Source: a virus (taxonomy: Duplodnaviria > Heunggongvirae > Uroviricota > Caudoviricetes). Taken from it: DNA of 64,000 nucleotides. The notes below the pieces were generated by a model. It did not search any database. It was not told where the DNA came from and saw only the letters and a program-made list of their open reading frames with translations. The stretch covers positions 1 to 64,000 of IMG/VR virus record IMGVR_UViG_3300031993_000024. One strand, given 5' to 3'. Position numbers and translations under genes: made by a program. The first letter of the stretch is position 1; the number at the start of each line of letters is the position of its first letter. Positions 1 through 64,000 of this stretch are shown here, in pieces.

Positions 1-258
1 ATTAACTTCATCAAGAAAATATTCGATATTATAGTCAGTAACCGGTTCGAATATATTCTCTATAAGGTATTTCACATTTTGGTTCTTGTGCGAATATTGG
101 ATATAAGGTATGTCCAAATACCGCCTGCCGTCCTCTTTATCTGTTATAACAAAAACATAAGTCCTTTCAGAATTGGCGTAATTACTCGGAAATTCAAACC
201 TGCCCTTAACATAGAACAAGCTTTCAAGAAATTCTTTAAATGTCAACAATGCCTTCAT
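1..258 (-). CDS. partial CDS running off the window start; N-terminus MKALLTFKEFLES... (CTS-like leader)
   Basis: Reverse complement of 256-258 is ATG, preceded by AAGGAG. My translation (MKALLTFKEFLESLFYVKGRFEFPSNYANSERTYVFVITDKEDGRRYLDIPYIQYSHKNQNVKYLIENIFEPVTDYNIEYFLDEVN) stays open to position 1. It is absent from the ORF track only because no stop lies inside the window. Confidence 0.45.
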   Translation of the reverse strand, partial: MKALLTFKEFLESLFYVKGRFEFPSNYANSERTYVFVITDKEDGRRYLDIPYIQYSHKNQNVKYLIENIFEPVTDYNIEYFLDEVN

Positions 259-299
259 CTCCTTATGTCATTACGTTATTATTTATGGTTATTGAAAAA

Positions 300-335
300 A
301 TATCCCGAAAACTAAGCAAGCCTTCGGGATATTTT
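300..335 (-). terminator. hairpin terminator downstream of the 360..1121 gene
   Basis: ATCCCGAA(n13)TTCGGGAT inverted repeat followed by a T-run on the minus strand, lying between the stop at 360 and the next minus-strand start at 258. Confidence 0.5.
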
Positions 336-359
336 TAGAACTATCTGATAATCAGTAAA

Positions 360-1121
360 TTATATACCTTTTAGGTCACCAGATTGCTTCATAGCAACTG
401 CCATATTGCCTTGCAGCAAGCCTATAAGGTTTATTTTTGAGAATGTACCGCTTACGAATGTCTTCATAATGTCATACATTTTATCTACTGTTTCCTTGTC
501 AGGATTTACCGTCAAGAAGATTGAATCTTCAGGGACAAGGCTTTCAAGTGCAGCTATATTGAAGCCTTCAAGCTCGGAAAGCAAAGACTTGAAGCAAGCG
601 ACATACAGCTCAGTAGGAACACCTGTCTTCCGGCTGCGTACTTTTATTTCAGCGATAAGCCAATCCATATTGTCAGCAGATATATTGTTTTCCCTTGCGA
701 AATCAAGTATCTCTGTCCTGAACTCACTTATATCCGGTACGATTGTTTTCCTGATTATAGAAGGAGTTTTTGGGTCGCTCAACTTGTTAAACAATGAATC
801 AAGGTTTTCATATACATTCTTATTGCCTATGGTCTTCGCAAATTCAAGTTCATCAATGCTGTTGCCTTCATCCAAAAACGGACTTTCCTTTACAATACGG
901 GAAAGCTTTACGACTCTGTTCTGTCCCTTAGAAAATGTACCGTTCCTTCCAAGAAGAATTGTTTCTGCCTCTTCTTCACTTGAAGCAATGCAGGTATCCT
1001 TAAAGTCGCTTATAATATCTCCCTTATTGTCATAAACAACAAAATGACCGGTATACGTTTCTTGCGAATCGAAGTCACTTGACTCTTTGATAAACTGCTT
1101 GTAAGTCTTTAACTTTTCCAT
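360..1121 (-). CDS. hypothetical protein with CTS-like N-terminal leader MEKLKTYKQFIKES
   Basis: 253-aa ORF. Its first 14 residues match the leaders of the 36263-44702 cluster; the body is unrelated to them. Confidence 0.75.
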   Translation of the reverse strand: MEKLKTYKQFIKESSDFDSQETYTGHFVVYDNKGDIISDFKDTCIASSEEEAETILLGRNGTFSKGQNRVVKLSRIVKESPFLDEGNSIDELEFAKTIGNKNVYENLDSLFNKLSDPKTPSIIRKTIVPDISEFRTEILDFARENNISADNMDWLIAEIKVRSRKTGVPTELYVACFKSLLSELEGFNIAALESLVPEDSIFLTVNPDKETVDKMYDIMKTFVSGTFSKINLIGLLQGNMAVAMKQSGDLKGI

Positions 1122-1125
1122 GATT

Positions 1126-3045
1126 TTATTTTATTAGGGTCAACATATTTTTATAACTTCTCTCATCGAAGAAAACTTCAAGGAAAGAATCAGATGTTTC
1201 AAGCCTTATGATTGCCGCAAAATCTTTGTTGTCAAACTGGACGTCTGCCTCAGGCGACAACTTGAAGAATTTGGTAGAGCCTGATTTATCGGTATATTGA
1301 AGCGTGGTGTTTCCACTGTCTTCGCCAAGCGTAACATCACCTTCGCTTGCCGAATTTTCCTTCCATTCAGACGAATAGTCTATGGCACCAATAATCTTGT
1401 AAATGCCGTTAGGGTCGTCAGCCTTGAACGCGTCTTTTATTTCAGAGAACTTGACTGTTGTACTTGGTTCGATGTCTGTCATCGCTTTCTCCAACACAAA
1501 ACCATATTTAGGGCTGCAGTCGAATGTCTCGAATCCGCCTGACGTCAATTCAGAACCTTCTACAAACATTCTGTATTCGTTGAATGTCATCAGATGTCCT
1601 TCTTCGACAATCTTGAACGGTTTCTCCTTGCCTATCGTCATTTCAATCTTTTTGTTCTTGAACTGTGTCCTAAGAGCTTCAAGAGCGTCATGAGCGACAA
1701 GCTTCGCTGCGTCGGAACCAAATCCGCGCAAGTCGTCATAATTGATATATACGAATTTACGCGGCCTGTTTTGGTTGTCGCCTGGAAGCGTGTAGTAGAA
1801 TCTCAGCATTATGATGTTGTCCATCGTGTAGTTCCTGAAATTCTGGTCGACTGACATCTGGAACAATGCCTTGTCAAGGTCGTTCGCCTTCTGTTTCGGA
1901 GTCTCTTCTTTCTTGAAGTAGCTCTTTATCTTCTTATACGTGTCATGGGTGATTTGCATATAGAAGTCGTCGTCTTCGATAAAGATGTAATACAAATCTT
2001 TGTCATAGTCGGACCAGATTATACGCTCTCCTTCTTTGTTATAGAATACAAGGCGAAGCATCTCGCTTGTCTTCGGCGTGTCGACGATGTCCTTGAATTC
2101 CTGCGGAGAAAGCTGCTCAGGGTCGCAAAGCCTTTCGACTGCCTCAGAAGATATGTCATTATATTTGCAGTAGTTCTTCGCTTTCTTAGCCCATTCATCT
2201 TTATCAAGGCTATCGAGATATACTCTGATTCTTGTAGGGTCTTGCGATATGTCGTCTATCTCCGATTTCGTCAGAGGTTTCTTTCTCGAGCCGTATTCCC
2301 TTGTAACGACATCGATAAAGACGTCGTCAGGCATGTTCTTAAGCAAGTCGTCAGCCTGTTGCTGCGTAAGCATTTTCTTACGGCAGTAGGCATTCCAGTT
2401 AGAATTCCAATCTGAATAAGGGTCCATCATATACTGGTTCTTCATTTCAGGATTCTTCAGGAAGTCCTGCACCGTCACACGTCCTTTGTCCTTAAGCTCG
2501 CGGTACCTCTTGTTGAAGTCACAGTGCTGGAACATGAAGTTCGTTATATGGACAAGCTTTATGCCGTTGCTCTTCGCCTTGTGCGTCATCACTCCTGTCT
2601 TTGTCACGGCGTTCACGCCTCTCTCTATGATTTTCCTCAATGCGGCATTGTCGCCCTCGTCGACAGCTTCAAGCTCTTCGACATCGAAACGCTCTATCTC
2701 TTTGCCGGTTTCAAGTTCATAGACAAGGAAATCTTTTCCGTCTTCTTTCTTTTCGGAATCAACTATGTCGAAGCCGACAACAGAATTGACGTTTATTCCC
2801 TTGTTCGTGCCTTCGCCTGACCCGTCAATGATTGCGTATGATATGTAACAGCCTTGTACGCCAAAACGAACTTTCACATTCGGATTCTTAAGCATCCTTA
2901 AAAGGTCGTTGACATTCTTTACCTCCTTTTTCTGCCCGTCGGCATCTATGTAATAAGGAGGATTTTCTGCCTGTTCTGTCTCCTGCACTTCGGCCTCGAT
3001 TTCCTCGACGCCTTCGCGGAGCATTCTAAAATTTCTTTTTCCCAT
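1126..3045 (-). CDS. hypothetical protein, 639 aa
   Basis: Long ORF tightly packed with its neighbours. No Walker A or other motif recognised. Sits next to the DnaA-domain gene and the putative origin region. Confidence 0.7.
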   Translation of the reverse strand: MGKRNFRMLREGVEEIEAEVQETEQAENPPYYIDADGQKKEVKNVNDLLRMLKNPNVKVRFGVQGCYISYAIIDGSGEGTNKGINVNSVVGFDIVDSEKKEDGKDFLVYELETGKEIERFDVEELEAVDEGDNAALRKIIERGVNAVTKTGVMTHKAKSNGIKLVHITNFMFQHCDFNKRYRELKDKGRVTVQDFLKNPEMKNQYMMDPYSDWNSNWNAYCRKKMLTQQQADDLLKNMPDDVFIDVVTREYGSRKKPLTKSEIDDISQDPTRIRVYLDSLDKDEWAKKAKNYCKYNDISSEAVERLCDPEQLSPQEFKDIVDTPKTSEMLRLVFYNKEGERIIWSDYDKDLYYIFIEDDDFYMQITHDTYKKIKSYFKKEETPKQKANDLDKALFQMSVDQNFRNYTMDNIIMLRFYYTLPGDNQNRPRKFVYINYDDLRGFGSDAAKLVAHDALEALRTQFKNKKIEMTIGKEKPFKIVEEGHLMTFNEYRMFVEGSELTSGGFETFDCSPKYGFVLEKAMTDIEPSTTVKFSEIKDAFKADDPNGIYKIIGAIDYSSEWKENSASEGDVTLGEDSGNTTLQYTDKSGSTKFFKLSPEADVQFDNKDFAAIIRLETSDSFLEVFFDERSYKNMLTLIK

Positions 3046-3047
3046 TT

Positions 3048-3557
3048 CTAAGATATTTTTATTCCTACCTTATTTATGGTTTCCGGATTTCCTCTGTCCT
3101 GAAGAATCTTCGCGACTTCCTTCTTCACCATCTCAATCTCATCGATGAGGGTGCGGCTGACCTTGTCCTTGTCGTACATGTCGTATGCCTGGCGTACTAC
3201 CCTTGAATAATAGCAGACACTTGAATGGTCTACCCTGAGGGCGTCGCTGCACTCGTACAGCGTCATACTCGAGGTTTCCCTGAGAATATATCCGGCAATG
3301 GTCTTGCAGCGGACGAACTGCGCCGACCTGAGGCCGCATAGAAATTTGTCCCTTGATATTCCGAGTATCCTTTCTGTCGCCGTGAAAACCACGTCGGCAT
3401 AATCCCCGCCGTACATCTGCCGCACTATCGTCTTCGCTGACTGCTCCTTCATAGAGCGCTTCATCCTTTTAATAAGAGTCTTTTTCTTTTCCAAGTTGCT
3501 CCTCAATGAAATCACTTCATCGATGAGCTCTTCTTTCGTCATCTTTTCTAACTTCAT
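3048..3557 (-). CDS. DnaA C-terminal (domain IV) helix-turn-helix-like DNA-binding protein
   Basis: CKTIAGYILRETSSMTLYECSDALRVDHSSVCYYSRVV aligns to the DnaA domain IV consensus (ARQIAMYLAREVT..SLPEIG..FGGRDHTTVMHA). Confidence 0.6.
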   Translation of the reverse strand: MKLEKMTKEELIDEVISLRSNLEKKKTLIKRMKRSMKEQSAKTIVRQMYGGDYADVVFTATERILGISRDKFLCGLRSAQFVRCKTIAGYILRETSSMTLYECSDALRVDHSSVCYYSRVVRQAYDMYDKDKVSRTLIDEIEMVKKEVAKILQDRGNPETINKVGIKIS

Positions 3558-3744
3558 CCCAACAAATTTTCTTTTTCTATTTATGTTTAACCCAACATAT
3601 AAAAAACAACGTTTCCAACAGAATTATTAACAACATCTGATGTTTACCTACTAAGGCTTTCGTAAGAAATTGAAATAAAAAGTGTTAAGCCTTCAGGCAA
3701 ACAGTCAGTCAGAAGACATCCTCCAATGACTAATTATTGAATTC

Positions 3745-3950
3745 GTATCCGTATATACATCACACGACGACACAGACGCGACCGTGGACGTACATCACCC
3801 ACGTATATGACGCACGTGCATATATGGCATACATGACGTACGTCACACGCAGGCACGGACGTTACACGGATATACGTGCATAAACACAGGCGAACGCACA
3901 ACGCACTTACGTGCATAATGCGTTCGGGCACGTCATACACGTGCCCAAGC
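3745..3950. promoter_or_regulatory. GC-rich block of ACGT-core palindromes and iterons in the strand-switch region; putative origin or regulatory region
   Basis: About 50% GC in a ~35% GC genome. Repeated (C)ACGTGCATA occurs three times. Palindromes include GACGTACGTC, GCACGTGC and CACGTG twice. There is also a perfect hairpin, GGGCACG-tcataca-CGTGCCC. The block lies between divergent gene blocks. Confidence 0.35.
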
Positions 3951-4158
3951 CAAAAAAAAATTAAGAATTCTTTAAGTATTTCTTAGTATTATTTCCTGGT
4001 ATATAATAGAGTTTCATTCGTGAAATCACTACGGTTTTCAGAATTGGGGAAAAGAACAAAAATAGATAAAAATCAGATATGAAAAAATAAAATTGGAAAA
4101 AATTTCAGAAAAATATAAAATTTTTTAGGAAAACGTGTACAACTTAAAAAAATAATAC

Positions 4159-4166
4159 TATATTTG
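4159..4166 (+). promoter_or_regulatory. TAtaTTTG -7 element (Bacteroidota sigma-A type) upstream of a putative small RNA
   Basis: TATATTTG matches the Bacteroides TAnnTTTG -7 consensus. Confidence 0.3.
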
Positions 4167-4171
4167 TAACT

Positions 4172-4248
4172 GTAATTTTCATTGGAACCCAAGCTCTTGG
4201 GTAACGAATTCTCTGGGTCCCTGTTGAAAAACAGGGATTTTTTTTTGA
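4172..4248 (+). ncRNA. candidate ~75-nt small RNA (two hairpins plus an intrinsic terminator)
   Basis: Non-coding stretch. It has hairpin CCCAAG-ctc-TTGGG, then hairpin CCCTGTT-gaaaa-AACAGGG followed by T9, and a TAnnTTTG motif just upstream. Confidence 0.3.
4219..4248 (+). terminator. rho-independent terminator
   Basis: CCCTGTTgaaaaAACAGGG followed by TTTTTTTTT. Confidence 0.6.
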
Positions 4249-4312
4249 TAGAAAGCATACAACTTAAATTTTTTTGGCTTTTATTTGCACTTAGAGAATT
4301 TAATTCTAACGA

Positions 4313-5170
4313 ATGAAAATTAGAAACAGCAATATTAACTTACTGAAAGACAGAACTGAGAGAATGTGCATAGCTCTCGTATCTATACTTGTCAAGAAAG
4401 GATATACATCGATACCATATACCTCGTACAAAGGAAAACAAGGAAAAAAGAATTCGAACAAATACAACGTCTCGGGAAGGAACTACAAGAAAATATCGAC
4501 AATCATTCAATCATCTTACAACGCCGCAAGGAAATGGACTGACAACTGCATAACGAAAGGATACATCGAAGACACAGGCGACAAACTATTGATACACAGC
4601 GTAAGCAGCAAACACGACGACAGATGCTTTAAGATTTGCGAAGACTTGAAAGACAATGAACTGACACTGACACTCGTAGAAAAGGAACTATCATATTTCA
4701 TCATCACGAATCCCATACGCAAGAAGCAACACATCAAAGACTTACTACAACAGCGAGAACAAGTAAAAGATATAAAGACCCTCAAAAAAATTGATTCAAG
4801 ACTGAAGGCATACGGTGTTGATAGCAAAGAATATAAGGATACTGGCATAACGCTTAACAAGCTCGCGTCGGAATCAGGCATGGCGAAAAGCACCGTAGTA
4901 AGGTACATTAAGTACGGCCAAAAAAAAAATCGGCTCGAAGTAAGACGAAACGTAATCAGCACATATACACAAGGAAATAAGGCAGCCGTCGAGAGTGACA
5001 AGATAGATTGTCAGTTACTCGGCGGCTATACTTTTGGATACGTTAACAAAGGCGTGACAGTACTTATCAGGATGTTTGCGAATACATATTGCATACCTCA
5101 CGCCGGAGACGACGCACCCAGCAGAAATCATTTGACGACAGCTTATAGAAACAGGATAGCATACTGCTAA
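4313..5170 (+). CDS. hypothetical protein with a possible HTH (ITLNKLASESGMAKSTVVRYIKYG)
   Basis: 285-aa ORF, the first plus-strand gene after the strand switch. Confidence 0.65.
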   Translation: MKIRNSNINLLKDRTERMCIALVSILVKKGYTSIPYTSYKGKQGKKNSNKYNVSGRNYKKISTIIQSSYNAARKWTDNCITKGYIEDTGDKLLIHSVSSKHDDRCFKICEDLKDNELTLTLVEKELSYFIITNPIRKKQHIKDLLQQREQVKDIKTLKKIDSRLKAYGVDSKEYKDTGITLNKLASESGMAKSTVVRYIKYGQKKNRLEVRRNVISTYTQGNKAAVESDKIDCQLLGGYTFGYVNKGVTVLIRMFANTYCIPHAGDDAPSRNHLTTAYRNRIAYC

Positions 5171-5192
5171 AATTGGAAGTATGTCGTAAATC

Positions 5193-5207
5193 GTTGTTTT
5201 TTATATA
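5193..5207 (+). promoter_or_regulatory. conserved GTTGTTTTTTATATA motif (copy 1 of 7)
   Basis: Exact match to the 15-nt core found before seven gene starts. Confidence 0.35.
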
Positions 5208-5265
5208 GAATTCTTTAGTTTGTAGGTAGTTCACAGAAATGACATAAATAAAAGAAACTGATATT

Positions 5266-5859
5266 ATGCAGACTCGACTTTTTATTTTAAGGGTAATGGT
5301 GGCCGCGCTTTTCGTGGCATTCGTAATAAGTTTTTTCGGATACTTTAATTATAGGAACGAATCCGAAAGGCTTGCAGTGAATATCAAGGGAATATTGTCG
5401 CAGTATGATTCGTTAAAGGACGAGACAATAGCCCTGAATTATACCATAAGCGAACTGAAGAACAGCGAGCAGTCATTGTATGACAGCATCAAGGCGATGG
5501 CGAAAAATAACGGCATAAAGATTAAGACAATAGAGAAAATAGTTTACAGGGATGCCGGTTTCGTCAAGCGAGACACCATATACATAAGCGGTTTGGAAAG
5601 CTGTGTCATAGATACGTGCATAGGCGACGAGTGGTATAAGCTCTGCATAAACGGAGACGCCGGATATTTTCAGACTGAGGTTTCTGCGAAAAGCGAACTG
5701 TATATAGTATGGTACGGCAAGAAGGAAACAATCTATCCAAAACGGATTTGGCCGTTATGCCTGTTCCAGAGAAAGCATACTGTCATACACGTGAATGCAG
5801 ATGAGAAGAATCCGTACATCAATACGAATAACATGAAGGTAATCGAACTCGAAAAATAA
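5266..5859 (+). CDS. hypothetical membrane-anchored protein (N-terminal transmembrane helix)
   Basis: 197-aa ORF with a hydrophobic N-terminus, LFILRVMVAALFVAFVISFFGYF. Confidence 0.65.
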   Translation: MQTRLFILRVMVAALFVAFVISFFGYFNYRNESERLAVNIKGILSQYDSLKDETIALNYTISELKNSEQSLYDSIKAMAKNNGIKIKTIEKIVYRDAGFVKRDTIYISGLESCVIDTCIGDEWYKLCINGDAGYFQTEVSAKSELYIVWYGKKETIYPKRIWPLCLFQRKHTVIHVNADEKNPYINTNNMKVIELEK

Positions 5860-5872
5860 AAACAGATAGAAA

Positions 5873-6370
5873 ATGGTTGAATCTATAAAGAAAGCGTTCA
5901 GGGTATATCGTACATATAATACTGTACGCAGAATTTGGAAACGCGCAGAAGGGAGCCTTGCAAAATATGGTTTCGAGATGCTTCCTGACGGAAGAATAAT
6001 GAGGGAGTGTACTGTGGCTATAAACATAGCGACTGCCAAAAACCGTGTTCCTTATATGAAGGAGGTAGTCACAAGGTCGTATGAGGAGAATATCAACACT
6101 CTCGCAGCCGTGCTGAAAGTCGTAAAGCTTGACGAGTATGTGGATGTTACTTATGACAACCTGTATTTTCTCATGCTCGACGAGAATGACAAGGATTATG
6201 ACGACAATACCATTATAGCAAGATATGATATGGTCTTCGTTCCTAATTCCGATTATGAACCTGACTGGGAATCATACCTGACTTACGCACTTATGAAGAG
6301 AATAATCAGATGCTCGATAGCAGGCGTAAGTATTTTGGCGGTAATTCTGCTGCTCATAAATATATTGTAA
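5873..6370 (+). CDS. hypothetical protein with a C-terminal transmembrane anchor
   Basis: 165-aa ORF ending IAGVSILAVILLLINIL. Confidence 0.6.
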   Translation: MVESIKKAFRVYRTYNTVRRIWKRAEGSLAKYGFEMLPDGRIMRECTVAINIATAKNRVPYMKEVVTRSYEENINTLAAVLKVVKLDEYVDVTYDNLYFLMLDENDKDYDDNTIIARYDMVFVPNSDYEPDWESYLTYALMKRIIRCSIAGVSILAVILLLINIL

Positions 6371-6387
6371 AAATATCATTTTAGAGA

Positions 6388-8085
6388 ATGGCAGGATTTA
6401 TTAACAGAGGTATAGGTACCGGAATGTACGGAGGCCAAGTGACATTGCGTAAGAAGCTCGCGAATGTCAGGTTTACCGGCAGGGCCTATTCGCCTGACAA
6501 TATGACATCGCTTTCGCAGGTAATATCTGTTCCGCAGAACAGCTGGCACCGCGCTGAAGGCATTGGAGGTTCGCAGCCTGCAAGTTATTCAGTACAGAGG
6601 GAGACTTGTAGGAAATACGCCGCAGAAGACGACATAGACAAAATACTTGATATTGTTTGTGACGAGAGTATTTGTTCGACAGAGCAAGACCGTGATTTCG
6701 CATATATAGAATCAACGGCTGACAAGATTTCTGAAAAAGTGAAGGAGAAACTGCCTGAATACTTTATGAAGTTCAGGTATCTCTACGGCCTTATGAATAC
6801 AGATGATGTCTGGAGGCTTTTCAGGAGATGGATTGTCGATGGCAAGCTTGCATACCGTATAATATATGACGAAAAACAGAAAAACATAATTGACTTTGTA
6901 GAGCTTGACCCAGCGAATGTCGAAAAGATATGTGACAAAGACGGCAAGATACTGTATAAGGTCAGCACTAATGACTTAACGACGGGGAATGTCATAAACC
7001 TTACGTTGACTGAGCAGGAGATTGTTATCATATCTTATTCAGATGAAGATAACGACCTCAGCTATGTTTCAAGGCTTATACGTTCATTCAATACATTGAG
7101 GATTATGGAATCGACGAGAATTATATTCTCTGTCGTCAACTCCTCTTTGAAAATGAATTATGTCGTACCTGTCGGAGCGGTGTCGCCACAAAAGGGAAAG
7201 CAACGACTCGCGCAAGTTGCAGCAGACCAGGCTGAGCAAGTTGACTTCAACTGGTCGACAGGCGAGATAAAGACCAACGGACATCCGATGTTGCCGTTCT
7301 ATAAGCAGATGTTCTTCGCCATGACTGAAGGCAGCAAGCCTGAAGTTTCGGTCTTGAGCAATAACGGTGGACCAGACTTGTCGAATATACAGCCGTTGAC
7401 GTATTTCGCCGATAAGTTCCACGATATAACGAAAGTACCTCTTGCAAGGTTTGACAGACAGGCTGGTGCCCAATATACGATGAACGTCGAAGGAATACAT
7501 AGGGAAGAAATCAGGTTCAGCAGGTTTATAGCAAGGCTTCGGAATATTTACCAGATGCTTTTTATCAAGCCTATCTATATTCAGATTTGTCTTGACAACG
7601 AAATAAAGGATGACATTTCTTTCCTTGCATCTTTGCACCTCGTATACCAGTCAGACTCAGTCTATCTTCAAATTAAGAAGCTTACAATCATACAGCAGAA
7701 TATCAATGCTATTTCAGGTATTCTTAATTCGATACAGGTAACTGACGAACAAGGAAACCAAACACCATATTTCGACCCTGACTTCTTAATGAAGAAATTC
7801 TCGTTGTTCACGCCTGCAGAGCTTGAAGAAAATGAGAGGATTAAGAAGGAGAAAGCTAAGAAACGTAAAGAAGAGGCAGAAAAGGCTGCTACTGAGCAAC
7901 AACCTTCTATGGGAGGTGATATGGGCGGTGGTGGAATGGATATGGGAGGTGGCGATATGGGAGGTGGCGATATGGGAGGCGGCATGGACATGGGCGGCGG
8001 AGGCGATATGGGAGGCAGCATGGACATGAGCGGCGGAGCTCCTGAAACCGGCGGCGCTCCAGAAGGCGGTGAACCTGCAGTTTAA
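6388..8085 (+). CDS. portal protein (T4 gp20-like) with a Gly/Asp/Met-repeat C-terminal tail
   Basis: FRRWIVDGKLAYRII matches T4 gp20 FRRWYVDSRIFFHKII. PLARFDRQAGAQYTMNVEGIHREEIRFSRFIARL matches gp20 [35 protein letters not shown]. Size and synteny with the protease and MCP genes also fit. Confidence 0.85.
   Translation: MAGFINRGIGTGMYGGQVTLRKKLANVRFTGRAYSPDNMTSLSQVISVPQNSWHRAEGIGGSQPASYSVQRETCRKYAAEDDIDKILDIVCDESICSTEQDRDFAYIESTADKISEKVKEKLPEYFMKFRYLYGLMNTDDVWRLFRRWIVDGKLAYRIIYDEKQKNIIDFVELDPANVEKICDKDGKILYKVSTNDLTTGNVINLTLTEQEIVIISYSDEDNDLSYVSRLIRSFNTLRIMESTRIIFSVVNSSLKMNYVVPVGAVSPQKGKQRLAQVAADQAEQVDFNWSTGEIKTNGHPMLPFYKQMFFAMTEGSKPEVSVLSNNGGPDLSNIQPLTYFADKFHDITKVPLARFDRQAGAQYTMNVEGIHREEIRFSRFIARLRNIYQMLFIKPIYIQICLDNEIKDDISFLASLHLVYQSDSVYLQIKKLTIIQQNINAISGILNSIQVTDEQGNQTPYFDPDFLMKKFSLFTPAELEENERIKKEKAKKRKEEAEKAATEQQPSMGGDMGGGGMDMGGGDMGGGDMGGGMDMGGGGDMGGSMDMSGGAPETGGAPEGGEPAV
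7909..8042 (+). repeat. in-frame (GGDMGGG/MDMGGG) low-complexity repeat encoding the portal C-terminal tail
   Basis: MGGDMGGGGMDMGGGDMGGGDMGGGMDMGGGGDMGGSMDMSGG; a locally GC-rich repeated ATGGGAGGTGGCGAT unit. Confidence 0.8.
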
Positions 8086-8104
8086 TGTTTAAAAAGATAA
8101 AGCG

Positions 8105-8530
8105 ATGGAAGATTTTATAAAGATAGAACCGAAAGACAGTCTGAAAGTATCACGTGAAAAAATTAACAGAAATTTCAAGATAGTCAAAGAAGGAGTCGGA
8201 GCATTAAATACGAAGAGCATTCAGAAAAAGTATTATAATGCAACTATCGGACTTGAAGTCGGTTATTATTATGATTTAGGCGAAATCAGTGATGAGTTTC
8301 CACGACTGCCGAATACTATGACATCCGACGGCGACAGCCTTAAAGTCATAGAAGGTGAATTCACGTCAGCCAGAAGTATTTCTATGCCTTCGTCAACGAC
8401 AGATGTGTCAAGCATACCTGACAGTTCTCAGATTTTCTGGGCTTACATAAACTGTACGTCTGTGGACTCAGGCAGATATTATTTCAGAGTTTTCAACAAT
8501 AAAGGCATTGTCGTAAAATTTAGTTCTTAA
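8105..8530 (+). CDS. hypothetical protein
   Basis: 141-aa ORF immediately after the portal gene. Confidence 0.6.
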   Translation: MEDFIKIEPKDSLKVSREKINRNFKIVKEGVGALNTKSIQKKYYNATIGLEVGYYYDLGEISDEFPRLPNTMTSDGDSLKVIEGEFTSARSISMPSSTTDVSSIPDSSQIFWAYINCTSVDSGRYYFRVFNNKGIVVKFSS

Positions 8531-8565
8531 GCAACTAAGAAGAATACCTGTAAATGATGACATAT

Positions 8566-8598
8566 CCAGCCGACAGAAATTTGCCGGCTGGTTTTTTT
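8566..8598 (+). terminator. rho-independent terminator
   Basis: CCAGCCG-acagaaatttg-CGGCTGG followed by TTTTTTT. Confidence 0.6.
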
Positions 8599-8605
8599 AT
8601 AAATA
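8598..8605 (+). promoter_or_regulatory. TATAAATA (T4 late-promoter-type -10)
   Basis: Exact TATAAATA 17 nt upstream of the 8622 ATG. Confidence 0.4.
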
Positions 8606-8621
8606 GAAAAAGACAGTTCAA

Positions 8622-10916
8622 ATGCAGATAGATAAGCTTTTATTTTTCGATAAAATCGGAAAGCCATATAATTTCAGGTATGATGAGAACGAAGGTATCT
8701 ATAAAGGTATTATCGTTTTCAAGAAGGTTTCTGTTGAGCTGTATGGTACTGAGACTATAAGGATTACTGAACTTATTGACGGAATACCCGTGTATCCGAT
8801 GTCGGAATCCGGGAATCAAGAATTCCTTGCGCTTTACTGGGACCCCGTGAATAAGTACGTCGACGAATTCGGCATACTTGAATATCCGAGGGATGAATTT
8901 ATAACAGAGACGTCTGCATTAAAATTTACGCCTCAAGACGGACCGGATGTCACCGATATTATAAGGTCGTCGAAAATAGAAAAGTATATAAAGCTTGCTG
9001 AGACATCTGAAGAGTCTGATGACGAACTGACGGATGCCGATATAAGGACTCTCGACATCGACATCTGCTTTTCAGCCGACGAAAGATATTTGTCCAAGAC
9101 TTTTATGAGAACCCTTTATATCGACATTATAGATATTAAGGGTAAGAGAAAACATCTTGCAGAAATAACGATGTATGCTGAGGCAGTCTATGAGGACGAA
9201 CGCCTTGCCGTGCTTTGTAAGAATTTCGGGTATGACGTAAAAACGTCTGATTCGCAGATATTCGCGGAATCAAACATACACGAACCGATTTATGATAGGA
9301 TTCTTATTAACCGTAAGCGAAAGGAAATGCTTCTTGAAGGTCCTGACATATACCGTAGAACTGGTTCGTATTCAAGCCTTATCAAAGCCATAAAATTCTA
9401 CGGCTACGATATGAGGATTTATGAGTATTGGTATGACTTGCATACCGGGAAGAAATTGCAAGTAAAATATCCAGGCTCGATACAACTGCCTTCTCTTGAT
9501 TACAAGAAATCAAGTTACATATCGCTTGCCTATGATATTACAAAGGCTCTTAACGACATAAGCCCTGACGGAAATCCTGAAATCAAGGAGGTGTTCAAAT
9601 ACTCCATAGAGGACGCTAATATAAAACTTGGCCTGCTTAAAGACAAGCTCAATAATAAGTTTATGCCGGTAAGCAGCAGGATTTATGACATAACTGGCGA
9701 GACAATTTATTTCACGACAGCGACTCTTAATAATGTTATACAGAAAAGCAGATTCGATGACATTCTTGCAGGCGACGGCTTCGCATATACAAATGTCCTG
9801 ACAAATGACGTGTTCATAACGTCCGACCTTATGTTTAACAAATACCTTGAATCATTATCTAAAGAGGAGCAGCCAATGACTCCTGCTGAAACGGTTGATG
9901 CGTTCATATCATTTGATAAAAACCACGACTATATAGATAACGAAAGCTTCGAAGATTCTGAAAGCTCAGAAGTTATTGAGATGTCAGGTAAGTGTATATG
10001 TGAATTCATACCGTCAGGCAGCATTGCGATAGGTGACAAGAATGTGCCAATATCAGCATATTCAGACGATTTGACGATAGGAGACCTTGATACCGGTGAA
10101 AAATATAGAAGGATAGTATGGAAGGCTGTTCATGAAGAGCAGGATGAAGAGATAACTATTGAAGGAACTTATGACGAAGTCTGTAAGGTATTGTTTAGGT
10201 TCAGGTATACAGGAAATTATACTGTCACCTGTTGCTATTATGACGCTTGCAATAATATGGGTATGACTAAGCCGGTCACCATATATGTACGGCCTCTGCA
10301 GATAGAGCTTAACGGATTCTATTACGACGCGAGAGAAAATCCTAACGCCGGAATGTATTCTGACGAGCAAAAGAAGACAGTCGTCGAATTTATCAGTAAG
10401 CTTAAAGAATATATTATGAGTCATGATGTCGAGGAATCAGATATGGACATGTATTACCCGTATTTCTATGACAATCTTGGTACGCTGTTGTTTTCGACCA
10501 CTGATAATATAAGTTATGACGTATCGACCCATTGCGAGGATTCTGAGTCATCTGAAACGGTATATGACATATTCGACAGGCTGAGGTATGTTTGGAACGG
10601 TGTTACCGTCAGGCCATATACGTGGATAGTGATGTCATGCAATATAACGAGGATAACAGGCATAAAGGATATAAAATGGTCTGTCACGAAAGACGGAGAA
10701 CTTGTTTATACGTCAGACAGAGATTATTTGTACTTCTTATATAAAGATGCTGGAAACTATACCGTGGGAATTACGATAACTGATAGGAACGACAACACTT
10801 ATAATAGTATCGAGTCTCTCATAAAAGTCAGGAATGACGAAGACCAGGAAACAGTGAAAAATAATTTAATGCTTAAAAAACTTGAAATTACCGGCAAAAT
10901 GTTGTTTATTATATAA
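8622..10916 (+). CDS. hypothetical large protein, probably structural
   Basis: 764-aa ORF preceded by TATAAATA. No motif recognised. Confidence 0.7.
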   Translation: MQIDKLLFFDKIGKPYNFRYDENEGIYKGIIVFKKVSVELYGTETIRITELIDGIPVYPMSESGNQEFLALYWDPVNKYVDEFGILEYPRDEFITETSALKFTPQDGPDVTDIIRSSKIEKYIKLAETSEESDDELTDADIRTLDIDICFSADERYLSKTFMRTLYIDIIDIKGKRKHLAEITMYAEAVYEDERLAVLCKNFGYDVKTSDSQIFAESNIHEPIYDRILINRKRKEMLLEGPDIYRRTGSYSSLIKAIKFYGYDMRIYEYWYDLHTGKKLQVKYPGSIQLPSLDYKKSSYISLAYDITKALNDISPDGNPEIKEVFKYSIEDANIKLGLLKDKLNNKFMPVSSRIYDITGETIYFTTATLNNVIQKSRFDDILAGDGFAYTNVLTNDVFITSDLMFNKYLESLSKEEQPMTPAETVDAFISFDKNHDYIDNESFEDSESSEVIEMSGKCICEFIPSGSIAIGDKNVPISAYSDDLTIGDLDTGEKYRRIVWKAVHEEQDEEITIEGTYDEVCKVLFRFRYTGNYTVTCCYYDACNNMGMTKPVTIYVRPLQIELNGFYYDARENPNAGMYSDEQKKTVVEFISKLKEYIMSHDVEESDMDMYYPYFYDNLGTLLFSTTDNISYDVSTHCEDSESSETVYDIFDRLRYVWNGVTVRPYTWIVMSCNITRITGIKDIKWSVTKDGELVYTSDRDYLYFLYKDAGNYTVGITITDRNDNTYNSIESLIKVRNDEDQETVKNNLMLKKLEITGKMLFII

Positions 10917-10940
10917 AAACAAAACGGTAAACAAAACAAG

Positions 10941-11573
10941 ATGAGAGCAAGTAAAAATCTGAGGCGTACTCTTTTTAAGAAATACTGGAAACAAATTGTC
11001 AAAGATTCTGACTTCCAATATGTGTCTTCTGTTGCTATATCTGGATATTTGATTTCTTTCAGTATCAAGATGAATGAAGACAGACAAACTTATGATTTCG
11101 TTAAGTGCGACGTCAGAAAGTTTATGAGTGACAACAGTACAAATAATGGGAAACGCCGTATTCAGAATGAGCCTGAATTGATTGATAGCTATCAATGTAA
11201 GAAAGGTTCTAAAGAGTTTGCTAAAATGAAAGCAAGTCTTTCAAAATTATACGGATTTCCCAAAGAAGATTTGAGCACTACTATAAATTCAAGTGTAAAA
11301 AATTTTATCGAAGCTATCGAGAAACAAGTAAGGCTTGAATTGTTTGAAATCGTATCTGCTAAGATAAAGGATTCTTTCAAGCAGGCTTTGCAGAAAGTTG
11401 TCGATGACTATGAGCTTAAAATCCTTATACAAAAGGACTGGATGGACGCTGATGAAGGTTCTCGAGAAATCAGAATTTTTGACAGGACAAATTTTATGGA
11501 CTTGGGAACGATGTATTCCGATGACTTATTTAAGAGTCTCGATTCAGGAATTAAAATTTCAGTTGATTTGTAA
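10941..11573 (+). CDS. hypothetical protein
   Basis: 210-aa ORF. Confidence 0.6.
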   Translation: MRASKNLRRTLFKKYWKQIVKDSDFQYVSSVAISGYLISFSIKMNEDRQTYDFVKCDVRKFMSDNSTNNGKRRIQNEPELIDSYQCKKGSKEFAKMKASLSKLYGFPKEDLSTTINSSVKNFIEAIEKQVRLELFEIVSAKIKDSFKQALQKVVDDYELKILIQKDWMDADEGSREIRIFDRTNFMDLGTMYSDDLFKSLDSGIKISVDL

Positions 11574-11605
11574 ACTATTAAAATAACAAATAAAACAGTT
11601 TTAAA

Positions 11606-12415
11606 ATGAAGAAAGTATTATTGCTTTTTGCAGTCGTTGCGACAATGTTCGCAAGCTGCGCCAGAGTGGATTCCTCAGAGGTTGGAATCAAGTTTAAAAA
11701 ATTCAGCCTTACCGAGCAAGGTGAGTTAAGTGCGACAACGTGTACAGGCTGGACGTGGTATAACCCGTTTACCACATCCGTGTATACTTATCCGGTTGTG
11801 GTACAACAAAAGGATTACGATTCGTTAAAAATTATGACAAAAGACGCTGCCATCTTTACGATGGACCCGTATCTGTCATATAAATTGAATCGAGCAAAGG
11901 CTATAGATGTATTCAAAACGTATCGTGCAAAATTGGGTGTTATTGAAGATGGCTATATCAAGACTTGCATTTATGATGCTTACAGAATATGTGCGAATAG
12001 ATACACGTCAGACGAACTTATGAGCAATCGAGCGACTTTTGAGAATGACGTCAGAATTATGCTTGATTCATCCCTTGCAAGTGAAGGATTTGATATAAAA
12101 GAGTTTACATCACAGATAATTCCGCCAAAAAGTTTGTCTGCAATGATTGATGCGAAGAATGCTGCTGTACAATCTGCACTTAAGGCAGAGAACCAAGTAA
12201 AAGAAGCAGAGGCTAATGCAAAGATTGCTGTCGCGAAAGCACGAGGATATGCGGATTCACTGAAGGCAATGGCTGATGGAGAAGCTTATTATAACCGTAC
12301 AGTAGCTAATTCCCTGACGCCTACTCTTGTACAGCAGTATGCCTTGGAAAAATGGGATGGAAAGCTTCCGGTTACGAATGCAGGCAATACTATCCCGTTC
12401 CTGAACATAAAATAA
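11606..12415 (+). CDS. SPFH/band-7 (prohibitin/HflC-like) lipoprotein
   Basis: Signal peptide plus lipobox (LLFAVVATMFASC). An Ala/Glu-rich helix (AKNAAVQSALKAENQVKEAEANAKIAVAKARGYADSLKAMADGEA) is followed by ALEKWDGKLP, typical of SPFH proteins. Confidence 0.55.
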   Translation: MKKVLLLFAVVATMFASCARVDSSEVGIKFKKFSLTEQGELSATTCTGWTWYNPFTTSVYTYPVVVQQKDYDSLKIMTKDAAIFTMDPYLSYKLNRAKAIDVFKTYRAKLGVIEDGYIKTCIYDAYRICANRYTSDELMSNRATFENDVRIMLDSSLASEGFDIKEFTSQIIPPKSLSAMIDAKNAAVQSALKAENQVKEAEANAKIAVAKARGYADSLKAMADGEAYYNRTVANSLTPTLVQQYALEKWDGKLPVTNAGNTIPFLNIK

Positions 12416-12436
12416 AAACTAATTACATTTTACCTT

Positions 12437-12475
12437 CAAAGCCTATGCAAGAACAGTGTAGGCTTTGAATTTTTG
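12437..12475 (+). terminator. rho-independent terminator
   Basis: CAAAGCCT-(15 nt)-AGGCTTTG followed by AATTTTTG. Confidence 0.6.
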
Positions 12476-12532
12476 TAACAGTGAATCTGTTAAATCAATT
12501 CGATTCAGAGTAGTTCTTAAAAATTTAAAAAG

Positions 12533-13138
12533 ATGGATAGAAAGGAAATAACGGAATATGAGGCAGGATGCCTCGTTAATAAATGGCAGATATTGTCAGA
12601 AGAATTCAAGCCTGAAGACAAAAGCAATATCATAGTCGCTGAAAGGAATGAAAAGAATCCGTACGTTAATTATTATACGTATGACGATGTCGACTGCGAT
12701 GAGCTTATGGAACAGTATAAAGGCGTGCCTGTTATGTGGGCATACCTGAAGCGTGAACTGAACAGACTCGACCCATTAGGCATAAAGAACGTGAATTTCA
12801 CGGTAGGAAAGCCTGATGACGAAAGGTGGAAGATGTGGGAAGAACAACGCCTTACAAGGGGATTTGACGACACCGAGCTTTGGAATCTTGATATGACTAT
12901 TCTCGAATTCATAAAGCCAAGGCTGAAGGCATTCAAGGAACAAACTGATTCCATGCCTGGAGGTTCCGAATTTAAGACTCTTGATGAATGGAGGGCTGAG
13001 ATAGATAAAATGATATATTGGATAGAAAACAAGACAAATGATGAAAGAGTCATTTATGAGAAAAGCCCAAAAAATAAAGAGAAATATGAAGAGGGAAAAC
13101 AAGCTTTTATAAAATATTTTAATTTTCTTTGGTGGTAA
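12533..13138 (+). CDS. hypothetical protein
   Basis: 201-aa ORF. Confidence 0.6.
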   Translation: MDRKEITEYEAGCLVNKWQILSEEFKPEDKSNIIVAERNEKNPYVNYYTYDDVDCDELMEQYKGVPVMWAYLKRELNRLDPLGIKNVNFTVGKPDDERWKMWEEQRLTRGFDDTELWNLDMTILEFIKPRLKAFKEQTDSMPGGSEFKTLDEWRAEIDKMIYWIENKTNDERVIYEKSPKNKEKYEEGKQAFIKYFNFLWW

Positions 13139-13156
13139 ATTTAAACATGATGTAAT

Positions 13157-13456
13157 ATGAATGAATTAGTTATTCTTATTCCGATGGTGCTGAATTTCAT
13201 TATTTGGTTTCTGCACTTAAACGCGACACATGCAATGTCTATAACAAAATTATTAGGGCTTATCCTGTGCTCGATAATCCCTATCGTGAATATCTTTACG
13301 ATAATCCTTTACATCATTTTCCAATCGATTGCGACAGCGACAAAGGAGAAGGACAGTAATTACGATGATTCAGGCATAGTTCTTGGTATATACAAAAACT
13401 TCGACCCTGAAACTATAAGTGGCAAAATTCTTATTTACTTAACCAAGAATAGATAG
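13157..13456 (+). CDS. small membrane protein (two predicted transmembrane helices)
   Basis: 99-aa ORF with two hydrophobic segments. Confidence 0.5.
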   Translation: MNELVILIPMVLNFIIWFLHLNATHAMSITKLLGLILCSIIPIVNIFTIILYIIFQSIATATKEKDSNYDDSGIVLGIYKNFDPETISGKILIYLTKNR

Positions 13457-13467
13457 AACTTAGAGTT

Positions 13468-14118
13468 ATGGACAGTAAGGAAATTTACGAGGTATTGCGC
13501 AGCTATTGCTCTGACAAGCGACCTCAGCTTTCAAGGTTTATAGTCATAGATGACACAGTTTATGTGTCTGACAGCTATTGTATGCTTGTAATGCCTGTCG
13601 AATACCTGAAATCAAAGGGATTTGACATTACGAAAGGGTTTGATACGAAACCAGATGACAGCACGCCTAAATTCAAAGCAGTTCCAAGTACGGCGGCAAA
13701 GGACACTGAGTATGTGACTGCGACAATAGAAGAGGTACACAATATCTCAAAGCAGTTTATTGAAGGTGAACACTCATGTCCGGAATGTGGTGGGGCAGGA
13801 ACCGTTACCTATTGGTACAAGGGCAAGCATAGTGACTGGTATGACGAGAAAGAGCTTGAATGTCCAGTATGCAAAGGTACAAGGGAGACATTCAGGAATT
13901 ATCTCTGTGAAATCTTTAAAGACATTCATGTCGATATGCAATGGTTCACGAGACTATACAACCTTATGAAGGTCTTCAGTAAGGATACTGTCAATATCTA
14001 CATGACATCTGATACGACTCTTAGATTCGATTTAGGCGAATTTTATATTATATGGGCGAAGAAAATTGTACTCGACCCAGACCCTGATATGAAAGAGTAT
14101 AAATTAAAACAAGAATAA
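13468..14118 (+). CDS. zinc-ribbon protein with two CxxCxGxG motifs
   Basis: CPECGGAG and CPVCKGTR resemble the DnaJ cysteine-rich-domain motif. Confidence 0.6.
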   Translation: MDSKEIYEVLRSYCSDKRPQLSRFIVIDDTVYVSDSYCMLVMPVEYLKSKGFDITKGFDTKPDDSTPKFKAVPSTAAKDTEYVTATIEEVHNISKQFIEGEHSCPECGGAGTVTYWYKGKHSDWYDEKELECPVCKGTRETFRNYLCEIFKDIHVDMQWFTRLYNLMKVFSKDTVNIYMTSDTTLRFDLGEFYIIWAKKIVLDPDPDMKEYKLKQE

Positions 14119-14136
14119 TTTTTAAGCAATATAATT

Positions 14137-14592
14137 ATGGAAGGAATATTTGAAGAAACAGTGAACAACTTGAAGATAGGAAATCTTCAGCAGATTAACG
14201 AAAGCTTGTTAAATTTGTCAGTAGACAATGCCCTAAAGCAGTATGTCTATTTCAAGAAAATGGAAAAGTATGCACAGGAGGCAATGCTCAGATTAAAAGA
14301 TGCAGCCATTAAAGAGGCTTCTGTAAATCTCAAAGGGAAGAAAGATTTTCCATATAATGATACAGTCGTGACTGTACGAAAGGCGGTCACAAAGTATAAA
14401 TATGACGTTTCAACCGAATGGCGTGAGGCGAAACATGTCTGTGAAGAGGCTGACCTCGCAAGAAAGGTGATTGAAGATAAGTTGAAGATTGCAACTGAAG
14501 AATTTCCGTATGTAAGCAAAATTACTGGAGAAATTATTTCGGAATGCCCTAAGGAGCCTTCAGAAGATACGATAGTCATAAAACTTTTGTAA
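14137..14592 (+). CDS. hypothetical protein
   Basis: 151-aa ORF. Its stop is adjacent to the next start. Confidence 0.6.
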   Translation: MEGIFEETVNNLKIGNLQQINESLLNLSVDNALKQYVYFKKMEKYAQEAMLRLKDAAIKEASVNLKGKKDFPYNDTVVTVRKAVTKYKYDVSTEWREAKHVCEEADLARKVIEDKLKIATEEFPYVSKITGEIISECPKEPSEDTIVIKLL

Positions 14593-14593
14593 G

Positions 14594-14950
14594 ATGGCAT
14601 ACATAGACAATAAAAAATATACTGAAGCTATCATAGAAAGCCAGAAAGCCGGCAAGGTTACCGATGAACTCGTAAAGTACTTTCAGATACATATCAAGCA
14701 TCTGAATATGAGAAACCGGAATAATAACCCAGAAGAGGCGAAGGACTATGAGCAATATGCTATGCTTGAACTTCTTAAGATGTACAAGAAGTTTGACGCA
14801 GAGAAAGGGAATGCTTTTTCATTCTTTACGAACCAGATTGTGTTTTCCCTTAATGCCGCTTATAACCAATACCATAAGAAAGGCGTTGAATTCATATCGA
14901 CATCTTATATAGATGAGGATGGTAATATCAAGGATAATTTCAGTATATAG
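14594..14950 (+). CDS. gp55-like late sigma factor (sigma-70 region-2-like only)
   Basis: KFDAEKGNAFSFFTNQIVFSLNAAYNQYHKK resembles sigma region 2 ([22 protein letters not shown]) and T4 gp55 [28 protein letters not shown]. Small size with no region 4, as in gp55. Confidence 0.5.
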   Translation: MAYIDNKKYTEAIIESQKAGKVTDELVKYFQIHIKHLNMRNRNNNPEEAKDYEQYAMLELLKMYKKFDAEKGNAFSFFTNQIVFSLNAAYNQYHKKGVEFISTSYIDEDGNIKDNFSI

Positions 14951-15087
14951 GCCTATGGGATGCAACTGTAGAAGAATAACGGATTTAGGTAAAAAGATAG
15001 GTAATATGGTTTTCCAAAAATGGAAAGAAGCCTGTCAAGAAACCAAGAAAAAGACAGAAGTCATAAATAGAAAAAGGATTATAGACG

Positions 15088-15375
15088 ATGGACACAAGAA
15101 AAGTTTATGACATGAGGGTATGGAATTACCGCGATTTCAAGTCTGTGATAGACAAGAGTCGTCAGACAGACTTGACGAAAAACCGTGGGTATGACGTATC
15201 TGGAAAGGGTATACTTAACAAATGTGTCAGCAAGTATCTGTACAGGGAGTCGAGATTCTCGATGTTTCTGATGTATGTCGATAAAATGATGGTGCATTTT
15301 ATTAACAGCATAAAAAGGATACAGTTCTATAATAACTTTTCAATGAAAGAAGATGATACATCTCTAAATATATGA
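15088..15375 (+). CDS. hypothetical protein
   Basis: 95-aa ORF; weak call. Confidence 0.35.
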   Translation: MDTRKVYDMRVWNYRDFKSVIDKSRQTDLTKNRGYDVSGKGILNKCVSKYLYRESRFSMFLMYVDKMMVHFINSIKRIQFYNNFSMKEDDTSLNI

Positions 15376-15380
15376 CTGTT

Positions 15381-15420
15381 TTTGTTTTTGTTTTGAGTTT
15401 TGTTTTGTTATTTTGTTTTG
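15381..15420. repeat. (TTTTG)n-like simple repeat
   Basis: TTTTTGTTTTTGTTTTGAGTTTTGTTTTGTTATTTTGTTTTGG. Confidence 0.7.
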
Positions 15421-15422
15421 GG

Positions 15423-15460
15423 ACAGCCGCGTGAGGATTCCGTGGCTGTTTTTATTTTTG
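15423..15460 (+). terminator. rho-independent terminator
   Basis: ACAGCCGCG-tgaggattc-CGTGGCTGT followed by TTTTTATTTTTG. Confidence 0.55.
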
Positions 15461-15501
15461 CCGTCGTCCATAAATATAATGAATAACAAAAATTTTCAAA
15501 G

Positions 15502-16923
15502 ATGTCAGATTTCTATAAGTTGACTGATTCGATACTCGTCGAATATGTAAAATATAATGAGGTGAAAGATGAGCCTCTCGCTGTTAAATACCCTGAAGTT
15601 TCTGGTAATTACTTGTCTTTAAGCGAAGGTGTCTGTGTCGTAAAGGACGGACGCTATTATAACAGGAGGTATATATTTTCTGATAATTTTCAGGATACGT
15701 TTAATGACATGATGACGAACGTGTCTATGTCTAATACCATTATGTCAACGAAGATTAACGGAGGTAAATTCATAGACCCTAATTTTAACGGAGAGCCTTG
15801 TTATCTTGATATTGACAACAAGTTTACGCCGACAGCTGACATGGTATATCATTCGAGCGAGAGGATGTACTATGATACAGTGACATTGTATTTTACAAGG
15901 AGCGGACTGAATCTCTCTGCATATAAAGGATATGTTCTTGAGATACGTAATGTAACTACGTCAGAAGAAAATGATGTCATACTCGCATCCATAAGACTTG
16001 ATGCAGACACGAGGTATATTTTGTGTCCGAAGCCTGAAGTCATTGACGGTAAATTATACGTTAAGAAGATAGTCTTACGAATACCAAGCGTTGCCTACAT
16101 AGCAGAGGACCCTGACATAGAGTCGTTCAGGAATGCCTGCACGGTAAATGACTTGAATAATTCTTATAATAAGATTTCACTTATAGGCATTACGAATAAG
16201 ATTGTTTCTGACGGAATATTTATGACCTATGACACTGAAGTCATAACTGCTGCAAATGTCGTAACAAAAACAATATCGGACATAGGGCTTGACGTAAAGC
16301 CTTCTGGCTTCGGTGAATATTTTGAGATAAACACACTCGTAAATGACGGCAGGTCTCAGTTAAGCGATTTGTTCAGAAGCAAATATGACAGTTTCGTTCT
16401 TGATTATGAGATAACTCTTAAAGAGCATTATATCGCTGAAAGGACATACGACGTCGATTCTTTGGAAACAAGCAGAGTAAATGTCATAAAGCATTTCGAC
16501 ATCGGGGACGTTAGTGACGAGACAGAGGAGTGTGATGAACAAATTACTTACAGACCGGTGCTGAAGACGCATAATACCGTAAGTTTTGACATAAACGTCG
16601 CCCTGAAGATTACGTCTGTTTCAGACGGCAGCATTTATACATACAATGCCTCTTGCTCATACGGTACAGGCGAAGGCGAAAACGTGTCGAATTACGGTAA
16701 GAGGATAAAGGCATATATAAGCAGCTCGGCAAACCTACTTTCAGTCAATGTCTATAATAAGCGTGATAAGTCAGATGAGATGAAGCCTGTTCTTCAAAAC
16801 AGTTCTGTCACGTCTATAAACAGGAAAGCGACTACTGTGGAAATAGCGTCTTTCATAGAAACTGCTGATATTCAAGTATCCGTTTCTGACGTGAATGTTT
16901 CTGACATAACTTTAAATGACTAA
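15502..16923 (+). CDS. hypothetical protein, probably structural
   Basis: 473-aa ORF within the structural block. Confidence 0.7.
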   Translation: MSDFYKLTDSILVEYVKYNEVKDEPLAVKYPEVSGNYLSLSEGVCVVKDGRYYNRRYIFSDNFQDTFNDMMTNVSMSNTIMSTKINGGKFIDPNFNGEPCYLDIDNKFTPTADMVYHSSERMYYDTVTLYFTRSGLNLSAYKGYVLEIRNVTTSEENDVILASIRLDADTRYILCPKPEVIDGKLYVKKIVLRIPSVAYIAEDPDIESFRNACTVNDLNNSYNKISLIGITNKIVSDGIFMTYDTEVITAANVVTKTISDIGLDVKPSGFGEYFEINTLVNDGRSQLSDLFRSKYDSFVLDYEITLKEHYIAERTYDVDSLETSRVNVIKHFDIGDVSDETEECDEQITYRPVLKTHNTVSFDINVALKITSVSDGSIYTYNASCSYGTGEGENVSNYGKRIKAYISSSANLLSVNVYNKRDKSDEMKPVLQNSSVTSINRKATTVEIASFIETADIQVSVSDVNVSDITLND

Positions 16924-16925
16924 TC

Positions 16926-18158
16926 ATGAAGATTCCTGACACCTTAAAGGATATGATATGTATGGGCAACCAATGCCTTATGATTATAGAAGCGTTGGAA
17001 AAGCAGCGCATAAAGATACCTGAGAATCCAGTCGTAATCGTAACGAAGCTGACAGATGAGATGACAGCTGAACTCGGTGCCATGAAAGAAGAACTCGCTG
17101 CGATAGCTGAACAACAGGCGAAACTTGCTGCTGAGAAGGCGGCAGCACAGACTTTGTCGGCGGCGAAGACTTTTTATACAAGTGTCCAAGAGGCGAAAAC
17201 CGTGGAAGAAAGAAAACAGCTTAGCGCGAAAGAAGCTTTGAAAGGTTCCCTTACACGTGAAAAGAACAGGATACAGAAGGAATTCAATGAGAGAAAAGAT
17301 GAATTCGAGGAACAGATTAACGACCTTAAAGAAAATTACAGGCTAAATCTTGAAAGCTTTGAGACATATATCAAAGAAGTAACAGTCGGATATTTGACAG
17401 AAGGCGGCTACGGCCATAAGTTCGTATATAAGAGGTGTGCTGAAATGGAAGACATCATGCAAGAGTATATGGAGCCTGCCCTTAATGACCTTGCGACTGA
17501 AATCGTGAACGGTATTACTGAGAGCGCCGCGCCTGCTGTGCTTGGTTCCGCCGTCGACAACGTCATTTATAAGATATGCCTTATTGTTGACCATATCATA
17601 AAAATAGCGAAATATATAAAAGAGATTTCTGGATATATCAAGTCTCTACGCGATATTATGGAGGAACTGAGAATTCCGGAATTCAGTACCATACCTGACA
17701 GGATAACTGCTTTGGATGCAAGCTCGATTATTTCTTTCGTGCCTGACAATTCGCTCGGTAATGCCGTAAGCAAATATGACGACCAACTGTCGCAGTCGAG
17801 GGATAAATTTGCGTCTGCACGGAAGTCGATAGCCGACAATATGCAGAAGAATTACAGCTGCATAGACGATAAGAGGAAAATGTATGCAAGGTACTATTAT
17901 AATATAGAAGAGGACGGAGCAAGCGTGTATGCTGCAGATATTTATAGGAAGACCGGCGAAGGCAACAGTGATAAGGATTATATTTTCCTATACCATATAG
18001 ACTATCCTGCTATGGATATGATGGAGATACTTGCCATGGGTGCTGACGAAACTGAGAAGATAAAGAAGGAGACTGAATCAGGTAAGCAGAAATCAACTAC
18101 GAAGACGAATTTGAAGGTGAAAGTGACGTCATCCGGTAAAGTTTATATTTCAGAGTAA
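16926..18158 (+). CDS. hypothetical protein with an Ala-rich coiled-coil N-terminal region
   Basis: 410-aa ORF. Confidence 0.65.
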   Translation: MKIPDTLKDMICMGNQCLMIIEALEKQRIKIPENPVVIVTKLTDEMTAELGAMKEELAAIAEQQAKLAAEKAAAQTLSAAKTFYTSVQEAKTVEERKQLSAKEALKGSLTREKNRIQKEFNERKDEFEEQINDLKENYRLNLESFETYIKEVTVGYLTEGGYGHKFVYKRCAEMEDIMQEYMEPALNDLATEIVNGITESAAPAVLGSAVDNVIYKICLIVDHIIKIAKYIKEISGYIKSLRDIMEELRIPEFSTIPDRITALDASSIISFVPDNSLGNAVSKYDDQLSQSRDKFASARKSIADNMQKNYSCIDDKRKMYARYYYNIEEDGASVYAADIYRKTGEGNSDKDYIFLYHIDYPAMDMMEILAMGADETEKIKKETESGKQKSTTKTNLKVKVTSSGKVYISE

Positions 18159-18201
18159 TTTTCAAAACAATAAATATATAAAACTTAAATTAGATAGGCA
18201 A

Positions 18202-19224
18202 ATGGGAAAAAAATTTTTTGAGGCCTATATGACGGCTAAAAAGTCAGGTTGCAATATGGAAGATTTTTCCAATGTCAACAATACTTTTTTCAAAGGCAAG
18301 ATTTCCTTTATGGAATATGCAAAGCTTATGAACAGAATTGAAAATAAGAAATTCTTTTACCTAAGTGAATGCGCGGCAGCCCTTGAAGAACATCCAATAG
18401 ATGAAATAACATTTGAAGTACCTCAGATGACTGTTGTTGACGGTGATGAGAATACAGCGACAAACCCTATGATTTCTGTTGTTAACGGGAGCAATGAGGA
18501 ATTCGCGACAATCAAGGTTACCGGCACAAGCATAGAGGTAAAGCTTAATTCGATACCTACGATGCAGGACCAACAGGAGATAGTAAGCGATATAGACGTA
18601 TGGCTACAGAACTATATCTATTCGCGCTATCCTGAAACTGTCATAGAAAGGGATACAGATATACATGGAAACTTTACGTACAGGATTAAGCAAGACGCCA
18701 TAGAAAACGCTGGACCTATTCAAATGCCTTCTGGCGGCGATAACGGATTTTCAGGCGTGCGTAATGGTTCCGGTGATGCAATAGTAGGACAGAAGAAACC
18801 TGTCGTACCTGAAGAAGAAAGTGAATCGAGCGAAACTGTTATTGTAACATTCGGTGAAAGCAACGAGCCTCTGCTTGCCACCAAGGAACAGTTCATGAAA
18901 TACAGGTTTGCTCAGAAAGACGGCAAATATAATATGCTTGACTATCCTAACGTAGTGAAGACATATTTCGGCGGTACGCCTATAACACAAGATGAGTATC
19001 TTGACATAATCAGCAGATATAACGACTACCTTGTGAAATATCAAGATGTAACAGAAGGCGTGCTCGGCGCGATAGCCGGCGGCGTGCTCGGTATAACTAT
19101 CGGTCCTTCAATAGGAAAGGCTGTTGCGAGCGCGTTCGGATGTACGAAAGGTCCTTTCTACGAATTCTTGACATCAAGGGCGTTTACAACAATTCTTGGA
19201 GCTTATATAGGTGGCAAGAAATAA
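18202..19224 (+). CDS. hypothetical protein; shares a 20-aa motif with the MCP and has a Gly-zipper hydrophobic C-terminus
   Basis: 340-aa ORF. PIQMPSGGDNGFSGVRNGSGDAI matches AIQFPNGGENGFSGVRNGSADAI in the gp23-like protein. C-terminus is GVLGAIAGGVLGITIGPSIGKAVASAFG. Confidence 0.65.
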   Translation: MGKKFFEAYMTAKKSGCNMEDFSNVNNTFFKGKISFMEYAKLMNRIENKKFFYLSECAAALEEHPIDEITFEVPQMTVVDGDENTATNPMISVVNGSNEEFATIKVTGTSIEVKLNSIPTMQDQQEIVSDIDVWLQNYIYSRYPETVIERDTDIHGNFTYRIKQDAIENAGPIQMPSGGDNGFSGVRNGSGDAIVGQKKPVVPEEESESSETVIVTFGESNEPLLATKEQFMKYRFAQKDGKYNMLDYPNVVKTYFGGTPITQDEYLDIISRYNDYLVKYQDVTEGVLGAIAGGVLGITIGPSIGKAVASAFGCTKGPFYEFLTSRAFTTILGAYIGGKK

Positions 19225-19227
19225 AAT

Positions 19228-19235
19228 TATAAATA
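19228..19235 (+). promoter_or_regulatory. TATAAATA late-type promoter
   Basis: Exact T4 late -10 consensus, 29 nt upstream of the tail tube ATG. Confidence 0.45.
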
Positions 19236-19263
19236 GAATAGTAATACTTAATAATATAAAGCT

Positions 19264-19830
19264 ATGGGATTACATCATTTTAGGAACAGCACAGCAGCTG
19301 TCAAAAAATACGAACCGGTTGTAACGTCGTATTCAGATATAAACTTGATTCTTCCGCCTGCATTGACGAAGAACGAGCTTTTTATAGAGCACGTTCAACA
19401 GATAGACGGTCTTGATAACTTGTATCCGACTATTCCGACGATTAACCAGCAATACTACCAATCGACGAGAACGTATGCAGGTATGCCTACAACGACAAAC
19501 GTAGACCTTACCGTTACGATGACTCAGAACTTGGACAATACTCACGTCAACTACATATATAATACGGTTATGGAATGGTACCGTCTTATCTATGATGAAA
19601 AAACAGCTCAAAAGAGTTTGAAGGTTGATTATTGCGGTAGTGGTCTTATCACTCAGTATGACCGTGATGATTCAATTTGGCGTGAATTGATATTGTCTAT
19701 GTGTTACGTTACCGGTCAGCCTACAGGTCTTGGCGGTATCAATACTGTTCCTGATAATAATGCCGCTACTCTTCAATTCCATTTGATGGTTGACGTTGCC
19801 GAAATACGTACGAGAGGTATCGATTTCTAA
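19264..19830 (+). CDS. tail tube protein (T4 gp19 family)
   Basis: NVDLTVTMTQNLDNTHVNYIYNTVMEW matches gp19 INVAGDRTFDDWTVTVMNDEAHDARQKFVDW. C-terminal ATLQFHLMVDVAE matches EIQTFEVTLALDYWE. Size (188 aa) fits. Confidence 0.7.
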   Translation: MGLHHFRNSTAAVKKYEPVVTSYSDINLILPPALTKNELFIEHVQQIDGLDNLYPTIPTINQQYYQSTRTYAGMPTTTNVDLTVTMTQNLDNTHVNYIYNTVMEWYRLIYDEKTAQKSLKVDYCGSGLITQYDRDDSIWRELILSMCYVTGQPTGLGGINTVPDNNAATLQFHLMVDVAEIRTRGIDF

Positions 19831-19841
19831 TATAATTAGGA

Positions 19842-20744
19842 ATGGAGCAAAAAAATAGGTTTTCACGGTCGGAAAGAGACAGCAAAGTTTTATGTAAAAA
19901 ACTTACTGGTTTCTGTGAAATTGATGGTATTGAATATGTTATGGTCTGTCTGCCATTGTCGCAGTCAGACCATTCTTCTTCGGACGCTGCTAAGAAAGGT
20001 AAAGAAGAAGGTGATATTATGTCATTTCTTATCAAACGTGAAGCTTTTGCTAATAGTAAAAACTTGACAAGAGACGAGCTGTTTTACAGGATAAACCGTC
20101 TTGCTGGCAGGTCCAAAGCCGGTGAAGCAATTACGCCTATTGAGATTATATCTGTTGACGATGTATTTCGTACGAATTATTCTGATATAGATATTATACA
20201 TCTTAGAACAGCTCCTGACTCTTTGCAGGCTAATATAGAAGTTAAAGAAACTTTTGATAATGGAGAAGCAGAATTTCCTTTAAGATATTCTACACAAAAT
20301 ACGGAAGAATCCGAAGATAGTCCTTTTGATTTAGTTGTACGTCATGCTATGAATAAAGGACAGTTTATTAAATGGAGATTTGTTATAGGTATCAGTGGAA
20401 ATAAAATAAGTGCATACTTTTGTAGTAGACATTTCTGGAATAAAGTTATAGAATTCTGGAATAACGGCTATAAACATGCTGACAAGTATAATAAGAATCA
20501 GTATTATAAAAGTTTTCATGTAGGAGAATCAGATTTAGAATCAATATCTAAATATGATAAATGTATTATAACAGATACGACTGAATATAAGAAAGACGGT
20601 CCTGGTATCGTAGATTATAATAATGACTCACTTCTTTCATTACGTGAATTCATAGCGAGAAAAATGCTTGACAATAAAGTTTTATTCAGCTGCTGCGAAG
20701 GATTATCATTAGGTTCTTTTAAGGACTTTTCTCTAAAATTATAA
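19842..20744 (+). CDS. hypothetical protein between the tube and sheath genes
   Basis: 300-aa ORF; very AT-rich codon usage. The true start may lie downstream. Confidence 0.5.
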   Translation: MEQKNRFSRSERDSKVLCKKLTGFCEIDGIEYVMVCLPLSQSDHSSSDAAKKGKEEGDIMSFLIKREAFANSKNLTRDELFYRINRLAGRSKAGEAITPIEIISVDDVFRTNYSDIDIIHLRTAPDSLQANIEVKETFDNGEAEFPLRYSTQNTEESEDSPFDLVVRHAMNKGQFIKWRFVIGISGNKISAYFCSRHFWNKVIEFWNNGYKHADKYNKNQYYKSFHVGESDLESISKYDKCIITDTTEYKKDGPGIVDYNNDSLLSLREFIARKMLDNKVLFSCCEGLSLGSFKDFSLKL

Positions 20745-20747
20745 ATA
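20740..20747 (+). promoter_or_regulatory. TATAAATA late-type promoter
   Basis: Exact TATAAATA 30 nt upstream of the sheath ATG. Confidence 0.45.
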
Positions 20748-20776
20748 GAATTAGAATAACATAAAATTTTAATAAC

Positions 20777-23341
20777 ATGGCAATAGATTCATCTTTAAAG
20801 CATAATTCTGCCGGAGTTTACACTCTTATTATAGATAAGAGCCAGCAGTCTAACGACATGCCAGTTAGTCCTACGAGACAAAGGTTGCTAATAGGCTTTT
20901 CTAAGCAAGGTCCTGTTAACAGGCCTGTACAAGTCAATAATTATACGGACTTCGTAAAGATGTTCGGTGACATTGACAGAAGTCTTGAGAAGTCAGGTAG
21001 CTATTTTCACAGAATGGCTAAAATGGCATTGAATACAAGTTCAATACTTGTTCTTAATCTTTTGAAGACAGAAGAAAGTAAAGACAGGGTTCCTAACGCA
21101 GGCATATCTGTTGCTTCTGATGTGGCAAACAATAATATAATGTCATTGCCATTATCTGGATGCTATGACACTTCAGTATTCTGGATTCCTGATGCTGAAA
21201 CTTATGGTTATACTGTATCTAAGTATTTCGACCCTCAAGAGGTAAAACCTCAGATATTGAACTTCGTAAATATCAATAAGAAACCTGTAAGTATACTTGT
21301 AAAGAGGTCTTCTGAATACAACCGTATGGGTTATAACATGACAGTTAAGGACTGGTATGGTGATGAAGAAATTCCTTCATACCTTAACCCAACTTCTATT
21401 GTATCTGATTACTTCGTAGATGTTTATATCGTTCAAGGTGATTTCGGCCCGAAATGCGAGATTAAGCCAGAACCTACAGGAACTCAGTTTGATGACGGAA
21501 CAGCATGCCAGACAGAAAAAAGCATTCCTGTGGAAAAAGATAAACAATATTACAGATTTACCTCAGACATCACATACCAAAACTATTTCGATGAAAATGG
21601 TTTCAAAGCTGACAAACTTCAAGATTTCTTGAAGATTCAGTCTGTAAAAGTTCTTGCCACTTATACTGGCTGTCTTATTCCTAATTTCGTGAATAAGCTT
21701 GGTATCAATGTCTGGATACAAAAACTTATCAATGACGATACGAACTATACAGGTGTTATCTGCTATGAAAATACTGAATTGGTAGAGAATGCTGAAACTA
21801 AGTCTGGATATGACAATCAAGATATTATTGATGAAAAGATAGACATTATCGGCCATAAACTTGTACAGAAGCTCCTTGACCCTGAATCTGAAATAGAAGA
21901 TTCTGAAGGAATAGAGGTCAGTATGTTGTCATACTCTGGTAAAGTATCTGCATACGGTGAAAGTAATGGCTTGTATAGGAAAGTAAAAGCATATACGAAT
22001 GAAAGCCTTAATCCTAATGAAATCTATGTTGATAAAGATGAAAACATTAAGGCAGGCGATTATTTTGTATCGGATGTTGCTGTCGGCAGGTTGACAAGAG
22101 TATATAATGTTGAAATGGTAGAGACTTCTGTTGAGGAAAGCTCAGAGGCTGTATTCAAAAAAGTCATTTGCTATGATTCATTGCCTTTCATTGATGATGA
22201 GAGCAACGTATGTGTAGCTAAACAAGTTGATGATGCTGTAAAGAGCTATCAATGGATATGCCTTAACGGATTCAAGCTTGAAGCTCGACACATGCCTGGT
22301 ATCGGTGAACAGCAAGAACCTTTTGCTGTTGAGAAACAACAAGAGAATATTCTTTCTATTCTTGAAGAAAACTATGACAGGGATGATGTTAACAAACCGG
22401 AATACAGTTTGTTCAAATCGCTTGTGGATAAACGCATCTTACAGTTCAGGTATCTTGTCGATACATTCGGTAACGGTATTAGTCCTGAATCTAAGAAAGT
22501 GTTTACAGAGATTTGTCAAAAGAGACTTTCTCTTGCGATTATAAACGGACCTTCTGTAAAAGAGTTTAAGTCTGCTGAAAAACCAGGACCTGTGTTCCGA
22601 GGCAAGAACGGAATCGTTTCTGCAGAATACATTTCTAAGGGAGGTAATCCTAACATCCCTTCTCAGTTCAAGTATTCTTTACCTAAAGAAGAGCAGGGTG
22701 CTTCATTCGGCGGTTACTTCTATCCTTATGTAAAGATACTCGATAACTCTATAGAAAAATTCGTTCCGCCTTCAGCAGCTGTTTCGAATCTTTTCTATAA
22801 GAAAGGTGATTTCCCTTGGTACTTGGTAGCAGGTACTGAACTTGGTGTTCTCGGTGACGGCGTTAAAGGTGTTGAGTCTACGATAACTGATGACAACCGC
22901 GATTGGCTTGAACCATTCGGATTCAACAGTATCGTGAAGATAGACAACTATGAGGCAGTTATTTACGGTAACGTTACTGCTAAACAGTCTCCAAAGTCTT
23001 CATTGAGTTCTTTGCACTGTACTGATACTTTGATATATATCGTTCTCAGTATAGAAAGCATTTTGCAGAAATACATATTCGGTGTATATCATAACGATGA
23101 CAATACCCGTCGCGAAATCAAGAGTATCGTCGATTCTTTCCTTGAAGACATAAAGAGAGCAGGTGGTATCTATGACTTCAGTACAGTAATGAACAAATCG
23201 AATAACACCAATGAAGTCATTGATGCAAACTCTGGCGTTATCGATGTCGGATTGGAACTTGCTAAAGGTCTTGAGAAAATTACTCAAAGAGCAACTATCT
23301 ACAAGACTGGTGTAATATCTACATTGTCATTTGGCGAATAA
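20777..23341 (+). CDS. tail sheath protein (T4 gp18-like)
   Basis: N-terminal SAGVYTLIIDKS...LLIGFSKQGPVNRPVQVNNYTDFVKMFGD follows the gp18 pattern SPGIELKET...GKFQWGPAFQIKQVTNEVDLVNTFGQ. 854 aa; synteny with the tube gene. Confidence 0.8.
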   Translation: MAIDSSLKHNSAGVYTLIIDKSQQSNDMPVSPTRQRLLIGFSKQGPVNRPVQVNNYTDFVKMFGDIDRSLEKSGSYFHRMAKMALNTSSILVLNLLKTEESKDRVPNAGISVASDVANNNIMSLPLSGCYDTSVFWIPDAETYGYTVSKYFDPQEVKPQILNFVNINKKPVSILVKRSSEYNRMGYNMTVKDWYGDEEIPSYLNPTSIVSDYFVDVYIVQGDFGPKCEIKPEPTGTQFDDGTACQTEKSIPVEKDKQYYRFTSDITYQNYFDENGFKADKLQDFLKIQSVKVLATYTGCLIPNFVNKLGINVWIQKLINDDTNYTGVICYENTELVENAETKSGYDNQDIIDEKIDIIGHKLVQKLLDPESEIEDSEGIEVSMLSYSGKVSAYGESNGLYRKVKAYTNESLNPNEIYVDKDENIKAGDYFVSDVAVGRLTRVYNVEMVETSVEESSEAVFKKVICYDSLPFIDDESNVCVAKQVDDAVKSYQWICLNGFKLEARHMPGIGEQQEPFAVEKQQENILSILEENYDRDDVNKPEYSLFKSLVDKRILQFRYLVDTFGNGISPESKKVFTEICQKRLSLAIINGPSVKEFKSAEKPGPVFRGKNGIVSAEYISKGGNPNIPSQFKYSLPKEEQGASFGGYFYPYVKILDNSIEKFVPPSAAVSNLFYKKGDFPWYLVAGTELGVLGDGVKGVESTITDDNRDWLEPFGFNSIVKIDNYEAVIYGNVTAKQSPKSSLSSLHCTDTLIYIVLSIESILQKYIFGVYHNDDNTRREIKSIVDSFLEDIKRAGGIYDFSTVMNKSNNTNEVIDANSGVIDVGLELAKGLEKITQRATIYKTGVISTLSFGE

Positions 23342-23721
23342 TGGGATTAAGGGATTTCAACATATTGCCTCCTAATTATTTGGTGACTGAAGATAATTCA
23401 GCTGTTGAGATTAACTCCGAAATCGCGGAGTTAATCCAACAGATGAATGTTCTGTTTTTTACAAATAGAGGTGAATTGCTGAATATGCCTGATTACGGAT
23501 GCAATCTGAGCGACTACCTGTTTAAGACAAATTATAATGAAGATATGGTCGAGGCTGACATCAACGACCAGATGAAACGTTTTGTAAATACGACTGAAAA
23601 TGTCACATACGAACTGTCGGTAAAATTTCTGACATGGGAAAAAGAAGTGTGTATGGAAGTGGATGTCGACATCAAAAACCTGAAAACTAATGAAGGTACG
23701 GTGATGAGGTATTACGCATAA
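23341..23721 (+). CDS. gp25-like baseplate wedge protein (GPW/gp25 family)
   Basis: EIAELIQQMNVLFFTNRGELLNMPDYGCNLSDYLFK aligns to T4 gp25 SIKNSLLGIITTRKGSRPFDPEFGCDLSDQLFE. Confidence 0.8.
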   Translation: MGLRDFNILPPNYLVTEDNSAVEINSEIAELIQQMNVLFFTNRGELLNMPDYGCNLSDYLFKTNYNEDMVEADINDQMKRFVNTTENVTYELSVKFLTWEKEVCMEVDVDIKNLKTNEGTVMRYYA

Positions 23722-23774
23722 TTTTTTAGGAATTTTCAAAAAAAATAAATATATAAGAAAAACTTATAATAACA

Positions 23775-25730
23775 ATGGAAAATAAGAAATATATCGTTGA
23801 GAGTTTAAGTGACGGTGTCTGCTCAAGTTCTGCGGACGGCGGCGATATTGTTCTTGAAGGATGCTTCACGACATTTAACGTGAAGAATCGTAACAACAGG
23901 ATATATGACTCTAAGAATTTCCTTGAGAAGCTTGATGCTCTTACGGAAAAGATTAAGAATCATGACCTTCTCGGTGAGCTTGAACATCCCGCTAATATGA
24001 GGTATGTGTCTTATCAGAACGTTTCTCACATAGTTGAAAGTCTAAGCTATGACCAAAAGACAGATTCTATAAAGGGTCGTATCAAATTATTAAATACTCC
24101 TTCAGGAAGAATCGCGAAGACTCTTATAGAAAATAAAGTGCCTCTTCATATATCTTCAAGGGCTATCGGTACTTTGACACCTGACAATCATGTCGTTGTC
24201 GAAGAACTTATAACTTATGACCTTGTTGCTGAACCAGGTTTTGAGAATGCAGTTCTCCATGCAGTTAACGAAAGCAAGGGCGCGGGTTCTGACGCTCTTA
24301 TAAATGCCGTTAATGCTTTGAGTTCACAGAAGAATGCCAAAATGAAGAGCCGTGTAATACTCGAGTCTTTCGATGGCGCCGATTTGTACGAATTGCAGGA
24401 TGAAGGTCAGAAAGAACCTGAAAGCGGAAATGAAAAACCGAAAATAGACGGCAAGTCTATTATAGGTGAATTCCGTAAGGCGCTCGGTATGAATCCTGGC
24501 AAAATGGACATAACAGTCGACAGCGATATGGGTATCTGTTCTGTTGAATCAAATTCTGATACAGCAATAGTTAATTTCGTAAACGACCATGTTGAGGTTG
24601 AATTCGGAAAGAATGTAACAGGTGAATTCACAGGCATAATCAATAACGCTGTTGAACAATGTCTGAACAATATTGGTGCGAACATTACTGACGGTCCAAC
24701 CGTACAAGACGGAAAGACATATTTCTTTGTAAGTGGAATCAACTTTAATAATTATTATATGGAACAGAAGTTAGGCAACCCTCAAGATGTCGTAACAAGA
24801 CGCGACATGGATAAATACACTAAGTATTTGTCTGAATACTTGAATAAATTGAAAAAAGGTGTCGTTACAAGCGAAGACGTAGAAAAGTATACTGCATATC
24901 TTTCTGAACATCTTGCAGCTATGAATAAAAACGTAGTTACAAGTGATGCTATGGAAAAATATACAGGCTATCTGTCAGAACATCTTAAAAAGATGAATAA
25001 AGACGTTGTCACATCAAAGGATATGGAACGTTATACAGCATATTTGTCTGAACATCTTGAAAAGAACACGGTAACGGCTGAAATGCTTGAAGGATATACA
25101 AAATATCTTTCTGAAAGTTTCGATAAGGTTCTTCAGAAGAACAAGCAGCTTAATGAAAAAATTGAGATGCTTCAGAAGTATACAGAATATATCTCTGAGT
25201 CTCAGACTAAAATCAACAAAAAGCTTAGCGGTAAAATGCAGAGCATAGTTGAAGCTGCTGACAAATCTATAGAAGACATCAAGATGATGGTTGAAGGTAA
25301 ACAGCGCAGTACTGAAGACACTCAACTTCAAAACCTTGTGGAATCTGTAAATTCTATTGCTTCGTCTATTAAGGATACAAACAACAAGATGGAACAACAG
25401 AGTCAAGCCATAAATGAACAGAAATCTGTTACAGAGGCAGAAAAACTTATTCAATTTATGCCTGACTACTTGAAAGAATCTTGGAGCGCTCTTTCTGACA
25501 ACCGTAAGAAAGAAATCCTTAACGAAAGCAAATTGTATATTATCGGCAGTGTAGACGCAGCTGTTCGTTTCTGGAAGACAAGGAATCTTACGGAAAGCGT
25601 AAGCAGTCAAGATACGAAAAAATATCTTTCGGAATCTTTGAGGAATCAGAACAGGAACGTCCGTAATGAAGGAAAAGTACAGGCTTCTGTCGCTGAAGAG
25701 ATAAAAAGACGTTTGAAATACGGATTCTAA
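23775..25730 (+). CDS. prohead core protease (T4 gp21 family) fused to a coiled-coil scaffold-like C-terminal half
   Basis: N-terminal region (EGCFTTFNVKNRNNRIYD...GELEHP...HISSRAIG) fits the gp21/U9 serine protease His and Ser motifs. The C-terminal ~400 aa is helical and repetitive. 651 aa. Confidence 0.7.
   Translation: MENKKYIVESLSDGVCSSSADGGDIVLEGCFTTFNVKNRNNRIYDSKNFLEKLDALTEKIKNHDLLGELEHPANMRYVSYQNVSHIVESLSYDQKTDSIKGRIKLLNTPSGRIAKTLIENKVPLHISSRAIGTLTPDNHVVVEELITYDLVAEPGFENAVLHAVNESKGAGSDALINAVNALSSQKNAKMKSRVILESFDGADLYELQDEGQKEPESGNEKPKIDGKSIIGEFRKALGMNPGKMDITVDSDMGICSVESNSDTAIVNFVNDHVEVEFGKNVTGEFTGIINNAVEQCLNNIGANITDGPTVQDGKTYFFVSGINFNNYYMEQKLGNPQDVVTRRDMDKYTKYLSEYLNKLKKGVVTSEDVEKYTAYLSEHLAAMNKNVVTSDAMEKYTGYLSEHLKKMNKDVVTSKDMERYTAYLSEHLEKNTVTAEMLEGYTKYLSESFDKVLQKNKQLNEKIEMLQKYTEYISESQTKINKKLSGKMQSIVEAADKSIEDIKMMVEGKQRSTEDTQLQNLVESVNSIASSIKDTNNKMEQQSQAINEQKSVTEAEKLIQFMPDYLKESWSALSDNRKKEILNESKLYIIGSVDAAVRFWKTRNLTESVSSQDTKKYLSESLRNQNRNVRNEGKVQASVAEEIKRRLKYGF
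24804..25125 (+). repeat. about 4.5 in-frame tandem repeats (~72 nt, 24 aa: KYTxYLSEHLxxMNKxVVTSxDME) inside the scaffold region
   Basis: KYTKYLSEYLNKLKKGVVTSEDVE, then KYTAYLSEHLAAMNKNVVTSDAME, KYTGYLSEHLKKMNKDVVTSKDME, RYTAYLSEHLEKNTVTAEMLEG, YTKYLSESF. Confidence 0.8.
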
Positions 25731-25750
25731 AATGAGGAAATTTAGAAAAA

Positions 25751-25758
25751 TATAAATA
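25751..25758 (+). promoter_or_regulatory. TATAAATA late-type promoter upstream of the MCP gene
   Basis: Exact TATAAATA, about 80 nt before the ATG. Confidence 0.35.
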
Positions 25759-25838
25759 TAAAAGCTAACGCTTCGGAGCAAGAAAGAAAGGAACTTATTC
25801 CGGTGTTGTGAATTGTTTCAAAAGTGTAACTTAAAAAT

Positions 25839-27536
25839 TTGATAGAAATGGAAATCAATAGTGTAAAAGCCCTTCAGGATTGGGGCAAGGTGATTGAAGA
25901 ATCAACCGGAATAAAAGACCCTGTAAAAGTTGCTTGGATGTCTAAAGTTTGCGCTATCCAAGATAACGACGATAAAATGAAACCAATTTTGGAATCTGCT
26001 TTCTGGGGACCAACATTGAATCCGTCAATGACTATGCAAGGCGCTGGCGCAATTCAATTCCCTAATGGTGGTGAAAATGGTTTCTCTGGTGTACGTAACG
26101 GTTCAGCAGATGCAATCGCTTCAAGTGTAGCTATCGCAATGCAAGCAGCTGCTCAAACAATCGCTCTTGACTTGTTGGCAGTTGTACCGGTATCAGCTCC
26201 TCAAGGTCAATATCGTTTCTACGATACTGTTTACGAAGGTGGCCGTATCAATGGTGACTTGCGTACTTACGACAAAGATGGTAATGTAAGCTACAAATTT
26301 ACAAATGCAGTTGCTGACCCATTGCTTGTTGAAGTTGTTGAAGCTTCTGAAGAAGGTGCAGAATTATTGAAGAAAGTTATCGAAGCTGAAGGTTCTGAAG
26401 CTCCTGTTATTGAACAAGGTGATTTCAAATTGACATTCGTTGAACTTGGCTTCATCTCTGGTAAACCAATCTTCTTAGTTGAAAGAAAAGACGCTAAACC
26501 GGGTGAATTCAATGCACGTCGTTTCAATGGCGCTCAAACTCTTGCAGAAGCATTCGAAGGTATCTTCGTATTCGGTCAAGTAAATACGAAAGAAAATCAC
26601 ATCACTGCATTCACAGGTCGTGACTTCTATGAAAACTCAGTAGAAAAAACTGGTTCAAAGAATCCTTACGACAACAATTTCGGTGTAGAACCATTCGAAC
26701 GTGAAGAAGGAGAAGCTACTACAGTTAACTTCTTGGGTGCTAAACGTACTTCTTTCGATTACAAAGTAAGAACTTACCAAGTTGGTTTCTCAGCTACTTG
26801 GGAACAAATCGAAGATGCACAGGCTGACGGTCAAGACATCATCGCTCAAATCGAAGGTGATGCTCTTAACGAATTGTCTCAATCTACTAACAAGTACATC
26901 TTAACTAAGATGTGGGAATTGGCTGGCAAACATGCTGACCGTCTTGAAGACAGAGGCGAAGTATTGAACACTTACTTCAAATCAGTTGCAGATGCTGACG
27001 AAGACATTCCTGCTGCTTACAAAGATTACAAACAAGTAGTTGTTGACAACGGTGGTGAAACTTCGTTGACACTTCAAGCACGTGTAATGCGTAAATTGTT
27101 GTATGCTGCTAACATCATCTCTCACGATTCTCGTTTGTCAGGTGGTAAATTCTTCGCTATCGGTTCTACTCAGTTCGTAACTGCAGTACAATCTGTAGCA
27201 GGTCTTACTCAAATCACTTTGCCTAACAACGTTCAATCTGTAGCTGATGCTCCTAATCCAATTGGACAGGTAAGCAACATTACATTGTACCAAGACCCGA
27301 ACCTTCCTGTAAACTATACAGGCGTTTTGGTTGGTCGTATCACTAAACCTAATGACCCAGGTTTGATTTTCTTACCATACATTATGGCTAAGAAAGTAAC
27401 TACGACAGCAACTGCGACATTCGCATACGCTGGTGCAATGAAATCTCGTTTCGCACTTCTTGCTGCTGGTCACTATCCAGATTTGCAATACTTGCGTTTC
27501 GATATGGCATTTAGCCCATCAATCGAACTTGTGTAA
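25839..27536 (+). CDS. major capsid protein (T4 gp23-like)
   Basis: AAQTIALDLLAVVPVSAPQGQYRFYDTVYEG aligns to gp23 AIPNLIAFDICGVQPMNSPTGQVFALRAVYG. GGENGFSGVRNGSADAI matches gp23* N-terminal GGDHGYNATNIAAGQTSGA. An I-L-E|S site at residue 52 is consistent with propeptide removal. Confidence 0.9.
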   Translation: MIEMEINSVKALQDWGKVIEESTGIKDPVKVAWMSKVCAIQDNDDKMKPILESAFWGPTLNPSMTMQGAGAIQFPNGGENGFSGVRNGSADAIASSVAIAMQAAAQTIALDLLAVVPVSAPQGQYRFYDTVYEGGRINGDLRTYDKDGNVSYKFTNAVADPLLVEVVEASEEGAELLKKVIEAEGSEAPVIEQGDFKLTFVELGFISGKPIFLVERKDAKPGEFNARRFNGAQTLAEAFEGIFVFGQVNTKENHITAFTGRDFYENSVEKTGSKNPYDNNFGVEPFEREEGEATTVNFLGAKRTSFDYKVRTYQVGFSATWEQIEDAQADGQDIIAQIEGDALNELSQSTNKYILTKMWELAGKHADRLEDRGEVLNTYFKSVADADEDIPAAYKDYKQVVVDNGGETSLTLQARVMRKLLYAANIISHDSRLSGGKFFAIGSTQFVTAVQSVAGLTQITLPNNVQSVADAPNPIGQVSNITLYQDPNLPVNYTGVLVGRITKPNDPGLIFLPYIMAKKVTTTATATFAYAGAMKSRFALLAAGHYPDLQYLRFDMAFSPSIELV

Positions 27537-27560
27537 TCTAACACAGTTAGAAACAACCAA

Positions 27561-27595
27561 GAAGGTCTTCCGTAAAAAGAAGACCTTCTTTTTTA
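27561..27595 (+). terminator. strong rho-independent terminator after the MCP gene
   Basis: GAAGGTCTTC-cgtaaaaa-GAAGACCTTC followed by TTTTTT. Confidence 0.75.
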
Positions 27596-27614
27596 TTGTG
27601 GTTTCTTGTAAAAT

Positions 27615-27629
27615 GTTGTTTTTTATATA
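27615..27629 (+). promoter_or_regulatory. GTTGTTTTTTATATA motif (copy 2)
   Basis: Exact 15-nt motif; the ATG at 27664 lies 35 nt downstream. Confidence 0.35.
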
Positions 27630-27663
27630 CAAACAAGTACAAACAACTAAAAACAAAACAAAA

Positions 27664-28149
27664 ATGGAAACAAGTATTTTTAAGACAGGCAGAACATTTG
27701 AGTATTCAATTGTTGAATTGAATGGAAATCCAAAGGAAATAGAAAACGTATTGGGTATACGTATTGGTGAGACTGGTTCCCTTCCTTTAATAGAGGCATT
27801 ATTGGAAGGACCTATTTATGCTATTCTGCAGACAGAAAAATGGGTGAATGTCTTCGGTAAGGAACAACAGAAAAAGACAATATTCGGAATAGATGTCTGG
27901 GATGCTTTAAAATGTCCACCATTTATAAGATGGGATATATGTAACCATCCTGTTATAGAAGGCTGTTGCGATACGATTGCATACGGACATTCAGGCGATG
28001 ACTTTGGATATGGAGGATTTATGAATGTTGTCGCATATACCAAAAAAGAAGGTGCTGAGAAAATGCTTCAATGGATAAAGCAAGTTGATGAAAGACAAGA
28101 GAAGCTTACAAATTTATATAATACTGGAATGACTATCAATGCAATATAG
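27664..28149 (+). CDS. hypothetical protein (N-terminus METSIFKTGRTFEY)
   Basis: The track ORF 27460..28149 overlaps the MCP gene 3' end. The ATG at 27664 follows the terminator and promoter motif and is the likely true start. Confidence 0.6.
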   Translation: METSIFKTGRTFEYSIVELNGNPKEIENVLGIRIGETGSLPLIEALLEGPIYAILQTEKWVNVFGKEQQKKTIFGIDVWDALKCPPFIRWDICNHPVIEGCCDTIAYGHSGDDFGYGGFMNVVAYTKKEGAEKMLQWIKQVDERQEKLTNLYNTGMTINAI

Positions 28150-28199
28150 AATGTTGCTTTTATTACAAACAAGTACAAACAAATAAAAACAAAACAAAA

Positions 28200-28418
28200 A
28201 TGGTAACAAGAATTTTTAAGACGGATAGAGCATGTATTTCTAAGTCTAACAAAAAAAGTATTTTTGTGGGTGGAGTTGGATTTATAATCTGTGTATTAAG
28301 TATTTTTATTACATTTGCAGTTATAGCTTTTATAACTATTGGAAATGCGCAAAATTGTAGTAATCAATGTAAGAATATACAATGCAAGCATGCTGAGATG
28401 GTAAACTGTAATCAATAG
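28200..28418 (+). CDS. small membrane protein (N-terminus MVTRIFKTDR, paralogous to the 27664 N-terminus)
   Basis: 72-aa ORF. Its upstream 60 nt duplicate those at 27607-27665. A transmembrane segment FIICVLSIFITFAVIAFITI is present. Confidence 0.45.
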   Translation: MVTRIFKTDRACISKSNKKSIFVGGVGFIICVLSIFITFAVIAFITIGNAQNCSNQCKNIQCKHAEMVNCNQ

Positions 28419-28445
28419 AGTCTACACAGTTAGAAATAACCAAAG

Positions 28446-28476
28446 AAGGTCTTCCGTAAAAAGAAGACCTTTTATG
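28446..28476 (+). terminator. second copy of the GAAGGTCTTC hairpin terminator
   Basis: AGAAGGTCTTCcgtaaaaaGAAGACCTTTTA; a near-duplicate of the 27537-27600 module. Confidence 0.5.
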
Positions 28477-28491
28477 GATTTCTGGTAAAAC

Positions 28492-28506
28492 GTTGTTTTT
28501 TATATA
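28492..28506 (+). promoter_or_regulatory. GTTGTTTTTTATATA motif (copy 3)
   Basis: Exact motif 18 nt upstream of the ATG at 28524. Confidence 0.35.
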
Positions 28507-28523
28507 AAAACAAAATTGCAGTT

Positions 28524-28826
28524 ATGGCAGCAGCATTAACATTTGCTATCATTTTAGTCACAATCGTACTTTTGCTGACTGACAGAGTCTTTAAAAGAAA
28601 TGTGGCTATCAATTTATCAATTGAAACCGCTAAATCAGTAACTACTGAAGATGACATCAAAGCTCTCGAAGCTACATTTTCAGACTTGAAGAGGTATGCT
28701 TATAGCGATGAAGAGTATGACACTGCGGTCAAAATGCTCTATGATGTCGCAAACAAAAGCATAAAGAGAGCAGAACTTCAGAAACTGAAAGACATTTATT
28801 TTTCCAATTTGATGAGAAAATACTAA
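28524..28826 (+). CDS. small membrane protein
   Basis: 100-aa ORF with an N-terminal transmembrane helix, AAALTFAIILVTIVLLL. Confidence 0.5.
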   Translation: MAAALTFAIILVTIVLLLTDRVFKRNVAINLSIETAKSVTTEDDIKALEATFSDLKRYAYSDEEYDTAVKMLYDVANKSIKRAELQKLKDIYFSNLMRKY

Positions 28827-28843
28827 AATACTATCAATACAAT

Positions 28844-29038
28844 ATGGGATTTTTTGATTTATTCAGGAGAAAGAAAAAATTTGACTTGCGCAAAGCCTGT
28901 GTGGAGGTTTACGGTGATGAATTCGGACAAATATATGACAAGCTCAGTAGCGGCGAGCCAGTCGCTGGATTTATAGAAACATGCGCAATAATCGATATGA
29001 TAGAGAAAGTACGCAGCCAACATGAAGACGAAAAATAA
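28844..29038 (+). CDS. hypothetical small protein
   Basis: 64-aa ORF. Confidence 0.4.
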   Translation: MGFFDLFRRKKKFDLRKACVEVYGDEFGQIYDKLSSGEPVAGFIETCAIIDMIEKVRSQHEDEK

Positions 29039-29049
29039 ATTTTATAATT

Positions 29050-29262
29050 ATGGATAACGAAGAAATCAAGCAATTCATAGTGAAAAATGTAAAATACGAA
29101 GAGCATTTATCCGATATTGTCTGTCAGATTAAGGATGAAGACTTTCAAGCGAAAATTCAAAATGTTTTGAAATATCTTGATTGCGACGCGTATAATGAGA
29201 GCGCTCGTGAGGGATTCAGGATATTCGCAAGGCATCTTCTTGAAGTAATTAAAAAGAAATGA
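29050..29262 (+). CDS. hypothetical small protein
   Basis: 70-aa ORF. Confidence 0.4.
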   Translation: MDNEEIKQFIVKNVKYEEHLSDIVCQIKDEDFQAKIQNVLKYLDCDAYNESAREGFRIFARHLLEVIKKK

Positions 29263-29337
29263 CGCGATTTCGTTAAATCTGGGACATTTTTACTCAATAG
29301 CAAGTAATTTAATTACATTTGTTAAAATAATCAAATA

Positions 29338-29568
29338 ATGGCGAGAAAATTAGTATTGTACAAGGGTGACGACAAACACCCTGAAAACGTGAAGAGCTGG
29401 CTCTCAAGATACGGAGCCGAAGATGTCGACAAGTATGAGTATAAACCGGATACTTATTACTTCGTTCAAAACAGGAAAGTCAGATATATCCCGGAATACA
29501 TGCTTAATATGCTGAAGGAGTATATCGACTATACTGTGATGCGTCCGAGGAAAGCAATTTTTTCTTAA
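29338..29568 (+). CDS. hypothetical small protein
   Basis: 76-aa ORF. Confidence 0.45.
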   Translation: MARKLVLYKGDDKHPENVKSWLSRYGAEDVDKYEYKPDTYYFVQNRKVRYIPEYMLNMLKEYIDYTVMRPRKAIFS

Positions 29569-29632
29569 GTCCTTACTATGAATGGTTTTCAGGAATTCCA
29601 TAAATATAAAGGTAATTTAAAACTTTATAAAG

Positions 29633-31135
29633 ATGGAAAATAATTCTGGAAAACAAACGCAGGTAAAAGAGCAAGGCAACATAGTCGATTTGGCTATGCA
29701 GATGTTCGCAGGCGGCATTGAAAAGAATGTAGCGGAAATCGCTTTGAAAAACATGCAGTATGACAAGGCAGTCATCAATGATGTCCTTGAAAAAGTATGG
29801 GGCAAGAGCGACCATTTTCGCAAGTATTACAACCAAAGGATTCAGCAGTTCGGAAGCTTTAACGAGAAACTGAGAGACACGTTGCAAAAGGATTCCAATC
29901 TATTTGCTGCGAAAGCTCTTGAAACATTAGGCTTCTTGGAAGGTTTGTATCCGATGTCAAAAATCGAGAACAACAGTCTCTTACTTTACGAAGCTGCTCC
30001 ACAATTCGCAGCGAAGCTTATGGAGTACAGTCAGTCTGTTGAGGTCGTTAACGACTATATTCAGGAGGTACGTAAGCTGATAACTTCCGACATTTATGCC
30101 GTTGAAGCTATGAGGGTTATGGCAGGTTGCCGTAAATACGCAAACAGTCCTCTTTATTCCGAATTTGTTGAACGACTTTGCTCTGAGATAGAAGACAATA
30201 TCGGACGTAATGACGATGAAAGGAAACCTCTTGACAAGATTCTTGAAGGGTACGGACAGTTGCCGATAGTAAAGAAATATCTTGAAAAAATCAATCCGGC
30301 GCCTGTTGAATGTAACAGGAAACCAATGGACAGATATGTTCTCCCTGTTATGGTGAAGGAAAACGGGGATATTCTTTTTGGTATCAAGGATAAGTTGTAT
30401 GTACTCGAGAAAGCGAACGAATTCATACACGAGACACAGTTGAAATACCACGAGCCATCAAGCAACAGAACGATAAGGTTCGGTACCGTGCTTGAAGGCA
30501 TAGGCATGTTTAAGAATGAAGGTACAAAGCTTTCATATTATAACAATGTCATAACAGTCGGTGTCAACGGCATGTTTTCAATCAATGAGGCTGAATATTC
30601 AGATTTGTCCGGATATGTTCTTTCAGAGGCTGTAAGGCGTGCATCCCTTCTTTCTGATGTCAAGTTTGACGTAAGGCGTATGTCTGAGTTCATAGAAAAC
30701 AGGATGTTCATAAAAGACATATCTGACGTATGCAAGACTGAGATGTTCGCAAACGACGTCAATTCGAATGTAGCTATATTCCTTGAAGGCAAATACAACA
30801 GGAACAAGTATTGCGTGTTCTATGTCAGTGAGGGCAAGTCGATGTTGAAAGACTACAAAGACCTCAACGAGGCGGTAAGCGATATGTCTAAATGGACGTC
30901 GCTTGACGTGAAGACTATGATGCGTGAAAGACTTATAGACTACAACAGCAAGTCTGTAACGAACGAAATGAAGAAAATGATTTATGACCATGACCTTGAA
31001 ATACTTGAAAACCTTATGAATGTTACAGACGGTCTCAATCCTAAGGATAAAGGTCAGAAGCAGAAGCTTGACGAAGTTCGTGCATTGATTGCAGACTATA
31101 CAAATAAAATTCGTGAAAAGAAAGAAAATATCTAA
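29633..31135 (+). CDS. hypothetical protein (500 aa), probably structural
   Basis: Long ORF preceded by CATAAATATA; no motif recognised. Confidence 0.7.
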   Translation: MENNSGKQTQVKEQGNIVDLAMQMFAGGIEKNVAEIALKNMQYDKAVINDVLEKVWGKSDHFRKYYNQRIQQFGSFNEKLRDTLQKDSNLFAAKALETLGFLEGLYPMSKIENNSLLLYEAAPQFAAKLMEYSQSVEVVNDYIQEVRKLITSDIYAVEAMRVMAGCRKYANSPLYSEFVERLCSEIEDNIGRNDDERKPLDKILEGYGQLPIVKKYLEKINPAPVECNRKPMDRYVLPVMVKENGDILFGIKDKLYVLEKANEFIHETQLKYHEPSSNRTIRFGTVLEGIGMFKNEGTKLSYYNNVITVGVNGMFSINEAEYSDLSGYVLSEAVRRASLLSDVKFDVRRMSEFIENRMFIKDISDVCKTEMFANDVNSNVAIFLEGKYNRNKYCVFYVSEGKSMLKDYKDLNEAVSDMSKWTSLDVKTMMRERLIDYNSKSVTNEMKKMIYDHDLEILENLMNVTDGLNPKDKGQKQKLDEVRALIADYTNKIREKKENI

Positions 31136-31137
31136 TT

Positions 31138-31743
31138 ATGCCATTCTTAACAGGTTCAAATAACAGGTTCAAATTTTTGTTCCCAGCGTCGTTTGTGCCG
31201 GAAAGTATAGCTAAGAGATATGCTCCACTGATTAAGAGACTCCCTGACTATCCCGTAGATAATGTCAGGGATTTTCTTAATCTGGCAATTCAAGGCGTGC
31301 AGATTCCGCTCGGCATACAGCAGACACCGGTAACGCAGGGAGACCAAGGCTCGAGGGTACAAAGGCAATACAGAGGCAATGTAAGTATCCACGGACTTTC
31401 CGAAGGAACGATGACAGTATCTATGAAACTTGATGAAGGATACCTCGTATTTTTCATAATGGCTGACATCTGTTACTATTACTATTCACATTTCGGCGAG
31501 AAATATCTGCCTGAGGCTTTTTATCTTACGTTCCTTGATAACAGGAACCTTGAATTGTACAGGCTGAAATTTTCTGAAGTTCTGTTTACACAGGTAGGCC
31601 AGCCGCCGCAGCTTGACTATTCAAGTAAAGCAATAGATATGCAGAAAATAGACTGCACATTTGCAGTAAAGAAAATAAAATTCGTTCTTGAGAACGAAGA
31701 ATATGAAATACCTTCGGAATACGAAAAAGATTACGTTTTCTAA
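31138..31743 (+). CDS. tail-tube-family paralog (gp19/gp48/gp54-like)
   Basis: NRFKFLFP...AIQGVQIPLGIQQTPV...QRQYRGNVSIHGLSEGTMTVSMKLDEGYLVFFIMAD parallels gp19 RPNLFQVEI...FQCKATALPAGIVEKIPV...NRKINVAGDRTFDDWTVTVMNDEAHDARQKFVDWQ. Confidence 0.55.
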   Translation: MPFLTGSNNRFKFLFPASFVPESIAKRYAPLIKRLPDYPVDNVRDFLNLAIQGVQIPLGIQQTPVTQGDQGSRVQRQYRGNVSIHGLSEGTMTVSMKLDEGYLVFFIMADICYYYYSHFGEKYLPEAFYLTFLDNRNLELYRLKFSEVLFTQVGQPPQLDYSSKAIDMQKIDCTFAVKKIKFVLENEEYEIPSEYEKDYVF

Positions 31744-31757
31744 ATTGATTAGATAAA

Positions 31758-32726
31758 ATGAAATACAGGTCAAAGATTCTCATTAAGGATAAACAGAGGA
31801 AACAGGTAATACCAGCAAACAATAAGTTTGCAGTTGTGGCACGGAAAGGTAATACTGACAAGACAATGCCTATTAGGAAGTCAGCATTGCCGACAAACAT
31901 AGTTGACCCTAAACCTGAAGCAGTTCCTGTACTTGATGAAAGACAGGAATTTATCCAATGGTGTAAAGGCAAATATGACCTAAAGAATCCCAAGACGATA
32001 CAAGATAAGCTACAATGGCTTAAGCTTAACGATTTGTCGGAACTGAAAACGAGATGTGCCGATAAGATTCTTTTGCACGAATACTGTAAAGAAAAATTGG
32101 GAAAGGATATATGTATACCGATTCTGAAGGTATTTGACGGTAAGAACATTGATTTAGAAGGCCTTCCGAAGAGCTTCGTTCTGAAATGCAACCATGGCAG
32201 CGGAATGAACATTATAGTAAAGGATGAATCCAAACTTGACTATACAGAAGCCGTAAATAAATTATCGTCATGGCTTGATTCAGATTTTGCAGTCAAGAAC
32301 CATTATGAATGGCATTATCACGATATAGTCAGGAAAGCTTACGCCGAAAAGTATATGTTTGACTCGAAGCAGAAGGAATCGTTATATGATTACAAATTTT
32401 GGTGCTTTAACGGCGAGCCTAAACTGTACACGATAAATGCGGGACACGGGCATGGAGACATATTGTATTTCGATATGGATGACAACGTATGTAATTTTTA
32501 CGGGATACAGTATGACTTGAAGGATTTTGCAAAGCCGAAAAGTTTCGAGAAGATGAAAGAGATAGCAAAGATTCTTTCAAGTGACTTCAAATTTGTACGT
32601 GTCGACCTTTATGAGATTAAGGGTAAAATTTATTTAGGCGAGCTTACTTTCGCTCCAGGTTCTGGAATGTTTAGATATAAGAATAAGGAAGACGAAATAA
32701 TGGTAGGAGATATGTTGAAACTTTAA
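31758..32726 (+). CDS. ATP-grasp amidoligase-like protein (TupA-like ATP-grasp) with a shared 45-aa N-terminal module
   Basis: FVLKCNHGSGMNIIVKD...KFWCFNGEPKLYT...RVDLYEIKGKIYLGELTFAPGSG fits the TupA-like ATP-grasp family. Its N-terminus MKYRSKILIK...NNKFAVVARKGNTDKTMPIRKSALPTNI is paralogous to that of 33435. Confidence 0.6.
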   Translation: MKYRSKILIKDKQRKQVIPANNKFAVVARKGNTDKTMPIRKSALPTNIVDPKPEAVPVLDERQEFIQWCKGKYDLKNPKTIQDKLQWLKLNDLSELKTRCADKILLHEYCKEKLGKDICIPILKVFDGKNIDLEGLPKSFVLKCNHGSGMNIIVKDESKLDYTEAVNKLSSWLDSDFAVKNHYEWHYHDIVRKAYAEKYMFDSKQKESLYDYKFWCFNGEPKLYTINAGHGHGDILYFDMDDNVCNFYGIQYDLKDFAKPKSFEKMKEIAKILSSDFKFVRVDLYEIKGKIYLGELTFAPGSGMFRYKNKEDEIMVGDMLKL

Positions 32727-32741
32727 TAAGTCATATAAGCT

Positions 32742-33383
32742 ATGATTATAGTATCATTTACATCTTGGAAAGACAGAATAGAAAATGTACCAGCTGTCTG
32801 CAATTCGATTTTGAATCAATCATTAAAAGCTGACAGTGTAGAATTGAACTTATCAACGGATGAGTTTCCAAATAAAGAAAATGAATTACCAGGTGATGTG
32901 ATAAAATTAGTATCTGACGGACTACTTAAAATAAACTGGGTGAAGGAAAACACGAAATCTTTCAAAAAGTTTATACCTGTTCTTAAAAAATATTATGGGC
33001 AAGAATACCTTTTGCTTACAATAGACGATGATTTGCTATACGGCAGCGACTATATAAAAATGATGGTCTCTGAAGTTAAAGGTTGTGATGTATTTTGTCC
33101 CAATTCAGGCTTGGTAGGCAATAGAGCGATTTATAGGTCAAGTATATTTGATTCTTCATTTTGGGAAAAATTGCCAAATGATATAATTGCTACTGGCGTA
33201 GATGACACCTATATAAGGTTTTATCTCAATTATAAAAAAGCAAAACTTAAATTTAAGTTTAATCAAAGTATAAGAGACCAGATAAAAATATATAATTCTG
33301 TAAATCCTTTATGTAATTTTTATAGGAAAGATAATAGGGTTGATATTGCTGTAAATCTTTCAAGGAGACTTTGGCAAATATAA
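32742..33383 (+). CDS. putative glycosyltransferase-like protein
   Basis: MIIVSFTSWKDRIENV...LLLTIDDDLLY fits a GT-A-like N-terminus with a DxD motif. Sits in the sugar-enzyme neighbourhood. Confidence 0.4.
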   Translation: MIIVSFTSWKDRIENVPAVCNSILNQSLKADSVELNLSTDEFPNKENELPGDVIKLVSDGLLKINWVKENTKSFKKFIPVLKKYYGQEYLLLTIDDDLLYGSDYIKMMVSEVKGCDVFCPNSGLVGNRAIYRSSIFDSSFWEKLPNDIIATGVDDTYIRFYLNYKKAKLKFKFNQSIRDQIKIYNSVNPLCNFYRKDNRVDIAVNLSRRLWQI

Positions 33384-33434
33384 ATATAAAGATATACACA
33401 ATAATTGTTAATTCATTAAATACCAAGATTTTAA

Positions 33435-35183
33435 ATGAAATACAGGGCAAAGATACTTATTAAGAAAAGTCCGCAGAAACCGGTGATGCCAGTAAATAAA
33501 AAGTTTGCTGTTGTATCACAAAAAGGTAATTCTGGTAAGGCGATGCCTATCAGAAAATCATTACTGCCGATAAACATACGTAATCCAAAACTTGATTGGA
33601 ATAATGATGAGATTACACCAAAAATTATAGAGGCTTTTGAAAATCTTGAAATCTGGAAATATAAAAAGCCTAAGAAGAAATATCCTTACGCCAAGAAGAA
33701 AATCCATCTCATTCATTGGTGGTTTAAAGACAGGTCAAACCTTGTATTAAGCGATTTAGAGAAATTTCATTTTTCAATGTTGTGGCTTGCGGACTTCGAT
33801 AATAAGTTTGACGAGATACATTTCAATGTCGCGCTTGATAACGATACCAAGGAGGCAAGAGACTTTATAACAAAATCAATCAAAGAGCTTACCAAGAACG
33901 GGAAAGCCGATGTTAAAATAGAATTCAGAAAGAATAGCAAGAATACAGGTGAATTTGAAACCTGGGTAAAAATGCTGGACTTCGTTAGCAAGGCTGACAG
34001 CATAATTTTCTATTCTCATTTCAAAGGAGCTAAGTATAATGACGCCTCTAAGATACTCGACATAAAATACTGGTGTTACTTGATGTACCAAGGCTGTCTG
34101 ATGGACGGATGGGATTCTGCTCTTAAGACCCTTGAAGATAATTATTCCTATGGAGCGATAAGTTCATGCGCAAAGAGCGGACCGTTTAAGAAAGATGTCG
34201 ATATGATAAGGAACAGCTTGGAGGCTGACGGCATCAAAAATGACGGAATACATTATACAGGCACGTTCTATTTTTGGAATGGTGAGATGTGCAAGAAATA
34301 TTTTGCAAAGAATAATATCAAGCTGACTAAAAATAAATTGCTTGGTATAAAAGGAATAAGAATGAATTTCTTAAGCGAGACACTTTCTTCTAATTTGACG
34401 GGGAATGCGAGGACTTACTTCGGTGACAGGTCTGACGCCGGTATTACCAATATGTATAAAATGTATACCTACAACAAGTACGGCAAATACATAGAAAAGT
34501 TCAGGAATCTTTATAAGGATAATAACAGGAGCAAAAATATCTGTTACACCGTCATAATAAACGGGTATGACGACCTGAAGAATCCGCAGGTTATTTCACC
34601 GGCATGCAGGTATATCTGTTTTTCTGATGACAATCTGAAAAGCTATGTCTGGGAAATACATAAAATACCTGACGAGCTTAAGACGGTTGATGCTAAGAAA
34701 CAGTCAAGGATAATAAAGGTAATGCCTCAGAAGTATTTGCCTGAACACGAGTGGTCTATGTATATCGACGGCAACATAACCATCAATACCGACCCAGTCA
34801 AGTTCATATCGGATGTGTGTGATAACAACATATTCAGTATACCGCTTCATTTCAAGAGGACTTGTCTATATGATGAAGGCGATGTTGTAACAAGTTTCAG
34901 TATTGATAGTAAAGACGTCGTAAGCGCTCAAATGAAGAGATACCGCGATGAAGGATTTCCTCAAAATTACGGCTTGAATGAGAATAATCTTTTAGTTCGT
35001 AAGAATGACAAAGCTGTCAATAAAGTAAATGAAATGTGGGCGAACGAGATTCTTAAAGGTTCTTACAGGGACCAGCTGTCGCTGAGATATTGCTTATGGA
35101 AGCTTGATTTCGAGATAAACAACCTTCCAGCGACGATAGTCCGACAATCGAAGTATTTTACGTATAACCAGCATAAGAAATAA
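33435..35183 (+). CDS. multidomain protein: shared N-terminal module plus a putative glycosyltransferase-like C-terminal domain
   Basis: N-terminus MKYRAKILIK...NKKFAVVSQKGNSGKAMPIRKSLLPINI is paralogous to 31758. C-terminal ICYTVIINGYDDLKNP...ICFSDDNLK resembles GT-A (DUF616-type) proteins. Confidence 0.65.
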   Translation: MKYRAKILIKKSPQKPVMPVNKKFAVVSQKGNSGKAMPIRKSLLPINIRNPKLDWNNDEITPKIIEAFENLEIWKYKKPKKKYPYAKKKIHLIHWWFKDRSNLVLSDLEKFHFSMLWLADFDNKFDEIHFNVALDNDTKEARDFITKSIKELTKNGKADVKIEFRKNSKNTGEFETWVKMLDFVSKADSIIFYSHFKGAKYNDASKILDIKYWCYLMYQGCLMDGWDSALKTLEDNYSYGAISSCAKSGPFKKDVDMIRNSLEADGIKNDGIHYTGTFYFWNGEMCKKYFAKNNIKLTKNKLLGIKGIRMNFLSETLSSNLTGNARTYFGDRSDAGITNMYKMYTYNKYGKYIEKFRNLYKDNNRSKNICYTVIINGYDDLKNPQVISPACRYICFSDDNLKSYVWEIHKIPDELKTVDAKKQSRIIKVMPQKYLPEHEWSMYIDGNITINTDPVKFISDVCDNNIFSIPLHFKRTCLYDEGDVVTSFSIDSKDVVSAQMKRYRDEGFPQNYGLNENNLLVRKNDKAVNKVNEMWANEILKGSYRDQLSLRYCLWKLDFEINNLPATIVRQSKYFTYNQHKK

Positions 35184-36208
35184 TGGACGTTGTATTTGTA
35201 ACAGGCGCTGCCGGATTTATAGGCTCTAATGTTGTCAAAAGACTGCTTGACATAGGAAATGTCTATGTTATCGGTATAGACAACATGAATGATTATTATG
35301 ACGTAAGCCTTAAAGAATACAGGTTGGACCAGATAAAATCATTACATAGCGAAAACTTTCGGTTTATAAAGTCTGATATATCTAACAGGGATTATGTCTT
35401 TTCACTATTCGAGGAATACAAGCCGGACATCGTAATCAATCTTGCCGCTCAAGCTGGGGTAAGGTACAGTATAACGAATCCAGACGCCTATATGAACAGC
35501 AATGTCATCGGATTCTATAACATACTCGAAGCCTGTCGTAAATATCCTGTAACGCATCTGATATATGCTTCTTCAAGTTCGGTTTACGGCGGAAATACAA
35601 AGACTCCGTTTTCTGAGTCTGACAAGGTTGACGGACCTGTCAGCCTATATGCTGCTACCAAAAAGAGTAACGAGTTGTTCGCTCATACATACAGCAAGCT
35701 ATACGGAATACCTACGACAGGGTTAAGGTTCTTTACCGTCTACGGACCTGCAGGCAGGCCTGATATGGCTTACTTCAGTTTTACCGACAATCTTCTCAAA
35801 GGCAAGAGCATAAAAGTGTTTAATAACGGAAACTGTGTGAGGGATTTCACCTATATCGATGACATAACGGACGGCATTATGAGTATTGTCTATCGCGGAC
35901 ATATATCTGCCGATAAATCGAATGGAATACCTTACAACATATATAATATTGGAAGAGGACGTCCGGAAAACCTTATTGATTTCATATCAATATTATATCA
36001 GGAGCTTAGGGATTTCGGAATGCTGCCAGAAAACTACAAGCTGGATGAACATCTTGAATTTGTAGAGATGCAGCCTGGCGACGTGCCTGTCACGTATTCT
36101 GATACCTCAAAGCTTGGCCATGACTATCAATATTTCCCTAAAACTGATTTACGGGAAGGCCTGCATAAATTTGTTGAATGGTACAAGGAATATTATAAAC
36201 AGGCGTAA
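35183..36208 (+). CDS. NAD-dependent sugar-nucleotide epimerase (UDP-glucuronate 4-epimerase-like short-chain dehydrogenase/reductase)
   Basis: VTGAAGFIGSNV Rossmann motif, then YAATKKSNE, the YxxxK of short-chain dehydrogenases. FTVYGPAGRPDMAYFSF matches the UDP-GlcA 4-epimerase signature FTVYGPWGRPDMA. Confidence 0.85.
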   Translation: MDVVFVTGAAGFIGSNVVKRLLDIGNVYVIGIDNMNDYYDVSLKEYRLDQIKSLHSENFRFIKSDISNRDYVFSLFEEYKPDIVINLAAQAGVRYSITNPDAYMNSNVIGFYNILEACRKYPVTHLIYASSSSVYGGNTKTPFSESDKVDGPVSLYAATKKSNELFAHTYSKLYGIPTTGLRFFTVYGPAGRPDMAYFSFTDNLLKGKSIKVFNNGNCVRDFTYIDDITDGIMSIVYRGHISADKSNGIPYNIYNIGRGRPENLIDFISILYQELRDFGMLPENYKLDEHLEFVEMQPGDVPVTYSDTSKLGHDYQYFPKTDLREGLHKFVEWYKEYYKQA

Positions 36209-36235
36209 ACTGATAAAACTATAAATTGTAGATAT

Positions 36236-36249
36236 TGTTTTTTATATAA
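36236..36249 (+). promoter_or_regulatory. TTGTTTTTTATATA motif (copy 4), part of a 50-bp cassette shared with 37225-37274
   Basis: GTAGATATTGTTTTTTATATAAAAGCTTAAAAGATATGGAAAAATTAAAG; near-identical at 37225. Confidence 0.4.
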
Positions 36250-36262
36250 AAGCTTAAAAGAT

Positions 36263-37111
36263 ATGGAAAAATTAAAGACATTCAAAAGCTTCATCAAAGA
36301 AAGTATTGATTTGAATGCTTTCAGAAAAAATAATGGAAAGTACTATCCTGAAGATAGAGATGAATTGAAATTGCTTATGGAAGCTCTTATAGAGGAGAGA
36401 GGTTTTGAAGGTGACTTTAATGATATTGACACATCAAGGATTACTGATATGAGCCATTTATTTGCATTTGCCAGAAGTTTTAATGGTGATATATCACAAT
36501 GGGATACAAGTAATGTGACGAACATGCGAAGAATGTTCAGTAGTGCAGAAAAGTTCAATCAATCTATTGAAAACTGGGAGGTTTCAAATGTAAAAGATAT
36601 GGGAATGATGTTTATGTCTGCAAAAAGTTTCAATCAACCTATTGGAAACTGGAATGTATCAAATGTAGAGGATATGGGAAGTATGTTTAGTGCTGCAGAA
36701 AAGTTCAACCAATCTATTGAAAACTGGGATGTCTCAAATGTCAAAATTATGAGAAGTATGTTTAGTGCTGCAAAAAGCTTCAATCAGCCAATTGGAAACT
36801 GGAATATTTCAAATGCCTATTATATGCCTTTTATGTTCCATAGAGCAGAGAAGTTCAATCAACCAATTGAAAACTGGGATGTCTCAAATGTAAAAAATAT
36901 GAGAAGCATGTTTAGTTTTGCAAAATGTTTTAATCAGCCAATTGGAAACTGGGATGTTTCAAATGTAGAAGATATGGAAGCTATGTTTCATTATACTGAA
37001 TCTTTCAACCAAGATATTTCAAATTGGAATGTTTCGAAAGAAGTAATATGCAGGGATATGTTCGTTAATTGTCCAATCAAGCAGGAATATAAACCTGATA
37101 TAAAACAATAA
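36263..37111 (+). CDS. CTS-like leader (MEKLKTFKSFIKES) plus DUF285/BspA-like repeat protein
   Basis: Leader, then ~9 repeats of FNQxIxNWxVSNVxxMxxMF, matching the DUF285 mycoplasma-type repeat. Confidence 0.8.
   Translation: MEKLKTFKSFIKESIDLNAFRKNNGKYYPEDRDELKLLMEALIEERGFEGDFNDIDTSRITDMSHLFAFARSFNGDISQWDTSNVTNMRRMFSSAEKFNQSIENWEVSNVKDMGMMFMSAKSFNQPIGNWNVSNVEDMGSMFSAAEKFNQSIENWDVSNVKIMRSMFSAAKSFNQPIGNWNISNAYYMPFMFHRAEKFNQPIENWDVSNVKNMRSMFSFAKCFNQPIGNWDVSNVEDMEAMFHYTESFNQDISNWNVSKEVICRDMFVNCPIKQEYKPDIKQ
36470..37060 (+). repeat. in-frame ~75-78-nt tandem repeats encoding DUF285-type repeats
   Basis: FNQSIENWEVSNVKDMGMMFMSAKS, then FNQPIGNWNVSNVEDMGSMFSAAEK, and so on. Confidence 0.75.
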
Positions 37112-37232
37112 AGTAAGACAATATGAAAAGAGAACGTCAGAGTGAAATTCTTTGACACTTTCTTTTTATCGAGTAGCTTCGCATAGAATCTGAATATAAA
37201 TAACCGGGAAAACCATAAATAGATTGTGGATA

Positions 37233-37245
37233 TTGTTTTTATATA
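37233..37245 (+). promoter_or_regulatory. TTGTTTTTATATA motif (copy 5; T5 variant)
   Basis: Part of the duplicated 50-bp cassette. Confidence 0.4.
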
Positions 37246-37259
37246 AAAGCTTAAAAGAT

Positions 37260-37802
37260 ATGGAAAAATTAAAGTCTTATAAACAGTTAATTGCAGAATC
37301 AGATGATGCCGGAAGATTCTTGAAAGCTGATACAAGTGTAATAAGCGATTCCATTTATGAGTCTTTCTTTGAAAAGCCATTTCAAGGGGAAGAAAGAACG
37401 CTTGAAGATTTGTATGCTGTATCTAAGACATCCGACAAGTATAAAGGTCTTAGATTAAAAGAAATATCCAAGATTGAAACTGATATACAAATAATTCAGG
37501 CTATAGATAAATGGGTTGAGAAGAAAAACGTTCGTGATTATACTTTCCTGAAGAGAATTGGGCAAGGTTCGATGATAAACACGAAACTATATTCATCTAA
37601 AAATACGCATTGGGGCGGCATGGCGACAGTCGACCTTATGAATGGTATCGCGAAACATGTCATTTACGATTACTCCGAGACCATAGAAGGAGAAGCAATC
37701 GAAGGCTTCATGAAGATAGAGTATAATGATGATATGCTTGCGATATACCAGCAGTATGACAACCATACTGTAGGCAAGTATCATATCTATGTAAAACTGT
37801 AG
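37260..37802 (+). CDS. hypothetical protein with CTS-like leader MEKLKSYKQLIAES
   Basis: The track ORF 37224 starts at a non-ATG codon. The ATG at 37260 sits inside the conserved cassette. Confidence 0.7.
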   Translation: MEKLKSYKQLIAESDDAGRFLKADTSVISDSIYESFFEKPFQGEERTLEDLYAVSKTSDKYKGLRLKEISKIETDIQIIQAIDKWVEKKNVRDYTFLKRIGQGSMINTKLYSSKNTHWGGMATVDLMNGIAKHVIYDYSETIEGEAIEGFMKIEYNDDMLAIYQQYDNHTVGKYHIYVKL

Positions 37803-37807
37803 GCGAC

Positions 37808-38278
37808 ATGAGTAAGGGATTGCTGACATATAGCAAGTTCTTAAAAGAGTCCGTAAGTCTTGACGACTTGACGAACCTCATCATTGAATGGGAACCTAAA
37901 TGGAAGGTATCTGTTGAGGAATATGATGAGAAGATGCGTAAGCTGAATAATACTGAATACTTGTTTGACCTTTCAAAATATACAGTAGACACAGATAAGG
38001 CTCGTTTAATTATTTGGATAGGTTCAAGAAAATCTGATGGCGTTATAGTCATAGACGCAAGGGCAAGGCTTAAAGATGAAAGCTTTTATAGTTCTGAACT
38101 GCCTGGTTCGAGGACGAATGCCGAAAGAGAGGTCATGAAAAAAATGATGAATGACAATACCTTACTTACAGCGATAACCGAATTTATTAACAAAAAGTAT
38201 CATACGAGGATTGCTGCTCTTGCCGTTAAGAACCGTATAACGATGTCAAACTGGCTTGGTGCCGAAACTGAAATATAA
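37808..38278 (+). CDS. hypothetical protein with a degenerate CTS-like leader MSKGLLTYSKFLKES
   Basis: 156-aa ORF. Confidence 0.65.
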   Translation: MSKGLLTYSKFLKESVSLDDLTNLIIEWEPKWKVSVEEYDEKMRKLNNTEYLFDLSKYTVDTDKARLIIWIGSRKSDGVIVIDARARLKDESFYSSELPGSRTNAEREVMKKMMNDNTLLTAITEFINKKYHTRIAALAVKNRITMSNWLGAETEI

Positions 38279-38279
38279 T

Positions 38280-38753
38280 ATGGAAAAATTAAAGACTTTC
38301 AAAAGTTTTATCAATGAAGCTATTTCTGGCTGGGATAACGAAATCAATGATTATGTTGTCAAAAAAGATAGTAGAAAACGCGAACGAGGATATATATTCG
38401 TACCGAATGGTGAAGAATTATACAAGCGCGAATTTAGAGCACCTCAAATAGCTTGGGGTTTCGAAGACTACCACGTATCTTCTTGGGATAAAGTCAGACT
38501 GAGAAAAGAAGGTTACAGCGACGAACAGATTGAGCTTATAGATAAATATCTCGGTCTATGGACTTCATATCGAAGCACTTATGCTGTCGTAAGTAAGACA
38601 TCGTTAAGACAATCTGAGAAACTGACAGGAATCGCTACTCCAGACAAAGATGTCTATGTAACATACGAGGTAGGTGCTGTCGGAATATATCAGAAACGTT
38701 ACTATGACTTAGAAAAATTTGCGACCTTTGTAAAGAATCATTGTAAAAAATAA
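38280..38753 (+). CDS. hypothetical protein with CTS-like leader MEKLKTFKSFINEA
   Basis: The track ORF starts at TTG 38256, overlapping the previous gene. The ATG at 38280 begins the conserved leader. Confidence 0.65.
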   Translation: MEKLKTFKSFINEAISGWDNEINDYVVKKDSRKRERGYIFVPNGEELYKREFRAPQIAWGFEDYHVSSWDKVRLRKEGYSDEQIELIDKYLGLWTSYRSTYAVVSKTSLRQSEKLTGIATPDKDVYVTYEVGAVGIYQKRYYDLEKFATFVKNHCKK

Positions 38754-38798
38754 AAGAACAGAATTAAAACATTTTTATCTAAAAACTTGAGAAAGATT

Positions 38799-40706
38799 AT
38801 GGAACACTTAAAGACATTCAAACAATTTTATGAATCAAGGGAAGAGGACCTTGAACTGTACAATAAGGCGAAAGACGCATACTATAATGGCAACCCCATT
38901 ATGGGCGACGCTGAATTTGATGAACTCGAAAGAAAGCTTGGTCTTGAAAATCAGGGCTATATAGGTACACATCATTCTGATAATTATACCGTAAAACATC
39001 CGATAAAAATGGGAAGCCTTTCGAAAATACAGATAAAAGAAGGTTCAGACGGTCAAACCCATTTTGACTCATATATCGATACCCTTAACAAGTATTTCCA
39101 AAATGTTCCGGACGATGGAATCATTGAGGTAACTCCAAAATTCGATGGATGTTCTTTTGAGGTTGTGTTCGATGACGAAGGAAATGTTGAAGGAATATCG
39201 ACAAGAGGCGATGGTGAATACGGTACGGATGTAAGCCACTGGCTGAGTCCTTATGTAGACGAAATACCTTACAAGGAATTCCTGCAGAAAGGCAAGAAGC
39301 TCGTGGTAAGGGGAGAAGCTCTTATAAGCTTTAATGACTTTAACGCAGGCTATCAGGATAAATTCGCGAATACAAGGGCGTTTGTTGCTGGCATGTTCGG
39401 TCAGAAATGGGACGGAAAACAGGAACAGCTTGATATAAGGAAAGATTTGTCAATAGTTGTGTATGACTTCAGGCTTGTATCTCCGTCAGGCTCATATCAA
39501 TGGGTTGACTATAATACGGTTCCTGGCTATGACGTATGCGCATACAATGTGCTTACCTTTAAGAAATCAGAACTCAGTCCTATGGAATTCGCGAGGATTT
39601 ACGAAGAAATGGAGAAAGTTCGTAAGGATTACAAATTCCCTCTTGACGGTTTCGTGTTGAAACCAGAAGTGAAATACCGCAAGACGGAAGATGTTCAGCG
39701 TCCGAGCGACTGCGTCGCAATCAAATACAAACCAAGTATCCTCGAGACAGAAATCACGGAGATAGAATGGAATGTTGGAAAGACAGGAGAACTTTTCCCG
39801 AAGGCTGTGTTCAAGACAATAAAGATGGACGGAAAGAACATCAACAAGGCGTCATTGCATAACTACGGATATGTTAAGGACAATAACGTCGGAGTTGGTT
39901 CCATCATTAAGATTTCGCTTGCCGGCGATATAATTCCTTTCGTGTATGAAATCGTAAGAGACGGAGGCGACAATATGGCTCCTACCGAGAATGTGACCGT
40001 TAAAGGACCTCATCTTATGATTGACTTGTCTGCTGAAGAAAAAGTTGTCATAAAGGTAATAGCAGGCGCTGAGGCGATAAACATCAGAAATTTCAAAGAG
40101 GCGACGATACGTAAGATTATGCCTGAGTTCTTTACAAGCGAGGATGTAAAAATCGAGAATGTCCTTGACTTTATGAAAGATGAATCAATCGCTTTTATGA
40201 AGGAACGTTTCGGAACAGGGACATCGATAATGAATATCGTAAACGCTCTTACTGAAAGACGTAAGACTTTGACGCTTAATGAAATCATACTTGCCCTGCA
40301 GTTCCGTCTGTGCGGTAAGGTCGCTGCCGATGTCTGTGCCAAGTTTATCAAGGGCGACAAGTCAAATCATCTCATAGGCGTGCCTGGTGAAGTCAAGAGA
40401 TGGCTTCTTGATGAGAATTCTCAGGAATACCAGACTATTATGGGGTATGCGAATTTGTTCAAAGTTAATATGGCTCCGGAAGCGGCCGCTGCGTCGACGG
40501 CGATACCTGTGATTATGACAGGAAGTCCGAAAGAATTCGGATATGTTACCAAGGCAGCTTTCCTTGCCGCACATCCTGAATATATAGAGACATCTGACTG
40601 GAAGCAATGTAAAATCCTGTTTACGGACGATATGTCTTCGACATCCGGAAAAATGAAGAAAGCTGCCGCTCTTGGAGTTGAGGTGAAAACATACGGGGAA
40701 GCATAA
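38799..40706 (+). CDS. ligA: NAD-dependent DNA ligase (LigA-like domains Ia, NTase, OB, HhH, BRCT) preceded by CTS-like leader MEHLKTFKQFYES
   Basis: YYNGNPIMGDAEFDEL fits domain Ia. KMGSLSKI fits LigA PMLSLDNAF. TPKFDGCSF is the KxDG motif; STRGDGEYGTDVS fits ATRGDGTTGEDIT; FANTRAFVAGMFGQ fits motif IV NPRNAAAGSLRQ. LAGDIIPFVYEIV marks the OB end. HhH-like and BRCT-like regions (AIPVIMTGS...LGVEV) are present. Confidence 0.85.
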   Translation: MEHLKTFKQFYESREEDLELYNKAKDAYYNGNPIMGDAEFDELERKLGLENQGYIGTHHSDNYTVKHPIKMGSLSKIQIKEGSDGQTHFDSYIDTLNKYFQNVPDDGIIEVTPKFDGCSFEVVFDDEGNVEGISTRGDGEYGTDVSHWLSPYVDEIPYKEFLQKGKKLVVRGEALISFNDFNAGYQDKFANTRAFVAGMFGQKWDGKQEQLDIRKDLSIVVYDFRLVSPSGSYQWVDYNTVPGYDVCAYNVLTFKKSELSPMEFARIYEEMEKVRKDYKFPLDGFVLKPEVKYRKTEDVQRPSDCVAIKYKPSILETEITEIEWNVGKTGELFPKAVFKTIKMDGKNINKASLHNYGYVKDNNVGVGSIIKISLAGDIIPFVYEIVRDGGDNMAPTENVTVKGPHLMIDLSAEEKVVIKVIAGAEAINIRNFKEATIRKIMPEFFTSEDVKIENVLDFMKDESIAFMKERFGTGTSIMNIVNALTERRKTLTLNEIILALQFRLCGKVAADVCAKFIKGDKSNHLIGVPGEVKRWLLDENSQEYQTIMGYANLFKVNMAPEAAAASTAIPVIMTGSPKEFGYVTKAAFLAAHPEYIETSDWKQCKILFTDDMSSTSGKMKKAAALGVEVKTYGEA

Positions 40707-40724
40707 CATAAAATTTATAAGGAC

Positions 40725-41420
40725 ATGAAAAAATTAAAGACATATAATCAGTTCCTTAAAGAAGGAAAAGGCATACGTAAAGAATATGACAGCAGCCTTG
40801 AAAATATGATGGATGAATACGGAAGTGATTCCTATGGTTCTGTCATAACAAAAGAGGTCGAGGAACTGCAGACAATGCTGAAGGACAAAAATCTTTTGGA
40901 GCCTGTCGATAAAGTTGTGTCTGTAATGTTATACCCTGAACAAGATTGGCATCCGATATATGCGATGATACGTCTTGAAAACGGCTTGCAGTACGTAACG
41001 ACAATTATAAATGTAGCCGATAAAAGCAAACTAAGACTGATGTCTGACGAGATGTATAAGATATTGCTTGAATGGCTTCAGAATGTCATAGATGAAGACA
41101 AGAAGAAAAAATCAAGTATGAAGTCAATGCCTGAAATCAAGGATTTGCTGCCTGAATATCTGAATATCGTCAGTAGATTTGTTGAAATGTTTAATATAGG
41201 CAGAGCCAAGTATGAAGCTAAGATATATAAGACAGACTCGATTCTTATTACATATAACGGAAGATATAATGGGGTTCTCATATTCTCCAAAACTGAGTAT
41301 GCCTATAATATCGAAGTACATGCTGTTACTGGCGGATTTTATGATACTGATTATTTGTATGATGAATCCAGCAAAGTTATTAAAGATGCCGTTAATTACA
41401 TTTTAAAACAACAACTATGA
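40725..41420 (+). CDS. hypothetical protein with CTS-like leader MKKLKTYNQFLKEG
   Basis: 231-aa ORF. Confidence 0.7.
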   Translation: MKKLKTYNQFLKEGKGIRKEYDSSLENMMDEYGSDSYGSVITKEVEELQTMLKDKNLLEPVDKVVSVMLYPEQDWHPIYAMIRLENGLQYVTTIINVADKSKLRLMSDEMYKILLEWLQNVIDEDKKKKSSMKSMPEIKDLLPEYLNIVSRFVEMFNIGRAKYEAKIYKTDSILITYNGRYNGVLIFSKTEYAYNIEVHAVTGGFYDTDYLYDESSKVIKDAVNYILKQQL

Positions 41421-42136
41421 TTATGAAAATAAATGACAGAAATATGAAAGATATTCTCGGCGAGCTTAGTAAGGTCGTATCTGATGCGATAGGTCTTGAG
41501 AATATCGTTGGTTACTATACGAAGAAAACATACAGCTTCAAGTCAGATGTCCTGACGATTACTTTGTCTTATCACGAAGACCCTCAACGGGAATATTATG
41601 ATTTGAAGCAAATCAAGTCTGACGCGTATAATGCCGCTCAGAGTATATTTGGAGTATTTGCTCTGCAAGATTATAAAGAGCAAGCTGATGTTACGAAAGA
41701 TGAGATGTACGTCAATATCATCTTCAAGTTTACTGTCGACGAACTTGAAAAGGTGAAAGTCGTATATGACAGGCTTTTTACCGAGGGTAGCTCAAAGCTA
41801 CTTACTTACAGCCAGTTTATCAATGAGAGTTCTAAGAATGGTGTAGAGCTTGGTAACTATGAATTCGCGTATAGATGCGATGAAGAGGAGAATGCCGACG
41901 AGCTTATGGAAATAACTCATTATGACGAATTTGCGAATAATGACTACAGCATACAGGATGATTATTTCGGTTCTACAGTTAAAATCGTCAATACCGATGA
42001 GATGCTTCCACATTTATTCGGCAACAAGCCTGAAGAGTCAGAGATAGAATACTGTGCTTTGAATACCGTTTTGAACATAGCATTCATACTTGATAAATCT
42101 GGCTATCATTGGATTTATGAACTACTCACAAACTAA
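41417..42136 (+). CDS. hypothetical protein (no leader); its 3' end overlaps the tnpB stop by 15 nt
   Basis: 239-aa ORF; the last codons may be IS-derived. Confidence 0.55.
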   Translation: MIMKINDRNMKDILGELSKVVSDAIGLENIVGYYTKKTYSFKSDVLTITLSYHEDPQREYYDLKQIKSDAYNAAQSIFGVFALQDYKEQADVTKDEMYVNIIFKFTVDELEKVKVVYDRLFTEGSSKLLTYSQFINESSKNGVELGNYEFAYRCDEEENADELMEITHYDEFANNDYSIQDDYFGSTVKIVNTDEMLPHLFGNKPEESEIEYCALNTVLNIAFILDKSGYHWIYELLTN

Positions 42137-43318
42137 AGATTTGTGGGCTTCAGGCTTCGCAGACAATTGCTTGCAAGCAAGTCTTACATCGTCTCCACCT
42201 GTGTAATCGACAGTCCCTGCCGATAGAGTTGTTAATCCTTCTCTAAGGATATTGATAGCAGCATTTAAGTCCCTATTGTGGTGTTTACCACATTTAGGAC
42301 AAGTCCATTCTCGTACACACAAGTCTTTGATAGATTGATTGATATATCCACAGTCACTACAAGTCTGTGAGCTTGGAAAATATCTGTTAATCTTCACTAA
42401 AGTCTTGTCTTCCCTTTCACACTTGTATTCAAGATAGTTTACGAATGTTCCCCAACTGACATCAGCAATATGCTTTGCAAGTTTATGGTTCTTAATCATT
42501 CCTTTTACGTTAAGGTTCTCACAACAGATTATGTCATAGTTTCTGACAAGTTCTGTTGATACCTTGTGTAATACATCATTTCTTGAATTTGAAATTTTCT
42601 TATGAATCTTGACAACTTTTCTTCTTTGGTTTTCAAAAGAACGGCTGTCTTTTTGCTTACGAGAAAGATGCCTCTGTGCTTTACTTAATTTTCTTTCATA
42701 TTTCTTTGTATATCTATGATTTTTGTAAACTTTTCCATCTGACGTAATAACAAAGTCTTTTAATCCTAAATCAATTCCGACAGATTTATTAGATTTTTGT
42801 ATTGGTTCATATAACTGTTCTGTAAGAATAGCAACATAATATTTTCCATCGCAATCTTTAGATACTGTCATAGAACGTACATTCCCTGATATTTCTTGAT
42901 GTTTCTTTATTTTTATATTAGACTTGAATTTTGGTAATGATATAGAATTGCCAACAACAGAACAAAATTGTGGCACTACAAAAGAGTTTCTGTCTTTCCT
43001 TGATTTGAATCTTGGAAACTTCGCATTTCCTCTAAAGAAGTTAAGATATGCAGATTCAAGATGTCTCAAACTATGTTGTAAGGTTTGACTGTTAATCTCA
43101 TTTAACCAGACAAATTCTTCATGCTTCTTTAATAGAGTTAGTTTCTTAGCTTGGTCATAGTAATTATCAGACTTTTGTGTAGCTTTATATTGCTCCATAC
43201 GTTCGTTGAGAAAATAATTATAGACGAAGCGAGTGCATCCAAAATACTTACCTAACAACTCTACTTGTTCCGTATTTGGATACATTCTAAACTTATATGT
43301 CTTATAAATCGTTTTCAC
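42122..43318 (-). CDS. tnpB: TnpB (IS605 OrfB-family RNA-guided nuclease)
   Basis: HTH-like N-terminus, RuvC-I SVGIDLGLKDFV, zinc finger CSDCG...CPKCG, and RuvC-III NRDLNAAINIL. 398 aa. Confidence 0.95.
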   Translation of the reverse strand: MKTIYKTYKFRMYPNTEQVELLGKYFGCTRFVYNYFLNERMEQYKATQKSDNYYDQAKKLTLLKKHEEFVWLNEINSQTLQHSLRHLESAYLNFFRGNAKFPRFKSRKDRNSFVVPQFCSVVGNSISLPKFKSNIKIKKHQEISGNVRSMTVSKDCDGKYYVAILTEQLYEPIQKSNKSVGIDLGLKDFVITSDGKVYKNHRYTKKYERKLSKAQRHLSRKQKDSRSFENQRRKVVKIHKKISNSRNDVLHKVSTELVRNYDIICCENLNVKGMIKNHKLAKHIADVSWGTFVNYLEYKCEREDKTLVKINRYFPSSQTCSDCGYINQSIKDLCVREWTCPKCGKHHNRDLNAAINILREGLTTLSAGTVDYTGGDDVRLACKQLSAKPEAHKSLVCE

Positions 43319-43469
43319 AGTAACTATAACTTTCTATATTTATAAATTTACAAAAAACTTTTATTTTTGTAAAATTATTCTAAATAATTATACTTCAAAA
43401 AACAGGCACAAATATTACTTGAGATGTCATTTAATATTTGTTTGTAAATACAGAAAACAATTATTACAA

Positions 43470-43726
43470 TACAGACCGGATATAGTCGTAAAACAATTGT
43501 TTCAAAAATTTTACAAACTTCTGATTTCGATATTGATGTTATGGAGATAGACAAAGGCAATATACATCTTCTTATATCATATCCACCAAATATTTCAGTC
43601 ACTTCGATTGTAAGAAAACTCAAACAAGATAGTGTCCATTATCTGTGTTTGAATTATTACAACTTTCTTAAAAAAGAATTTTGGAAAGAACATACATTTT
43701 GGAGTGATGGATACTTTGTTCTATAG
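43470..43726 (+). pseudogene. tnpA: TnpA (IS200 Y1 transposase) remnant lacking its N-terminal ~60 aa
   Basis: FDIDVMEIDKGNIHLLISYPPNISVTSIVRKLKQDSVHYL...FWSDGYFV matches the TnpA C-terminal half. The HUH motif is degenerate (NIH); the catalytic Tyr is present. The frame opens only at 43448. Confidence 0.7.
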
Positions 43727-43768
43727 GTAAAGCAAATCAAGATACTATTAGAAAATATATAAAGAATC

Positions 43769-43911
43769 TGGGAAAAAGAAGTGTGTATGGAAGTAGATGT
43801 CGACATAAAAAATCTGAAAACTAATGAAGGTACGGTAATGAGGTATTACGCATAATTTTTTTAGGAATTTTCAAAAAAAATAAATATATAAGAAAAACTT
43901 ATAATAACAAA
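43769..43911 (+). repeat. 142-bp direct repeat of 23634-23775 (gp25-like 3' end plus downstream promoter region), ~96% identical
   Basis: Within the 84-nt coding part there are 4 differences, all synonymous third positions. In the non-coding part there is a single 1-nt indel. The copy's reading frame is closed 3 codons upstream. Confidence 0.85.
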
Positions 43912-43985
43912 GGTTAGTACGATTCATTCCAAAGGCTAAAGACCTTAGGATTTTCTTGCTAAAAATTATATAAAACTGATTACTT

Positions 43986-44702
43986 ATGGGAAAGTTAATG
44001 ACATATAAGCAGTTCATGGAGAATAAAACCATGAAACAAGTTAACGAAGGAGCAGGTGCAGGATATACCATAGAAGGCATTATACGAAATATCAATCTTG
44101 GAGAAAATGCGAAATTCAAGAAAGTAAATGATGATACTTTCATTATAAATGGTGACATCACCTGCAATGTCGAAGTCACTAAGGCTGCATCTTACGAATA
44201 TGGCGGAGATGATAAGATATTTAACGAATATAATGCTGCCGCCAAAATTTCGAATCTGGAAATCCAGGTATATGATATGGACAAGGGCAGTAAAGAAGAG
44301 ATAAAAGAAGACCTTAAACAGGCTGAGTTCAAATTCAAATGCCTTTACGGTGCAGGTTGGGTACATAGCAAGTTTGGAGGCGACTTAAAACTTAGCGATG
44401 TCGATACTAACGACTGGTCTAATTCGCAAATCATAAACGGCGAACTGCAGATAGAAGATGAGAAGCTTTGTAATTTTGTCGATAGAGTGGTACGTGGTGA
44501 TAATACATACACCGCATATACGATAAGATGTAACGGAGACCTTATTGAACAGGAATTCAAGACTGAGAAAGAAGCAATCGAATATGCTAAGAAGAACCTT
44601 GAACCTGGAGAGAATATCTGTAAGATACTTATGGATACCGATTATGAGGACATAGAAGGTGAAATAATCAGCAGAGATTCTAATATAGTGTACGAATTCT
44701 AA
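43986..44702 (+). CDS. hypothetical protein with CTS-like leader MGKLMTYKQFMENK
   Basis: 238-aa ORF preceded by ATTATATAAAA. Confidence 0.7.
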   Translation: MGKLMTYKQFMENKTMKQVNEGAGAGYTIEGIIRNINLGENAKFKKVNDDTFIINGDITCNVEVTKAASYEYGGDDKIFNEYNAAAKISNLEIQVYDMDKGSKEEIKEDLKQAEFKFKCLYGAGWVHSKFGGDLKLSDVDTNDWSNSQIINGELQIEDEKLCNFVDRVVRGDNTYTAYTIRCNGDLIEQEFKTEKEAIEYAKKNLEPGENICKILMDTDYEDIEGEIISRDSNIVYEF

Positions 44703-44727
44703 ATTCCATACTGTATATGAACGGAAG

Positions 44728-44760
44728 GCGTCAGGATTAAATTCTTGACGCTTTCTTTTT
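44728..44760 (+). terminator. rho-independent terminator
   Basis: GGCGTCAGG-attaaatt-CTTGACGC followed by TTTCTTTTT. Confidence 0.55.
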
Positions 44761-44765
44761 CTAAC

Positions 44766-44780
44766 GTTGTTTTTTATATA
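44766..44780 (+). promoter_or_regulatory. GTTGTTTTTTATATA motif (copy 6)
   Basis: Exact motif 21 nt upstream of the ATG at 44801. Confidence 0.4.
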
Positions 44781-44800
44781 AAACTAAAATAGAATATTTA

Positions 44801-45862
44801 ATGAGTAAAGTTTGGATACTTGGAGACACTCATCTTGGATACAAGAATGATGATGAAAGGCATTTACAGAAAATGACGGAATATCTTGAAGCCGTCATAG
44901 ACAAGATTAACAATGAATCTTCTGAAGGAGACATATTTGTCCAGCTTGGCGATTTGCTTGACAGGAGAATGAACGTCGGTACAATCGTGTTGGAAACCGT
45001 CATCAGGCTTTTTAAGAAACTAAAAGTTGACACATATATCATTGTCGGGAATCATGACACCAGGAAAAATGACGAGCACGACATCATATCTACGTCTTTT
45101 CTTGAATACGTCTCACCTAAGATACATATTATAAGAGACATTACGGAAATGAGCATTAGCGGCAAAAAGGCCTTATTCGTGCCGTATTATACTCCAGATG
45201 TCGCGAAAGAGAAACTGCAGAGCTATGAAGGTTCATTCGATTATATGTTTTCACATCTTGATTTCTGCGGTCTGAAAATGAACAAGTATTCAGTATCTGA
45301 CACAAAGCTTATGAAAGAGGATGCGAAAGCTGGTATCATATTCAACGGACATATACACCTTTTCCAAAAGAAAGACAATATAATAAATGTCGGCTCCGCA
45401 TACGAGCTTACCGCTGCGGATGAAGGGAATTCGAAAAACCTTTTGATGCTTGACACTTCGACAAACAAAGTGGCTGCATTCAAAAATAATATGTCGCCGA
45501 GGTTTATAACTGTTCCTTACAACGACATCCAGAACATAAGCAAGTCTGTCCTTGCGAATAACAACATTATTCTTGAGGTCAAATGTTCGGAGATGACTAA
45601 GACCGACCCGCGCCTGATAGCGGAAGTAAACAAAGAAGCTTACAGTATGAGAACTGTCATTACAGGTGGAAAGGTCGTACTCGACAGCGAAAGCGGGAAT
45701 ACAGATACAGATTCCGAAACCATGACCATAGGAAACCAGAATTTTGATGACAAGGTAGACGCTTATATGGCAAACCTTATTGAACAAGACCTGTATTCAA
45801 AACAGGATGTTGAGGTTATAGGCAAGATATTTAAGAAAGTCTATAGCAATGTCGCACATTAG
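44801..45862 (+). CDS. SbcD/Mre11-family recombination nuclease subunit (T4 gp47-like calcineurin-type phosphoesterase)
   Basis: KVWILGDTHLGYK matches gp47 KILNLGDWHLGVK. VQLGDLLDRR...YIIVGNHD matches IQYGDIFDVR...HTIVGNHD. An acidic Ser/Asp-rich region near the C-terminus also matches gp47. Confidence 0.7.
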   Translation: MSKVWILGDTHLGYKNDDERHLQKMTEYLEAVIDKINNESSEGDIFVQLGDLLDRRMNVGTIVLETVIRLFKKLKVDTYIIVGNHDTRKNDEHDIISTSFLEYVSPKIHIIRDITEMSISGKKALFVPYYTPDVAKEKLQSYEGSFDYMFSHLDFCGLKMNKYSVSDTKLMKEDAKAGIIFNGHIHLFQKKDNIINVGSAYELTAADEGNSKNLLMLDTSTNKVAAFKNNMSPRFITVPYNDIQNISKSVLANNNIILEVKCSEMTKTDPRLIAEVNKEAYSMRTVITGGKVVLDSESGNTDTDSETMTIGNQNFDDKVDAYMANLIEQDLYSKQDVEVIGKIFKKVYSNVAH

Positions 45863-46533
45863 ACCTTTATTTTTTTCTTCATGGAATTTGGACCGATAGG
45901 CATGAAAGGTACGCCTGTTGGTCCTTGAGTCGTACCATGGGTATGCTTATTGAAAATATCCATCACTTCATTCGCGGTTATAAGCCTTTCACTTCCGCCG
46001 TTTATGACAACGTTATCCGAATTGATGAGGAGCTTCTTTGAATTTATCTCAATACTGCTTTTATCCATTTTTATGAATGACTTCCCTATTTCTATGGAAA
46101 GGTCTCCATCATTGGACAACACTATCCTTTTGCCGTCCTTACAGGAAGATTCTATAACAAGTCCGGTTTCGTCCGTGTAATAGATTCCAACTGTTGTTCC
46201 TGATTTCAGTTTACGGTACAGTAGCACGTTCGCATCGAGGTAATTCTTATTCTCAAGAAGGTCGGTCTTGACATCTTTATCGACTTTAAGCATACTCTCA
46301 TAGAGATACGTATATTCATTCACTTTATATAATATAACGACATCTCCGACATCAGGAATCGAGAAAGACGACTTATCATTACCTATGAGCCTGACGCACC
46401 ATGGCAGACTGTCGTCATTTATAATATAATCGCCAGATTTATCCTTTTCTTCTTGCTTTGAAAAGATACGACATTTTATTTTTCCTTCATATTCTGGGTC
46501 GAAATTATCGACAACTTTACCTAAAAGTCTCAT
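45859..46533 (-). CDS. possible baseplate spike/hub OB-fold protein (gpV/gp5-like)
   Basis: C-terminal ...VINGGSERLITANEVMDIFNKHTHGTTQGPTGVPFMPIG is reminiscent of spike proteins. It is the only minus-strand gene in the region and overlaps the gp47-like stop by 4 nt. Confidence 0.4.
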   Translation of the reverse strand: MRLLGKVVDNFDPEYEGKIKCRIFSKQEEKDKSGDYIINDDSLPWCVRLIGNDKSSFSIPDVGDVVILYKVNEYTYLYESMLKVDKDVKTDLLENKNYLDANVLLYRKLKSGTTVGIYYTDETGLVIESSCKDGKRIVLSNDGDLSIEIGKSFIKMDKSSIEINSKKLLINSDNVVINGGSERLITANEVMDIFNKHTHGTTQGPTGVPFMPIGPNSMKKKIKV

Positions 46534-46621
46534 TTCTCTACTATTTTTATATATTTATAAATGATTGAAAATCAGGGCTTGAGAAAAAAATTTTCAAAAA
46601 AATTGAAAATTTTTAACAGTT

Positions 46622-46655
46622 TTTGTTAAAAATTAAAAATAATGTGTTATATTTG
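46622..46655 (+). promoter_or_regulatory. Bacteroidota sigma-A-type promoter (TTTG-N22-TATATTTG) embedded in the inverted repeat TTTTTAACA/TGTTAAAAA
   Basis: TTTG at 46622-46625 and TATATTTG at 46648-46655. The same architecture recurs at 57594-57627. Confidence 0.45.
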
Positions 46656-46818
46656 TCAAAACAAATTTAATTAAAACTCTTAAAAAATTATCGTTATGGC
46701 AAAGAAAAACAGAAAACCAGAAACATTCGGATGTCCGAAAGAATTTGAAGGCTATCAAAGATTACTTAACGCCTTATTCAAGTAAACCCAAAGTACAACA
46801 ATTCTAAATCTTACTACT

Positions 46819-47400
46819 ATGTTACCTACTTATCAATTACAGCAACTTATCAAGAAAGCGACTGAAAACAGAGAAAATTACGCAGTAAACGACCCTACTC
46901 GTTATATGGAGCTTGTCTCACAATGTGCGTTCCGTTATGCCAACAAGTATCCAAGAATTCCATTTGAAGATATTTTCGGATATGGCATGATAGGACTTAC
47001 TAATGCCTGCAAGCGTTTTGATGGAGACGAATTCGCTCGTCTTGCTTATTACAAGACATACATTGAAGGAGAAATTCGTCACGGTATCACAACTGAGCTG
47101 AACTATGTTCACCAGGCTGTAAACAATATGCAGAAAGAAGAAACGACGATTATCTCTATGACCAGCGGCGGAATTGATAAGGAATACGAACGTGATGACA
47201 GAATGATTACGGTCGAGAGATACTTGTCAGGCAACAACAGCCTGAAAATCGAGGAAATCGCGATTCTTAAACGCGAGCTCAAGTTTACTGATACCCTGAA
47301 AAGTGACATCTGCCGTGAATTCAGGCTTGACAGCAAAGGTTATCAAGTATGCCTTGACAATGCAATCAAAACTATGCGCAAGGAACTTGTTTACGCCTGA
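46819..47400 (+). CDS. sigma-70-family (ECF-sized) sigma factor
   Basis: Region 2: GYGMIGLTNACKRFD...ARLAYYKTYIEGEIRHGI. Region 4 HTH: IAILKRELKFTDTLKSDICREFRLDSKGYQVCLDNAIKTMRKEL. 193 aa. Confidence 0.7.
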   Translation: MLPTYQLQQLIKKATENRENYAVNDPTRYMELVSQCAFRYANKYPRIPFEDIFGYGMIGLTNACKRFDGDEFARLAYYKTYIEGEIRHGITTELNYVHQAVNNMQKEETTIISMTSGGIDKEYERDDRMITVERYLSGNNSLKIEEIAILKRELKFTDTLKSDICREFRLDSKGYQVCLDNAIKTMRKELVYA

Positions 47401-47440
47401 TAATTATAGATAAGACAATAACAGAACAAAACTTACAGCT

Positions 47441-48064
47441 ATGGAAATCCTTGTTAAGAAGCACTTGTTTCATACCCAACTTATATTTGGGGAATACAAT
47501 AAGAGTGAAAACACTGTCAGTGCCAAGTATGTTACGGAGAGAGCATTCGACACGTATCATTTAGTAAAGTCGTCAAGCGTTTACTATGTTGAGGACAAAG
47601 ACATCTTGCGGGAATTCAATGTTCCTGGTCTGTTCGAACAGTTTGAAGACATGCTCGATACCATCAATAAGGCGAAGAAGTTCCTGGAAAGTCTCGATTA
47701 TAAAGGCAGGCTTGATGACGACCAACGTAAGATTGATTACTTCATCTCTTACAGTGAAAACAATTATACGTCGAATACGAAAAAGTATTATATGGTTGTC
47801 GATAATGTACATCGTACCTGTTCATGCTTTGACATGGACGTGTTTGGATTCAAGCTGTATAATATGAAGCATACCTTCAATGTAAAGGGTTCTTATGCCG
47901 AAATATCTATGGATGATTTTCAGAAAGTTTTCGGGACGGATTACAAAAGATTCTGGAAGACAATTGAAAAGTATAATGAGGCTGTTACATTCCTTTTGGA
48001 ATTCGTAAGGGTTTCATTAAATCTTGGAATATGGTACAGCTTACCTAAAAACTTATCATTATGA
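47441..48064 (+). CDS. hypothetical protein
   Basis: 207-aa ORF. Confidence 0.6.
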   Translation: MEILVKKHLFHTQLIFGEYNKSENTVSAKYVTERAFDTYHLVKSSSVYYVEDKDILREFNVPGLFEQFEDMLDTINKAKKFLESLDYKGRLDDDQRKIDYFISYSENNYTSNTKKYYMVVDNVHRTCSCFDMDVFGFKLYNMKHTFNVKGSYAEISMDDFQKVFGTDYKRFWKTIEKYNEAVTFLLEFVRVSLNLGIWYSLPKNLSL

Positions 48065-48324
48065 AAACGATTATGACAGTCATAGTACCTCATTCTTGTT
48101 TCTATGGCAAGCATGCGCATACAAAGGGAAATAGGTCTGCGGAACAGGTATCTGTAAAATGCGACTCTTGCAAGTGTACATTTTATGCTGAAGTGAAAAA
48201 GGGAGAACCAATGCCTACTGTGTGCGAATGGTGCCAGAAATCAAGTCTGGAACAGGGATTGACAATGTTCTTTATTATGTTGCCAATATTGATTATAGTT
48301 TATGTCGCTATTAAAGTAAGATAG
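48061..48324 (+). CDS. small zinc-ribbon protein with a C-terminal transmembrane helix
   Basis: CDSCKCTF...CEWCQK plus MFFIMLPILIIVYVAI. It has the same architecture as 49292. Confidence 0.5.
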   Translation: MKTIMTVIVPHSCFYGKHAHTKGNRSAEQVSVKCDSCKCTFYAEVKKGEPMPTVCEWCQKSSLEQGLTMFFIMLPILIIVYVAIKVR

Positions 48325-48479
48325 TTATGGAAAAGATTTTATTATTATGCGAAGCTTTCGAATGGCTAAACAAACATCTGCCTTATAAAGGCGGATATAC
48401 GAATTATATGAACGAATTAAAGATGAGAGGATTCGCATTGGATGCTCCTTCAAGTATTAACAAATAAAAAATAAAAGCT

Positions 48480-48728
48480 ATGAAAACTACAGAGAAAGCA
48501 GTTATCCTCGGCGGATTCAAACAATTCAATCCAAGCATTGAACCTGAAGGAAAGTTGTTCGCCTATATATCAGATGACAGCAAATTGTGCATAGGGAAAC
48601 TTATGAAGGATGAACAAACATGGTGGCTTGAAGATATGTTAACCGGCAAGAAAAGATTCCCATATACGTCACAAGTTCTTCTTCTTGAAGATTTGACGAT
48701 AAGGGATGTGACTATAAAGATAGAATAA
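48480..48728 (+). CDS. hypothetical small protein
   Basis: 82-aa ORF. Confidence 0.45.
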   Translation: MKTTEKAVILGGFKQFNPSIEPEGKLFAYISDDSKLCIGKLMKDEQTWWLEDMLTGKKRFPYTSQVLLLEDLTIRDVTIKIE

Positions 48729-48776
48729 AATCAGATGGTTATAGGAAAACATAATGTCAAATAAAAAATAAGAATT

Positions 48777-49001
48777 ATGGCACCAGAAGAAAAACAGCTT
48801 TTATTTAAGGACCTCGTAATCAGGGTATCAGGCACAATGGCAGGCAACATAAATGGGATGGGCGAATATGATAGAAAACCTATTTCCAATCACTTCGACT
48901 GCCGTAGTTTGATTCCAGTTGAGTCTGTTATTAGAGGCAGTGAGGAAAAAGAACAGCTAATTAAAGACCTCTGCGCGAGGTTACCGTATAGATTAAGTTA
49001 A
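48777..49001 (+). CDS. hypothetical small protein
   Basis: 74-aa ORF. Its upstream 45 nt are duplicated before 49049. Confidence 0.45.
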   Translation: MAPEEKQLLFKDLVIRVSGTMAGNINGMGEYDRKPISNHFDCRSLIPVESVIRGSEEKEQLIKDLCARLPYRLS

Positions 49002-49048
49002 ATTCAGACGGTTATAGAAAACATAATGTCAAATAAAAAATAAGAATT

Positions 49049-49273
49049 ATGGAACAGAGAATTAAAGAGCTTAATAAAGAAATCAGAAATCTCAAGCATG
49101 CAAGAAGTGCTTTGAAAATTATAAAGTATGGTACTTGGGGCGGACAGCCTCGTTCTGCTAAAAATGAAAAAACTATTATGAACGACATAGAAAGCCTCGA
49201 CCGAAAATATGTGAATGAAATCAATGAGCATCAGCATGAAATTGAGGAAATCAAAAATAAAATGAATCATTAA
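49049..49273 (+). CDS. hypothetical small coiled-coil protein
   Basis: 74-aa ORF with the same duplicated upstream element. Confidence 0.45.
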   Translation: MEQRIKELNKEIRNLKHARSALKIIKYGTWGGQPRSAKNEKTIMNDIESLDRKYVNEINEHQHEIEEIKNKMNH

Positions 49274-49291
49274 ACCTTAATTATTAGAGCT

Positions 49292-49558
49292 ATGTATCCA
49301 GCAATTTATTCATCGTCAATGACGGGAGCAAGAACAAGTGTAGCCAATCATCACAGCCTTCCATGCAAAACGAAGGAATGTACATTTGTATGTGATTCTT
49401 GTCATCGAGAATTCCACAAGGAAATCTCTATCGAAAAAGATTGTCCTACTGTTTGTACAACTTGTAGCGGAGAAGATACAATTATAGTAATAGCTTTTAT
49501 AATTGGCCTGTTATGTTGCGTAGCTGCTATAATTATTAACCGAAAAAAAATTAAATAA
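49292..49558 (+). CDS. small Cys-rich zinc-ribbon protein with a C-terminal transmembrane helix
   Basis: CKTKECTFVCDSCH...CPTVCTTCSG plus IIVIAFIIGLLCCVAAIII. Confidence 0.5.
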   Translation: MYPAIYSSSMTGARTSVANHHSLPCKTKECTFVCDSCHREFHKEISIEKDCPTVCTTCSGEDTIIVIAFIIGLLCCVAAIIINRKKIK

Positions 49559-49719
49559 TAAGACTATGACACAAGAGGAAAAATGGATATTATAACCTAC
49601 AACCAGCCTATTCTTGACGACTGGAAAATCGAACATCATTTTGATTTCAGAGGACTTATAGAAAAGGGACTCGCTCTTGAAGCTCCTGATGGAATGTACG
49701 ATATTAAAAAATAGTAGCT

Positions 49720-50412
49720 ATGAAAAAGAATAAATTGACACAAATAAAAAACAAATCTATTAAGTCGTTTGTAGACATGGTATGTGACACAGAGCATATT
49801 GATAAGGCAGTTACTGAACTTAACAACATGCTCGCTTCAGGATGCGATAAGTCTGAAATCGTTACGAAGATGAAGGACCTTAATGACTCTGGAAAGAAAA
49901 GCATAGACTTCTATTTCGACAGAGACCTTTTCATTGCCGGCGTAGAAACTTTTGACGACGTCTTTAAGGTATTCGAACCGTGTGAACTCGTATTTGAAAA
50001 GAATGAAGACATAGTCGAGCACATGGGCATAGTCATAAGACTTTCTGATAAAGGAAAGTATAATCTGGAACTTGCCGAATTTTGCCGTGAGCTCCATCTT
50101 AAGGATATTGGAGACCTTTCCGATGGCTATCACACATTCAATGAGCTCTATGAGCAAAGACGTATTCTGTTCCAGACAATAGTAAAAGTTTATAAGGACA
50201 GAGCATGGAAGTCCAAGAGGCATGAAGACGGCAAGCAATGTTTTGACGGCAATTGGTTCATAGTCGGAATAGATACGCCTGAAGGCTCTTATACGTATCA
50301 TTATGAGATGAAGTATTTCGACGACTTCGACTGCGAGGAGCTTGAAAACGGCAAACATTGGGACGGTCATACTGACAAAGATGTCACGAGATTGCTGAGT
50401 CTTGTAAAATAG
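49720..50412 (+). CDS. hypothetical protein
   Basis: 230-aa ORF. Confidence 0.6.
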   Translation: MKKNKLTQIKNKSIKSFVDMVCDTEHIDKAVTELNNMLASGCDKSEIVTKMKDLNDSGKKSIDFYFDRDLFIAGVETFDDVFKVFEPCELVFEKNEDIVEHMGIVIRLSDKGKYNLELAEFCRELHLKDIGDLSDGYHTFNELYEQRRILFQTIVKVYKDRAWKSKRHEDGKQCFDGNWFIVGIDTPEGSYTYHYEMKYFDDFDCEELENGKHWDGHTDKDVTRLLSLVK

Positions 50413-50439
50413 GTTGTTTATTATATTAAAAAACAGAAA

Positions 50440-51579
50440 ATGGAAACAATATCAGGAAGCTTTGAAGAAAAGAAAGAGTTATGCGATTCAATAACTCTGA
50501 ACGATGTCATCGAATACCTTGAAGGCACTATTTGCGAAGTGCATATTATGACGGTAAACGATGATAAAAAGACATTGTCAGGAGTGTTCAGTCGTCCTAA
50601 GCTCGTCATATTTAATAAAGAAGACTACGATTACGCTCGTACATGTCATAATACATATATCGAGCCCAGCAACAACTACCTTAATGAAATCACTGAAGGC
50701 AGCCAAATATTGAAAGACGTCTATCAATTAAGCAATAATCAGATTCGTAAAAGCCGGAATAAAAAGAAGGCAGTCAAAATGTTGTTTAATTTGACGCATA
50801 ATCATTTGTTTTTCCACATGTATGATAACAAGTACATTCATATAGAAAAAGTCTTTAAACGAGATAAAAACGCGTTTAAACACGATTTATTAGGCAAGCT
50901 TACTGAAACTTCTGAAAAAATAGAGAGACTTAAAAAATATATCAAGGCATTGGAGTATAAGAAGTATAGACTTACGAATTATGTCAGCAGCCATGACAAA
51001 ATTTATGGGTCTGATTCTATAACTGTCATATATGCGAATGCGGATGACACCGACACCGAACTGCTTAAAGGAATCTGGAAGGATTTGAAGAATGTCAACG
51101 TTATAGAAATTACGAAGAATTCCGAAAATTACGAAAGTATCGTCGATAAAGCGATTATGGAAGAGAAGGGAACCCTAATCTTCGCCGGGCATGGAACGCC
51201 ATACGGGTTGCTGCACCCTAACTTTGCAAGTAACCAGTATCTCCTGCACGAAAATAACAAATACCTTATCAAAGCAAGCAAGGTTATTTGCATCTGGTGC
51301 TATGCCTCTGAATTTGTAAAGAATTACAACATATTTAACAGCTTCAGTACATCTATGTACATATCGAATATAGATGAAGCTTACGACTACAATATGTACA
51401 ATGAATCAAGTCGGGCCATACAGAAGATAACTGAAGATTTCTGCGCTGACGTCAATAATCTGCTTAAGAACAAGGTCGACCTTAAAGAATGGCATGACAT
51501 CATAGTTCAAAAAACAGACACTAACAGCCAGATTGATACTTTTAACAGAACAAATACATTCATAAACATAAGAAATTAA
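50440..51579 (+). CDS. hypothetical protein; possible caspase/CHAT-like His-Cys dyad
   Basis: SITVIYANAD ... LIFAGHGTPYG ... KVICIWCYASE resembles the strand/His/Cys arrangement of caspase-fold proteases. Weak. Confidence 0.6.
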   Translation: METISGSFEEKKELCDSITLNDVIEYLEGTICEVHIMTVNDDKKTLSGVFSRPKLVIFNKEDYDYARTCHNTYIEPSNNYLNEITEGSQILKDVYQLSNNQIRKSRNKKKAVKMLFNLTHNHLFFHMYDNKYIHIEKVFKRDKNAFKHDLLGKLTETSEKIERLKKYIKALEYKKYRLTNYVSSHDKIYGSDSITVIYANADDTDTELLKGIWKDLKNVNVIEITKNSENYESIVDKAIMEEKGTLIFAGHGTPYGLLHPNFASNQYLLHENNKYLIKASKVICIWCYASEFVKNYNIFNSFSTSMYISNIDEAYDYNMYNESSRAIQKITEDFCADVNNLLKNKVDLKEWHDIIVQKTDTNSQIDTFNRTNTFINIRN

Positions 51580-51665
51580 CGTCTGTAACTTATTGATTAT
51601 CAATATCAACTGAAAATAATTTGAAAATTTTTAACAAAAAATGTTAAAAATGAAAAATATCAGCT

Positions 51666-51673
51666 TATATTTG
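51666..51673 (+). promoter_or_regulatory. TATATTTG -7 element within a TTTTTAACA/TGTTAAAAA inverted-repeat promoter region
   Basis: This is the third copy of the conserved early-promoter architecture. Confidence 0.35.
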
Positions 51674-51707
51674 TCAAAACAAAATTGATAAACAAAACTT
51701 AAGCATT

Positions 51708-52577
51708 ATGGAAACAATAGGATTCGGAGGTACATATTACACGTTATGGTATGTATACAAAAAAGACGGGTATGTTCATTACGACTATGTTAAAAACATA
51801 TCGACTGACGAAGAGAAGGCTAAAAGACTTTATCCTAAAGCAGACATCGATATGAGTCTTAAAGGCAGCCACAGCTTTACAAGAAAAATAGAAGACCCCC
51901 TTGAGAATGACTGCTTCGAAGGAGGTATGTATAAAGGTACGAAATTTGAAGATTGTCACGATGACAGCTATATGTTGTGGTGGTATAACAATGGAGGTAG
52001 TTGCGATTGTCTTAGACAGGTTTTGGAAAGCCGTGGATATAAGTTTTATGATGGTAGAATGATGACTGAAGAAGAATATACAAAGTTTGCTCAGCGTGAC
52101 AAAACCCGTGAAGATGAAGCTTTTAATATCAACAAGGCGCTTGAAAAATCTTTACCGTTCACTTGCTCGTCATCAGACCGAGTAAGATACAATAATGACG
52201 GCTATCCGTTATCTGACAGCTGCAAACTTGTCCTTGATAGGATAAATGATATTAACATTGAGTATACGAATGTTACACTTGTGTTTGAGGAGTATAAGGA
52301 AACACTTTACAGCATTCTGCCATGCCGTAACGGAAAGGGCGTTGTTGTAAGGAATAAGAATATCGAAGTGACGGATTATATTGTTATGACACGAACATTT
52401 CTTAACAGCGTTTCTTATTTTATAATAGTAAATGATTTTAGGATTATTAAGGATAAAGTGACAAAAAGCGAATCAGAAGATGAGATGCTTACATCAGAGG
52501 ACTTAAAGGAGTCTGCTATGAAATGTGCTGAAGCTGAAAGATGTTTCGGAATCTTGAAGGAGGTACTGTCACTTTGA
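51708..52577 (+). CDS. hypothetical protein
   Basis: 289-aa ORF. Confidence 0.65.
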   Translation: METIGFGGTYYTLWYVYKKDGYVHYDYVKNISTDEEKAKRLYPKADIDMSLKGSHSFTRKIEDPLENDCFEGGMYKGTKFEDCHDDSYMLWWYNNGGSCDCLRQVLESRGYKFYDGRMMTEEEYTKFAQRDKTREDEAFNINKALEKSLPFTCSSSDRVRYNNDGYPLSDSCKLVLDRINDINIEYTNVTLVFEEYKETLYSILPCRNGKGVVVRNKNIEVTDYIVMTRTFLNSVSYFIIVNDFRIIKDKVTKSESEDEMLTSEDLKESAMKCAEAERCFGILKEVLSL

Positions 52578-52679
52578 AAGACAATGTCTATACAGTAGTT
52601 GATGAAAGAAGTCACGGCCCTTGGTTTGGACAAGGTCCTGGGACAAGGAACAGAACGACTAAATATTTAAAAACTTGGT
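52541..52679 (+). CDS. small overlapping ORF encoding a conserved C-terminal module (MFRNLEGGTVTLKDNVYTVVDERSHGPWFGQGPGTRNRTTKYLKTW)
   Basis: Not in the track (46 aa). It is frame +2 relative to the end of 51708. The same module ends ORF 53555..53944 and occurs again at 52960-53073. Confidence 0.3.
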
Positions 52680-52685
52680 AAAATT

Positions 52686-52880
52686 ATGAAGGCAAAAGAA
52701 CTTGCAGAAGAATTATTAAAACACCCTGATTTTGATGTTGAATTTATAGCATGGGAAAATATTACAAACGGAGAAAGTGAAGGTGGATTCTATCCTTACT
52801 TATCTCGATTTGATAATATTGAATTGGGTGACATAGGACATTCAGATAAAGTAATTGTTCTTACTGGGAAAGAATGTTAA
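52686..52880 (+). CDS. hypothetical small protein
   Basis: 64-aa ORF. Confidence 0.45.
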   Translation: MKAKELAEELLKHPDFDVEFIAWENITNGESEGGFYPYLSRFDNIELGDIGHSDKVIVLTGKEC

Positions 52881-52906
52881 AAACAAATAAAACTATAAAA
52901 TTATGA

Positions 52907-53073
52907 TAACAGAAGATTATGTTTCTTACAAAGTAGCAAGATTGCTACAAGAAAGGGGGTTTGATTGGAAATATCTATACTGTTGTTGATGTAAGGTCAC
53001 ACGGAAACGATATGTTGTGGAAATGCGGTCCTGGAACAAGGAACAGAACGACTAAATATCTGAAAGTATGGTA
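52907..53073 (+). pseudogene. frameshifted chimeric remnant: paralog-family-A N-terminus fused out of frame to the ...YTVVDxRSHG...RNRTTKYLKVW C-terminal module
   Basis: MITEDYVSYKVARLLQERGFDWKYLYCC then a stop. In the +1 frame the sequence continues GNIYTVVDVRSHGNDMLWKCGPGTRNRTTKYLKVW and then a stop. Confidence 0.4.
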
Positions 53074-53108
53074 ATTATAACAAAACAATACAAATATTAA
53101 GTAGAGCC

Positions 53109-53558
53109 ATGGAGAATTTGATTAGAAAAGAGCTTATCGACGATATGTTTGAAACTTACGAGGATTTCGGCATTACAAAAGAAATTGCCGCCTCTGTAAT
53201 AGATAAAACATTATCCGATGACGATTACAAAGCCAAAAGCATAAAGAAAGAAGCAGATATTTCTCGAGACATGTTGTTTGGAAAATCCGTTGCTGATACC
53301 TGTACTTACTTAAAATCGCTTGAGGCGAAATATGGCAAAGGCACGGTTGAAGAAAAATGGAGCGGTTATGAAGATAATTATTTTGTCTATGAATACGATT
53401 CCATTGAAGATAAAGACGACATATATTTAAGATTGCGCAAGGTCGTGAAAGGAGCTGTCGTAAGAAAAAAAGAAATAATGAAAGATGAGAAGGATAGATT
53501 AGATAAGATAGCGAGACTTGAAAGCGAGTTAGCAATTTTAAAGAAGAAAAAATTATGA
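53109..53558 (+). CDS. hypothetical protein
   Basis: 149-aa ORF. Confidence 0.6.
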   Translation: MENLIRKELIDDMFETYEDFGITKEIAASVIDKTLSDDDYKAKSIKKEADISRDMLFGKSVADTCTYLKSLEAKYGKGTVEEKWSGYEDNYFVYEYDSIEDKDDIYLRLRKVVKGAVVRKKEIMKDEKDRLDKIARLESELAILKKKKL

Positions 53559-53944
53559 GAGGTATAGAATATCATCGAATGCCAAGAATTGTCCATAGGG
53601 ACAACAAGCACTATGTCAACCAAGGACATAAGTGGAATGACACCATTGGCATAACAGTAAGGGTCCCGTCATTGAAGAGAAACAAAAAGGTGTGGAACAA
53701 TTTCTATAACCTGTTTCCATACATAAATGACTTTCTTATGTCGAACGGCAGCCGTGGGTTTCTGTTCGGGCAGAAGGTGATAAGTGTCACATTGAAAGAC
53801 AATGTATATACGGTTGTAGACGAGAGAATCCATGGGAAGCCTAACAAAAGTTTTTTGGCCTGGTACTGGAGTGACTGGACTCCTTTTTATGACTATATTA
53901 CTGAACCAAGAAGACGTACTACGAAATTTTTGAAGGTGTGGTAA
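53555..53944 (+). CDS. hypothetical protein ending in the conserved VTLKDNVYTVVDER...RRRTTKFLKVW module
   Basis: 129-aa ORF. Confidence 0.6.
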   Translation: MRGIEYHRMPRIVHRDNKHYVNQGHKWNDTIGITVRVPSLKRNKKVWNNFYNLFPYINDFLMSNGSRGFLFGQKVISVTLKDNVYTVVDERIHGKPNKSFLAWYWSDWTPFYDYITEPRRRTTKFLKVW

Positions 53945-53978
53945 CTAAATTGAATTATAAGACAAATAGAATATAATT

Positions 53979-54452
53979 ATGGTAGAAGGATTTTCAAAAG
54001 AAAGACACATAGCTTCTATAGAAGAAGCTAAGACAGTCAAAAAGCTTATTATTGAAAGAGGGAAAGAGATAGTGTCAAAAGTCCCAGAAGGTATTGACAT
54101 CGGAGTTAAGAAATGTGACCAAGTCTATGCCGACGACTATTATGTTTCTTTCGAAGATATGTTTGAATATTCTAAAGAGGATTCTAAAGAAGATAGGGAG
54201 AAGTATTGCAAATTCTACATCAGTGAGCGCATCCCTTGTCGTTATGCAGACGACAGGAAAGTCAGTATCAAGTTTCCTATTGACACATTGTATTCCGATA
54301 CGGCTCTTGAAAAGTTCTTCAAAAAGCTCGTAGAAGAGAAAGAAGCAGCTGTTGCAGAGGAGAAAAAAGCAAAAGAAGCAGCTGAAGCCGCAAAAGAAGC
54401 AAAAGAAAGAGAAGAGTACGAAAGACTAAAGACAAAATTTGAAGGAAAATAG
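53979..54452 (+). CDS. hypothetical protein, member of a 3-copy domain family (..EGIDI.VK...FPID.LYSD.ALE..)
   Basis: It shares a domain with the C-terminal half of 55448 and with 56201. Confidence 0.6.
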   Translation: MVEGFSKERHIASIEEAKTVKKLIIERGKEIVSKVPEGIDIGVKKCDQVYADDYYVSFEDMFEYSKEDSKEDREKYCKFYISERIPCRYADDRKVSIKFPIDTLYSDTALEKFFKKLVEEKEAAVAEEKKAKEAAEAAKEAKEREEYERLKTKFEGK

Positions 54453-54656
54453 TTATGGCAAAGGATGAATGCGTAATATTATTGGAAAAGTTTATTGAGG
54501 AAATAAAGGCAATGGATACCGACAAGGAGGTATTTATAGCTATTGAAGATAGCATTGGTGATATTAGTTGCTATCCCAATTGATAAGTTCATGGTCATGG
54601 AGGGTAGGGTCGGTATTTATATAACAAATTGGCGTGAGAATTAAGGATGAATAGTT

Positions 54657-55160
54657 ATGAGTACAAGAAATTACTTTTACAACATTCTGAAACAGGAATG
54701 GGAGAAATGTCTTGAAACAAGTTATTCCAAGATACAGGAGGAGTATGAGTATGTTGGAGATTTTATAGAAAAGAATCTTCATTTGACGAAGCTTAATTCA
54801 GAAGTTGCAATAGGAGCAGTGTTTGAAGCAGACAAAAAGGGATATGCAAAGAAATTGTTCTTAGACATACCGCCAGCAGAACGTACAGATACGTCATACT
54901 ATGTCTTTGACAAAGAAAACTTTGAAAAAGTTATAGAATGTCACAAGGAGCTCATCAAAGAGGTGTTTGAGTCTGACTACCTGCTTGACAAGGACCGTAG
55001 AGAATATATGAAGACAATGCTTCTTGCATCTTCACCATCTGACAATCCTAACCCGCTATTGAGTTGTTCTTGGACTTCCATAGAAGACTTGTTTGAGCTG
55101 TACTATATGTACAAGATAACGAACTGGGAAAAGGAGATGATATTGGTTAGTGTATCATAA
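54657..55160 (+). CDS. hypothetical protein
   Basis: 167-aa ORF. Confidence 0.55.
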   Translation: MSTRNYFYNILKQEWEKCLETSYSKIQEEYEYVGDFIEKNLHLTKLNSEVAIGAVFEADKKGYAKKLFLDIPPAERTDTSYYVFDKENFEKVIECHKELIKEVFESDYLLDKDRREYMKTMLLASSPSDNPNPLLSCSWTSIEDLFELYYMYKITNWEKEMILVSVS

Positions 55161-55235
55161 AAATAATAAACCATAATAAAAAGAAGATAATCATGACAAA
55201 AGGAGAGATGTTACAGCAATATGTAAAAAATAATT

Positions 55236-55427
55236 ATGATGTTATTCAAAAATCGTATAAAGGAAGCAATGCAAAAAGGAGCACATAGAATTTATGTCGG
55301 CAAGGAGTCTTTTGCCACAGATTTCAAGCCAGATTGGGTATGCCTTGATGAAACGAAGGATAGACTTGAAGAGGATGGTTTTGAATTTCATGCTTCATCA
55401 TACGATGAATGGGAAATTACCTGGTAA
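55236..55427 (+). CDS. hypothetical small protein
   Basis: 63-aa ORF. Confidence 0.4.
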   Translation: MMLFKNRIKEAMQKGAHRIYVGKESFATDFKPDWVCLDETKDRLEEDGFEFHASSYDEWEITW

Positions 55428-55447
55428 AATTTTAATATAATACTGAT

Positions 55448-56197
55448 ATGAAAACTTATACAAAACAAGACATAATCAATGCAATGAAGAAATTGCATCC
55501 ATGCCCTTTCTGCGGTACTGTTCCGAAAATCATCATAACTGACGACGAAGGTAATCCGAGAAATACCGACTATCTTAATGATACGTGGTCTGGCATAGCA
55601 TTCGGTATAAGGCATGATGTCGTAAAAGAGTGTCCGATTTCATTTGACAGCGAGGACGACGCAGATTGCATACCTATGGGAAACCGTCTCTACGACACGC
55701 CTGACGTGCTTGTGGAAACATGGAATTCTGCAATTCAGAATACAAAAGAACGAACTTCTGAAGGAAAGCTGACGAAGGAAAGACATCTTGCTCTCATAAA
55801 GGAGAAAGACCGTGTTGAAGAGCTTATTATTAAAAGATGTAAAGAGATTATCAGAAAGGCACCTGAAGGAATCGATGTCAAAGTAAAGCCGAACGGCATT
55901 ATTTGTGTTGAATTCATTGATGAGGCTTCCATAAACGGGAACCGTACATTCCACATAGAAGAAGAGACTACTTTCCGAGGAGAAAGCGAAACGAGATACA
56001 GTATCCCCTTTCCGATAGATGCACTATATTCTGATGAAGCACTTGACGAATACTATAGCAGGCTTGTAAAAGAAAAAGAAGAGGAGGAATGCCGCAAGAA
56101 AGCTATAGAAGAGAAGCGTAAGGCTACACAGGAGAAAAGGGAAAGAGCTCAGTACGAACGGCTAAAGGCAAAATATGGTAAAAGTGAAAATAAGTAA
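55448..56197 (+). CDS. Lar-like zinc-ribbon (restriction alleviation family) N-terminal domain fused to a family domain shared with 53979 and 56201
   Basis: LHPCPFCGTVPKI...VKECP resembles the Lar family LKPCPFCGG motif. The C-terminal half parallels 53979 (KERH..EGIDV.VK...FPIDALYSDEALD). Confidence 0.55.
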   Translation: MKTYTKQDIINAMKKLHPCPFCGTVPKIIITDDEGNPRNTDYLNDTWSGIAFGIRHDVVKECPISFDSEDDADCIPMGNRLYDTPDVLVETWNSAIQNTKERTSEGKLTKERHLALIKEKDRVEELIIKRCKEIIRKAPEGIDVKVKPNGIICVEFIDEASINGNRTFHIEEETTFRGESETRYSIPFPIDALYSDEALDEYYSRLVKEKEEEECRKKAIEEKRKATQEKRERAQYERLKAKYGKSENK

Positions 56198-56200
56198 GTT

Positions 56201-56560
56201 ATGGATGTAAAAGGATTGACAAAGGAACGTGTCGAGGCATTCCTGGAAGAAAGGAGTAAGCTGAATGCGAAATTTTGCACCAGAGGCCTCGAAATAATTA
56301 AGAAAACAAAATCTGCAGGAATTGATATAAGAGTCTCCAGTTGTGACGAAATCAAGCTCTATGAGCATATATTCTCGATAATTTCTGGAAGAATAGAAAG
56401 TATTGGTTTTCCGATTGGTGCCTTATATTCCGATGAGATACTCGATAAGTTCATAGAATTTATGAAAGAAAAGAAACAACACTCAGAAAGGATTCAGCAG
56501 CTGAAAGGATTTCTGAAAGAAGTTAAGAAAGGTAAAACAGATAAAAAAGATAGACAATGA
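56201..56560 (+). CDS. hypothetical protein, third member of the EGIDI/FPIxALYSDE family
   Basis: 119-aa ORF with GIDIRVSS...FPIGALYSDEILD. Confidence 0.55.
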   Translation: MDVKGLTKERVEAFLEERSKLNAKFCTRGLEIIKKTKSAGIDIRVSSCDEIKLYEHIFSIISGRIESIGFPIGALYSDEILDKFIEFMKEKKQHSERIQQLKGFLKEVKKGKTDKKDRQ

Positions 56561-56739
56561 AAACAGGATTATTGATTATGGTATTAGGACTTGCATTATT
56601 TTTAGGAGGGATGCTTGTAAAGTTTGTAGCTCCGGTGTCGCTATTGCTTTATATGGCAGGACTTATAGCAAGCGGCTGGCTTATTGCGAAATTATATGGT
56701 AAGCTTGTAGACATTATTGACAAAGATTCGAATAATTAG
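56557..56739 (+). CDS. small membrane protein with two transmembrane helices (holin-like topology)
   Basis: 60-aa ORF with two hydrophobic helices and a charged C-terminus. Confidence 0.45.
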   Translation: MKTGLLIMVLGLALFLGGMLVKFVAPVSLLLYMAGLIASGWLIAKLYGKLVDIIDKDSNN

Positions 56740-57187
56740 AAAATTTAAGGACATGAAGAATTTACTACAGAATTTACAGCCGAATGATTATGTAAGCAGC
56801 GGCAAGAGCTGCGGAAACATACCTATACAGGTGAAGGGTGTAAGCGATGACAAAATAGAGTTCAGACACAGTGTAGCCTATAACCGCGATGAAAAGAAAT
56901 GGGAAAGAGTGAAGAGGGATTCCGCGGTGCACCTCAATGATTCAGATGATGATGACATCGAGTACTTTCCTATAACGGAAAAGTTCGTAAGAGACAACTG
57001 TCAGATAGACAGGTTTATGCTTTTCTGCGACGTGATAGTTAACGGGAAGGTACTTGGAACCTTGTCTGACGGCAAGCTGACGACATCGATAGGCTGCGCC
57101 GACATTACAATAAATTATGTTCACGAATTCCAGCATATTCTTCGAGACGTTGGATTTATCCAAGAAGCTGACAATATAAAAATATAA
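56717..57187 (+). CDS. hypothetical protein
   Basis: 156-aa ORF. Confidence 0.55.
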   Translation: MTKIRIIRKFKDMKNLLQNLQPNDYVSSGKSCGNIPIQVKGVSDDKIEFRHSVAYNRDEKKWERVKRDSAVHLNDSDDDDIEYFPITEKFVRDNCQIDRFMLFCDVIVNGKVLGTLSDGKLTTSIGCADITINYVHEFQHILRDVGFIQEADNIKI

Positions 57188-57190
57188 GTT

Positions 57191-57550
57191 ATGAGCCCGA
57201 AATTATTGATGATAGGAGACTGGGTTCAGATGAAAAACTCTGGACGACCTCATCAGATTACGATGTATCAAGAACTTGATGGAGTTCTGACAATGGATTT
57301 TTTATTTTTGCCGCTGACTGGAAACATTCTTGAAATTAACGGATTCCAGAATATGGGCAGATACTTACTATTGCCTACGGAACATTTCGTATTGCAATGG
57401 TCGCCGTATAGCCATTATCTTGAAGTAAGCATTATTGGGGACACACTCAAAACCAAGTACGCGTGGTTCAAATGCGAATATGTCCACGAGCTTCAACATC
57501 TTTTGAAATTGTTTAAAGTTGAATTGATTATTAAAATTTTAAATAGCTGA
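57191..57550 (+). CDS. hypothetical protein
   Basis: 119-aa ORF. Confidence 0.55.
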   Translation: MSPKLLMIGDWVQMKNSGRPHQITMYQELDGVLTMDFLFLPLTGNILEINGFQNMGRYLLLPTEHFVLQWSPYSHYLEVSIIGDTLKTKYAWFKCEYVHELQHLLKLFKVELIIKILNS

Positions 57551-57593
57551 TAATCAATACAATTCAAAAAATAATCAAAAATATTTAACATTT

Positions 57594-57627
57594 TTTGTTA
57601 AAAATGTAAATTCCTGTATTATATTTG
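57594..57627 (+). promoter_or_regulatory. Bacteroidota sigma-A-type promoter (TTTG-N22-TATATTTG) with the TTTAACA/TGTTAAAAA inverted repeat
   Basis: TTTG at 57594-57597 and TATATTTG at 57620-57627. Confidence 0.45.
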
Positions 57628-57667
57628 TTGAGTCAAAACAATTCAAAACTTAAACTTAAGTAAAATT

Positions 57668-57895
57668 ATGGGAACATCGAAACTTGTGACACTGAATAAA
57701 ATTCTTACAAAGGAACAACAAGAAACAGTGATGCTTTTTATTGAAGATAAAGCATGGAAAAGAAGACACTTCGAAAGTGAAGACTTGCTTGAATATATTT
57801 ATAAAACAGGCTTAAACCTTGACAGAGCTTATTATCTAATAGGAGCTTGTCTCGGTTTTGAATACATTGAAAGTCTTCTAAATACAGGAAAATAA
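57668..57895 (+). CDS. hypothetical small protein
   Basis: 75-aa ORF downstream of a host-type promoter. Confidence 0.5.
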   Translation: MGTSKLVTLNKILTKEQQETVMLFIEDKAWKRRHFESEDLLEYIYKTGLNLDRAYYLIGACLGFEYIESLLNTGK

Positions 57896-57919
57896 TTACT
57901 TATTATCTTAAATTTATTA

Positions 57920-59230
57920 GTGATGATAGAACTTAAAGGAAAATATGCTACTGCGAAAATCTTCGCTGAAACCGTAGAAGAAGGAGTATACCAGCAGGTT
58001 TATGATATTATCAACTGTAGAGCGTTTGCTGGGCAGAAAGTTGCCTGTATGCCTGACGTACATGTCGGCGCATCTGGTCCTTGTGGGCTTGTGGCGACTA
58101 TCGGAGACTATGTATGCCCAGAACATATAGGCGTCGACATAGGTTGCAGCATTTCTATGCTTGTGCTTGACAAGTGTCTGCCTGATGACAAGTATGCTGA
58201 TTTCGAACATAAGGTTAAGACCCAGATACCGTTCGGTATGAATATCCACAACAAGACAATCTTCGATGAGAAAGATTTCTACAAATATCTTACAAAGGCT
58301 TTTTGCGTTTATAAGAACCGCTGGCCTGAAATGCTTTCTGGATTACCTGAGGTCGTCAGCGAGAAATGGGTTATCGAACAACTTAAACGCCTTAATATGG
58401 ACCCAGCTGTTTTCTATCATTCGATAGGGACTGTCGGAGGTGGAAACCACTTTATCGAATATGGCGAGACGGAGGATAAGAAACATTCCGGGGTGACGCT
58501 TCATTTCGGTTCAAGGAATTTCGGCGTAAAGGTATGCAAATACTGGATGTCGAAAACGATTACGCCGTATCCTAAGCAGAAAATGAAGGAGCTTGTGAAT
58601 AAATTCAAAGATGAATACAAGTCAAGCCATAAAGATATGTCTGAATTTAAGAACGTCCTTTCGGAATATCAGGAATCCATTATGAAGAATCACATAACAG
58701 GATACCTTACTGGAGAGAATCTTAAAGGCTATCTTATGGATATGTGTTTCGCACAGATGTACGCTGCATACAACCATAAGATTACGGGAGACATAATTGC
58801 CGGCATATTGAACAAATATGGAATCAAGGTGACTGAAGTTGTCAAGACAACCCATAATTATATAGACCTTAATGACCATGTCCTCAGGAAGTCTGCAATA
58901 TCTGCTTATAAAGGCATAAAGATTCTTGTACCCTTTAATATGAGGGACGGTGTTGCGGTATGTGTCGGAAAGGAAAACGGCGAATGGCTGAATTCCTGCT
59001 CGCACGGAGCAGGACGTAGGATGTCGAGGTCGCAAGCGAAAAGAGAGGTTTCTATGTCTGATTTCAAGGAATCTATGAAGGGAGTCTATTCGACGACAGT
59101 ATGCGAAGGAACTCTTGACGAGTCGCCTCAGGCTTATAAGGATACTCAGGAGATAAAGGACCTCATCACTGAAACATGTGACATCTTATATGTCGTGAAA
59201 TCAAAGATAAACATAAAGGCTGTGGAATAA
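57920..59230 (+). CDS. rtcB: RtcB-family RNA ligase
   Basis: ACMPDVHVGASGPCG...VGVDIGCS matches RtcB VMPDVHLGKGS...GVDIGCG. GGGNHFIE and NSCSHGAGRRMSR match CSCSHGAGRVMSR. 436 aa. Confidence 0.95.
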   Translation: MMIELKGKYATAKIFAETVEEGVYQQVYDIINCRAFAGQKVACMPDVHVGASGPCGLVATIGDYVCPEHIGVDIGCSISMLVLDKCLPDDKYADFEHKVKTQIPFGMNIHNKTIFDEKDFYKYLTKAFCVYKNRWPEMLSGLPEVVSEKWVIEQLKRLNMDPAVFYHSIGTVGGGNHFIEYGETEDKKHSGVTLHFGSRNFGVKVCKYWMSKTITPYPKQKMKELVNKFKDEYKSSHKDMSEFKNVLSEYQESIMKNHITGYLTGENLKGYLMDMCFAQMYAAYNHKITGDIIAGILNKYGIKVTEVVKTTHNYIDLNDHVLRKSAISAYKGIKILVPFNMRDGVAVCVGKENGEWLNSCSHGAGRRMSRSQAKREVSMSDFKESMKGVYSTTVCEGTLDESPQAYKDTQEIKDLITETCDILYVVKSKINIKAVE

Positions 59231-59232
59231 AC

Positions 59233-59247
59233 GTTGTTTTTTATATA
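59233..59247 (+). promoter_or_regulatory. GTTGTTTTTTATATA motif (copy 7)
   Basis: Exact motif. It is followed by the AAAATGGAAACAAGT start module, also seen at 27661. Confidence 0.35.
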
Positions 59248-59287
59248 AAAATAAGATTGTGTTAAACTATTAAAATAAAATGTTAAA

Positions 59288-59554
59288 ATGGAAACAAGTC
59301 ATAATTGGTACATCTGAGGCAAGAAGAAATGCGGAGAGTTAATTAAAGAAGAACTCGTAAAAAGAGGTGCAGATATTGTTCCTTCAAAATATAACTACGA
59401 AAATCCGCATAATATATTTTACGTTGTTTGCGGTGTCGTTCACCAAACTTTTCATCTTGACCTTATGGGTTATCGTATCGCACTACATTGGGAAGAAGTT
59501 AAAATTGAAGATACGAATATAAAAGCTCATGTTCAAGAAGAGAAAGAACATTGA
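59288..59554 (+). pseudogene. ORF interrupted by one in-frame TGA after codon 9 (METSHNWYI*GKKKCGELIKEELVKRGADIV...EKEH)
   Basis: Single frame 59288-59554. It carries the conserved promoter/start module but an internal TGA at 59315-59317. Confidence 0.35.
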
Positions 59555-59601
59555 TTAAAGATAGTTGTATCGTAATAAGTAATTCAGAAAAACATAAGAC
59601 T

Positions 59602-60204
59602 ATGTTAGGAACATTAACAACAAGCGAGGAGCTTATGAAGAGCCTCCTTGATACGGAAGAAAAAATCAGGAAAGATTCCGGTTTCCCAGATTATGATGTG
59701 AGGAAACTCGATATGCCTTGGGTGTTGGAGCAGAGCGAATTCAACGAGTTCCATCCATGTGAAGGCGTGTACATTGGATATGACGGGAATTTTCCAAGTT
59801 ATGCGTTTGACCAGACAAGGGACCTTGAACAAGGTTTCTGGTGGAGCTTTAAAGAAATGGAATATTTCGAAAGGCCTACGAAAGACAATCCTCATGCCGG
59901 CATGAAAAAGAATGAGGAATACCTTGGTACAGCTTACGGCCTTTGTGACAACGTCGAGCAGGCGAAGAAATACCTGAAGAAATTTATTAACCACAAGTCC
60001 AAGGTATTCGTCATCTGGATGTATCCGATTTTCCATCATCCGGAGAATGCTGGACAGTGGGGAGGATTCAGGCCTCATAAGAATGGCGAGTATATCGGTA
60101 AGTATAAGAAAATCATAGAAGGCTGTGAATACTTCGACGACTGTGTGTTTCCTAAAGACTTTCAAGGGTATATCTTCGGATTCCACGCTGTAAGGATACA
60201 ATAA
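59602..60204 (+). CDS. hypothetical protein
   Basis: The track ORF begins at TTG 59551. The first ATG is 59602 (MLGTLTTSEEL...); the start is uncertain. Confidence 0.5.
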   Translation: MLGTLTTSEELMKSLLDTEEKIRKDSGFPDYDVRKLDMPWVLEQSEFNEFHPCEGVYIGYDGNFPSYAFDQTRDLEQGFWWSFKEMEYFERPTKDNPHAGMKKNEEYLGTAYGLCDNVEQAKKYLKKFINHKSKVFVIWMYPIFHHPENAGQWGGFRPHKNGEYIGKYKKIIEGCEYFDDCVFPKDFQGYIFGFHAVRIQ

Positions 60205-60220
60205 CTAAAATAATAAGCTT

Positions 60221-60454
60221 ATGGAAAAGAAATTTGAAGAAATGACGGTGGAAGAACGCCGTAAAGTCTATGACGAGACTCTTGAAGATATTTACGGATG
60301 CTGTGACCCTTGGAAAGATTCTTTCGGAGAAATGGACGGAATTTGTCCGGAATGCGGCCGTGCAACATCTGGTGGCAGCTGCGTCTGCGGATGTAACTAT
60401 TCACCTGTTGCATGTGATGAGTGCGGTGCAAGACCTTGTGACCTAAGTTGTTAA
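60221..60454 (+). CDS. small Cys-rich (12 Cys in 77 aa) protein, locally GC-rich
   Basis: CCDPW...CPECGRATSGGSCVCGCNYSPVACDECGARPCDLSC. Confidence 0.5.
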   Translation: MEKKFEEMTVEERRKVYDETLEDIYGCCDPWKDSFGEMDGICPECGRATSGGSCVCGCNYSPVACDECGARPCDLSC

Positions 60455-60471
60455 CATAAATTACAAAAGAT

Positions 60472-60822
60472 ATGTTCTGTGAAGATGACGAACTTATGAA
60501 TCTGAAAGATGAAATTCTGTTGACACTTTCAAGAAATGGCAAGCTTCCGACTGACATTGCCTATGCGGAGATATGGGAGACATATACTTCTGATGAAGAC
60601 GAAGAACGCTATATTTCCCTTATACCGAATTATAGCTATGCAGAATATGAGGAGTTCTTAAAAAACGTCAATTTCGAGTATGATAACGATTACGGGAAGC
60701 AATATGTACAAGGTTATATCGTTATGAATGACGGTACATGGTTTGAAAGAGATGACTATGACGGAAGAGAATGGTGGAAGTTCAAGAAGAAACCGGAATT
60801 CAAAGCAGGAAATAAAAGATAA
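60472..60822 (+). CDS. hypothetical protein
   Basis: 116-aa ORF. Confidence 0.5.
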   Translation: MFCEDDELMNLKDEILLTLSRNGKLPTDIAYAEIWETYTSDEDEERYISLIPNYSYAEYEEFLKNVNFEYDNDYGKQYVQGYIVMNDGTWFERDDYDGREWWKFKKKPEFKAGNKR

Positions 60823-60827
60823 GAATT

Positions 60828-61010
60828 ATGAAAAGAGATTTTGTTTTTGTAGTGTTAGTGACAACTTTCGGCAAATATCAACGGACATATTTCCCGGAAG
60901 TCCATGTAGAGGCGGCATTCATGTCAGAGATAGATGCTGTCAGATTTTGTGATGACTGGAATATTCATAATGAGTCAGAGGCGACATATCAAAGAGTAGA
61001 ACTTAACTGA
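60828..61010 (+). CDS. hypothetical small protein
   Basis: 60-aa ORF with an N-terminal hydrophobic segment. Confidence 0.35.
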   Translation: MKRDFVFVVLVTTFGKYQRTYFPEVHVEAAFMSEIDAVRFCDDWNIHNESEATYQRVELN

Positions 61011-61043
61011 TATTATGGCTTAATTCATAAAAATAATTTAGGC

Positions 61044-61736
61044 ATGAAAACAAAGAAGACAGAGAAAACGTTTAAGAAGCTTGTCAAGAATGACATCCTA
61101 TACCATTGGGTATTCGAAAGAGATACTTACGGATGGCAAATAAAGAAAAAGAGAGCAGTCATTATTGATAAAATTGATGCTGTAAGAGAAAAATACAATA
61201 TATGGTTACGTATTCAGGATACAGAAGGTTCTTGCTATCGTGTTGACAAAAAAGACATGAATGAGAGCTTTTGTGCTTGGACATCGATAAATGAATGCCT
61301 CTGTGCCTTTTCGACATATAATATCAAAGGTAGTGATGTTTTCCAAAAGGCACTGACAATTGTAACGACGTATAATAAAAGGGTTGAGGTCGACTACGGC
61401 ATACAAGATATAGAGTCAAGACTTGACGAAATAGACAGAGAAGCTGCTGACGCAAAATTAGAAGGATATGATGATTCCGAAGATTTAGAGGACATAAGTT
61501 CTGATGAAGTTTCTGGAAAACTGATACATCAACTTTCTGATTCACTACAGTGCGACAAGCAGCCTAATTCGACATCTCTGCTTATAAAGAAGGTTAAGGA
61601 AATTACGTCGTTGGCAAATCTTGATATTCCTGATGACTGCATAGGCGGTACGCCTGACGCAAGCAGGAATCTTAAGAAATATACTGAGATAAGAATCGCT
61701 CTTAATGATTTGATGGAAAAAATTGATGAGATATGA
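61044..61736 (+). CDS. hypothetical protein
   Basis: 230-aa ORF. Confidence 0.6.
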   Translation: MKTKKTEKTFKKLVKNDILYHWVFERDTYGWQIKKKRAVIIDKIDAVREKYNIWLRIQDTEGSCYRVDKKDMNESFCAWTSINECLCAFSTYNIKGSDVFQKALTIVTTYNKRVEVDYGIQDIESRLDEIDREAADAKLEGYDDSEDLEDISSDEVSGKLIHQLSDSLQCDKQPNSTSLLIKKVKEITSLANLDIPDDCIGGTPDASRNLKKYTEIRIALNDLMEKIDEI

Positions 61737-62287
61737 CAATGTCTATTAGAACAGCTGAAGAAAAGAACATCAAAAATACAGACAAAAATAAAATGTCTGA
61801 AATTTTTGAAAAAGATTATGTCGAGAATCAAGTTCTTGAAAGGTCGTTATTGCCTATGATGAACGAAAAGACATTGCAGGCGATATTAAGAGCGAATGCA
61901 GGTGAAGATAACACAAAGAGAGTCAGCTTCGAGCTTGCTCGCCTTCTGAAAATAAAGTTTTTCCACGAAAAAGAAAACGCTTATTACATACATTGGAACA
62001 ACAACTATAATGAATTAAAGGCAGAAGACATCGAATTATGCGACTGGAACGGCAATAATGAAAACTTTTATTCCGCACCCACTTATCTTGAAGTAGGTAT
62101 CTGGTTGTTTATAAAGCATAAAATCTTTGTTTTTATGAACACTGTCCATGAGAAGATGCGTGATGTCAACGCCTACCAACCGAATATTATAGTGAAAAGC
62201 GGAAAGCCATATAGCTTCGAATTCTATGAGGATAAATGTGATGCCTATGAGGTCGCTTTCAAGTATTGTTTAACTAAACTTTTATGA
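61733..62287 (+). CDS. hypothetical protein; C-terminus ...SAPTYLEVGIWL...AFKYCLTKLL is related to the 62904/63628 family
   Basis: 184-aa ORF with the same CLTKLL-stop ending as 62904. Confidence 0.55.
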   Translation: MTMSIRTAEEKNIKNTDKNKMSEIFEKDYVENQVLERSLLPMMNEKTLQAILRANAGEDNTKRVSFELARLLKIKFFHEKENAYYIHWNNNYNELKAEDIELCDWNGNNENFYSAPTYLEVGIWLFIKHKIFVFMNTVHEKMRDVNAYQPNIIVKSGKPYSFEFYEDKCDAYEVAFKYCLTKLL

Positions 62288-62790
62288 TTATGGAAAACAC
62301 AAAGAATTTACAAGAAACTATCGAGTTGAAAACCGATATTCCTGAAGGATACGAAATAGATAGAGAGAATAGCACGTTTGAATGTATTAAGCTCAAACGG
62401 ATTAGAAACAGGTGGAGAGATACCGTAAGTAAGTTAAATGGATTCACCATATGCGGCTTCGGAGGAATAGAGGCTACTGGCGCTGTCAGCACGAAGGGAT
62501 GTGGTGGACATGGTATATTCGCTACGGAGAAGATAGCAAAGTCAGCACTTGCAATGGCTCAAATCAGTCAGATAATGGCAAATGACAATAGGTTTGGAGG
62601 TGTTATTACTGATAAGGAGTGGGAAGACGATGATGTTGATAAATACGTGATTGTACGCTCAAATAATAAAATAGAAGTGTTTAAGTATTGGACTCGCTAT
62701 TATTTCCTTGCATTTCGTACGCTTGAACAATGTAATTTGTTCCTCGAAGAAAACGAAGATTTGGTTAAAGATTACTTTATGATTGATTAG
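62284..62790 (+). CDS. hypothetical protein
   Basis: 168-aa ORF. Confidence 0.55.
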   Translation: MIMENTKNLQETIELKTDIPEGYEIDRENSTFECIKLKRIRNRWRDTVSKLNGFTICGFGGIEATGAVSTKGCGGHGIFATEKIAKSALAMAQISQIMANDNRFGGVITDKEWEDDDVDKYVIVRSNNKIEVFKYWTRYYFLAFRTLEQCNLFLEENEDLVKDYFMID

Positions 62791-62903
62791 TTATTATGTG
62801 TTTAATAATATTGTTAATCGGATTTTTAGTCGGAGCGGCATACGACATATATTCCGACTGGGACGATGATAGAGGTGATTTATAACAAATAAAGATTGTA
62901 GTT

Positions 62904-63311
62904 ATGGTTGAAGAAGATTATGTATCATTTAAGGTCGCTAACCTGCTTAAAGAAAAAGGATTTGACGGAACTTGCTATGCTTGCTACGAATATTTCGAGT
63001 CAGGTGTGACTTTGTATCGAGGATGGCCTTTTGAATATAAAGGCACACCCGTCAAGAATTCGCAAGACAGAATAAAATGCCCGACGCTTCAAATGGCAAT
63101 GAAGTGGTTGAGGGAAGAAAAGCATATCTACATACAGATAATGCTTGATTCTTTTGCTTGTGGAGGACATTCAGGGTATTATGTCGTCTTACAAAAAACA
63201 GATTCTGACTATGAGAGCATGCTCTCTGATTTCGTAGAAGCTGTCTTTTATGAAACTTATAAGGAGGCTGCTATGGAAGCCATCAAAATTTGCTTAACCA
63301 AACTTTTATAA
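62904..63311 (+). CDS. paralog-family-A protein (N-terminus MVEEDYVSFKVANLLKEKGFD; ...CPTLQMAMKWL...ICLTKLL)
   Basis: 135-aa ORF. Confidence 0.6.
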   Translation: MVEEDYVSFKVANLLKEKGFDGTCYACYEYFESGVTLYRGWPFEYKGTPVKNSQDRIKCPTLQMAMKWLREEKHIYIQIMLDSFACGGHSGYYVVLQKTDSDYESMLSDFVEAVFYETYKEAAMEAIKICLTKLL

Positions 63312-63313
63312 TT

Positions 63314-63631
63314 ATGGGAGACGACAGAAAATATGTTGGATACGAGACGGCCGTGTGGCTGAAGGCGAATGGGTTCTGCGAGCCCGTGTCCGCATTATGG
63401 ATAGGTGACGCGGAAAGCCACTACCTCAACTGCGAGGAAATCAAGACGGACGACTACAACGGAGGCGGAACGGAGCTGTTCTCAGCGCCTGAGATTCAAG
63501 TTGCAATGAAGTGGTGCTTAGACAAGTTCGGAGAGTTCTATCATGTGCCGAAGGAGTTCATCGACTACTTCTGGGAAGAACATTATAAAGTGAATGCAAT
63601 TGAGAATAAAAAAATGAGGAATAAGATATGA
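63314..63631 (+). CDS. GC-rich paralog of family A (MGDDRKYVGYETAVWLKANGF...SAPEIQVAMKWC)
   Basis: ATG at 63314 just after the previous stop. About 55% GC locally, against ~35% in the sister copies. Confidence 0.5.
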   Translation: MGDDRKYVGYETAVWLKANGFCEPVSALWIGDAESHYLNCEEIKTDDYNGGGTELFSAPEIQVAMKWCLDKFGEFYHVPKEFIDYFWEEHYKVNAIENKKMRNKI

Positions 63632-64000
63632 AAGAAGATTACGTAAGCTTCGAAATTGCGAAGCTGCTAAAAGAAAATGGATTTGATTGGAAATGCTTAG
63701 ATTGGTATTCGACGAAAGGGAATTTATATTACTATGCTGATTCTTTTGAAAAAGACCTTGACGGTATAGATGAATTATGCTCAGCACCAACACTTCAAGT
63801 GTCAATGAAGTGGCTGAGAGAAGTTAAAAACATCATTATTACAATGGACTATGACGAGTATGAGTTATCGAATAATAAAAAAGCAGCTGGATATTCTTAT
63901 GCTATTCAAAAACAAAGTAATCCATCAGAATTTTTTAAAATCGGTCATGCTGTTTATGATACCTATGAAGCAGCTTGTGAAGCAGCAATTAAAGATTGTG
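63628..64000 (+). CDS. paralog-family-A protein, 3'-partial at the window end (MKEDYVSFEIAKLLKENGFD...SAPTLQVSMKWL...)
   Basis: Open to the end of the window. Its start overlaps the previous stop (ATGA). Confidence 0.6.
   Translation, partial: MKEDYVSFEIAKLLKENGFDWKCLDWYSTKGNLYYYADSFEKDLDGIDELCSAPTLQVSMKWLREVKNIIITMDYDEYELSNNKKAAGYSYAIQKQSNPSEFFKIGHAVYDTYEAACEAAIKDC

Follow-up and report, generated by a model that had tools for sequence, protein, structure and literature searches.

Genes at the left end of the window

The analysed stretch (hereafter the window) comprises 64,000 nucleotides of a jumbo myovirus with a T4-type head, and encodes a Gp20 portal, a gp21-family protease and a Gp23-like capsid protein (Table 1). 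At its left end lie g253, whose translation starts with MEKLKTYKQFIKES, and g151, an open frame that starts with MKALLTFKEFLES and continues past the window edge. The first 400 bases of the window are identical to the 238,631-bp contig ena:ERZ27257203:k141_1795869, on which g151 is complete (L004 10864-11319), and the gene is also intact in a sister contig with 4 synonymous and 2 non-synonymous differences. The analysis covered ~85 kb of the contig; the source samples are ERZ27257203, ERZ27256849 and SRR9008933. Extending the contig to recover the full gene, as the first-pass annotation had proposed, thus gave a 151-aa product, and the early stop that the annotation had named as grounds for discarding the frame does not occur.

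Table 1. Leader genes, head genes and neighbouring features in the window (a slash after a leader or an N-terminal sequence marks the predicted cleavage point)
Feature	Position	Strand	Remarks
g151, 5' part (86 codons) of a 151-aa gene	1..258	-	predicted mature product ~17 kDa, pI 4.8
g151 leader, MKALLTFKEFLE/S	220..258	-	subtype without a residue between L and E
ATAAATA box	280..286	-	22 nt upstream of the g151 start; fits the T4 late-promoter consensus
g253, leader-bearing, 253 aa	360..1121	-	predicted mature product ~27 kDa, pI 4.7
g253 leader, MEKLKTYKQFIKE/S	1080..1121	-	aromatic pair Y7 and F10; predicted cleavage motif I-K-E/S
639-aa gene, without leader or family match	1126..3045	-	ATAAATA box at 3071-3077
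169-aa protein	3048..3557	-	sub-threshold DnaA_C helix-turn-helix match; ATAAATA box at 3578-3584
T4-type portal	6388..8085	+	Pfam Portal_T4/Gp20, E = 9e-61
Prohead protease fused to scaffold-like region, 651 aa	23775..25730	+	residues 1 to ~200 of the gp21 family (Peptidase_S77)
Gp23-like major capsid protein	25848..27536	+	leader-like N-terminus ALQDWGKVIEE18/S; also KPILE49/S
gDUF285, leader MEKLKTFKSFIKE/S	36263..37111	+	leader fused to DUF285 (BspA-like) repeats
g180, leader MEKLKSYKQLIAE/S, 180 aa	37260..37802	+	~60-nt promoter/UTR/leader cassette as in gDUF285
Leader gene, MSKGLLTYSKFLKE/S, 156 aa	37808..38278	+	
g157, leader MEKLKTFKSFINE/A, 157 aa	38280..38753	+	
NAD-dependent DNA ligase (LigA)	38799..40706	+	leader MEHLKTFKQFYE/S ahead of domain Ia
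Leader gene, MKKLKTYNQFLKE/G, 231 aa	40725..41420	+	
239-aa ORF	41417..42136	+	internal leader copy SSKLLTYSQFINE/S (nt 41789-41830, aa ~128-141)
g238, leader MGKLMTYKQFME/N, 238 aa	43986..44702	+	

The first-pass annotation had also placed g253 and g151 beside replication-side genes, and here the genomic context offers little in its favour. The supposed DnaA-domain protein, which is the 169-aa product of the first gene of the leftward block, has a helix-turn-helix match below threshold (23.6 bits versus a cutoff of 31.5), and no iteron array or iteron-like repeats were found in the adjacent intergenic region (3500-4400) that had been suggested as an origin. The block starts from T4-late-promoter-like boxes and runs on into fibre-like genes (1382 and 726 aa). 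The 639-aa gene lies 4 nt upstream of g253 and, because of this short gap and of the ATAAATA box ahead of it, the two are probably co-transcribed. On the full contig, two further genes, whose leaders are degenerate (MSELKIYSKWLE.. and MGNLKTFSEY..), come directly after g151, so that the left end is a second leader cluster, within a late operon, and not a pair beside replication genes. An isolated position of g253 and g151 is not supported.

All homologues of g253 and g151 were uncharacterised metagenomic proteins, and none was found for g151 outside this phage lineage. A blastn search with positions 1-8000 of the window against 50,697 phage records gave no match, an exact 45-mer taken at the window edge was not found in IMG/VR, and the AlphaFold2 model of g253 obtained without an alignment (pLDDT 43) was too poor for a fold search.

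A leader motif common to both clusters

As had been claimed from the first reading, g253 and g151 share their leader with the cluster at 36-44 kb: the same motif of ~13 residues is common to these two genes and eight genes of that cluster. The earlier count of nine leaders is right for the N-terminal copies, and one further copy is internal. The pattern L.[TS][FY]..[FL][ILMY].?E, derived from the window's own sequences, matched 10 times in the six-frame translation of the window versus a mean of 0.41 and a maximum of 2 in shuffles, and chance (~0.4 copies expected) was rejected as the source of these matches. In nine of the 10, the match begins 3-4 residues behind the ATG with which a long ORF starts. 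The remaining one lies inside ORF 41417..42136, which is probably an upstream gene fused to a leader gene. The pattern KT[FY]..F[IL].E, taken only from T4 IPII/IPIII, gave 4 matches versus 0.02 expected, all of them N-terminal and g253 among them. Back-translated MEKLKT[FY]K found 8 matches in IMG/VR, all due to chance, with nothing leader-like after the seed and stops in several. Pfam and PHROGs yielded no match for g253, g151, g260L, g235L, g238 or the fused ORF.

The leaders are 12-14 residues long with I or L at P3, and all of them retain the aromatic pair. I/L-x-E is kept in six N-terminal leaders and in the internal copy, and is replaced by F/W-[LYM]-E in the leaders of g151, the ligase, g238 and g260L, so that cleavage in that register is uncertain for these four. 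T4 IPI provides a precedent for cleavage further downstream. A secretion or lipoprotein signal peptide was rejected by direct reading of the g253 leader, which is charged and amphipathic without a hydrophobic run (a hydrophobic core of ~10 or more residues behind a basic N-region being needed). In public gene calls g238 starts at 43998, giving MTYKQFME. The cluster at 36-44 kb is collinear between the sister contigs, and hypervariability, looked for between them, was not found at their shallow divergence.

Head genes and the protease-scaffold polyprotein

The protease aligned with T4 gp21 at 32% identity over 131 aa (BLASTP, E = 3e-11), including the blocks LGELEHP versus LGELNHP and ISSRAIG versus VSSRGLG around the expected catalytic His and Ser, and scored better with the S77 profile (46.5 bits) than with S80 (30.1 bits). 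Its own N-terminus, MENKKYIVE9/S, parallels the "LIE-9" of T4 gp21. In the C-terminal region of the polyprotein, KYTxY[LI]SE is repeated six times (repeat region aa 340-480) and [IL]xES occurs at ten sites; its middle domain is paralogous to a leader-like 123-aa gene that adjoins the left cluster past the window edge (E = 9e-17). The tetrapeptide [IL]xES, with which most leaders end, was found 10 times in this polyprotein versus 8 times in all other proteins together, and S followed [IL]xE at 8 of 17 sites in the scaffold part versus 8 of 204 elsewhere (Fisher p = 1.8e-6). Outside the leaders and the protease-scaffold polyprotein, the strict core [FYW]xx[FYW][IL]xE[SAG] did not occur.

ATAAATA boxes resembling T4 late promoters lie ahead of head and tail genes as well as of the left-end block and g180, and 18 of 30 lie at most 80 nt upstream of a same-strand start versus ~5% expected. 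This placement before head/tail and leader genes is consistent with co-expression with proheads; only some of the leader genes have a late-promoter-like box of their own.

Comparison with the T4 capsid targeting sequence

In T4, the capsid targeting sequence (CTS) is carried by IPI, IPII and IPIII (Mullaney and Black 1996, reviewed in PMC9026906 and PMC3012670), with the N-termini MKTYQEFIAE/A in IPII and IPIII and MKTFKEFTST..ITE/A in IPI (AF158101). The T4 CTS and the window leaders are both N-terminal propeptides of 10-19 residues, and their cores can be set side by side (MKTYQEFIAE/A and MKTFKEF.. in T4, ..KTYKQFIKE/S and ..LTFKEFLE/S in the window), LTFKEF of g151 corresponding to KTFKEF of IPI. 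The aromatic pair, the I/L and the Glu at the cleavage site, which is a predicted one in the window, stand at corresponding positions. Asp at position 10 of the T4 sequence prevents processing but leaves targeting intact. Residues 4 and 7 of the T4 CTS set targeting and residues 8 and 10 set processing (PMC9026906); at the equivalent sites the window leaders have an aromatic residue at both targeting positions, I/L/M/Y at 8 and Glu at 10. The T-even internal proteins are mutually unrelated cargoes (PMC3012670), and in T4 as in the window the tag sits on unrelated cargoes encoded in small clusters, in a genome with a gp21-family protease, a Gp20 portal and a Gp23 capsid protein. The relationship between leader and scaffold or capsid protein is the same in T4, where the gp23 site is F59GSF62LTE65/A, at the end of a propeptide of 65 residues, and the gp22 N-terminus is MLKEQLIAE/A.

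There are also differences. The window leaders have about three extra residues (M-E-K-L) ahead of the core and usually Ser at P1' instead of the Ala of T4, and the protease and scaffold are fused, unlike in T4. In portal and protease the window phage, known from metagenomic contigs alone, shares only ~30% identity with phages of the T4 group; among sequenced phages it comes closest to Lak-type and other huge phages. The T-even internal proteins are typically small and have been characterised as basic (PMC9026906), whereas the predicted mature leader proteins are mostly acidic (pI 4.2-5.9 except for g157, pI 8.8), range from 14 to 70 kDa and include enzymes. The mature parts of g253 and g151 showed no homology to IPI, IPII, IPIII or Alt in Pfam or PHROGs, and since their homologues are all uncharacterised metagenomic proteins we regard them as analogues with the same tag, not as orthologues of the internal proteins.

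Portability of the leader

The comparisons among leader genes support the earlier proposal, which preferred a portable N-terminal module to simple tandem duplication. No significant pair was found among the mature parts in an all-versus-all BLASTP, and similarity between the genes was higher in the leader (0.66) than in the 45 nt upstream (0.35) or downstream of the leader (0.30). Leader identity was higher at codon positions 1 and 2 (0.76) than at position 3 (0.47), which argues for selection on the peptide. The mutual dissimilarity of the mature parts itself supports portability, and so do three individual cases. The window ligase, with its KxDG adenylation motif (TPKFDGCS), is behind its leader an otherwise ordinary NAD-dependent DNA ligase; among its orthologues only the seven closest have a leader (for example the leader-like extension MMNYKEFISE), which is absent from ~110 more distant phage ligases. 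The g253 product has one domain at aa 2-90 and another at aa 109-224; in other metagenomes these two are encoded by separate genes, each with its own leader and in tandem with other leader genes. Finally, gDUF285 and g180 share a cassette of ~60 nt covering promoter, 5'UTR and first five codons, and their similarity collapses after codon 5.

Leaders also occur beyond the window. In a relative (L017), an ADP-ribosyltransferase (PF03496) has the N-terminus MIKTFAEYIAE/RR. Within 20 kb on either side of the head genes of LR756500 and LR756504, the nearest sequenced huge phages, we found no leader cluster and one isolated candidate, MSDTYNEFVNE.

Discussion

We consider it likely, from sequence comparison, that the leader is a T4-type capsid (prohead-core) targeting sequence and that the leader proteins are cargo targeted to the prohead, trimmed by its protease and ejected with the DNA; on this reading the leader genes, g253 and g151 included, are predicted to encode internal or ejection proteins. 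The first ~13 residues, forming a short amphipathic stretch whose two aromatic residues are spaced i, i+3, would dock the nascent protein onto the scaffolding core during prohead assembly, the core being here presumably the C-terminal part of the protease-scaffold polyprotein with its six copies of a similar motif. After closure of the shell, the gp21-family prohead protease would cut behind the Glu of I/L-x-E/S; the mature protein, thereby released within the head, would enter the host with the DNA. New cargo could be gained when the leader, at times with promoter and 5'UTR, is placed before a gene. That these proteins dock to the core, are cleaved, reside in the virion and are ejected is what we infer.

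This reading is supported by the T4-type head genes in the same genome, the match at the positions mapped in T4, the paralogy between the 123-aa leader-like gene and a polyprotein domain, the late-promoter-like boxes, the portability of the leader and the unrelated nature of its cargoes. These comprise an NAD-dependent DNA ligase, a protein with DUF285 repeats and several ORFans, to which a relative adds an ADP-ribosyltransferase. The enrichment of [IL]xES in the polyprotein and its presence at the protease and capsid N-termini give indirect support to the predicted cleavage. Counting against targeting are the mostly acidic cargoes, the four leaders with F/W-[LYM]-E, the restriction of own late-promoter-like boxes to some leader genes, the lack of a leader cluster near the LR756500 and LR756504 head genes, and the ligase, a replication enzyme unexpected as capsid cargo, for which a limited literature search found no capsid-packaged precedent. 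The CTS mechanism is itself known; the setting, an uncultured 239-kb phage distant from T4, and the cargo, including a DNA ligase, are new.

The conserved segment could instead be an N-terminal protein tag with another purpose, such as docking to another assembly or compartment, a degradation or regulatory tag or a common oligomerisation helix, its likeness to the T4 CTS being convergent. Both the tagged ligase and the acidic cargoes, which fit the T4 internal proteins poorly, would be in line with such a tag, but we judge it improbable: it leaves unexplained the match at the four functionally mapped positions of T4, the concentration of the tetrapeptide in the polyprotein and at the capsid N-terminus, and the domain common to the leader-like gene and the prohead polyprotein.

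Two other explanations seem to us less probable still. If the segment were an RNA or DNA element (a translation-initiation enhancer or a promoter-proximal cassette) and the peptide likeness its by-product, the A-rich leader and the cassette of gDUF285 and g180 would be accounted for, but not the excess of identity at codon positions 1 and 2 with free synonymous use of TTC, TTT, TAT and TAC, the lack of common upstream DNA in other pairs, the internal in-frame copy in 41417..42136, or the peptide pattern kept with different codons in relatives of 27-37% GC. Equally remote is an ordinary paralogous family, grown by tandem duplication, with a slowly evolving N-terminus and a remainder diverged beyond recognition. 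Most copies are indeed adjacent and on the same strand, but with the leader set aside the proteins fall into distinct, recognisable families (LigA, DUF285) or are mutually unrelated ORFans, a leaderless LigA is the ancestral state among ~110 homologues, and g253 joins two modules that are found separately elsewhere.

The predicted targeting has parallels in other phages. The Alt protein of T4, an ADP-ribosyltransferase, is taken up into the head, cut back by gp21 and injected, an enzyme cargo delivered with the DNA; the ADP-ribosyltransferase of L017, outside the window and likened to Alt by its PF03496 class, bears a near-T4 CTS (MIKTFAEYIAE). The Alt propeptide has only 7 residues, and its C-terminus is also cut (PMC9026906). 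The jumbo phages phiKZ, 201phi2-1 and SPN3US have propeptides on head and ejection proteins and proteases of the Peptidase_S80 family (PMC5694885); many of their head-internal proteins are cut after Glu by a diverged gp21 homologue, and paralogues can have conserved N-termini in common. Their cleavage motif is A/S/G-x-E and their propeptides mostly exceed 100 residues (PMC5694885). We rejected a leader of this type for the window, given the short leaders with P3 as in T4 and the higher S77 than S80 score. In phage P1, an N-terminal signal of DarB suffices to load this large anti-restriction enzyme into the capsid (PMC9024508); P1 has a different head lineage, its Dar proteins lack a consensus sequence and no likeness to the window motif has been reported.

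A wider reading, which we put forward as a speculation with less than even prospects, is that the CTS is ancient and portable across the T4 head superfamily, that it mimics a repeated scaffold motif and that this jumbo lineage pre-loads enzymes for co-injection. The mimicked motif would be the six KYTxY[LI]SE repeats here, and the gp22 N-terminus and gp23 cleavage site in T4. How the core recognises CTS cargo has been termed still mysterious in T4 (PMC9958956), and scaffold mimicry, if true, would give a concrete and testable answer, for which the scaffold repeats suggest a mechanism. In this gut-type jumbo lineage the co-injected cargo could include the NAD-dependent DNA ligase and, in the relative, the ADP-ribosyltransferase; the ligase, if injected, could close nicks at entry or act against nicking defences of the host.

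If the targeting prediction holds, the CTS, characterised so far in T4 and close relatives, also works in a deep-branching uncultured jumbo lineage, and DNA ligase is flagged as an unexpected class of cargo. Sequence alone would then allow the prediction, in metagenomic phages, of injected "first-strike" proteins as candidates for anti-defence and host-takeover factors, and the compact tag of ~13 residues could be useful for engineered protein delivery by non-E. coli phages.

Occurrence of the Leader and Extent of the Left-End Genes

Translation placed the common leader, an N-terminal motif of ~13 residues, at the start of the 253-aa protein g253 (MEKLKTYKQFIKES) and of g151 (MKALLTFKEFLES), whose frame stayed open up to the window edge. 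Eight plus-strand genes at 36.2–44.7 kb started with the same motif. The six-frame translation of the window contained 10 matches to L.[TS][FY]..[FL][ILMY].?E, and shuffled sequences contained 0.41 on average (maximum 2); nine copies lay 3–4 residues past the start codon (ATG) of a long ORF, the tenth within a single ORF, hereafter the internal-leader ORF. Of the 87 predicted genes, 9 had a relaxed leader core within their first 22 residues, versus 3.1% of interior 22-residue windows. The leader observation holds, and chance falls far short of explaining it.

Identical or 99% identical copies of the g253 protein were found on two contigs of 238,631 and 235,706 bp, and the window was identical to the former over the 400 bases compared. 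Extending the contig, as the first-pass annotation had proposed, recovered the frame truncated in the window as a complete 151-aa gene, intact in the sister contig with four synonymous and two non-synonymous differences. In the same comparison, g253 also showed four synonymous and two non-synonymous differences and the 639-aa gene upstream of it 29 and one. Neither g253 nor g151 had a family in Pfam or PHROG searches, and g151 had no homologue outside its own cluster among 5.8 billion proteins.

Beyond the left window edge, the next two genes (260 and 123 aa) start with MSELKIYSKWLE↓G (the arrow marks the predicted cleavage point) and MGNLKTFSEYRRD, both degenerate leaders, so that the left end holds a second cluster, with about four leader genes. 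The 123-aa gene, a neighbour of g151, is paralogous to the middle domain (aa 229–328) of the prohead protease-scaffold polyprotein (32% identity, E = 9e-17); past it come a gene of 235 aa and two fibre-like ones (1382 and 726 aa). The leader family had been described as dispersed and its left members as lying next to replication-side genes. Neither description was supported: this block is a late operon running into the fibre genes, the DnaA match was a sub-threshold HTH and no iterons were found.

Portability of the Leader

The suggestion of a portable N-terminal module gained support. No similarity was detected between the mature parts of any pair of leader proteins, and at the DNA level the leader cores of these genes shared an identity of 0.66, compared with 0.35 for the sequence upstream and 0.30 for that downstream. 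Inside the leader, codon positions 1+2 were more alike (identity 0.76) than position 3 (0.47), indicating that selection acts on the peptide. The genes gDUF285 and g180 also had ~60 nt in common, from a TATAAAT box across the 5'UTR to the end of codon 5, beyond which similarity collapsed.

The profile match of the NAD-dependent DNA ligase (LigA) starts at residue 19. In a comparison of 120 homologues, the seven closest ligases (54–100% identity, including the window's own) all carried leader-like extensions, namely MDTMPSFKEFINES, MMNYKEFISE, MEHILSRADFLAES, MKHILSRVDFIKEA, ..AFDEFKVNES, ..YLNES and, in the window, MEHLKTFKQFYES; the remaining homologues, including those of Lak phages, started directly with domain Ia or had unrelated N-termini. 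The contigs of relatives are also T4-like (gp32, gp13, NrdD). On one, an ADP-ribosyltransferase starts with MIKTFAEYIAE↓RR, and in another relative an 18-residue N-terminus is identical between the ligase and its neighbour gene.

A full HMMER scan, covering 1.84 billion representatives, matched g253 residues 2–90 to a 169-aa protein (start MGNLKTFKSFINE) and residues 109–224 to a 148-aa protein (start MKTLKSFKQFLKE), each in tandem with another leader gene. Since its two parts exist as separate leader genes, g253 is a fusion of two predicted cargo modules. The internal-leader ORF is probably a gene fusion retaining the leader of the second gene, and looks like a more recent event of the same kind; if cleaved at the internal leader, it would yield two products.

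Relationship to T4 and the Huge Phages

At 37.7% GC, the window carries genes for several virion proteins of T4 type, namely a portal (Portal_T4, E = 9e-61), a tail sheath, a Gp23-like capsid protein and a gp21-family prohead protease, which matched Peptidase_S77 and, less strongly, Peptidase_S80. The N-domain of the protease was 32% identical to T4 gp21 (E = 3e-11), with the aligned blocks LGELEHP/LGELNHP and ISSRAIG/VSSRGLG in the expected catalytic His and Ser regions. The nearest sequenced phages in tblastn searches were uncultured huge phages (LR756500: portal 37%, protease domain 49%); Prevotella Lak megaphages gave ~30%, and more than 1,000 T4-like records gave weaker matches than both. 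Distant homologues of the ligase (~42% identity) include Lak megaphages (Hatfieldvirus). Taken together, the ligase, portal and protease matches place the phage near Lak-type and other huge phages and suggest a Bacteroidota host and a gut-type habitat.

Eighteen of 30 ATAAATA boxes lay 16–58 nt upstream of a same-strand start codon versus ~5% expected, among them the boxes preceding portal, sheath and protease; for the capsid gene, the nearest box (25751) fell slightly outside this range. Boxes also preceded g151, the 639-aa gene, a 169-aa HTH gene and g180. These sequences indicate that the phage uses the T4 late-promoter consensus. One protein with a sub-threshold Sigma70_r2 match may be a gp55-type late sigma factor. 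Two relatives (L016, L019) carry Sigma70_r2 genes close to the ligase.

The T4 internal-protein propeptides, of 10–19 residues, are capsid targeting sequences (CTS) sufficient for loading foreign proteins into the prohead core; targeting depends on their residues 4 and 7, and processing by gp21, a protease that cleaves C-terminal to Glu, on residues 8 and 10 (PMC9026906; PMC3012670; PMC5694885). In AF158101, IPII and IPIII start with MKTYQEFIAE↓A and IPI with MKTFKEFTST..ITE↓A. The window leaders, including ..KTYKQFIKE↓S, ..KTFKSFIKE↓S and ..LTFKEFLE↓S, retain, in register with the CTS, its aromatic pair, I/L and Glu. A pattern taken from T4 only, KT[FY]..F[IL].E, matched four N-termini in the window versus 0.02 expected.

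T4 encodes its protease (gp21) and its scaffold (gp22) separately. The protease ORF of the window specifies a 651-aa polyprotein that joins the protease to ~450 aa of scaffold-like sequence, and the polyprotein's N-terminus, MENKKYIVE9↓S, parallels the 'LIE-9' of T4 gp21 (PMC9026906). The scaffold-like region holds 22 [IL]xE sites and six tandem ~24-aa repeats, [DE][KRG]YTxY[LI]SE..VVTS (aa 348–476), with the leader's pattern aromatic-xx-aromatic-[IL]-x-E. Among the 87 proteins, the strict core [FYW]xx[FYW][IL]xE[SAG] was confined to the leaders and the polyprotein. The tetrapeptide [IL]xES occurred 10 times in the polyprotein versus 8 in all other proteins combined, the N-termini of the latter being removed, and Ser followed [IL]xE at 8 of 17 sites in the scaffold part versus 8 of 204 elsewhere (Fisher p = 1.8e-6). 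The N-terminus of the capsid protein contains ALQDWGKVIEE18↓S and KPILE49↓S; T4 gp23 has the site F59GSF62LTE65↓A66, ending a 65-residue propeptide, and T4 gp22 starts with MLKEQLIAE↓A. The T4 CTS likewise resembles the core and shell proteins of its phage (gp22, gp23), as the window leaders do.

Interpretation

The best-supported reading is that the leader system would be a distant lineage's version of the T4 CTS and internal proteins. We consider it quite probable that all leader genes, g253 and g151 included, encode cargo that would be routed to the prohead, processed by the gp21-type protease and delivered together with the DNA. The cargoes are mostly acidic, which weighs against this reading, as does the I/L missing at P3 in four leaders. 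Also counting against it, a limited literature search gave no precedent for a DNA ligase as capsid cargo, and the leader cluster was not seen in the nearest huge phages, sampled in part.

The leader could instead be a tag for another destination, which we regard as unlikely; that it acts as an RNA-level element, or that the leader genes reflect ordinary paralogy, seems in either case very improbable. These three explanations are weaker than that of prohead cargo: identity by codon position, enrichment in the scaffold and the comparison of ligases all count against them. The mechanism is already known from T4, and what is new is the member set in an uncharacterised jumbo-phage lineage. For specialists, the interest lies in near-identical tag chemistry over a very large evolutionary distance, in predicted enzyme cargo including a DNA ligase, and in scaffold repeats that hint at the way in which the tag is recognised.

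Other Features

Coordinates of the features discussed, in the window unless a contig is named
Coordinates	Strand	Feature
1..258	-	g151, cut by window edge
360..1121	-	g253
5244, 6356, 8599, 15470, 18170, 20741, 23745, 29600	+	(T)ATAAATA boxes, examples
280, 3071, 3578	-	(T)ATAAATA boxes, examples
23775..25730	+	prohead protease-scaffold polyprotein
31758-32726; 33435-35183	+	ATPgrasp_TupA and TOD1_MUCI70 families
36263..37111	+	gDUF285
37260..37802	+	g180
38799..40706	+	NAD-dependent DNA ligase LigA
41417..42136	+	internal-leader ORF; in-frame leader SSKLLTYSQFINES at 41789-41830, past ~127 residues
42122-43318	-	TnpB/IS605 OrfB
46819-47400		Sigma70_r2, E = 3e-4, 20.9 bits (cutoff 24)
57923-59230	+	RtcB-type RNA ligase, Pfam E = 2e-52
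62904-63311; 63314-63631; 63628-64000	+	small tandem ORFs
4524-5783 (L001, sister contig)		additional TnpB
12112-12483 (L004, ERZ27257203, 238,631 bp)		123-aa gene left of window edge, leader-like start MGNLKTFSEY
12581-13837 (L017, contig of a relative)		TnpB

Two proteins of the glycosyltransferase region share a second N-terminal module, unrelated to the leader: their first 52 residues are 65% identical (MKYRxKILIK..PIRKSxLPxNI), after which they are unrelated. The TnpB gene of the window is inserted within the 36–44 kb leader cluster; the additional copy of the sister contig, between 285-aa and 197-aa genes, is missing from L004 and the window, and that of L017 adjoins the relative's ligase. 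The element seems active in this phage lineage. The three small tandem ORFs are paralogue-like, with similar starts (M.EDYVSF..A.LLKE.GFD) and a common ..AP.LQ[VM].MKW motif. The window encodes an RtcB-type RNA ligase besides the DNA ligase; phage RtcB is usually tied to the repair of tRNAs cut by host defences.

Follow-up and report, generated by a model that had tools for sequence, protein, structure and literature searches.

A candidate glycan-building module in the late head-gene block of a T4-like jumbo phage, with a polycationic N-terminal tail shared by two of its enzymes

What do four consecutive enzyme genes among the head genes of a T4-like jumbo phage build, and why do two otherwise different enzymes begin with the same basic sequence? 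We analyzed a 64,000-nucleotide window (positions 1 to 64,000 of IMGVR_UViG_3300031993_000024) from this apparently lytic phage of 239 kb. The first-pass annotation had described a four-gene nucleotide-sugar/glycan module (here g1 to g4); an ORF check of the window found all four genes on the + strand at the coordinates then given, and the four enzyme assignments were supported. We tentatively favour, with a probability of about 0.45, a late-expressed cytoplasmic glycan-building module in which a polycationic tail tethers g1 and g3, and whose acceptor is a component of the virion head.

The module lies, on the same strand, between the portal, sheath, gp25, S77 protease and Gp23 major capsid protein genes and a group of genes with CTS-like head-targeting tags. 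This leader-gene cluster, predicted earlier from the sequence, is real: eight neighbouring genes bear the tag ME-KLKT[FY]K-F[IL]xE (∼13 residues), close to T4 MKTYQEFIAE. The tube-family paralog that the module was said to follow was not confirmed, since the 201-aa protein upstream has no Pfam or PHROG match and does not resemble the 188-aa ORF adjoining the sheath gene. Pfam and PHROG searches with the 500-aa upstream protein were also negative. Gaps among these two genes and g1 to g4 are ≤51 nt, with a 1-nt overlap between g3 and g4. After the hairpin behind the capsid gene, the following terminator-like hairpin on the + strand is at 37136-37156; no + strand terminator was found between 27.6 and 37.1 kb, and the 28.5-37.1 kb region may be one transcription unit. 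The module would be co-expressed with the late head genes.

Table 1. Features of the glycan module and its upstream context (window coordinates)
Feature	Position	Strand	Description
Terminator-like hairpin	27559..27590	+	3′ of major capsid protein gene; 12-bp stem, then T-run
500-aa conserved protein	29633..31135	+	function unassigned, upstream context; 59% identity to 497-aa L009 protein at same position
201-aa conserved protein	31138..31743	+	function unassigned; 57% identity to L009 201-aa protein
g1	31758-32726	+	322 aa; N-module and TupA-like ATP-grasp amidoligase
N-module on g1	31758..31913	+	codons 1-52; net charge +11; acquired copy, relaxed constraint
g2	32742-33383	+	213 aa; small GT-A fold glycosyltransferase with DxD motif
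g3	33435-35183	+	582 aa; tail, orphan central domain and TOD1/MUCI70 domain
N-module on g3	33435..33590	+	codons 1-52; net charge +14; native, strongly constrained, predicted disordered, polycationic
g3 central alpha/beta domain	33627..34424	+	∼residues 65-330; best-conserved part of g3 family
g3 C-terminal domain	34527..35144	+	TOD1/MUCI70 (DUF616, GT116-like) glycosyltransferase domain
g4	35183-36208	+	341 aa; UDP-glucuronate 4-epimerase-like extended SDR

Residues 84-321 of g1 match Pfam ATPgrasp_TupA (PF14305; E = 1e-40, 140 bits vs. a cutoff of 25) over the full profile (positions 2-241 of 241). With g2, Pfam, PHROG and NCBIfam searches gave no match, and its AlphaFold model (pLDDT 94.6) resembles, by Foldseek, the GT-A glycosyltransferases KfiA (6e-8), SpsA, PmHS2, TarP (5e-6), TarS and K4CP. 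DDD95-97 is invariant in 18 g2 homologues, as are T7, S8, R12 and D155, and g2 also carries an invariant DD154-155-x-Y157. The g3 central domain shows many near-invariant columns and a Rossmann-like beta-alpha pattern in the model; it has no Pfam or PDB sequence match, which makes it an orphan by sequence, and hhalign did not link it to g2 or to the g3 C-terminal domain. Residues 396-558 of g3 match TOD1_MUCI70, formerly DUF616 (E = 4.9e-16), as well as PHROG 26101 (glycosyltransferase); the Pfam match takes in no more than profile positions 119-290 of 314, and a family match of this kind does not reveal donor specificity. Finally, g4 matches Pfam Epimerase (E = 1e-55), carries the motif FFTVYGPAGRPDMA at residues 183-196, and is similar to PDB 5u4q (1.3e-101, 54.8% identity) and to the B. 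cereus UGAepi series 6zl6 (2e-45). It retains G8-x-x-G-x-x-G, S130-S133, Y156, K160, T185 and R192, and the equivalent residues in BcUGAepi are T126/S127/S128, Y149, K153, T178 and R185. In that enzyme Arg185, the counterpart of g4 Arg192, holds the UDP-GalA carboxylate (PMC12338863).

From these families we infer the substrates and the order of the reactions as follows: (i) g4 would convert host UDP-glucuronate to UDP-galacturonate; (ii) the GT116-like C-terminal domain of g3 would pass the uronic acid to the acceptor; (iii) further sugars may be added by g2, the small GT-A enzyme, and by the central orphan domain of g3; and (iv) g1 would use ATP to couple an amine or amino acid to the uronate carboxyl group as an amide. 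The last step has a precedent in the TupA-like ATP-grasp Cj1438C, which amidates the GlcA C6 carboxylate in the growing C. jejuni capsule chain (PMC11800379), and for TupA-like enzymes a role in attaching amino acids to surface polysaccharides has been predicted (PMC13419641).

The shared N-terminus reported by the first-pass annotation is real and beyond chance, with 34/52 residues identical between g1 and g3 (E = 8e-18), although it spans ∼52 residues rather than 45. At the DNA level 118/156 positions are identical, the first four codons among them; similarity begins exactly at the ATG, and none was found upstream of it. A six-frame search of the window revealed no copies beyond these two (next best E at least 0.1). 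The description as a domain did not hold. Residues 1-60 of g3 have pLDDT <30 and no secondary structure in the model, hence the N-module is predicted to be disordered, not folded; among 1.84 billion representative proteins it is confined to the g1 and g3 clusters of this phage lineage; and it is strongly constrained on g3 only. Distant g3 homologues, which do not align to the tail, have only M-[KL]-Y-R-[ST] and composition in common with it, and in one clade the extension is acidic or neutral instead. A basic character is also seen in the P0003 and P0012 tails and in the linker of P0002. Within the module, g2 and g4 (the latter an epimerase acting on a soluble substrate) lack the tail, which is carried only by the two enzymes whose predicted substrate is polymer-bound uronate. 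The tail most likely tethers its enzyme to a polyanionic or lineage-specific partner, with the acceptor, a membrane and the acidic glycan itself as candidates, and such tethering would hold both enzymes in one place.

In the relative L009, a g3 homologue starting MKYRT lies 3 nt beyond the homologues of the 500-aa and 201-aa proteins, and no TupA, g2 or epimerase gene was found at that locus. TupA homologues from five jumbo viral contigs (L001-L005) and from GenBank phages match g1 only from residues 57-77 onward and lack the N-module. Since g3 stands alone at the same position in L009 and TupA homologues elsewhere have no tail, the alignments indicate that the N-module is native to g3 and that the ATP-grasp gene took up the 5′ end of g3. 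We envisage that g3 was the ancestral core, that its tail and central domain stayed constant and its C-terminal transferase domain was swapped among lineages, and that a TupA-g2 cassette inserted just behind the g3 start, so that the g3 tail was copied onto the ATP-grasp gene. The two N-modules show no within-genome identity excess, which argues against ongoing gene conversion, and the paralogue dS (0.73) exceeds the orthologue dS (about 0.25-0.29), pointing to an old duplication.

The two copies have since evolved differently. Among orthologues, the g3 N-module is identical at 50/52 residues and has a dN/dS of 0.06-0.10, similar to the remainder of g3 (0.08), whereas the g1 copy has a dN/dS of 0.34-0.39 compared with 0.07 for the remainder of g1. 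At non-synonymous sites the g1 tail evolved ∼5 times faster than the rest of the protein (Fisher p = 0.027), a test with 19 substitutions only, in which weak constraint and neutrality are inseparable; the g1 copy may therefore contribute little. We consider it rather unlikely, but worth weighing, that the g1 tail is a mere by-product: the inserted TupA gene would have captured the g3 start codon and translation-initiation region, the 52 residues would be tolerated, and only the g3 copy would be functional. Consistent with this, 10/52 tail residues differ among g1 orthologues compared with 6% over the remaining protein, the identical first four codons and the invariant g1 residues 1-16 have the look of a retained initiation region, and TupA homologues elsewhere work without a tail. 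However, the frame has stayed intact, and dN/dS well below 1, across a divergence much older than the three-phage split, and no start further downstream has replaced the present one; two g1 orthologues (L011 and L014) have even lost Met37.

The acceptor is most likely a virion (head) component and not DNA. The position in the late head-gene block favours such an acceptor, and in Cellulophaga phage phi12:1 a DUF616-like glycosyltransferase likewise lies within the head-gene block. Gene position is nevertheless weak evidence, because morons frequently insert near head genes.

Alternatively, the module could be a "cell wall synthesis and modification" island that places amidated galacturonic acid onto lipid-linked capsule or O-antigen intermediates of the host, changing receptors and blocking superinfection or grazing, with the basic tail holding g1 and g3 against the anionic inner side of the membrane. 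In bacteria, all four families typically belong to capsule and O-antigen loci, and g3 relatives occur with RgpF and DUF4422 domains and adjoining NeuB. Comparable islands in the large T4-like cyanophages S-SCSM1, P-SSM2 and S-SCSM2R have been read as host-surface modifiers, although that role is itself only putative (PMC12801897); in S-SCSM1 the DUF616-like glycosyltransferase adjoins an enzyme that likewise amidates, asparagine synthase. Being polycationic and predicted to be disordered, the tail could plausibly serve as a peripheral membrane anchor, but the identity of the g3 tail among orthologues exceeds what generic electrostatic membrane binding needs. Moreover, g1 to g4 are all of soluble family types, and the module includes no membrane protein, initiating phosphoglycosyl transferase, flippase or polymerase. 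Given also that the phage is apparently lytic and the genes lie in its late structural block, a stage at which there is little to gain from altering the surface of a dying cell, we regard envelope remodelling as unlikely.

Hypermodification of the phage DNA, one of the roles first proposed for the module, is disfavoured and appears improbable. Here g2 and/or g3 would put the epimerase-supplied hexuronic acid on hydroxymethylated bases, g1 would amidate the sugar, the basic tail would keep the enzymes on the DNA, and the modified genome would be protected from restriction. There is precedent for this in phages, where an epimerase and a GT-A enzyme install hexuronic acid on 5hmC, the DNA GT-A enzymes having R...DDD...EDY/F motifs and being TarP-like (Pyle et al., bioRxiv 10.1101/2023.12.21.572611). 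The phage is T4-like, the tail is strongly basic, and g2 has the corresponding invariant residues and TarP match; these motifs and TarP likeness are, however, general to GT2-like GT-A enzymes. Such pathways are usually clustered (bioRxiv 10.1101/2023.12.21.572611), but the annotation of contig positions 19,673-102,624 (∼83 kb) includes no thymidylate-synthase-like hydroxymethylase, no TET/JBP dioxygenase and no C5-methyltransferase. GATC, CTAG, GATATC, ATTAAT and ATGCAT are all absent and CATATG occurs once, an extreme site avoidance indicating DNA that lies within reach of restriction enzymes and is not shielded throughout. The location in the late structural block and the polysaccharide-type families (TupA, DUF616, RgpF, DUF4422) also speak against a DNA acceptor.

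It is very improbable that the N-module is a long propeptide that takes both enzymes into the capsid for S77 protease cleavage and ejection into the next host: T4-like phages do target diverse proteins to the head by N-terminal propeptides cut after (L/I)xE (PMC9026906), the phage encodes an S77 protease, and one such motif lies just past the module (L59-D60-E61 in g1, I64-I65-E66 in g3), but a three-residue motif arises fairly often by chance in ∼15 residues and is not conserved in P0003 and P0012, T4 CTSs have 10-19 residues rather than 52 (PMC9026906), the phage's own CTS-like tag on the eight neighbours is unrelated to the N-module, and glycosyltransferases would find no nucleotide-sugar donors inside the capsid.

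Glycan toolkits of this kind are already known in cultured large phages, and the present module is a variant of them. The islands of S-SCSM1, P-SSM2 and S-SCSM2R also belong to T4-like phages >200 kb and combine nucleotide-sugar epimerases, multiple glycosyltransferases and an amidating enzyme, and their DUF616-like glycosyltransferase is 27.6% identical to g3 residues 421-574. They are, however, larger, have asparagine synthase in place of the TupA-like enzyme, are surrounded by metabolic genes and not by head genes, and lack a shared N-terminal tail. In the subclass II clusters of Pyle et al. a small GT-A enzyme with R/DDD/acidic-aromatic motifs adjoins a sugar epimerase, as here, and hexuronic acid is transferable (bioRxiv 10.1101/2023.12.21.572611); those clusters neighbour a C5-methyltransferase and 5mYOX or ThyS, in contrast to the ∼83 kb and the site avoidance described above. 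Virion glycosylation systems (mycobacteriophage capsid and tail-tube glycans; chlorovirus PBCV-1 A64R) use enzyme families unlike those of this putative virion-directed module, and the literature covered does not describe amidation of uronic acids for them.

Like the N-module, the T4 CTS (MKTYQEFIAE) is a short N-terminal sequence common to otherwise unrelated proteins of one phage, but it has 10-19 aa, is not basic and ends in (L/I)xE, whereas the N-module is polycationic and unrelated in sequence. The plant GT116 RG-I galacturonosyltransferase RGGAT1 (MUCI70 family) belongs to the Pfam family of the g3 C-terminal domain and uses UDP-GalA, the predicted product of g4; the partial match is distant and donor specificity is not transferable, and plant MUCI70-family enzymes, unlike g3, are Golgi membrane proteins. 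In C. jejuni HS:2, Cj1438/Cj1434 combine a GT2 domain and a TupA-like amidoligase with a UDP-GlcA pathway, and C6 amidation occurs on the growing chain (PMC11800379), so that a TupA-like ATP-grasp works with glycosyltransferases on a uronic-acid glycan, as we propose for this module. The uronic acid there is GlcA, whereas the phage epimerase implies GalA; and the C. jejuni ATP-grasp is fused to its glycosyltransferase, whereas the phage ATP-grasp is a stand-alone protein whose 52-aa tail recurs on the glycosyltransferase g3.

Four tightly packed genes (g1 to g4) form the module under study (see table): g1 is separated from g2 by 15 nt and g2 from g3 by 51 nt, g3 shares 1 nt with g4, and a conserved gene for a 201-aa protein ends 14 nt before the g1 start. 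The window is a section of the 238,631-bp ENA metagenome contig ERZ27257203 k141_1795869, and the genes for a T4-type portal, sheath, gp25, S77 prohead protease and Gp23-like capsid protein on that contig mark it as a T4-like jumbo phage. Megablast of positions 31000-37000 against GenBank phages gave no match, hence no close relative there. The full module is conserved in at least three related jumbo phages of gut or rumen type, here the window and the viral contigs L011 and L014. The four ORFs lie where the first-pass annotation had placed them, and its enzyme assignments were good: PF14305 for g1, a GT-A model for g2, TOD1/MUCI70 for g3 and an extended SDR for g4.

Several features were recorded around the module. 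Directly 3′ of the major capsid protein gene is a strong bidirectional terminator-like hairpin, of which a near-identical version (AAGGTCTTC...GAAGACCTT) recurs ∼900 nt downstream; a 229-aa ORF spanning the first hairpin is probably spurious. Genes downstream of the module encode an RtcB RNA ligase, a sigma-70 region-2-like protein that may serve as a late sigma factor, and a protein with a gpV/baseplate-hub OB domain. The 201-aa protein shows no similarity to the putative tube gene product and was rejected as its paralogue. A 201-aa protein of viral contig L010, with a weak Phage_YunG-like match, was refuted as a homologue of the window's 201-aa protein by BLASTP.

Coordinates of the module genes, neighboring features and related loci in other viral contigs.
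Record	Feature	Positions	Strand	Remark
Window	g1	31758-32726	+	ORF, 322 aa
Window	g2	32742-33383	+	ORF, 213 aa
Window	g3	33435-35183	+	ORF, 582 aa
Window	g4	35183-36208	+	ORF, 341 aa
Window	leader gene 1	360-1121	-	ME-KLKT[FY]K-F[IL]xE
Window	leader gene 2	36263-37111		same start
Window	leader gene 3	37260-37802		same start
Window	leader gene 4	37808-38278		same start
Window	leader gene 5	38280-38753		same start
Window	leader gene 6	38799-40706		same start
Window	leader gene 7	40725-41420		same start
Window	leader gene 8	43986-44702		same start
Window	229-aa ORF	27460-28149		probably spurious
Window	first hairpin	27559-27590		bidirectional
Window	second hairpin	28446-28471	-
Window	TnpB/IS605 OrfB-type gene	42122-43318	-
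Window	gpV OB-domain protein	45859-46533	-
Window	sigma-70 region-2-like protein	46819-47400
Window	RtcB RNA ligase	57920-59230
L001	TupA-like ATP-grasp locus	7851-11933		tail-less
L006	TnpB/IS605 OrfB-type gene	3269-4468	-
L006	g3 family member	8001-10097
L010	g3 family member	10001-12400

The g1 product matches PF14305 (TupA-like ATP-grasp) over residues 84-321 (E = 1e-40, 140.3 bits vs. a cutoff of 25, profile positions 2-241 of 241), and gave no match among PDB sequences. Cj1438C, the only TupA-like ATP-grasp characterized biochemically, acts on the growing capsule chain, where it amidates GlcA at the C6 carboxylate (PMC11800379). For other TupA-like enzymes the predicted reaction is amino-acid addition to surface polysaccharides, and a Klebsiella member of the family is tied to a protein modification instead (PMC13419641). 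No PHROG family matched the TupA-like ATP-grasp, and a weak relative was found in only four GenBank phage records; uronate amidation encoded by phages is therefore essentially undescribed. Five other jumbo viral contigs (L001-L005, 79-349 kb) carry a tail-less TupA-like ATP-grasp gene, followed by genes for a 507-aa glycosyltransferase with a DUF616-like C-terminus, a 221-aa DUF616-like protein and a putative archaeal-type SAM synthetase-like protein. The pairing of TupA with DUF616 thus recurs among unrelated jumbo phages.

No family in Pfam, PHROG or NCBIfam matched g2, and tblastn found nothing in GenBank phages. It has 24 homologues, and T7, S8, R12, D95-D97 and D155 are invariant. The predicted model (pLDDT 94.6) matches the GT-A enzymes KfiA, SpsA, heparosan synthase 2, TarP/TarS and K4CP; there were 97 PDB matches at E ≤ 0.001, with GT-A enzymes throughout among the matches listed. 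The model predicts a Rossmann-like GT-A fold with a DxD metal/nucleotide-sugar motif.

The g3 model shows a disordered N-terminus and two predicted alpha/beta domains (residues ∼65-330 and ∼365-570). The TOD1/MUCI70 domain (PF04765, formerly DUF616, CAZy GT116-type) occupies residues 396-558 and scores 59.3 bits vs. a cutoff of 21.4, covering profile positions 119-290 of 314 only; PHROG 26101 was also matched (E = 2.6e-25). Conservation within the family peaks in the central domain. A PDB-sequence profile search and Pfam at E ≤ 10 found nothing for it, and hhalign against the g2 family and the g3 C-terminal domain gave probabilities of ∼0.1%. The family, which includes homologues P0002-P0013 and members in L006 and L010, is modular: the orphan central domain stays constant and the C-terminal transferase fused to it varies, being DUF616, DUF4422 (PF14393) in P0012 and P0013, or an unassigned DUF616-like domain in P0004-P0011. 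P0002 also has an N-terminal RgpF domain, and its gene adjoins a NeuB gene. The founding GT116 enzyme, plant RGGAT1, the only one in GT116 for which UDP-GalA donor use is established, transfers GalA from UDP-GalA (PMC13010939).

The g4 product is an extended SDR that retains the NAD-binding motif G8-A-A-G-F-I-G, S130-S133, Y156 and K160. It reached no equivalog cutoff in NCBIfam. Its best solved relative is PDB 5u4q (1.3e-101, 54.8% identity), which bears only a generic depositor name, and the second best is the Bacillus cereus UGAepi series (6zl6, 2e-45). In the 6zl6 alignment, g4 residues S131-S133, T185 and R192 stand at BcUGAepi T126/S127/S128, T178 and R185. From this alignment, we take T126/S127/S128 and T178 to be the carboxylate-binding network. 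BcUGAepi Arg185 binds the UDP-GalA carboxylate, and the UGAepi product is UDP-GalA (PMC12338863). The substrate is called only probably as the UDP-glucuronate/UDP-galacturonate pair, since WbgU-type epimerases score nearly as high as 6zl6 (WbgU, 5e-44).

The first-pass annotation had correctly observed a common N-terminus on g1 and g3: 34 of the first 52 residues are identical (E = 8e-18), as are 118 of 156 bases from the ATG on. Its reading of this segment as a shared domain was revised: the segment is a disordered and basic tail that is native to g3 and was duplicated. Residues 1-60 are predicted to be disordered (pLDDT < 30, no secondary structure), and the net charge of the two copies is +11 and +14; on this basis the segment is a tail and not a domain. 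A third copy was absent from the window, from 20 kb past its ends and from every relative fetched. An exhaustive profile (HMM) search of 1.84 billion representative proteins found the tail in the g3 and g1 clusters only, two further hits being tandem-repeat artefacts. A word-indexed search of 5.8 billion proteins returned no candidates but was uninformative, as it also missed the window's own proteins, and tblastn against GenBank phages gave a single hit at E = 6.

In distant g3 homologues the N-terminal extension is comparable in length and mostly basic, but only M-[KL]-Y-R-[ST] is shared with the tail described here. This pattern fits a region co-evolving with a lineage-specific partner. In another clade of homologues (P0006-P0011) the extension is not basic (P0006 net charge -3) and carries an internal repeat (…LLKKMKEAPHVG… and …LLERMKSASHPT…), so the extension differs in kind among lineages.

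In L009, a related viral contig, homologues of the 500-aa (59% identical) and 201-aa (57%) proteins encoded upstream of g1 are followed, after 3 nt, by a g3 homologue starting MKYRT, and this locus lacks the TupA, g2 and epimerase genes. The g3 of another relative starts MLYRSKIEV. TupA homologues from the five other jumbo viral contigs and the GenBank phage records align to g1 only from residues 57-77 onward. Because g3 occurs in L009 without TupA, g2 or epimerase, and tail-less TupA homologues exist elsewhere, the tail is native to g3 and was acquired by g1 when a TupA-g2 cassette inserted just behind the g3 start. That insertion duplicated approximately the first 156 nt of g3. The duplication is old, given a paralogue dS of 0.73 vs. 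∼0.25-0.29 between orthologues, and the window, L011 and L014 each retain both copies. Gene conversion was discarded, as within-genome identities are no higher than between-genome ones.

The two copies differ in constraint. In g3, dN/dS is 0.06-0.10 for the tail and 0.08 for the rest of the protein, with 50 of 52 tail residues identical between orthologues. In g1, the values are 0.34-0.39 and 0.07 (Fisher p = 0.027), 42 of 52 residues are identical, and only the first 16 are invariant. Met37 was rejected as the actual start codon of g1 and g3: codons 1-36 show a dN/dS of 0.35, and g1 Met37 is Ile in L011 and L014. This contrast in dN/dS indicates clearly, at the sequence level, that the tail matters for g3, and leaves its value to g1 uncertain. 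A 156-nt partial duplication illustrates how a phage can furnish a newly acquired enzyme with an N-terminal extension that a resident one already has; were the g1 copy only a leftover, what remained would be an ordinary auxiliary glycan island.

From family knowledge we infer the chemistry of the module: g4 would supply UDP-GalA, g3 would transfer GalA, g2 and the g3 central domain would add more sugars, and g1 would amidate the uronate. Exactly two of the enzymes would contact uronic acid in polymer-bound form, and these are the two that carry the polycationic tail; the preferred tail function is therefore tethering, either to a polyanionic substrate or to a partner that both share. Given the strong constraint on g3, identification of the tail partner would point straight to the acceptor or the location.

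The tail is not a T4-type capsid targeting sequence (CTS; 10-19 residues, MKTYQEFIAE-like, ending in (L/I)xE): it has 52 residues of unrelated sequence, and the nearest (L/I)xE is L59-D60-E61 in g1 and I64-I65-E66 in g3. The CTS-like tag of this phage sits on other genes. Eight otherwise unrelated window genes, including those for a DUF285/BspA-like protein and an NAD-dependent DNA ligase, share a start that closely resembles the T4 CTS, with an [LIFM]xE site at residues 10-14. This leader and the S77 prohead protease suggest that the products are probably head-packaged ejection proteins; a packaged DNA ligase, if true, would be unusual. L006 has the same leader genes. A TnpB/IS605 OrfB-type gene (HTH_OrfB_IS605, OrfB_IS605 and Cas12f1-like TNB domains) lies on the opposite strand within the leader-gene cluster, and L006 has a similar gene a few kb upstream of its g3 homologue.

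The acceptor may be part of the virion. The module is located between the head genes and the eight leader genes on the same strand, no plus-strand terminator-like site occurs at 27.6-37.1 kb, lipid-carrier and export genes are absent from the module, and a DUF616-like glycosyltransferase gene lies within the head-gene block of Cellulophaga phage phi12:1. Alternatively, the host surface may be remodelled: the module families are typical of loci for capsule and O-antigen, and comparable islands of large T4-like cyanophages have this as their putative role.

DNA may also be the acceptor, as the g2 motifs resemble those of phage GT-A enzymes, and a phage GT-A enzyme and an epimerase produce hexuronic-acid-5hmC (Pyle et al., bioRxiv 10.1101/2023.12.21.572611). 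Those hypermodifying clusters, however, have a neighboring C5-methyltransferase and 5mYOX, or ThyS, whereas the genes called at contig positions 19,673-102,624 (∼83 kb) include no recorded ThyS-type hydroxymethylase, dioxygenase or C5-methyltransferase. The window is also purged of restriction sites: GATC and CTAG are absent (shuffle means 275 and 180, both strands counted), as are GATATC (32.5 expected), ATTAAT (17.8) and ATGCAT (12.4), and CATATG (1 vs. 27.5), GGCC (38 vs. 94) and CATG (136 vs. 256) are depleted. These counts suggest (i) strong pressure from several host restriction systems on unshielded DNA; and (ii) escape from restriction through site purging, which would be needless were the DNA globally shielded, although a motif-specific modification could coexist with avoidance of other sites. 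A novel hypermodification, with GalA on a hydroxymethylated base, an amine or amino-acid cap added by the ATP-grasp, and the tail as a DNA-binding handle holding transferase and amidoligase on the genome, is very improbable. A "DNA methylase" beside the DUF616-like glycosyltransferase in Cellulophaga phages was discarded as support, since the name rests on PF13578, a generic SAM methyltransferase domain. In phi12:1 (L019, NC_021791.1), the methyltransferase/glycosyltransferase pair (gp39-gp40) lies between a head-morphogenesis gene and the prohead protease and major capsid protein genes; its "DNA methyltransferase" may be a sugar methyltransferase.

To our knowledge, glycan-synthesis genes are common in large phages and their targets almost never known. 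The present module is small and chemically coherent (an epimerase, three transferase domains and an amidoligase), and offers a tractable case in which a T4-like phage may place an amidated uronic-acid glycan on its virion, its host or its DNA. The island of cyanophage S-SCSM1 has three epimerases, approximately eight glycosyltransferases and an asparagine synthase beside its DUF616-like glycosyltransferase. The module is a compact variant of such glycan islands, already known from large phages, and is distinguished by its TupA-like amidoligase and the shared tail.

Follow-up and report, generated by a model that had tools for sequence, protein, structure and literature searches.

Phage T4 has three internal proteins (IPs), of which IPII and IPIII are basic, and Alt, an enzyme of the ADP-ribosyltransferase class that is packaged and injected. 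An N-terminal tag, the capsid-targeting sequence (CTS), sits on these otherwise unrelated proteins and reads MKTYQEFIAE↓A in IPII and IPIII and MKTFKEFTST...ITE↓A in IPI (taken from NC_000866; arrows denote cleavage). Mutagenesis assigned CTS residues 4 and 7 to targeting and residues 8 and 10 to processing; ten residues suffice for head targeting, and CTS-tagged proteins, foreign ones included, reach the host (PMC9026906). That the cargo varies while the CTS is conserved has already been established for the T-even phages, whose internal-protein loci were interpreted as encoding injected counter-defence proteins, as related in PMC3012670 with reference to Repoila 1994. Large-genome myoviruses of the phiKZ type (phiKZ, SPN3US) also contain many head-internal proteins; their ejection or inner-body proteins are cut after Glu by a gp21-related S77/S80-family protease and ejected into the host, with propeptides mostly longer than 100 residues and no short common tag (PMC5694885). 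The Dar system of phage P1, as outlined in PMC9024508 and PMC12810830, likewise comprises several unrelated head-internal proteins, enzymes among them, that are injected against host defences.

The locus described here lies in a 64,000-nt stretch of a Caudoviricetes genome (IMG/VR record IMGVR_UViG_3300031993_000024, positions 1 to 64,000; hereafter the window) and, in contrast to the T4 system, is known here from sequence alone, the phage being uncultured. We found 10 copies of a leader of 12-14 residues with the consensus M-x-K-L-[KL]-[TS]-[FY]-x-x-F-[ILM]-(x)-E, nine of them immediately after the start Met and one, at 41792, internal. The core peptide, K-T-[FY]-K-[QSE]-F-[IL]-x-E↓S, is essentially that of T4 IPI, IPII and IPIII: at T4-equivalent positions, an aromatic residue occupies position 4 in all 10 copies, Phe position 7 in nine and I/L position 8 in eight, and the Glu is invariant (10/10). 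Unlike T4, the window leader places three to four lineage-specific residues (M-E-K-L-) ahead of this core. We consider it probable, at roughly 0.7, that the shared N-terminus is a T4-type CTS, by means of which the cargo would be packaged, cleaved and injected.

A leader profile run against the six-frame translation of the window returned the 10 copies at 15.8-25.5 bits and a next best match at 5.6 bits; since the profile was trained on the same 10 copies, these values describe a gap to background and not an independent significance. The regular expression [TS][FYW]xx[FLWY][ILMVF]xE, with its start within the first nine residues, gave six N-terminal matches in the window, where the internal rate predicts 0.25. 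In an all-vs-all BLASTP comparison, similarity was confined to the first ~15 residues, the sole exception being a weak 23% match between genes 1121 and 37260, so that the unrelated bodies proposed in the initial annotation were borne out. All nine N-termini quoted there were found again at their positions (Table 1), whereas the internal copy at 41792-41830 had been missed, and its run of seven consecutive genes comes to six (36263-41420), with an ORF and a TnpB element preceding the seventh, 43986. For the latter, a gene caller had placed the start at an internal Met (MTYKQFMEN).

The ORF with the internal copy bears no leader at its N-terminus; its start overlaps the stop of gene 40725 (ATGA), and the same 239-aa ORF was found in an independent assembly (L011). 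A degenerate second case, in the ORF at 1126-3045, scored 2.5 bits with the leader profile, which is not significant alone. The window phage differs from T4 in having these one or two ORF-internal copies and also in number: gene 258 is complete in L039 (151 aa), where extra leaders (MSELKIYSKWLEG and a degenerate MGNLKTFSEYRRDY) lie just beyond the window, and at least 10-12 tagged genes in about 75 kb compare with the three IPs and Alt of T4.

Table 1. Leader genes, head genes and promoter-like motifs in the window (arrows, predicted cleavage; bits, leader profile)
Feature	Position	Strand	Description	Evidence
Leader gene 9 (gene 258), 5' part; gene extends beyond window	1..258	-	MKALLTFKEFLE↓S	
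ATAAATA before leader gene 9	286-280	-	28 nt upstream	
Leader gene 8 (gene 1121)	360..1121	-	MEKLKTYKQFIKE↓S, then 240-aa body	25.5 bits, closest to consensus
639-aa ORF, head of minus-strand leader operon	1126..3045	-	Degenerate internal leader-like stretch LMTFNEYRMFVEG / GHLMTFNEYRMFVEG↓S near residue 491	
ATAAATA before ORF 1126-3045	3077-3071	-	32 nt upstream	
Portal protein, T4 type, gp20 family	6388..8085	+		Pfam Portal_T4, E 8.7e-61
Prohead protease, gp21 / S77-S80 family, with scaffold-like tail	23775..25730	+	Protease residues 1-200, fused to ~450-aa tail	Pfam S77 3.8e-12, S80 3.5e-7; PHROG head maturation protease 1e-39
Major capsid protein, gp23-like	25848..27536	+		Pfam Gp23 2.7e-10
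ATAAATT, late-promoter-like motif	36221..36227	+	42 nt upstream of gene 36263	
Leader gene 1	36263..37111	+	MEKLKTFKSFIKE↓S, then DUF285 / BspA-type repeat protein, 282 aa	21.0 bits; Pfam DUF285 E 1.5e-97
Second motif copy near gene 37260	37195-37202		TATAAATA	
ATAAATA, late-promoter-like motif	37215..37221	+	45 nt upstream of gene 37260	
Leader gene 2	37260..37802	+	MEKLKSYKQLIAE↓S, then 167-aa body	20.4 bits
Leader gene 3	37808..38278	+	MSKGLLTYSKFLKE↓S, then 142-aa body	17.8 bits
Leader gene 4	38280..38753	+	MEKLKTFKSFINE↓A, then 144-aa body, pI 8.8	22.1 bits
Leader gene 5	38799..40706	+	MEHLKTFKQFYE↓S, then complete NAD+-dependent DNA ligase, LigA type	Pfam PF01653, PF03120; PHROG 3869 E 7e-83
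Leader gene 6	40725..41420	+	MKKLKTYNQFLKE↓G, then 218-aa body	21.4 bits
ORF with internal leader	41417..42136	+	SSKLLTYSQFINES / SSKLLTYSQFINE↓S at 41792-41830, residues ~126-138, between two halves	23.1 bits
TnpB insertion element	42122-43318	-	Between ORF 41417-42136 and gene 43986	
Leader gene 7	43986..44702	+	MGKLMTYKQFME↓N, then 226-aa acidic body	20.8 bits
Small sigma-70 region-2-like protein	46819..47400	+		PHROG 351 sigma factor 1.3e-8; Pfam Sigma70_r2 3.2e-4, below gathering score

The head machinery named in the initial annotation (gp21-family protease, gp23-like capsid protein and portal) is present, as seen from Pfam, PHROG and an alignment of the protease to T4 gp21 (5JBL), in which the catalytic His (GELEHP) and Ser (HISSRA) are kept. 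Protease, portal and capsid protein thus belong to the same families as in T4, with two differences: the window protease is fused to its own scaffold, and the capsid protein has diverged so far that only profile methods connect it to gp23. The scaffold-like tail consists of ~24-aa repeats, each with (K)YTxYLSE[HS], and the fusion protein holds nine [FYW][LIM]xE motifs against 0.66 expected. Eight of these lie in the tail, as [FY][LI]xE; the ninth, KKYIVE↓S at residues 4-10 of the protease, parallels LIE-9 of T4 gp21 (PMC9026906). Candidate maturation sites are also seen near the N-terminus of the capsid protein (VIEE↓S at ~residue 20 and PILE↓S at ~residue 52), and the capsid protein of the related phage LR756500.1 has a homologous site, IIE↓GSTGI.

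The final four residues of the leader, [FY][IL]xE, are the motif repeated in the scaffold-like tail. Their likeness is limited to this cleavage-type motif, and the leader profile run on the window left the scaffold repeats undetected, which counts against the CTS reading. In phiKZ-like phages, the corresponding motif is a different one, S/A/G-x-E. As in T4, the predicted cut follows a Glu, and P3 is hydrophobic. The initial annotation had every leader end in I/L-x-E, which is correct for 7/10 copies; the other three are one residue shorter and therefore have Phe at P3 (38799 FYE↓S, 43986 FME↓N, 258 FLE↓S). The missing I/L in these three counts against the CTS reading.

The portal, sheath, protease and other structural genes are preceded by ATAAATA at a distance of 22-45 nt, and motifs of this class also stand before leader genes 36263, 37260 and 258(-) and the operon head 1126-3045(-). 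Judged by motif and position only, these may be late promoters; they could be recognized by the product of 46819-47400, a candidate late sigma factor of the gp55 type.

In the course of infection that we infer from a T4-type CTS, the tagged genes would be transcribed together with the head genes. The amphipathic leader (M-x-K-L-K-T-[FY]-x-x-F-[IL]-x-E) would dock each protein on a prohead core made of the scaffold-like tail of the protease fusion, and the capsid shell would close round it. The gp21-family serine protease would then cleave behind the Glu that ends [FY]-[IL]-x-E, in the scaffold repeats as well as at the leader ends; small fragments would exit the head, while the folded cargo of 14-70 kDa would remain alongside the DNA and pass into the host upon infection. 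That it might act there against host defences is speculation.

The cargo is diverse. The ligase of gene 38799 keeps the adenylation KxDG motif, the OB fold and domain Ia (AYYNG...DAEFD). The bodies of genes 37260 and 37808 gave no match in Pfam or PHROG. Gene 1121 is an ORFan, with only its own 99%-identity cluster among 5.8 billion proteins, and gene 40725 has only three homologs among 1.84 billion representatives, with alignments from ~residue 20 onward. In the AF2 model of the gene 40725 product (pLDDT 81.5), leader residues 1-15 score below 50 and lie outside the confident fold; a single-sequence AF2 model of the 43986 product reached a pLDDT of 42. Among 120 DUF285 homologs of gene 36263, the N-terminus is leader-like in one and hydrophobic and signal-like in at least 50. 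The pI of nearly all leader proteins is 4.4-5.9, gene 38280 encoding the sole basic one. This largely acidic character, which, like the presence of a full LigA, sets the cargo apart from T4 with its basic IPII and IPIII, counts against the CTS reading.

The closest sequenced relatives, whose capsid proteins share no more than 31% identity with that of the window phage, are a 462-kb metagenomic phage, the Lak megaphages and certain jumbo phages of Flavobacteriia (Flavobacterium, Tenacibaculum, Chryseobacterium) and Sphingomonas. Among relatives, the cargo varies and is ORFan-like, and every genome carries a leader variant of its own, uniform inside the genome and common to unrelated genes. In L053, for example, an ADP-ribosyltransferase starts with MKHILSHDDYINE↓A and a ligase with MKHILSRVDFIKE↓A; in L050, MIQNFNDYNKNKITFKQV is common to the ligase and its neighbour; and an ADP-ribosyltransferase in L051 starts with MIKTFAEYIAE↓R. 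The complete 462-kb LR756500.1 has six N-terminal leaders (0.34 expected), on an LRR protein, a metallopeptidase/VWA protein, a PNK 3'-phosphatase and others, so that ligase, ADP-ribosyltransferase (the enzyme class of Alt), PNK 3'-phosphatase, LRR protein and metallopeptidase are all found as tagged cargo in relatives. For KT[FY]KQFIKE in IMG/VR, all 27 matching contigs (27/27) have a Met directly before the motif and unrelated bodies behind it; at two of these loci, capsid or sheath genes of T4 type are present as well. A point against the CTS reading is Tenacibaculum phage PTm1, in which the protease is fused to the scaffold in the same way but a leader family is missing; heads of this type can therefore do without the tag.

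Diverse, fast-changing cargo with only the CTS in common likewise characterizes the polymorphic T-even loci, as far as they are described in PMC3012670. As this was already established, the initial annotation overstated the novelty of the arrangement. The T-even loci belong to close T4 relatives with enterobacterial hosts, whereas the window locus belongs to a distant huge-phage lineage in which the tag variant itself differs among genomes.

Wherever a computational test could have undermined the CTS reading, the outcome supported it. Among the other explanations, it is unlikely that the leader docks assembly or core accessory factors that are degraded, expelled or kept as structural filler (as T4 gp67 and gp68 are degraded or expelled at maturation) and not injected. 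Such a fate would fit the cleavage-type motif common to leader ends and scaffold repeats, the nearly all acidic cargo, and the further [FY][IL]xE sites within several cargo bodies (residue 82 of gene 1121, two sites in gene 258). However, intact enzymes, i.e. LigA with all its domains and the relatives' ADP-ribosyltransferase and PNK phosphatase, have no obvious assembly role, ORFan-like and variable cargo is unlike conserved assembly factors, and CTS-tagged proteins of T4 do reach the host (PMC9026906).

Quite improbable, in our view, is a tag that the phage's protease or some other phage hub recognizes outside the capsid, with the proteins working in the producing cell, e.g. because late proteolysis activates or inactivates enzymes at a set time or because they are recruited to where replication or assembly takes place. 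Replicative-type DNA ligase and PNK phosphatase are normally cytoplasmic, non-virion enzymes of replication and repair. The initial annotation had held that leaders on non-virion proteins would speak against capsid loading; the tag on the ligase (and on the PNK phosphatase in a relative) could indeed mean a role beyond it, and leaves some room for one. Among 120 homologs of ligase 38799, a leader-like extension ending in x-x-E occurs in seven, which form the closest clade (P0001-P0007, 54-100% identity), so that the tag is kept over a clade of 54-76% identity; the others start differently, most directly at MDKRELYD..AYYNG. Prohead proteases can moreover cleave non-capsid substrates, at least in the cases that PMC12991175 reports. 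Against this stand a peptide that equals the T4 CTS nearly residue for residue, ten residues being sufficient in T4 (PMC9026906), the position of the tagged genes, which flank the head module and have its promoter-like motif, and the relatives' tagged ADP-ribosyltransferase, whose T4 counterpart Alt is packaged.

A 5' cassette conserved as nucleic acid and spread by recent duplication (as a translation-initiation enhancer, RNA element or recombination/gene-conversion site) is very hard to sustain: genes 36263 and 37260 do have the ~40 nt between motif and ATG in common in addition to the leader, and gene conversion could homogenise leaders within genomes, but mean upstream identity is at background (35%, compared with 63% for the initial 30 nt and 30% for the body), the codons behind invariant residues vary synonymously (Leu TTA/TTG/CTA; Phe TTT/TTC 5:4; P1' Ser AGT and TCA/TCC), one copy is internal to an ORF, and T4 and the 27 IMG/VR contigs have the same peptide with different DNA. 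The conservation at the DNA level pointed out in the initial annotation is thus real, though modest and explained by codon constraint, and the synonymous variation indicates selection on the peptide.

We therefore favour an expanded T4-type CTS and internal-protein system in a distant lineage of huge phages, carrying new cargo that would be packaged, cleaved and injected. The tag mechanism as such is already known from T4; to it, the window phage adds at least ten tagged unrelated proteins, one of them a complete ligase. The leader tag would thereby offer a route to predict, from sequence only, the injected proteins of uncultured giant phages.

Nine N-termini sharing a short leader peptide had been listed in the initial annotation, and all were found at their positions when the sequence was read. 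A six-frame regular-expression search revealed a tenth copy, overlooked before, inside an ORF without an N-terminal leader (…TEGSSKLLTYSQFINESSKNG…). The copies are 12-14 residues long and nine of the ten lie directly behind the start Met; the window form including MEKL is MEKLKTYKQFIKES. A profile built from these ten copies, and thus circular for them, gave them 15.8-25.5 bits among all six-frame segments of the window, the next best match reaching 5.6 bits, so that the copies form no continuum with the background. The generic pattern [TS][FYW]xx[FLWY][ILMVF]xE, allowed to begin no later than the ninth residue of an ORF, yielded six N-terminal cases versus 0.25 expected from the internal frequency of the pattern. 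In all-against-all BLASTP comparisons, similarity between the leader proteins was confined to the first ~15 residues, except for a weak match (23%) of genes 1121 and 37260 (genes are named by their start coordinate); for this reason the proposal of unrelated bodies stands. Contrary to what had been stated, the seven plus-strand genes are not consecutive: six occur in a row, followed by the ORF with the internal copy, a TnpB/IS605 element and gene 43986. The minus-strand leader operon extends past the window start, where MSELKIYSKWLEG… and a degenerate MGNLKTFSEYRRDY… were identified (locus L039), and no leader copies were found in the 10 kb past the window end.

Coordinates of the window features discussed in the text
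Feature	Position	Strand	Remark
Leader genes 258, 1121	258, 1121 (starts)	-	
ORF at head of minus-strand leader operon	1126-3045	-	
ATAAATA motifs (examples)	6356, 20741, 23745, 29600	+	
ORF with cleavage-type motifs	16926-18158	+	410 aa, no family match
Protease-scaffold fusion	23775-25730	+	651 aa
Sugar/ligase-type genes	31758-36208	+	between head genes and leader cluster
Shared upstream segments	36222-36262, 37219-37259	+	ATAAAT motif to ATG
Leader genes 36263, 37260, 37808, 38280, 38799, 40725	36263, 37260, 37808, 38280, 38799, 40725 (starts)	+	38799 encodes the ligase
ORF with internal leader copy	41417-42136	+	copy at 41792-41830
TnpB/IS605 gene	42122-43318	-	HTH_OrfB_IS605, OrfB_IS605 and Cas12f1-like TNB domains
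Two short ORFs beside TnpB	43419-43726	+	
Leader gene 43986	43986 (start)	+	
SbcD-like nuclease	44801-45862	+	PHROG 100; no leader
Sigma-70 region-2-like protein	46819-47400		small protein
RtcB RNA-splicing ligase	57920-59230	+	Pfam label; no leader

Leader copies inside ORFs (…EERKLKTYKQFINE↓KKKPG…, the arrow marking the predicted cut after Glu) were also seen on unrelated metagenome contigs, at about residue 123 (loci L056/L099) and about residue 171 (L106). Together with the internal copy of the window, they suggest that one internal tag may serve two flanking domains, or that genes were fused. The TnpB gene breaks up the leader cluster, and the two short ORFs beside it (MRCHLIFVCKYRKQLL… and …HLLISYPPNISVTSIVRKLKQDS…) appear by eye to be a frameshifted IS200-type TnpA. 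A TnpB gene also adjoins the ligase in the related locus L051.

In T4, the internal proteins IPII and IPIII start with MKTYQEFIAE↓A and IPI with MKTFKEFTSTTTPVSTITE↓A (read from NC_000866), and the consensus of the window leaders is M-E-K-L-K-T-[FY]-K-[QS]-F-[IL]-K-E↓S. The T4 capsid-targeting sequence (CTS) and the window leaders thus have the core K-T-[FY]-x-x-F-[IL]-x-E in common, to which the window adds a lineage-specific extension of 3-4 residues on the N-terminal side. According to a review of Black's work, amber-suppressor mutagenesis of the IPIII CTS assigned targeting mainly to residues 4 and 7 and processing to residues 8 and 10 (PMC9026906). At the positions equivalent to those mapped in T4, all ten window copies have the aromatic residue and the Glu, nine have Phe and eight have Ile/Leu (seven if counted at P3 of the Glu). 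The window leaders accordingly combine a short shared N-terminal peptide and unrelated bodies with a match to the T4 CTS core at the mapped residues. That every leader ends in I/L-x-E is correct for seven of the ten; in genes 38799, 43986 and 258 a one-residue deletion in the leader places Phe at P3. The predicted N-termini behind the Glu are SSDFDSQETYTGH... in gene 1121 and SREEDLELYNK in the ligase. Giant phiKZ-like phages differ from this arrangement by much longer propeptides, mostly of more than 100 residues (PMC5694885): the ejection proteins of phiKZ and SPN3US have no common short tag, whereas the window leaders, at 12-14 residues, are nearly identical between genes.

The gp21-family protease, gp23-like capsid protein and portal, to which the initial annotation had pointed, are indeed encoded in a T4-type head module (Pfam S77, 3.8e-12; Gp23, E 2.7e-10; Portal_T4, E 8.7e-61) that also includes a tail sheath. 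The first ~200 residues of the protease-scaffold fusion correspond to a Peptidase S77/S80 prohead protease, and in the alignment to T4 gp21 (PDB 5JBL) the His of GELEHP and the Ser of HISSRA are in place, which we take to be the positions of the T4 catalytic His85 and Ser140 (both Ala in the deposited 5JBL chain). The C-terminal ~450 residues are scaffold-like, with ~24-aa repeats that each contain (K)YTxYLSE[HS]; four to five of them stand in tandem at residues ~340-470 (VVTSxDMEKYTxYLSEHLxKMNK), each with a cleavage-type YLSE. The motif [FYW][LIM]xE occurs nine times in the whole fusion versus 0.66 expected from shuffles, eight times in the tail and once as KKYIVE↓S, which ends at residue 9 and parallels the LIE-9 site of T4 gp21 (PMC9026906). 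The leader ends (F-I-K-E, F-L-K-E etc.) show the same four-residue pattern as the scaffold repeats; the leader profile did not detect these repeats, and the likeness is restricted to the four-residue motif. Near its N-terminus the capsid protein contains VIEE↓S and PILE↓S, the former being conserved as IIE↓GSTGI in LR756500.1, a 462-kb uncultured phage. LR756500.1 and Tenacibaculum phage PTm1 share this fusion architecture, the annotation in PTm1 reading prohead core scaffolding protein and protease. The ORF at 16926 contains four [FY][IL]xE motifs versus 0.64 expected, one of them at its extreme C-terminus (VYISE), and may, judged by these motifs, encode an additional prohead-core or processed head protein.

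The window sequence is contained in a 238,631-bp metagenomic contig (ENA ERZ27257203 k141_1795869), of which the analysis covered about 95 kb, with parts also in JGI 3300028887 and Logan SRR9008933, and has a GC content of 37.7%. No near-identical DNA of window positions 36000-45000 was found by megablast in 50,697 phage records. The best relative of the capsid protein (tblastn) is that of LR756500.1, with 31% identity, followed by Lak megaphages of Prevotella and jumbo phages of Flavobacterium, Tenacibaculum, Chryseobacterium and Sphingomonas; the host is likely to belong to the Bacteroidota, the group infected by most, but not all, of the closest sequenced relatives. Relatives of this lineage also encode gp32, gp13 and a gp5-like hub.

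Pfam and PHROG scans assigned a family to two of the ten cargo bodies, DUF285/BspA-type repeats and LigA, and gave no match for the remaining ones. The ligase is a complete NAD+-dependent LigA (KFDG, OB fold, domain Ia AYYNG..DAEFD; Pfam PF01653 and PF03120), PHROG 3869 spanning residues 19-633. Gene 1121 is an ORFan, having no homolog beyond its own cluster among 5.8 billion proteins. For gene 40725 we detected three homologs among 1.84 billion representatives, the alignments beginning at about residue 20; its AF2 model has a pLDDT of 81.5, with residues 1-15 below 50, and structural-neighbour searches with this model gave nothing informative. The single-sequence AF2 model of gene 43986 (pLDDT 42) was unusable. 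A resemblance of the N-terminal half of ORF 41417 to the C-terminal domain of gene 40725 (30% identity, E 0.16, blastp) was discarded as too weak. The predicted mature cargo proteins range from 14 to 70 kDa and are mostly acidic (pI 4.4-5.9), only that of gene 38280 being basic (8.8).

Most of the 120 ligase homologs start straight at domain Ia (MDKRELYD..AYYNG), and among them only the closest clade (P0001-P0007, 54-100% identity) has a leader-like extension ending in x-x-E: MDTMPSFKEFINE↓S, MKHILSRVDFIKE↓A, MMNYKEFISE↓D, MEHILSRADFLAE↓S, …FDEFKVNE↓S and …RSGYLNE↓S. On the contigs encoding these ligases, each genome has its own leader variant, common to unrelated genes. An ADP-ribosyltransferase (PF03496) starting with MKHILSHDDYINE↓A lies beside the ligase with MKHILSRVDFIKE↓A in locus L053; in L050, the ligase and the next gene both carry MIQNFNDYNKNKITFKQV; and in L051 an ADP-ribosyltransferase starts with MIKTFAEYIAE↓R, which nearly equals the T4 sequence, while MLTKFEHFKEYILE↓C opens a WYL_2 protein. 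The complete genome LR756500.1 has six N-terminal leaders (MKYIQTYKDFL[IL]E and similar) versus 0.34 expected, attached to an LRR protein, a DUF2201 metallopeptidase/VWA, a DUF5661 protein, a PNK-type 3'-phosphatase and two unknown proteins. Scanning IMG/VR DNA for KT[FY]KQFIKE gave 27 loci, in all of which Met stands immediately ahead (MKTFKQFIKE…) and unrelated bodies follow; two of the sampled loci encode T4-type capsid or sheath genes. When metagenomes were scanned for KLKT[FY]KxFIxE, 52 loci were obtained, mostly of an unrelated repeat family on low-GC contigs, with about five N-terminal leader genes and about three internal copies, a yield of little use for tracing cassette turnover. Eight IMG/VR matches to ATG-MEKLKT[FY]K were all chance matches without the rest of the leader. 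No leader family was found in the cultured phage PTm1, which has the same protease-scaffold fusion. One 104-aa ORF of PTm1 (ORF-069, 56832-57146; L043-L047) starts with the T4-CTS-like MKITFEELLAE↓K and could be a lone CTS protein.

At the level of sequence, these loci show the leader as a portable tag, grafted onto different protein families and uniform within a genome. Such uniformity is expected of co-evolution with a single receptor, the prohead core; gene conversion would give the same. Of the window cargo, only the ligase and, in part, DUF285 were matched in the sampled parts of the relatives, which, given this partial sampling, fits rapid turnover. A leader-like start was seen in one of 120 DUF285 homologs, and hydrophobic N-termini resembling signal peptides in at least 50; the phage copy therefore bears a tag where cellular homologs bear an export signal. 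The leader itself is charged and amphipathic, without a hydrophobic core, and was rejected as a secretion signal.

The genes for portal, sheath and protease and several other structural genes are preceded, at a distance of 22-45 nt, by ATAAATA, which is close to the T4 late promoter, TATAAATA. This motif also stands before leader genes 36263 (in the form ATAAATT), 37260 and 258 and before the ORF heading the minus-strand operon. In total, ATAAAT[AT] was found 18-70 nt upstream of 20 of 89 genes, the majority of which lie in that half of the window which carries the structural genes. No such motif stands before any of the closely packed genes 37808 to 41417, whose transcription would have to read through from the signal of gene 37260. 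From the shared promoter-like motif we infer that the leader genes would be expressed together with the head genes. The sigma-70 region-2-like protein may be a counterpart of T4 gp55, the matching late sigma factor. Should these readings be true, T4-type late transcription would reach this lineage. The genes between the head genes and the leader cluster carry Pfam labels, in a precomputed gene table, of an ATP-grasp TupA-like protein, a TOD1/MUCI70 glycosyltransferase-like protein and an NAD-dependent epimerase/dehydratase, and could serve the modification of virion proteins or DNA.

We consider it likely, with a probability of roughly 0.7, that the leaders are T4-type CTS propeptides. The tagged proteins would be made together with the head proteins and be bound through their leader to the protease-scaffold core, so that the shell would enclose them; a cut after the leader Glu would free the cargo from the core, to stay in the head beside the DNA and enter the next host. 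That the proteins associate with the core and are not injected seems unlikely to us. Slightly less probable still is that the leader is a protease or hub tag working outside the capsid, an idea kept alive by the nature of the tagged ligase and PNK phosphatase.

As far as can be read from codons and flanking DNA, selection is on the peptide and not on the DNA. Mean pairwise identity of the leader genes is 63% over the first 30 nt, 35% over the 40 nt upstream and 30% over nt 45-105. Invariant leader residues are encoded by alternative codons (Leu TTA/TTG/CTA, Thr ACA/ACT, Phe TTT/TTC at 5:4, Glu GAA/GAG), as is the Ser behind the predicted cut (AGT, TCA, TCC). Upstream DNA is common to genes 36263 and 37260 only, so that a nucleic-acid-level cassette, with synonymous leader codons and 35% upstream identity, is highly improbable. 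Recent tandem duplication was rejected as well, since the bodies are unrelated and the leader codons differ synonymously. The segment upstream of genes 36263 and 37260 is nearly identical over ~40 nt (tgtRgatattgttttt(t)atataaaagcttaaaagat) and absent from the other leader genes; it could represent a local duplication or a common 5' UTR element.

Rao and Black (PMC3012670, citing Repoila 1994) portray the T-even internal proteins as highly varied defence proteins with only the CTS in common, and the CTS has been suggested to be a means, evolved in T4-like phages, of packaging diverse proteins (PMC9026906). Diverse cargo behind a conserved CTS is thus already known for T-even phages, and the finding in the window extends known biology. 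Novelty lies in the phage lineage, in a set as large as at least 10-12 tagged genes within ~75 kb, in the extended N-terminus of the leader, in the copies internal to ORFs and in the cargo classes, above all the DNA ligase; the library searched yielded no paper on leaders of the CTS type in related huge phages, whether Lak-like or other.

Proteins co-injected with phage DNA act before any phage gene expression, which makes them prime candidates for counter-defence or host takeover, and they are usually found solely by virion proteomics of cultured phages. If the leaders are true CTSs, candidates for injection in uncultured huge phages could be listed cheaply by computation, and the leaders would nominate as unexpected cargo the DNA ligase and, in relatives, a PNK phosphatase, an ADP-ribosyltransferase, LRR proteins and a metallopeptidase. 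The targeting peptide would then also rank with the best-conserved elements of the T4-type head programme, almost unchanged though the capsid protein is barely recognisable. Foreign proteins are already being loaded into T4 capsids by means of the T4 CTS, so natural leader variants could widen this toolkit.

Near the tagged ligase, the window also encodes RtcB and the SbcD-like nuclease, which, with the tagged PNK phosphatase of LR756500.1, point to a substantial nucleic-acid repair repertoire. Tentatively, and with the odds somewhat against it, we propose that the capsids of this phage and its relatives carry active enzymes of nucleic-acid repair, which are injected together with the genome: in the window phage a complete NAD+-dependent DNA ligase and in LR756500.1 a PNK-type 3'-phosphatase, in the company of ADP-ribosyltransferases and LRR proteins. 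More broadly, the near-invariant CTS core would then mark, from sequence alone, the proteins injected by uncultured phages of the T4 superfamily, from marine T4-likes to megaphages. If so, repair enzymes packed in advance could seal nicks or breaks that host nucleases have made, or join genome ends, before phage gene expression.
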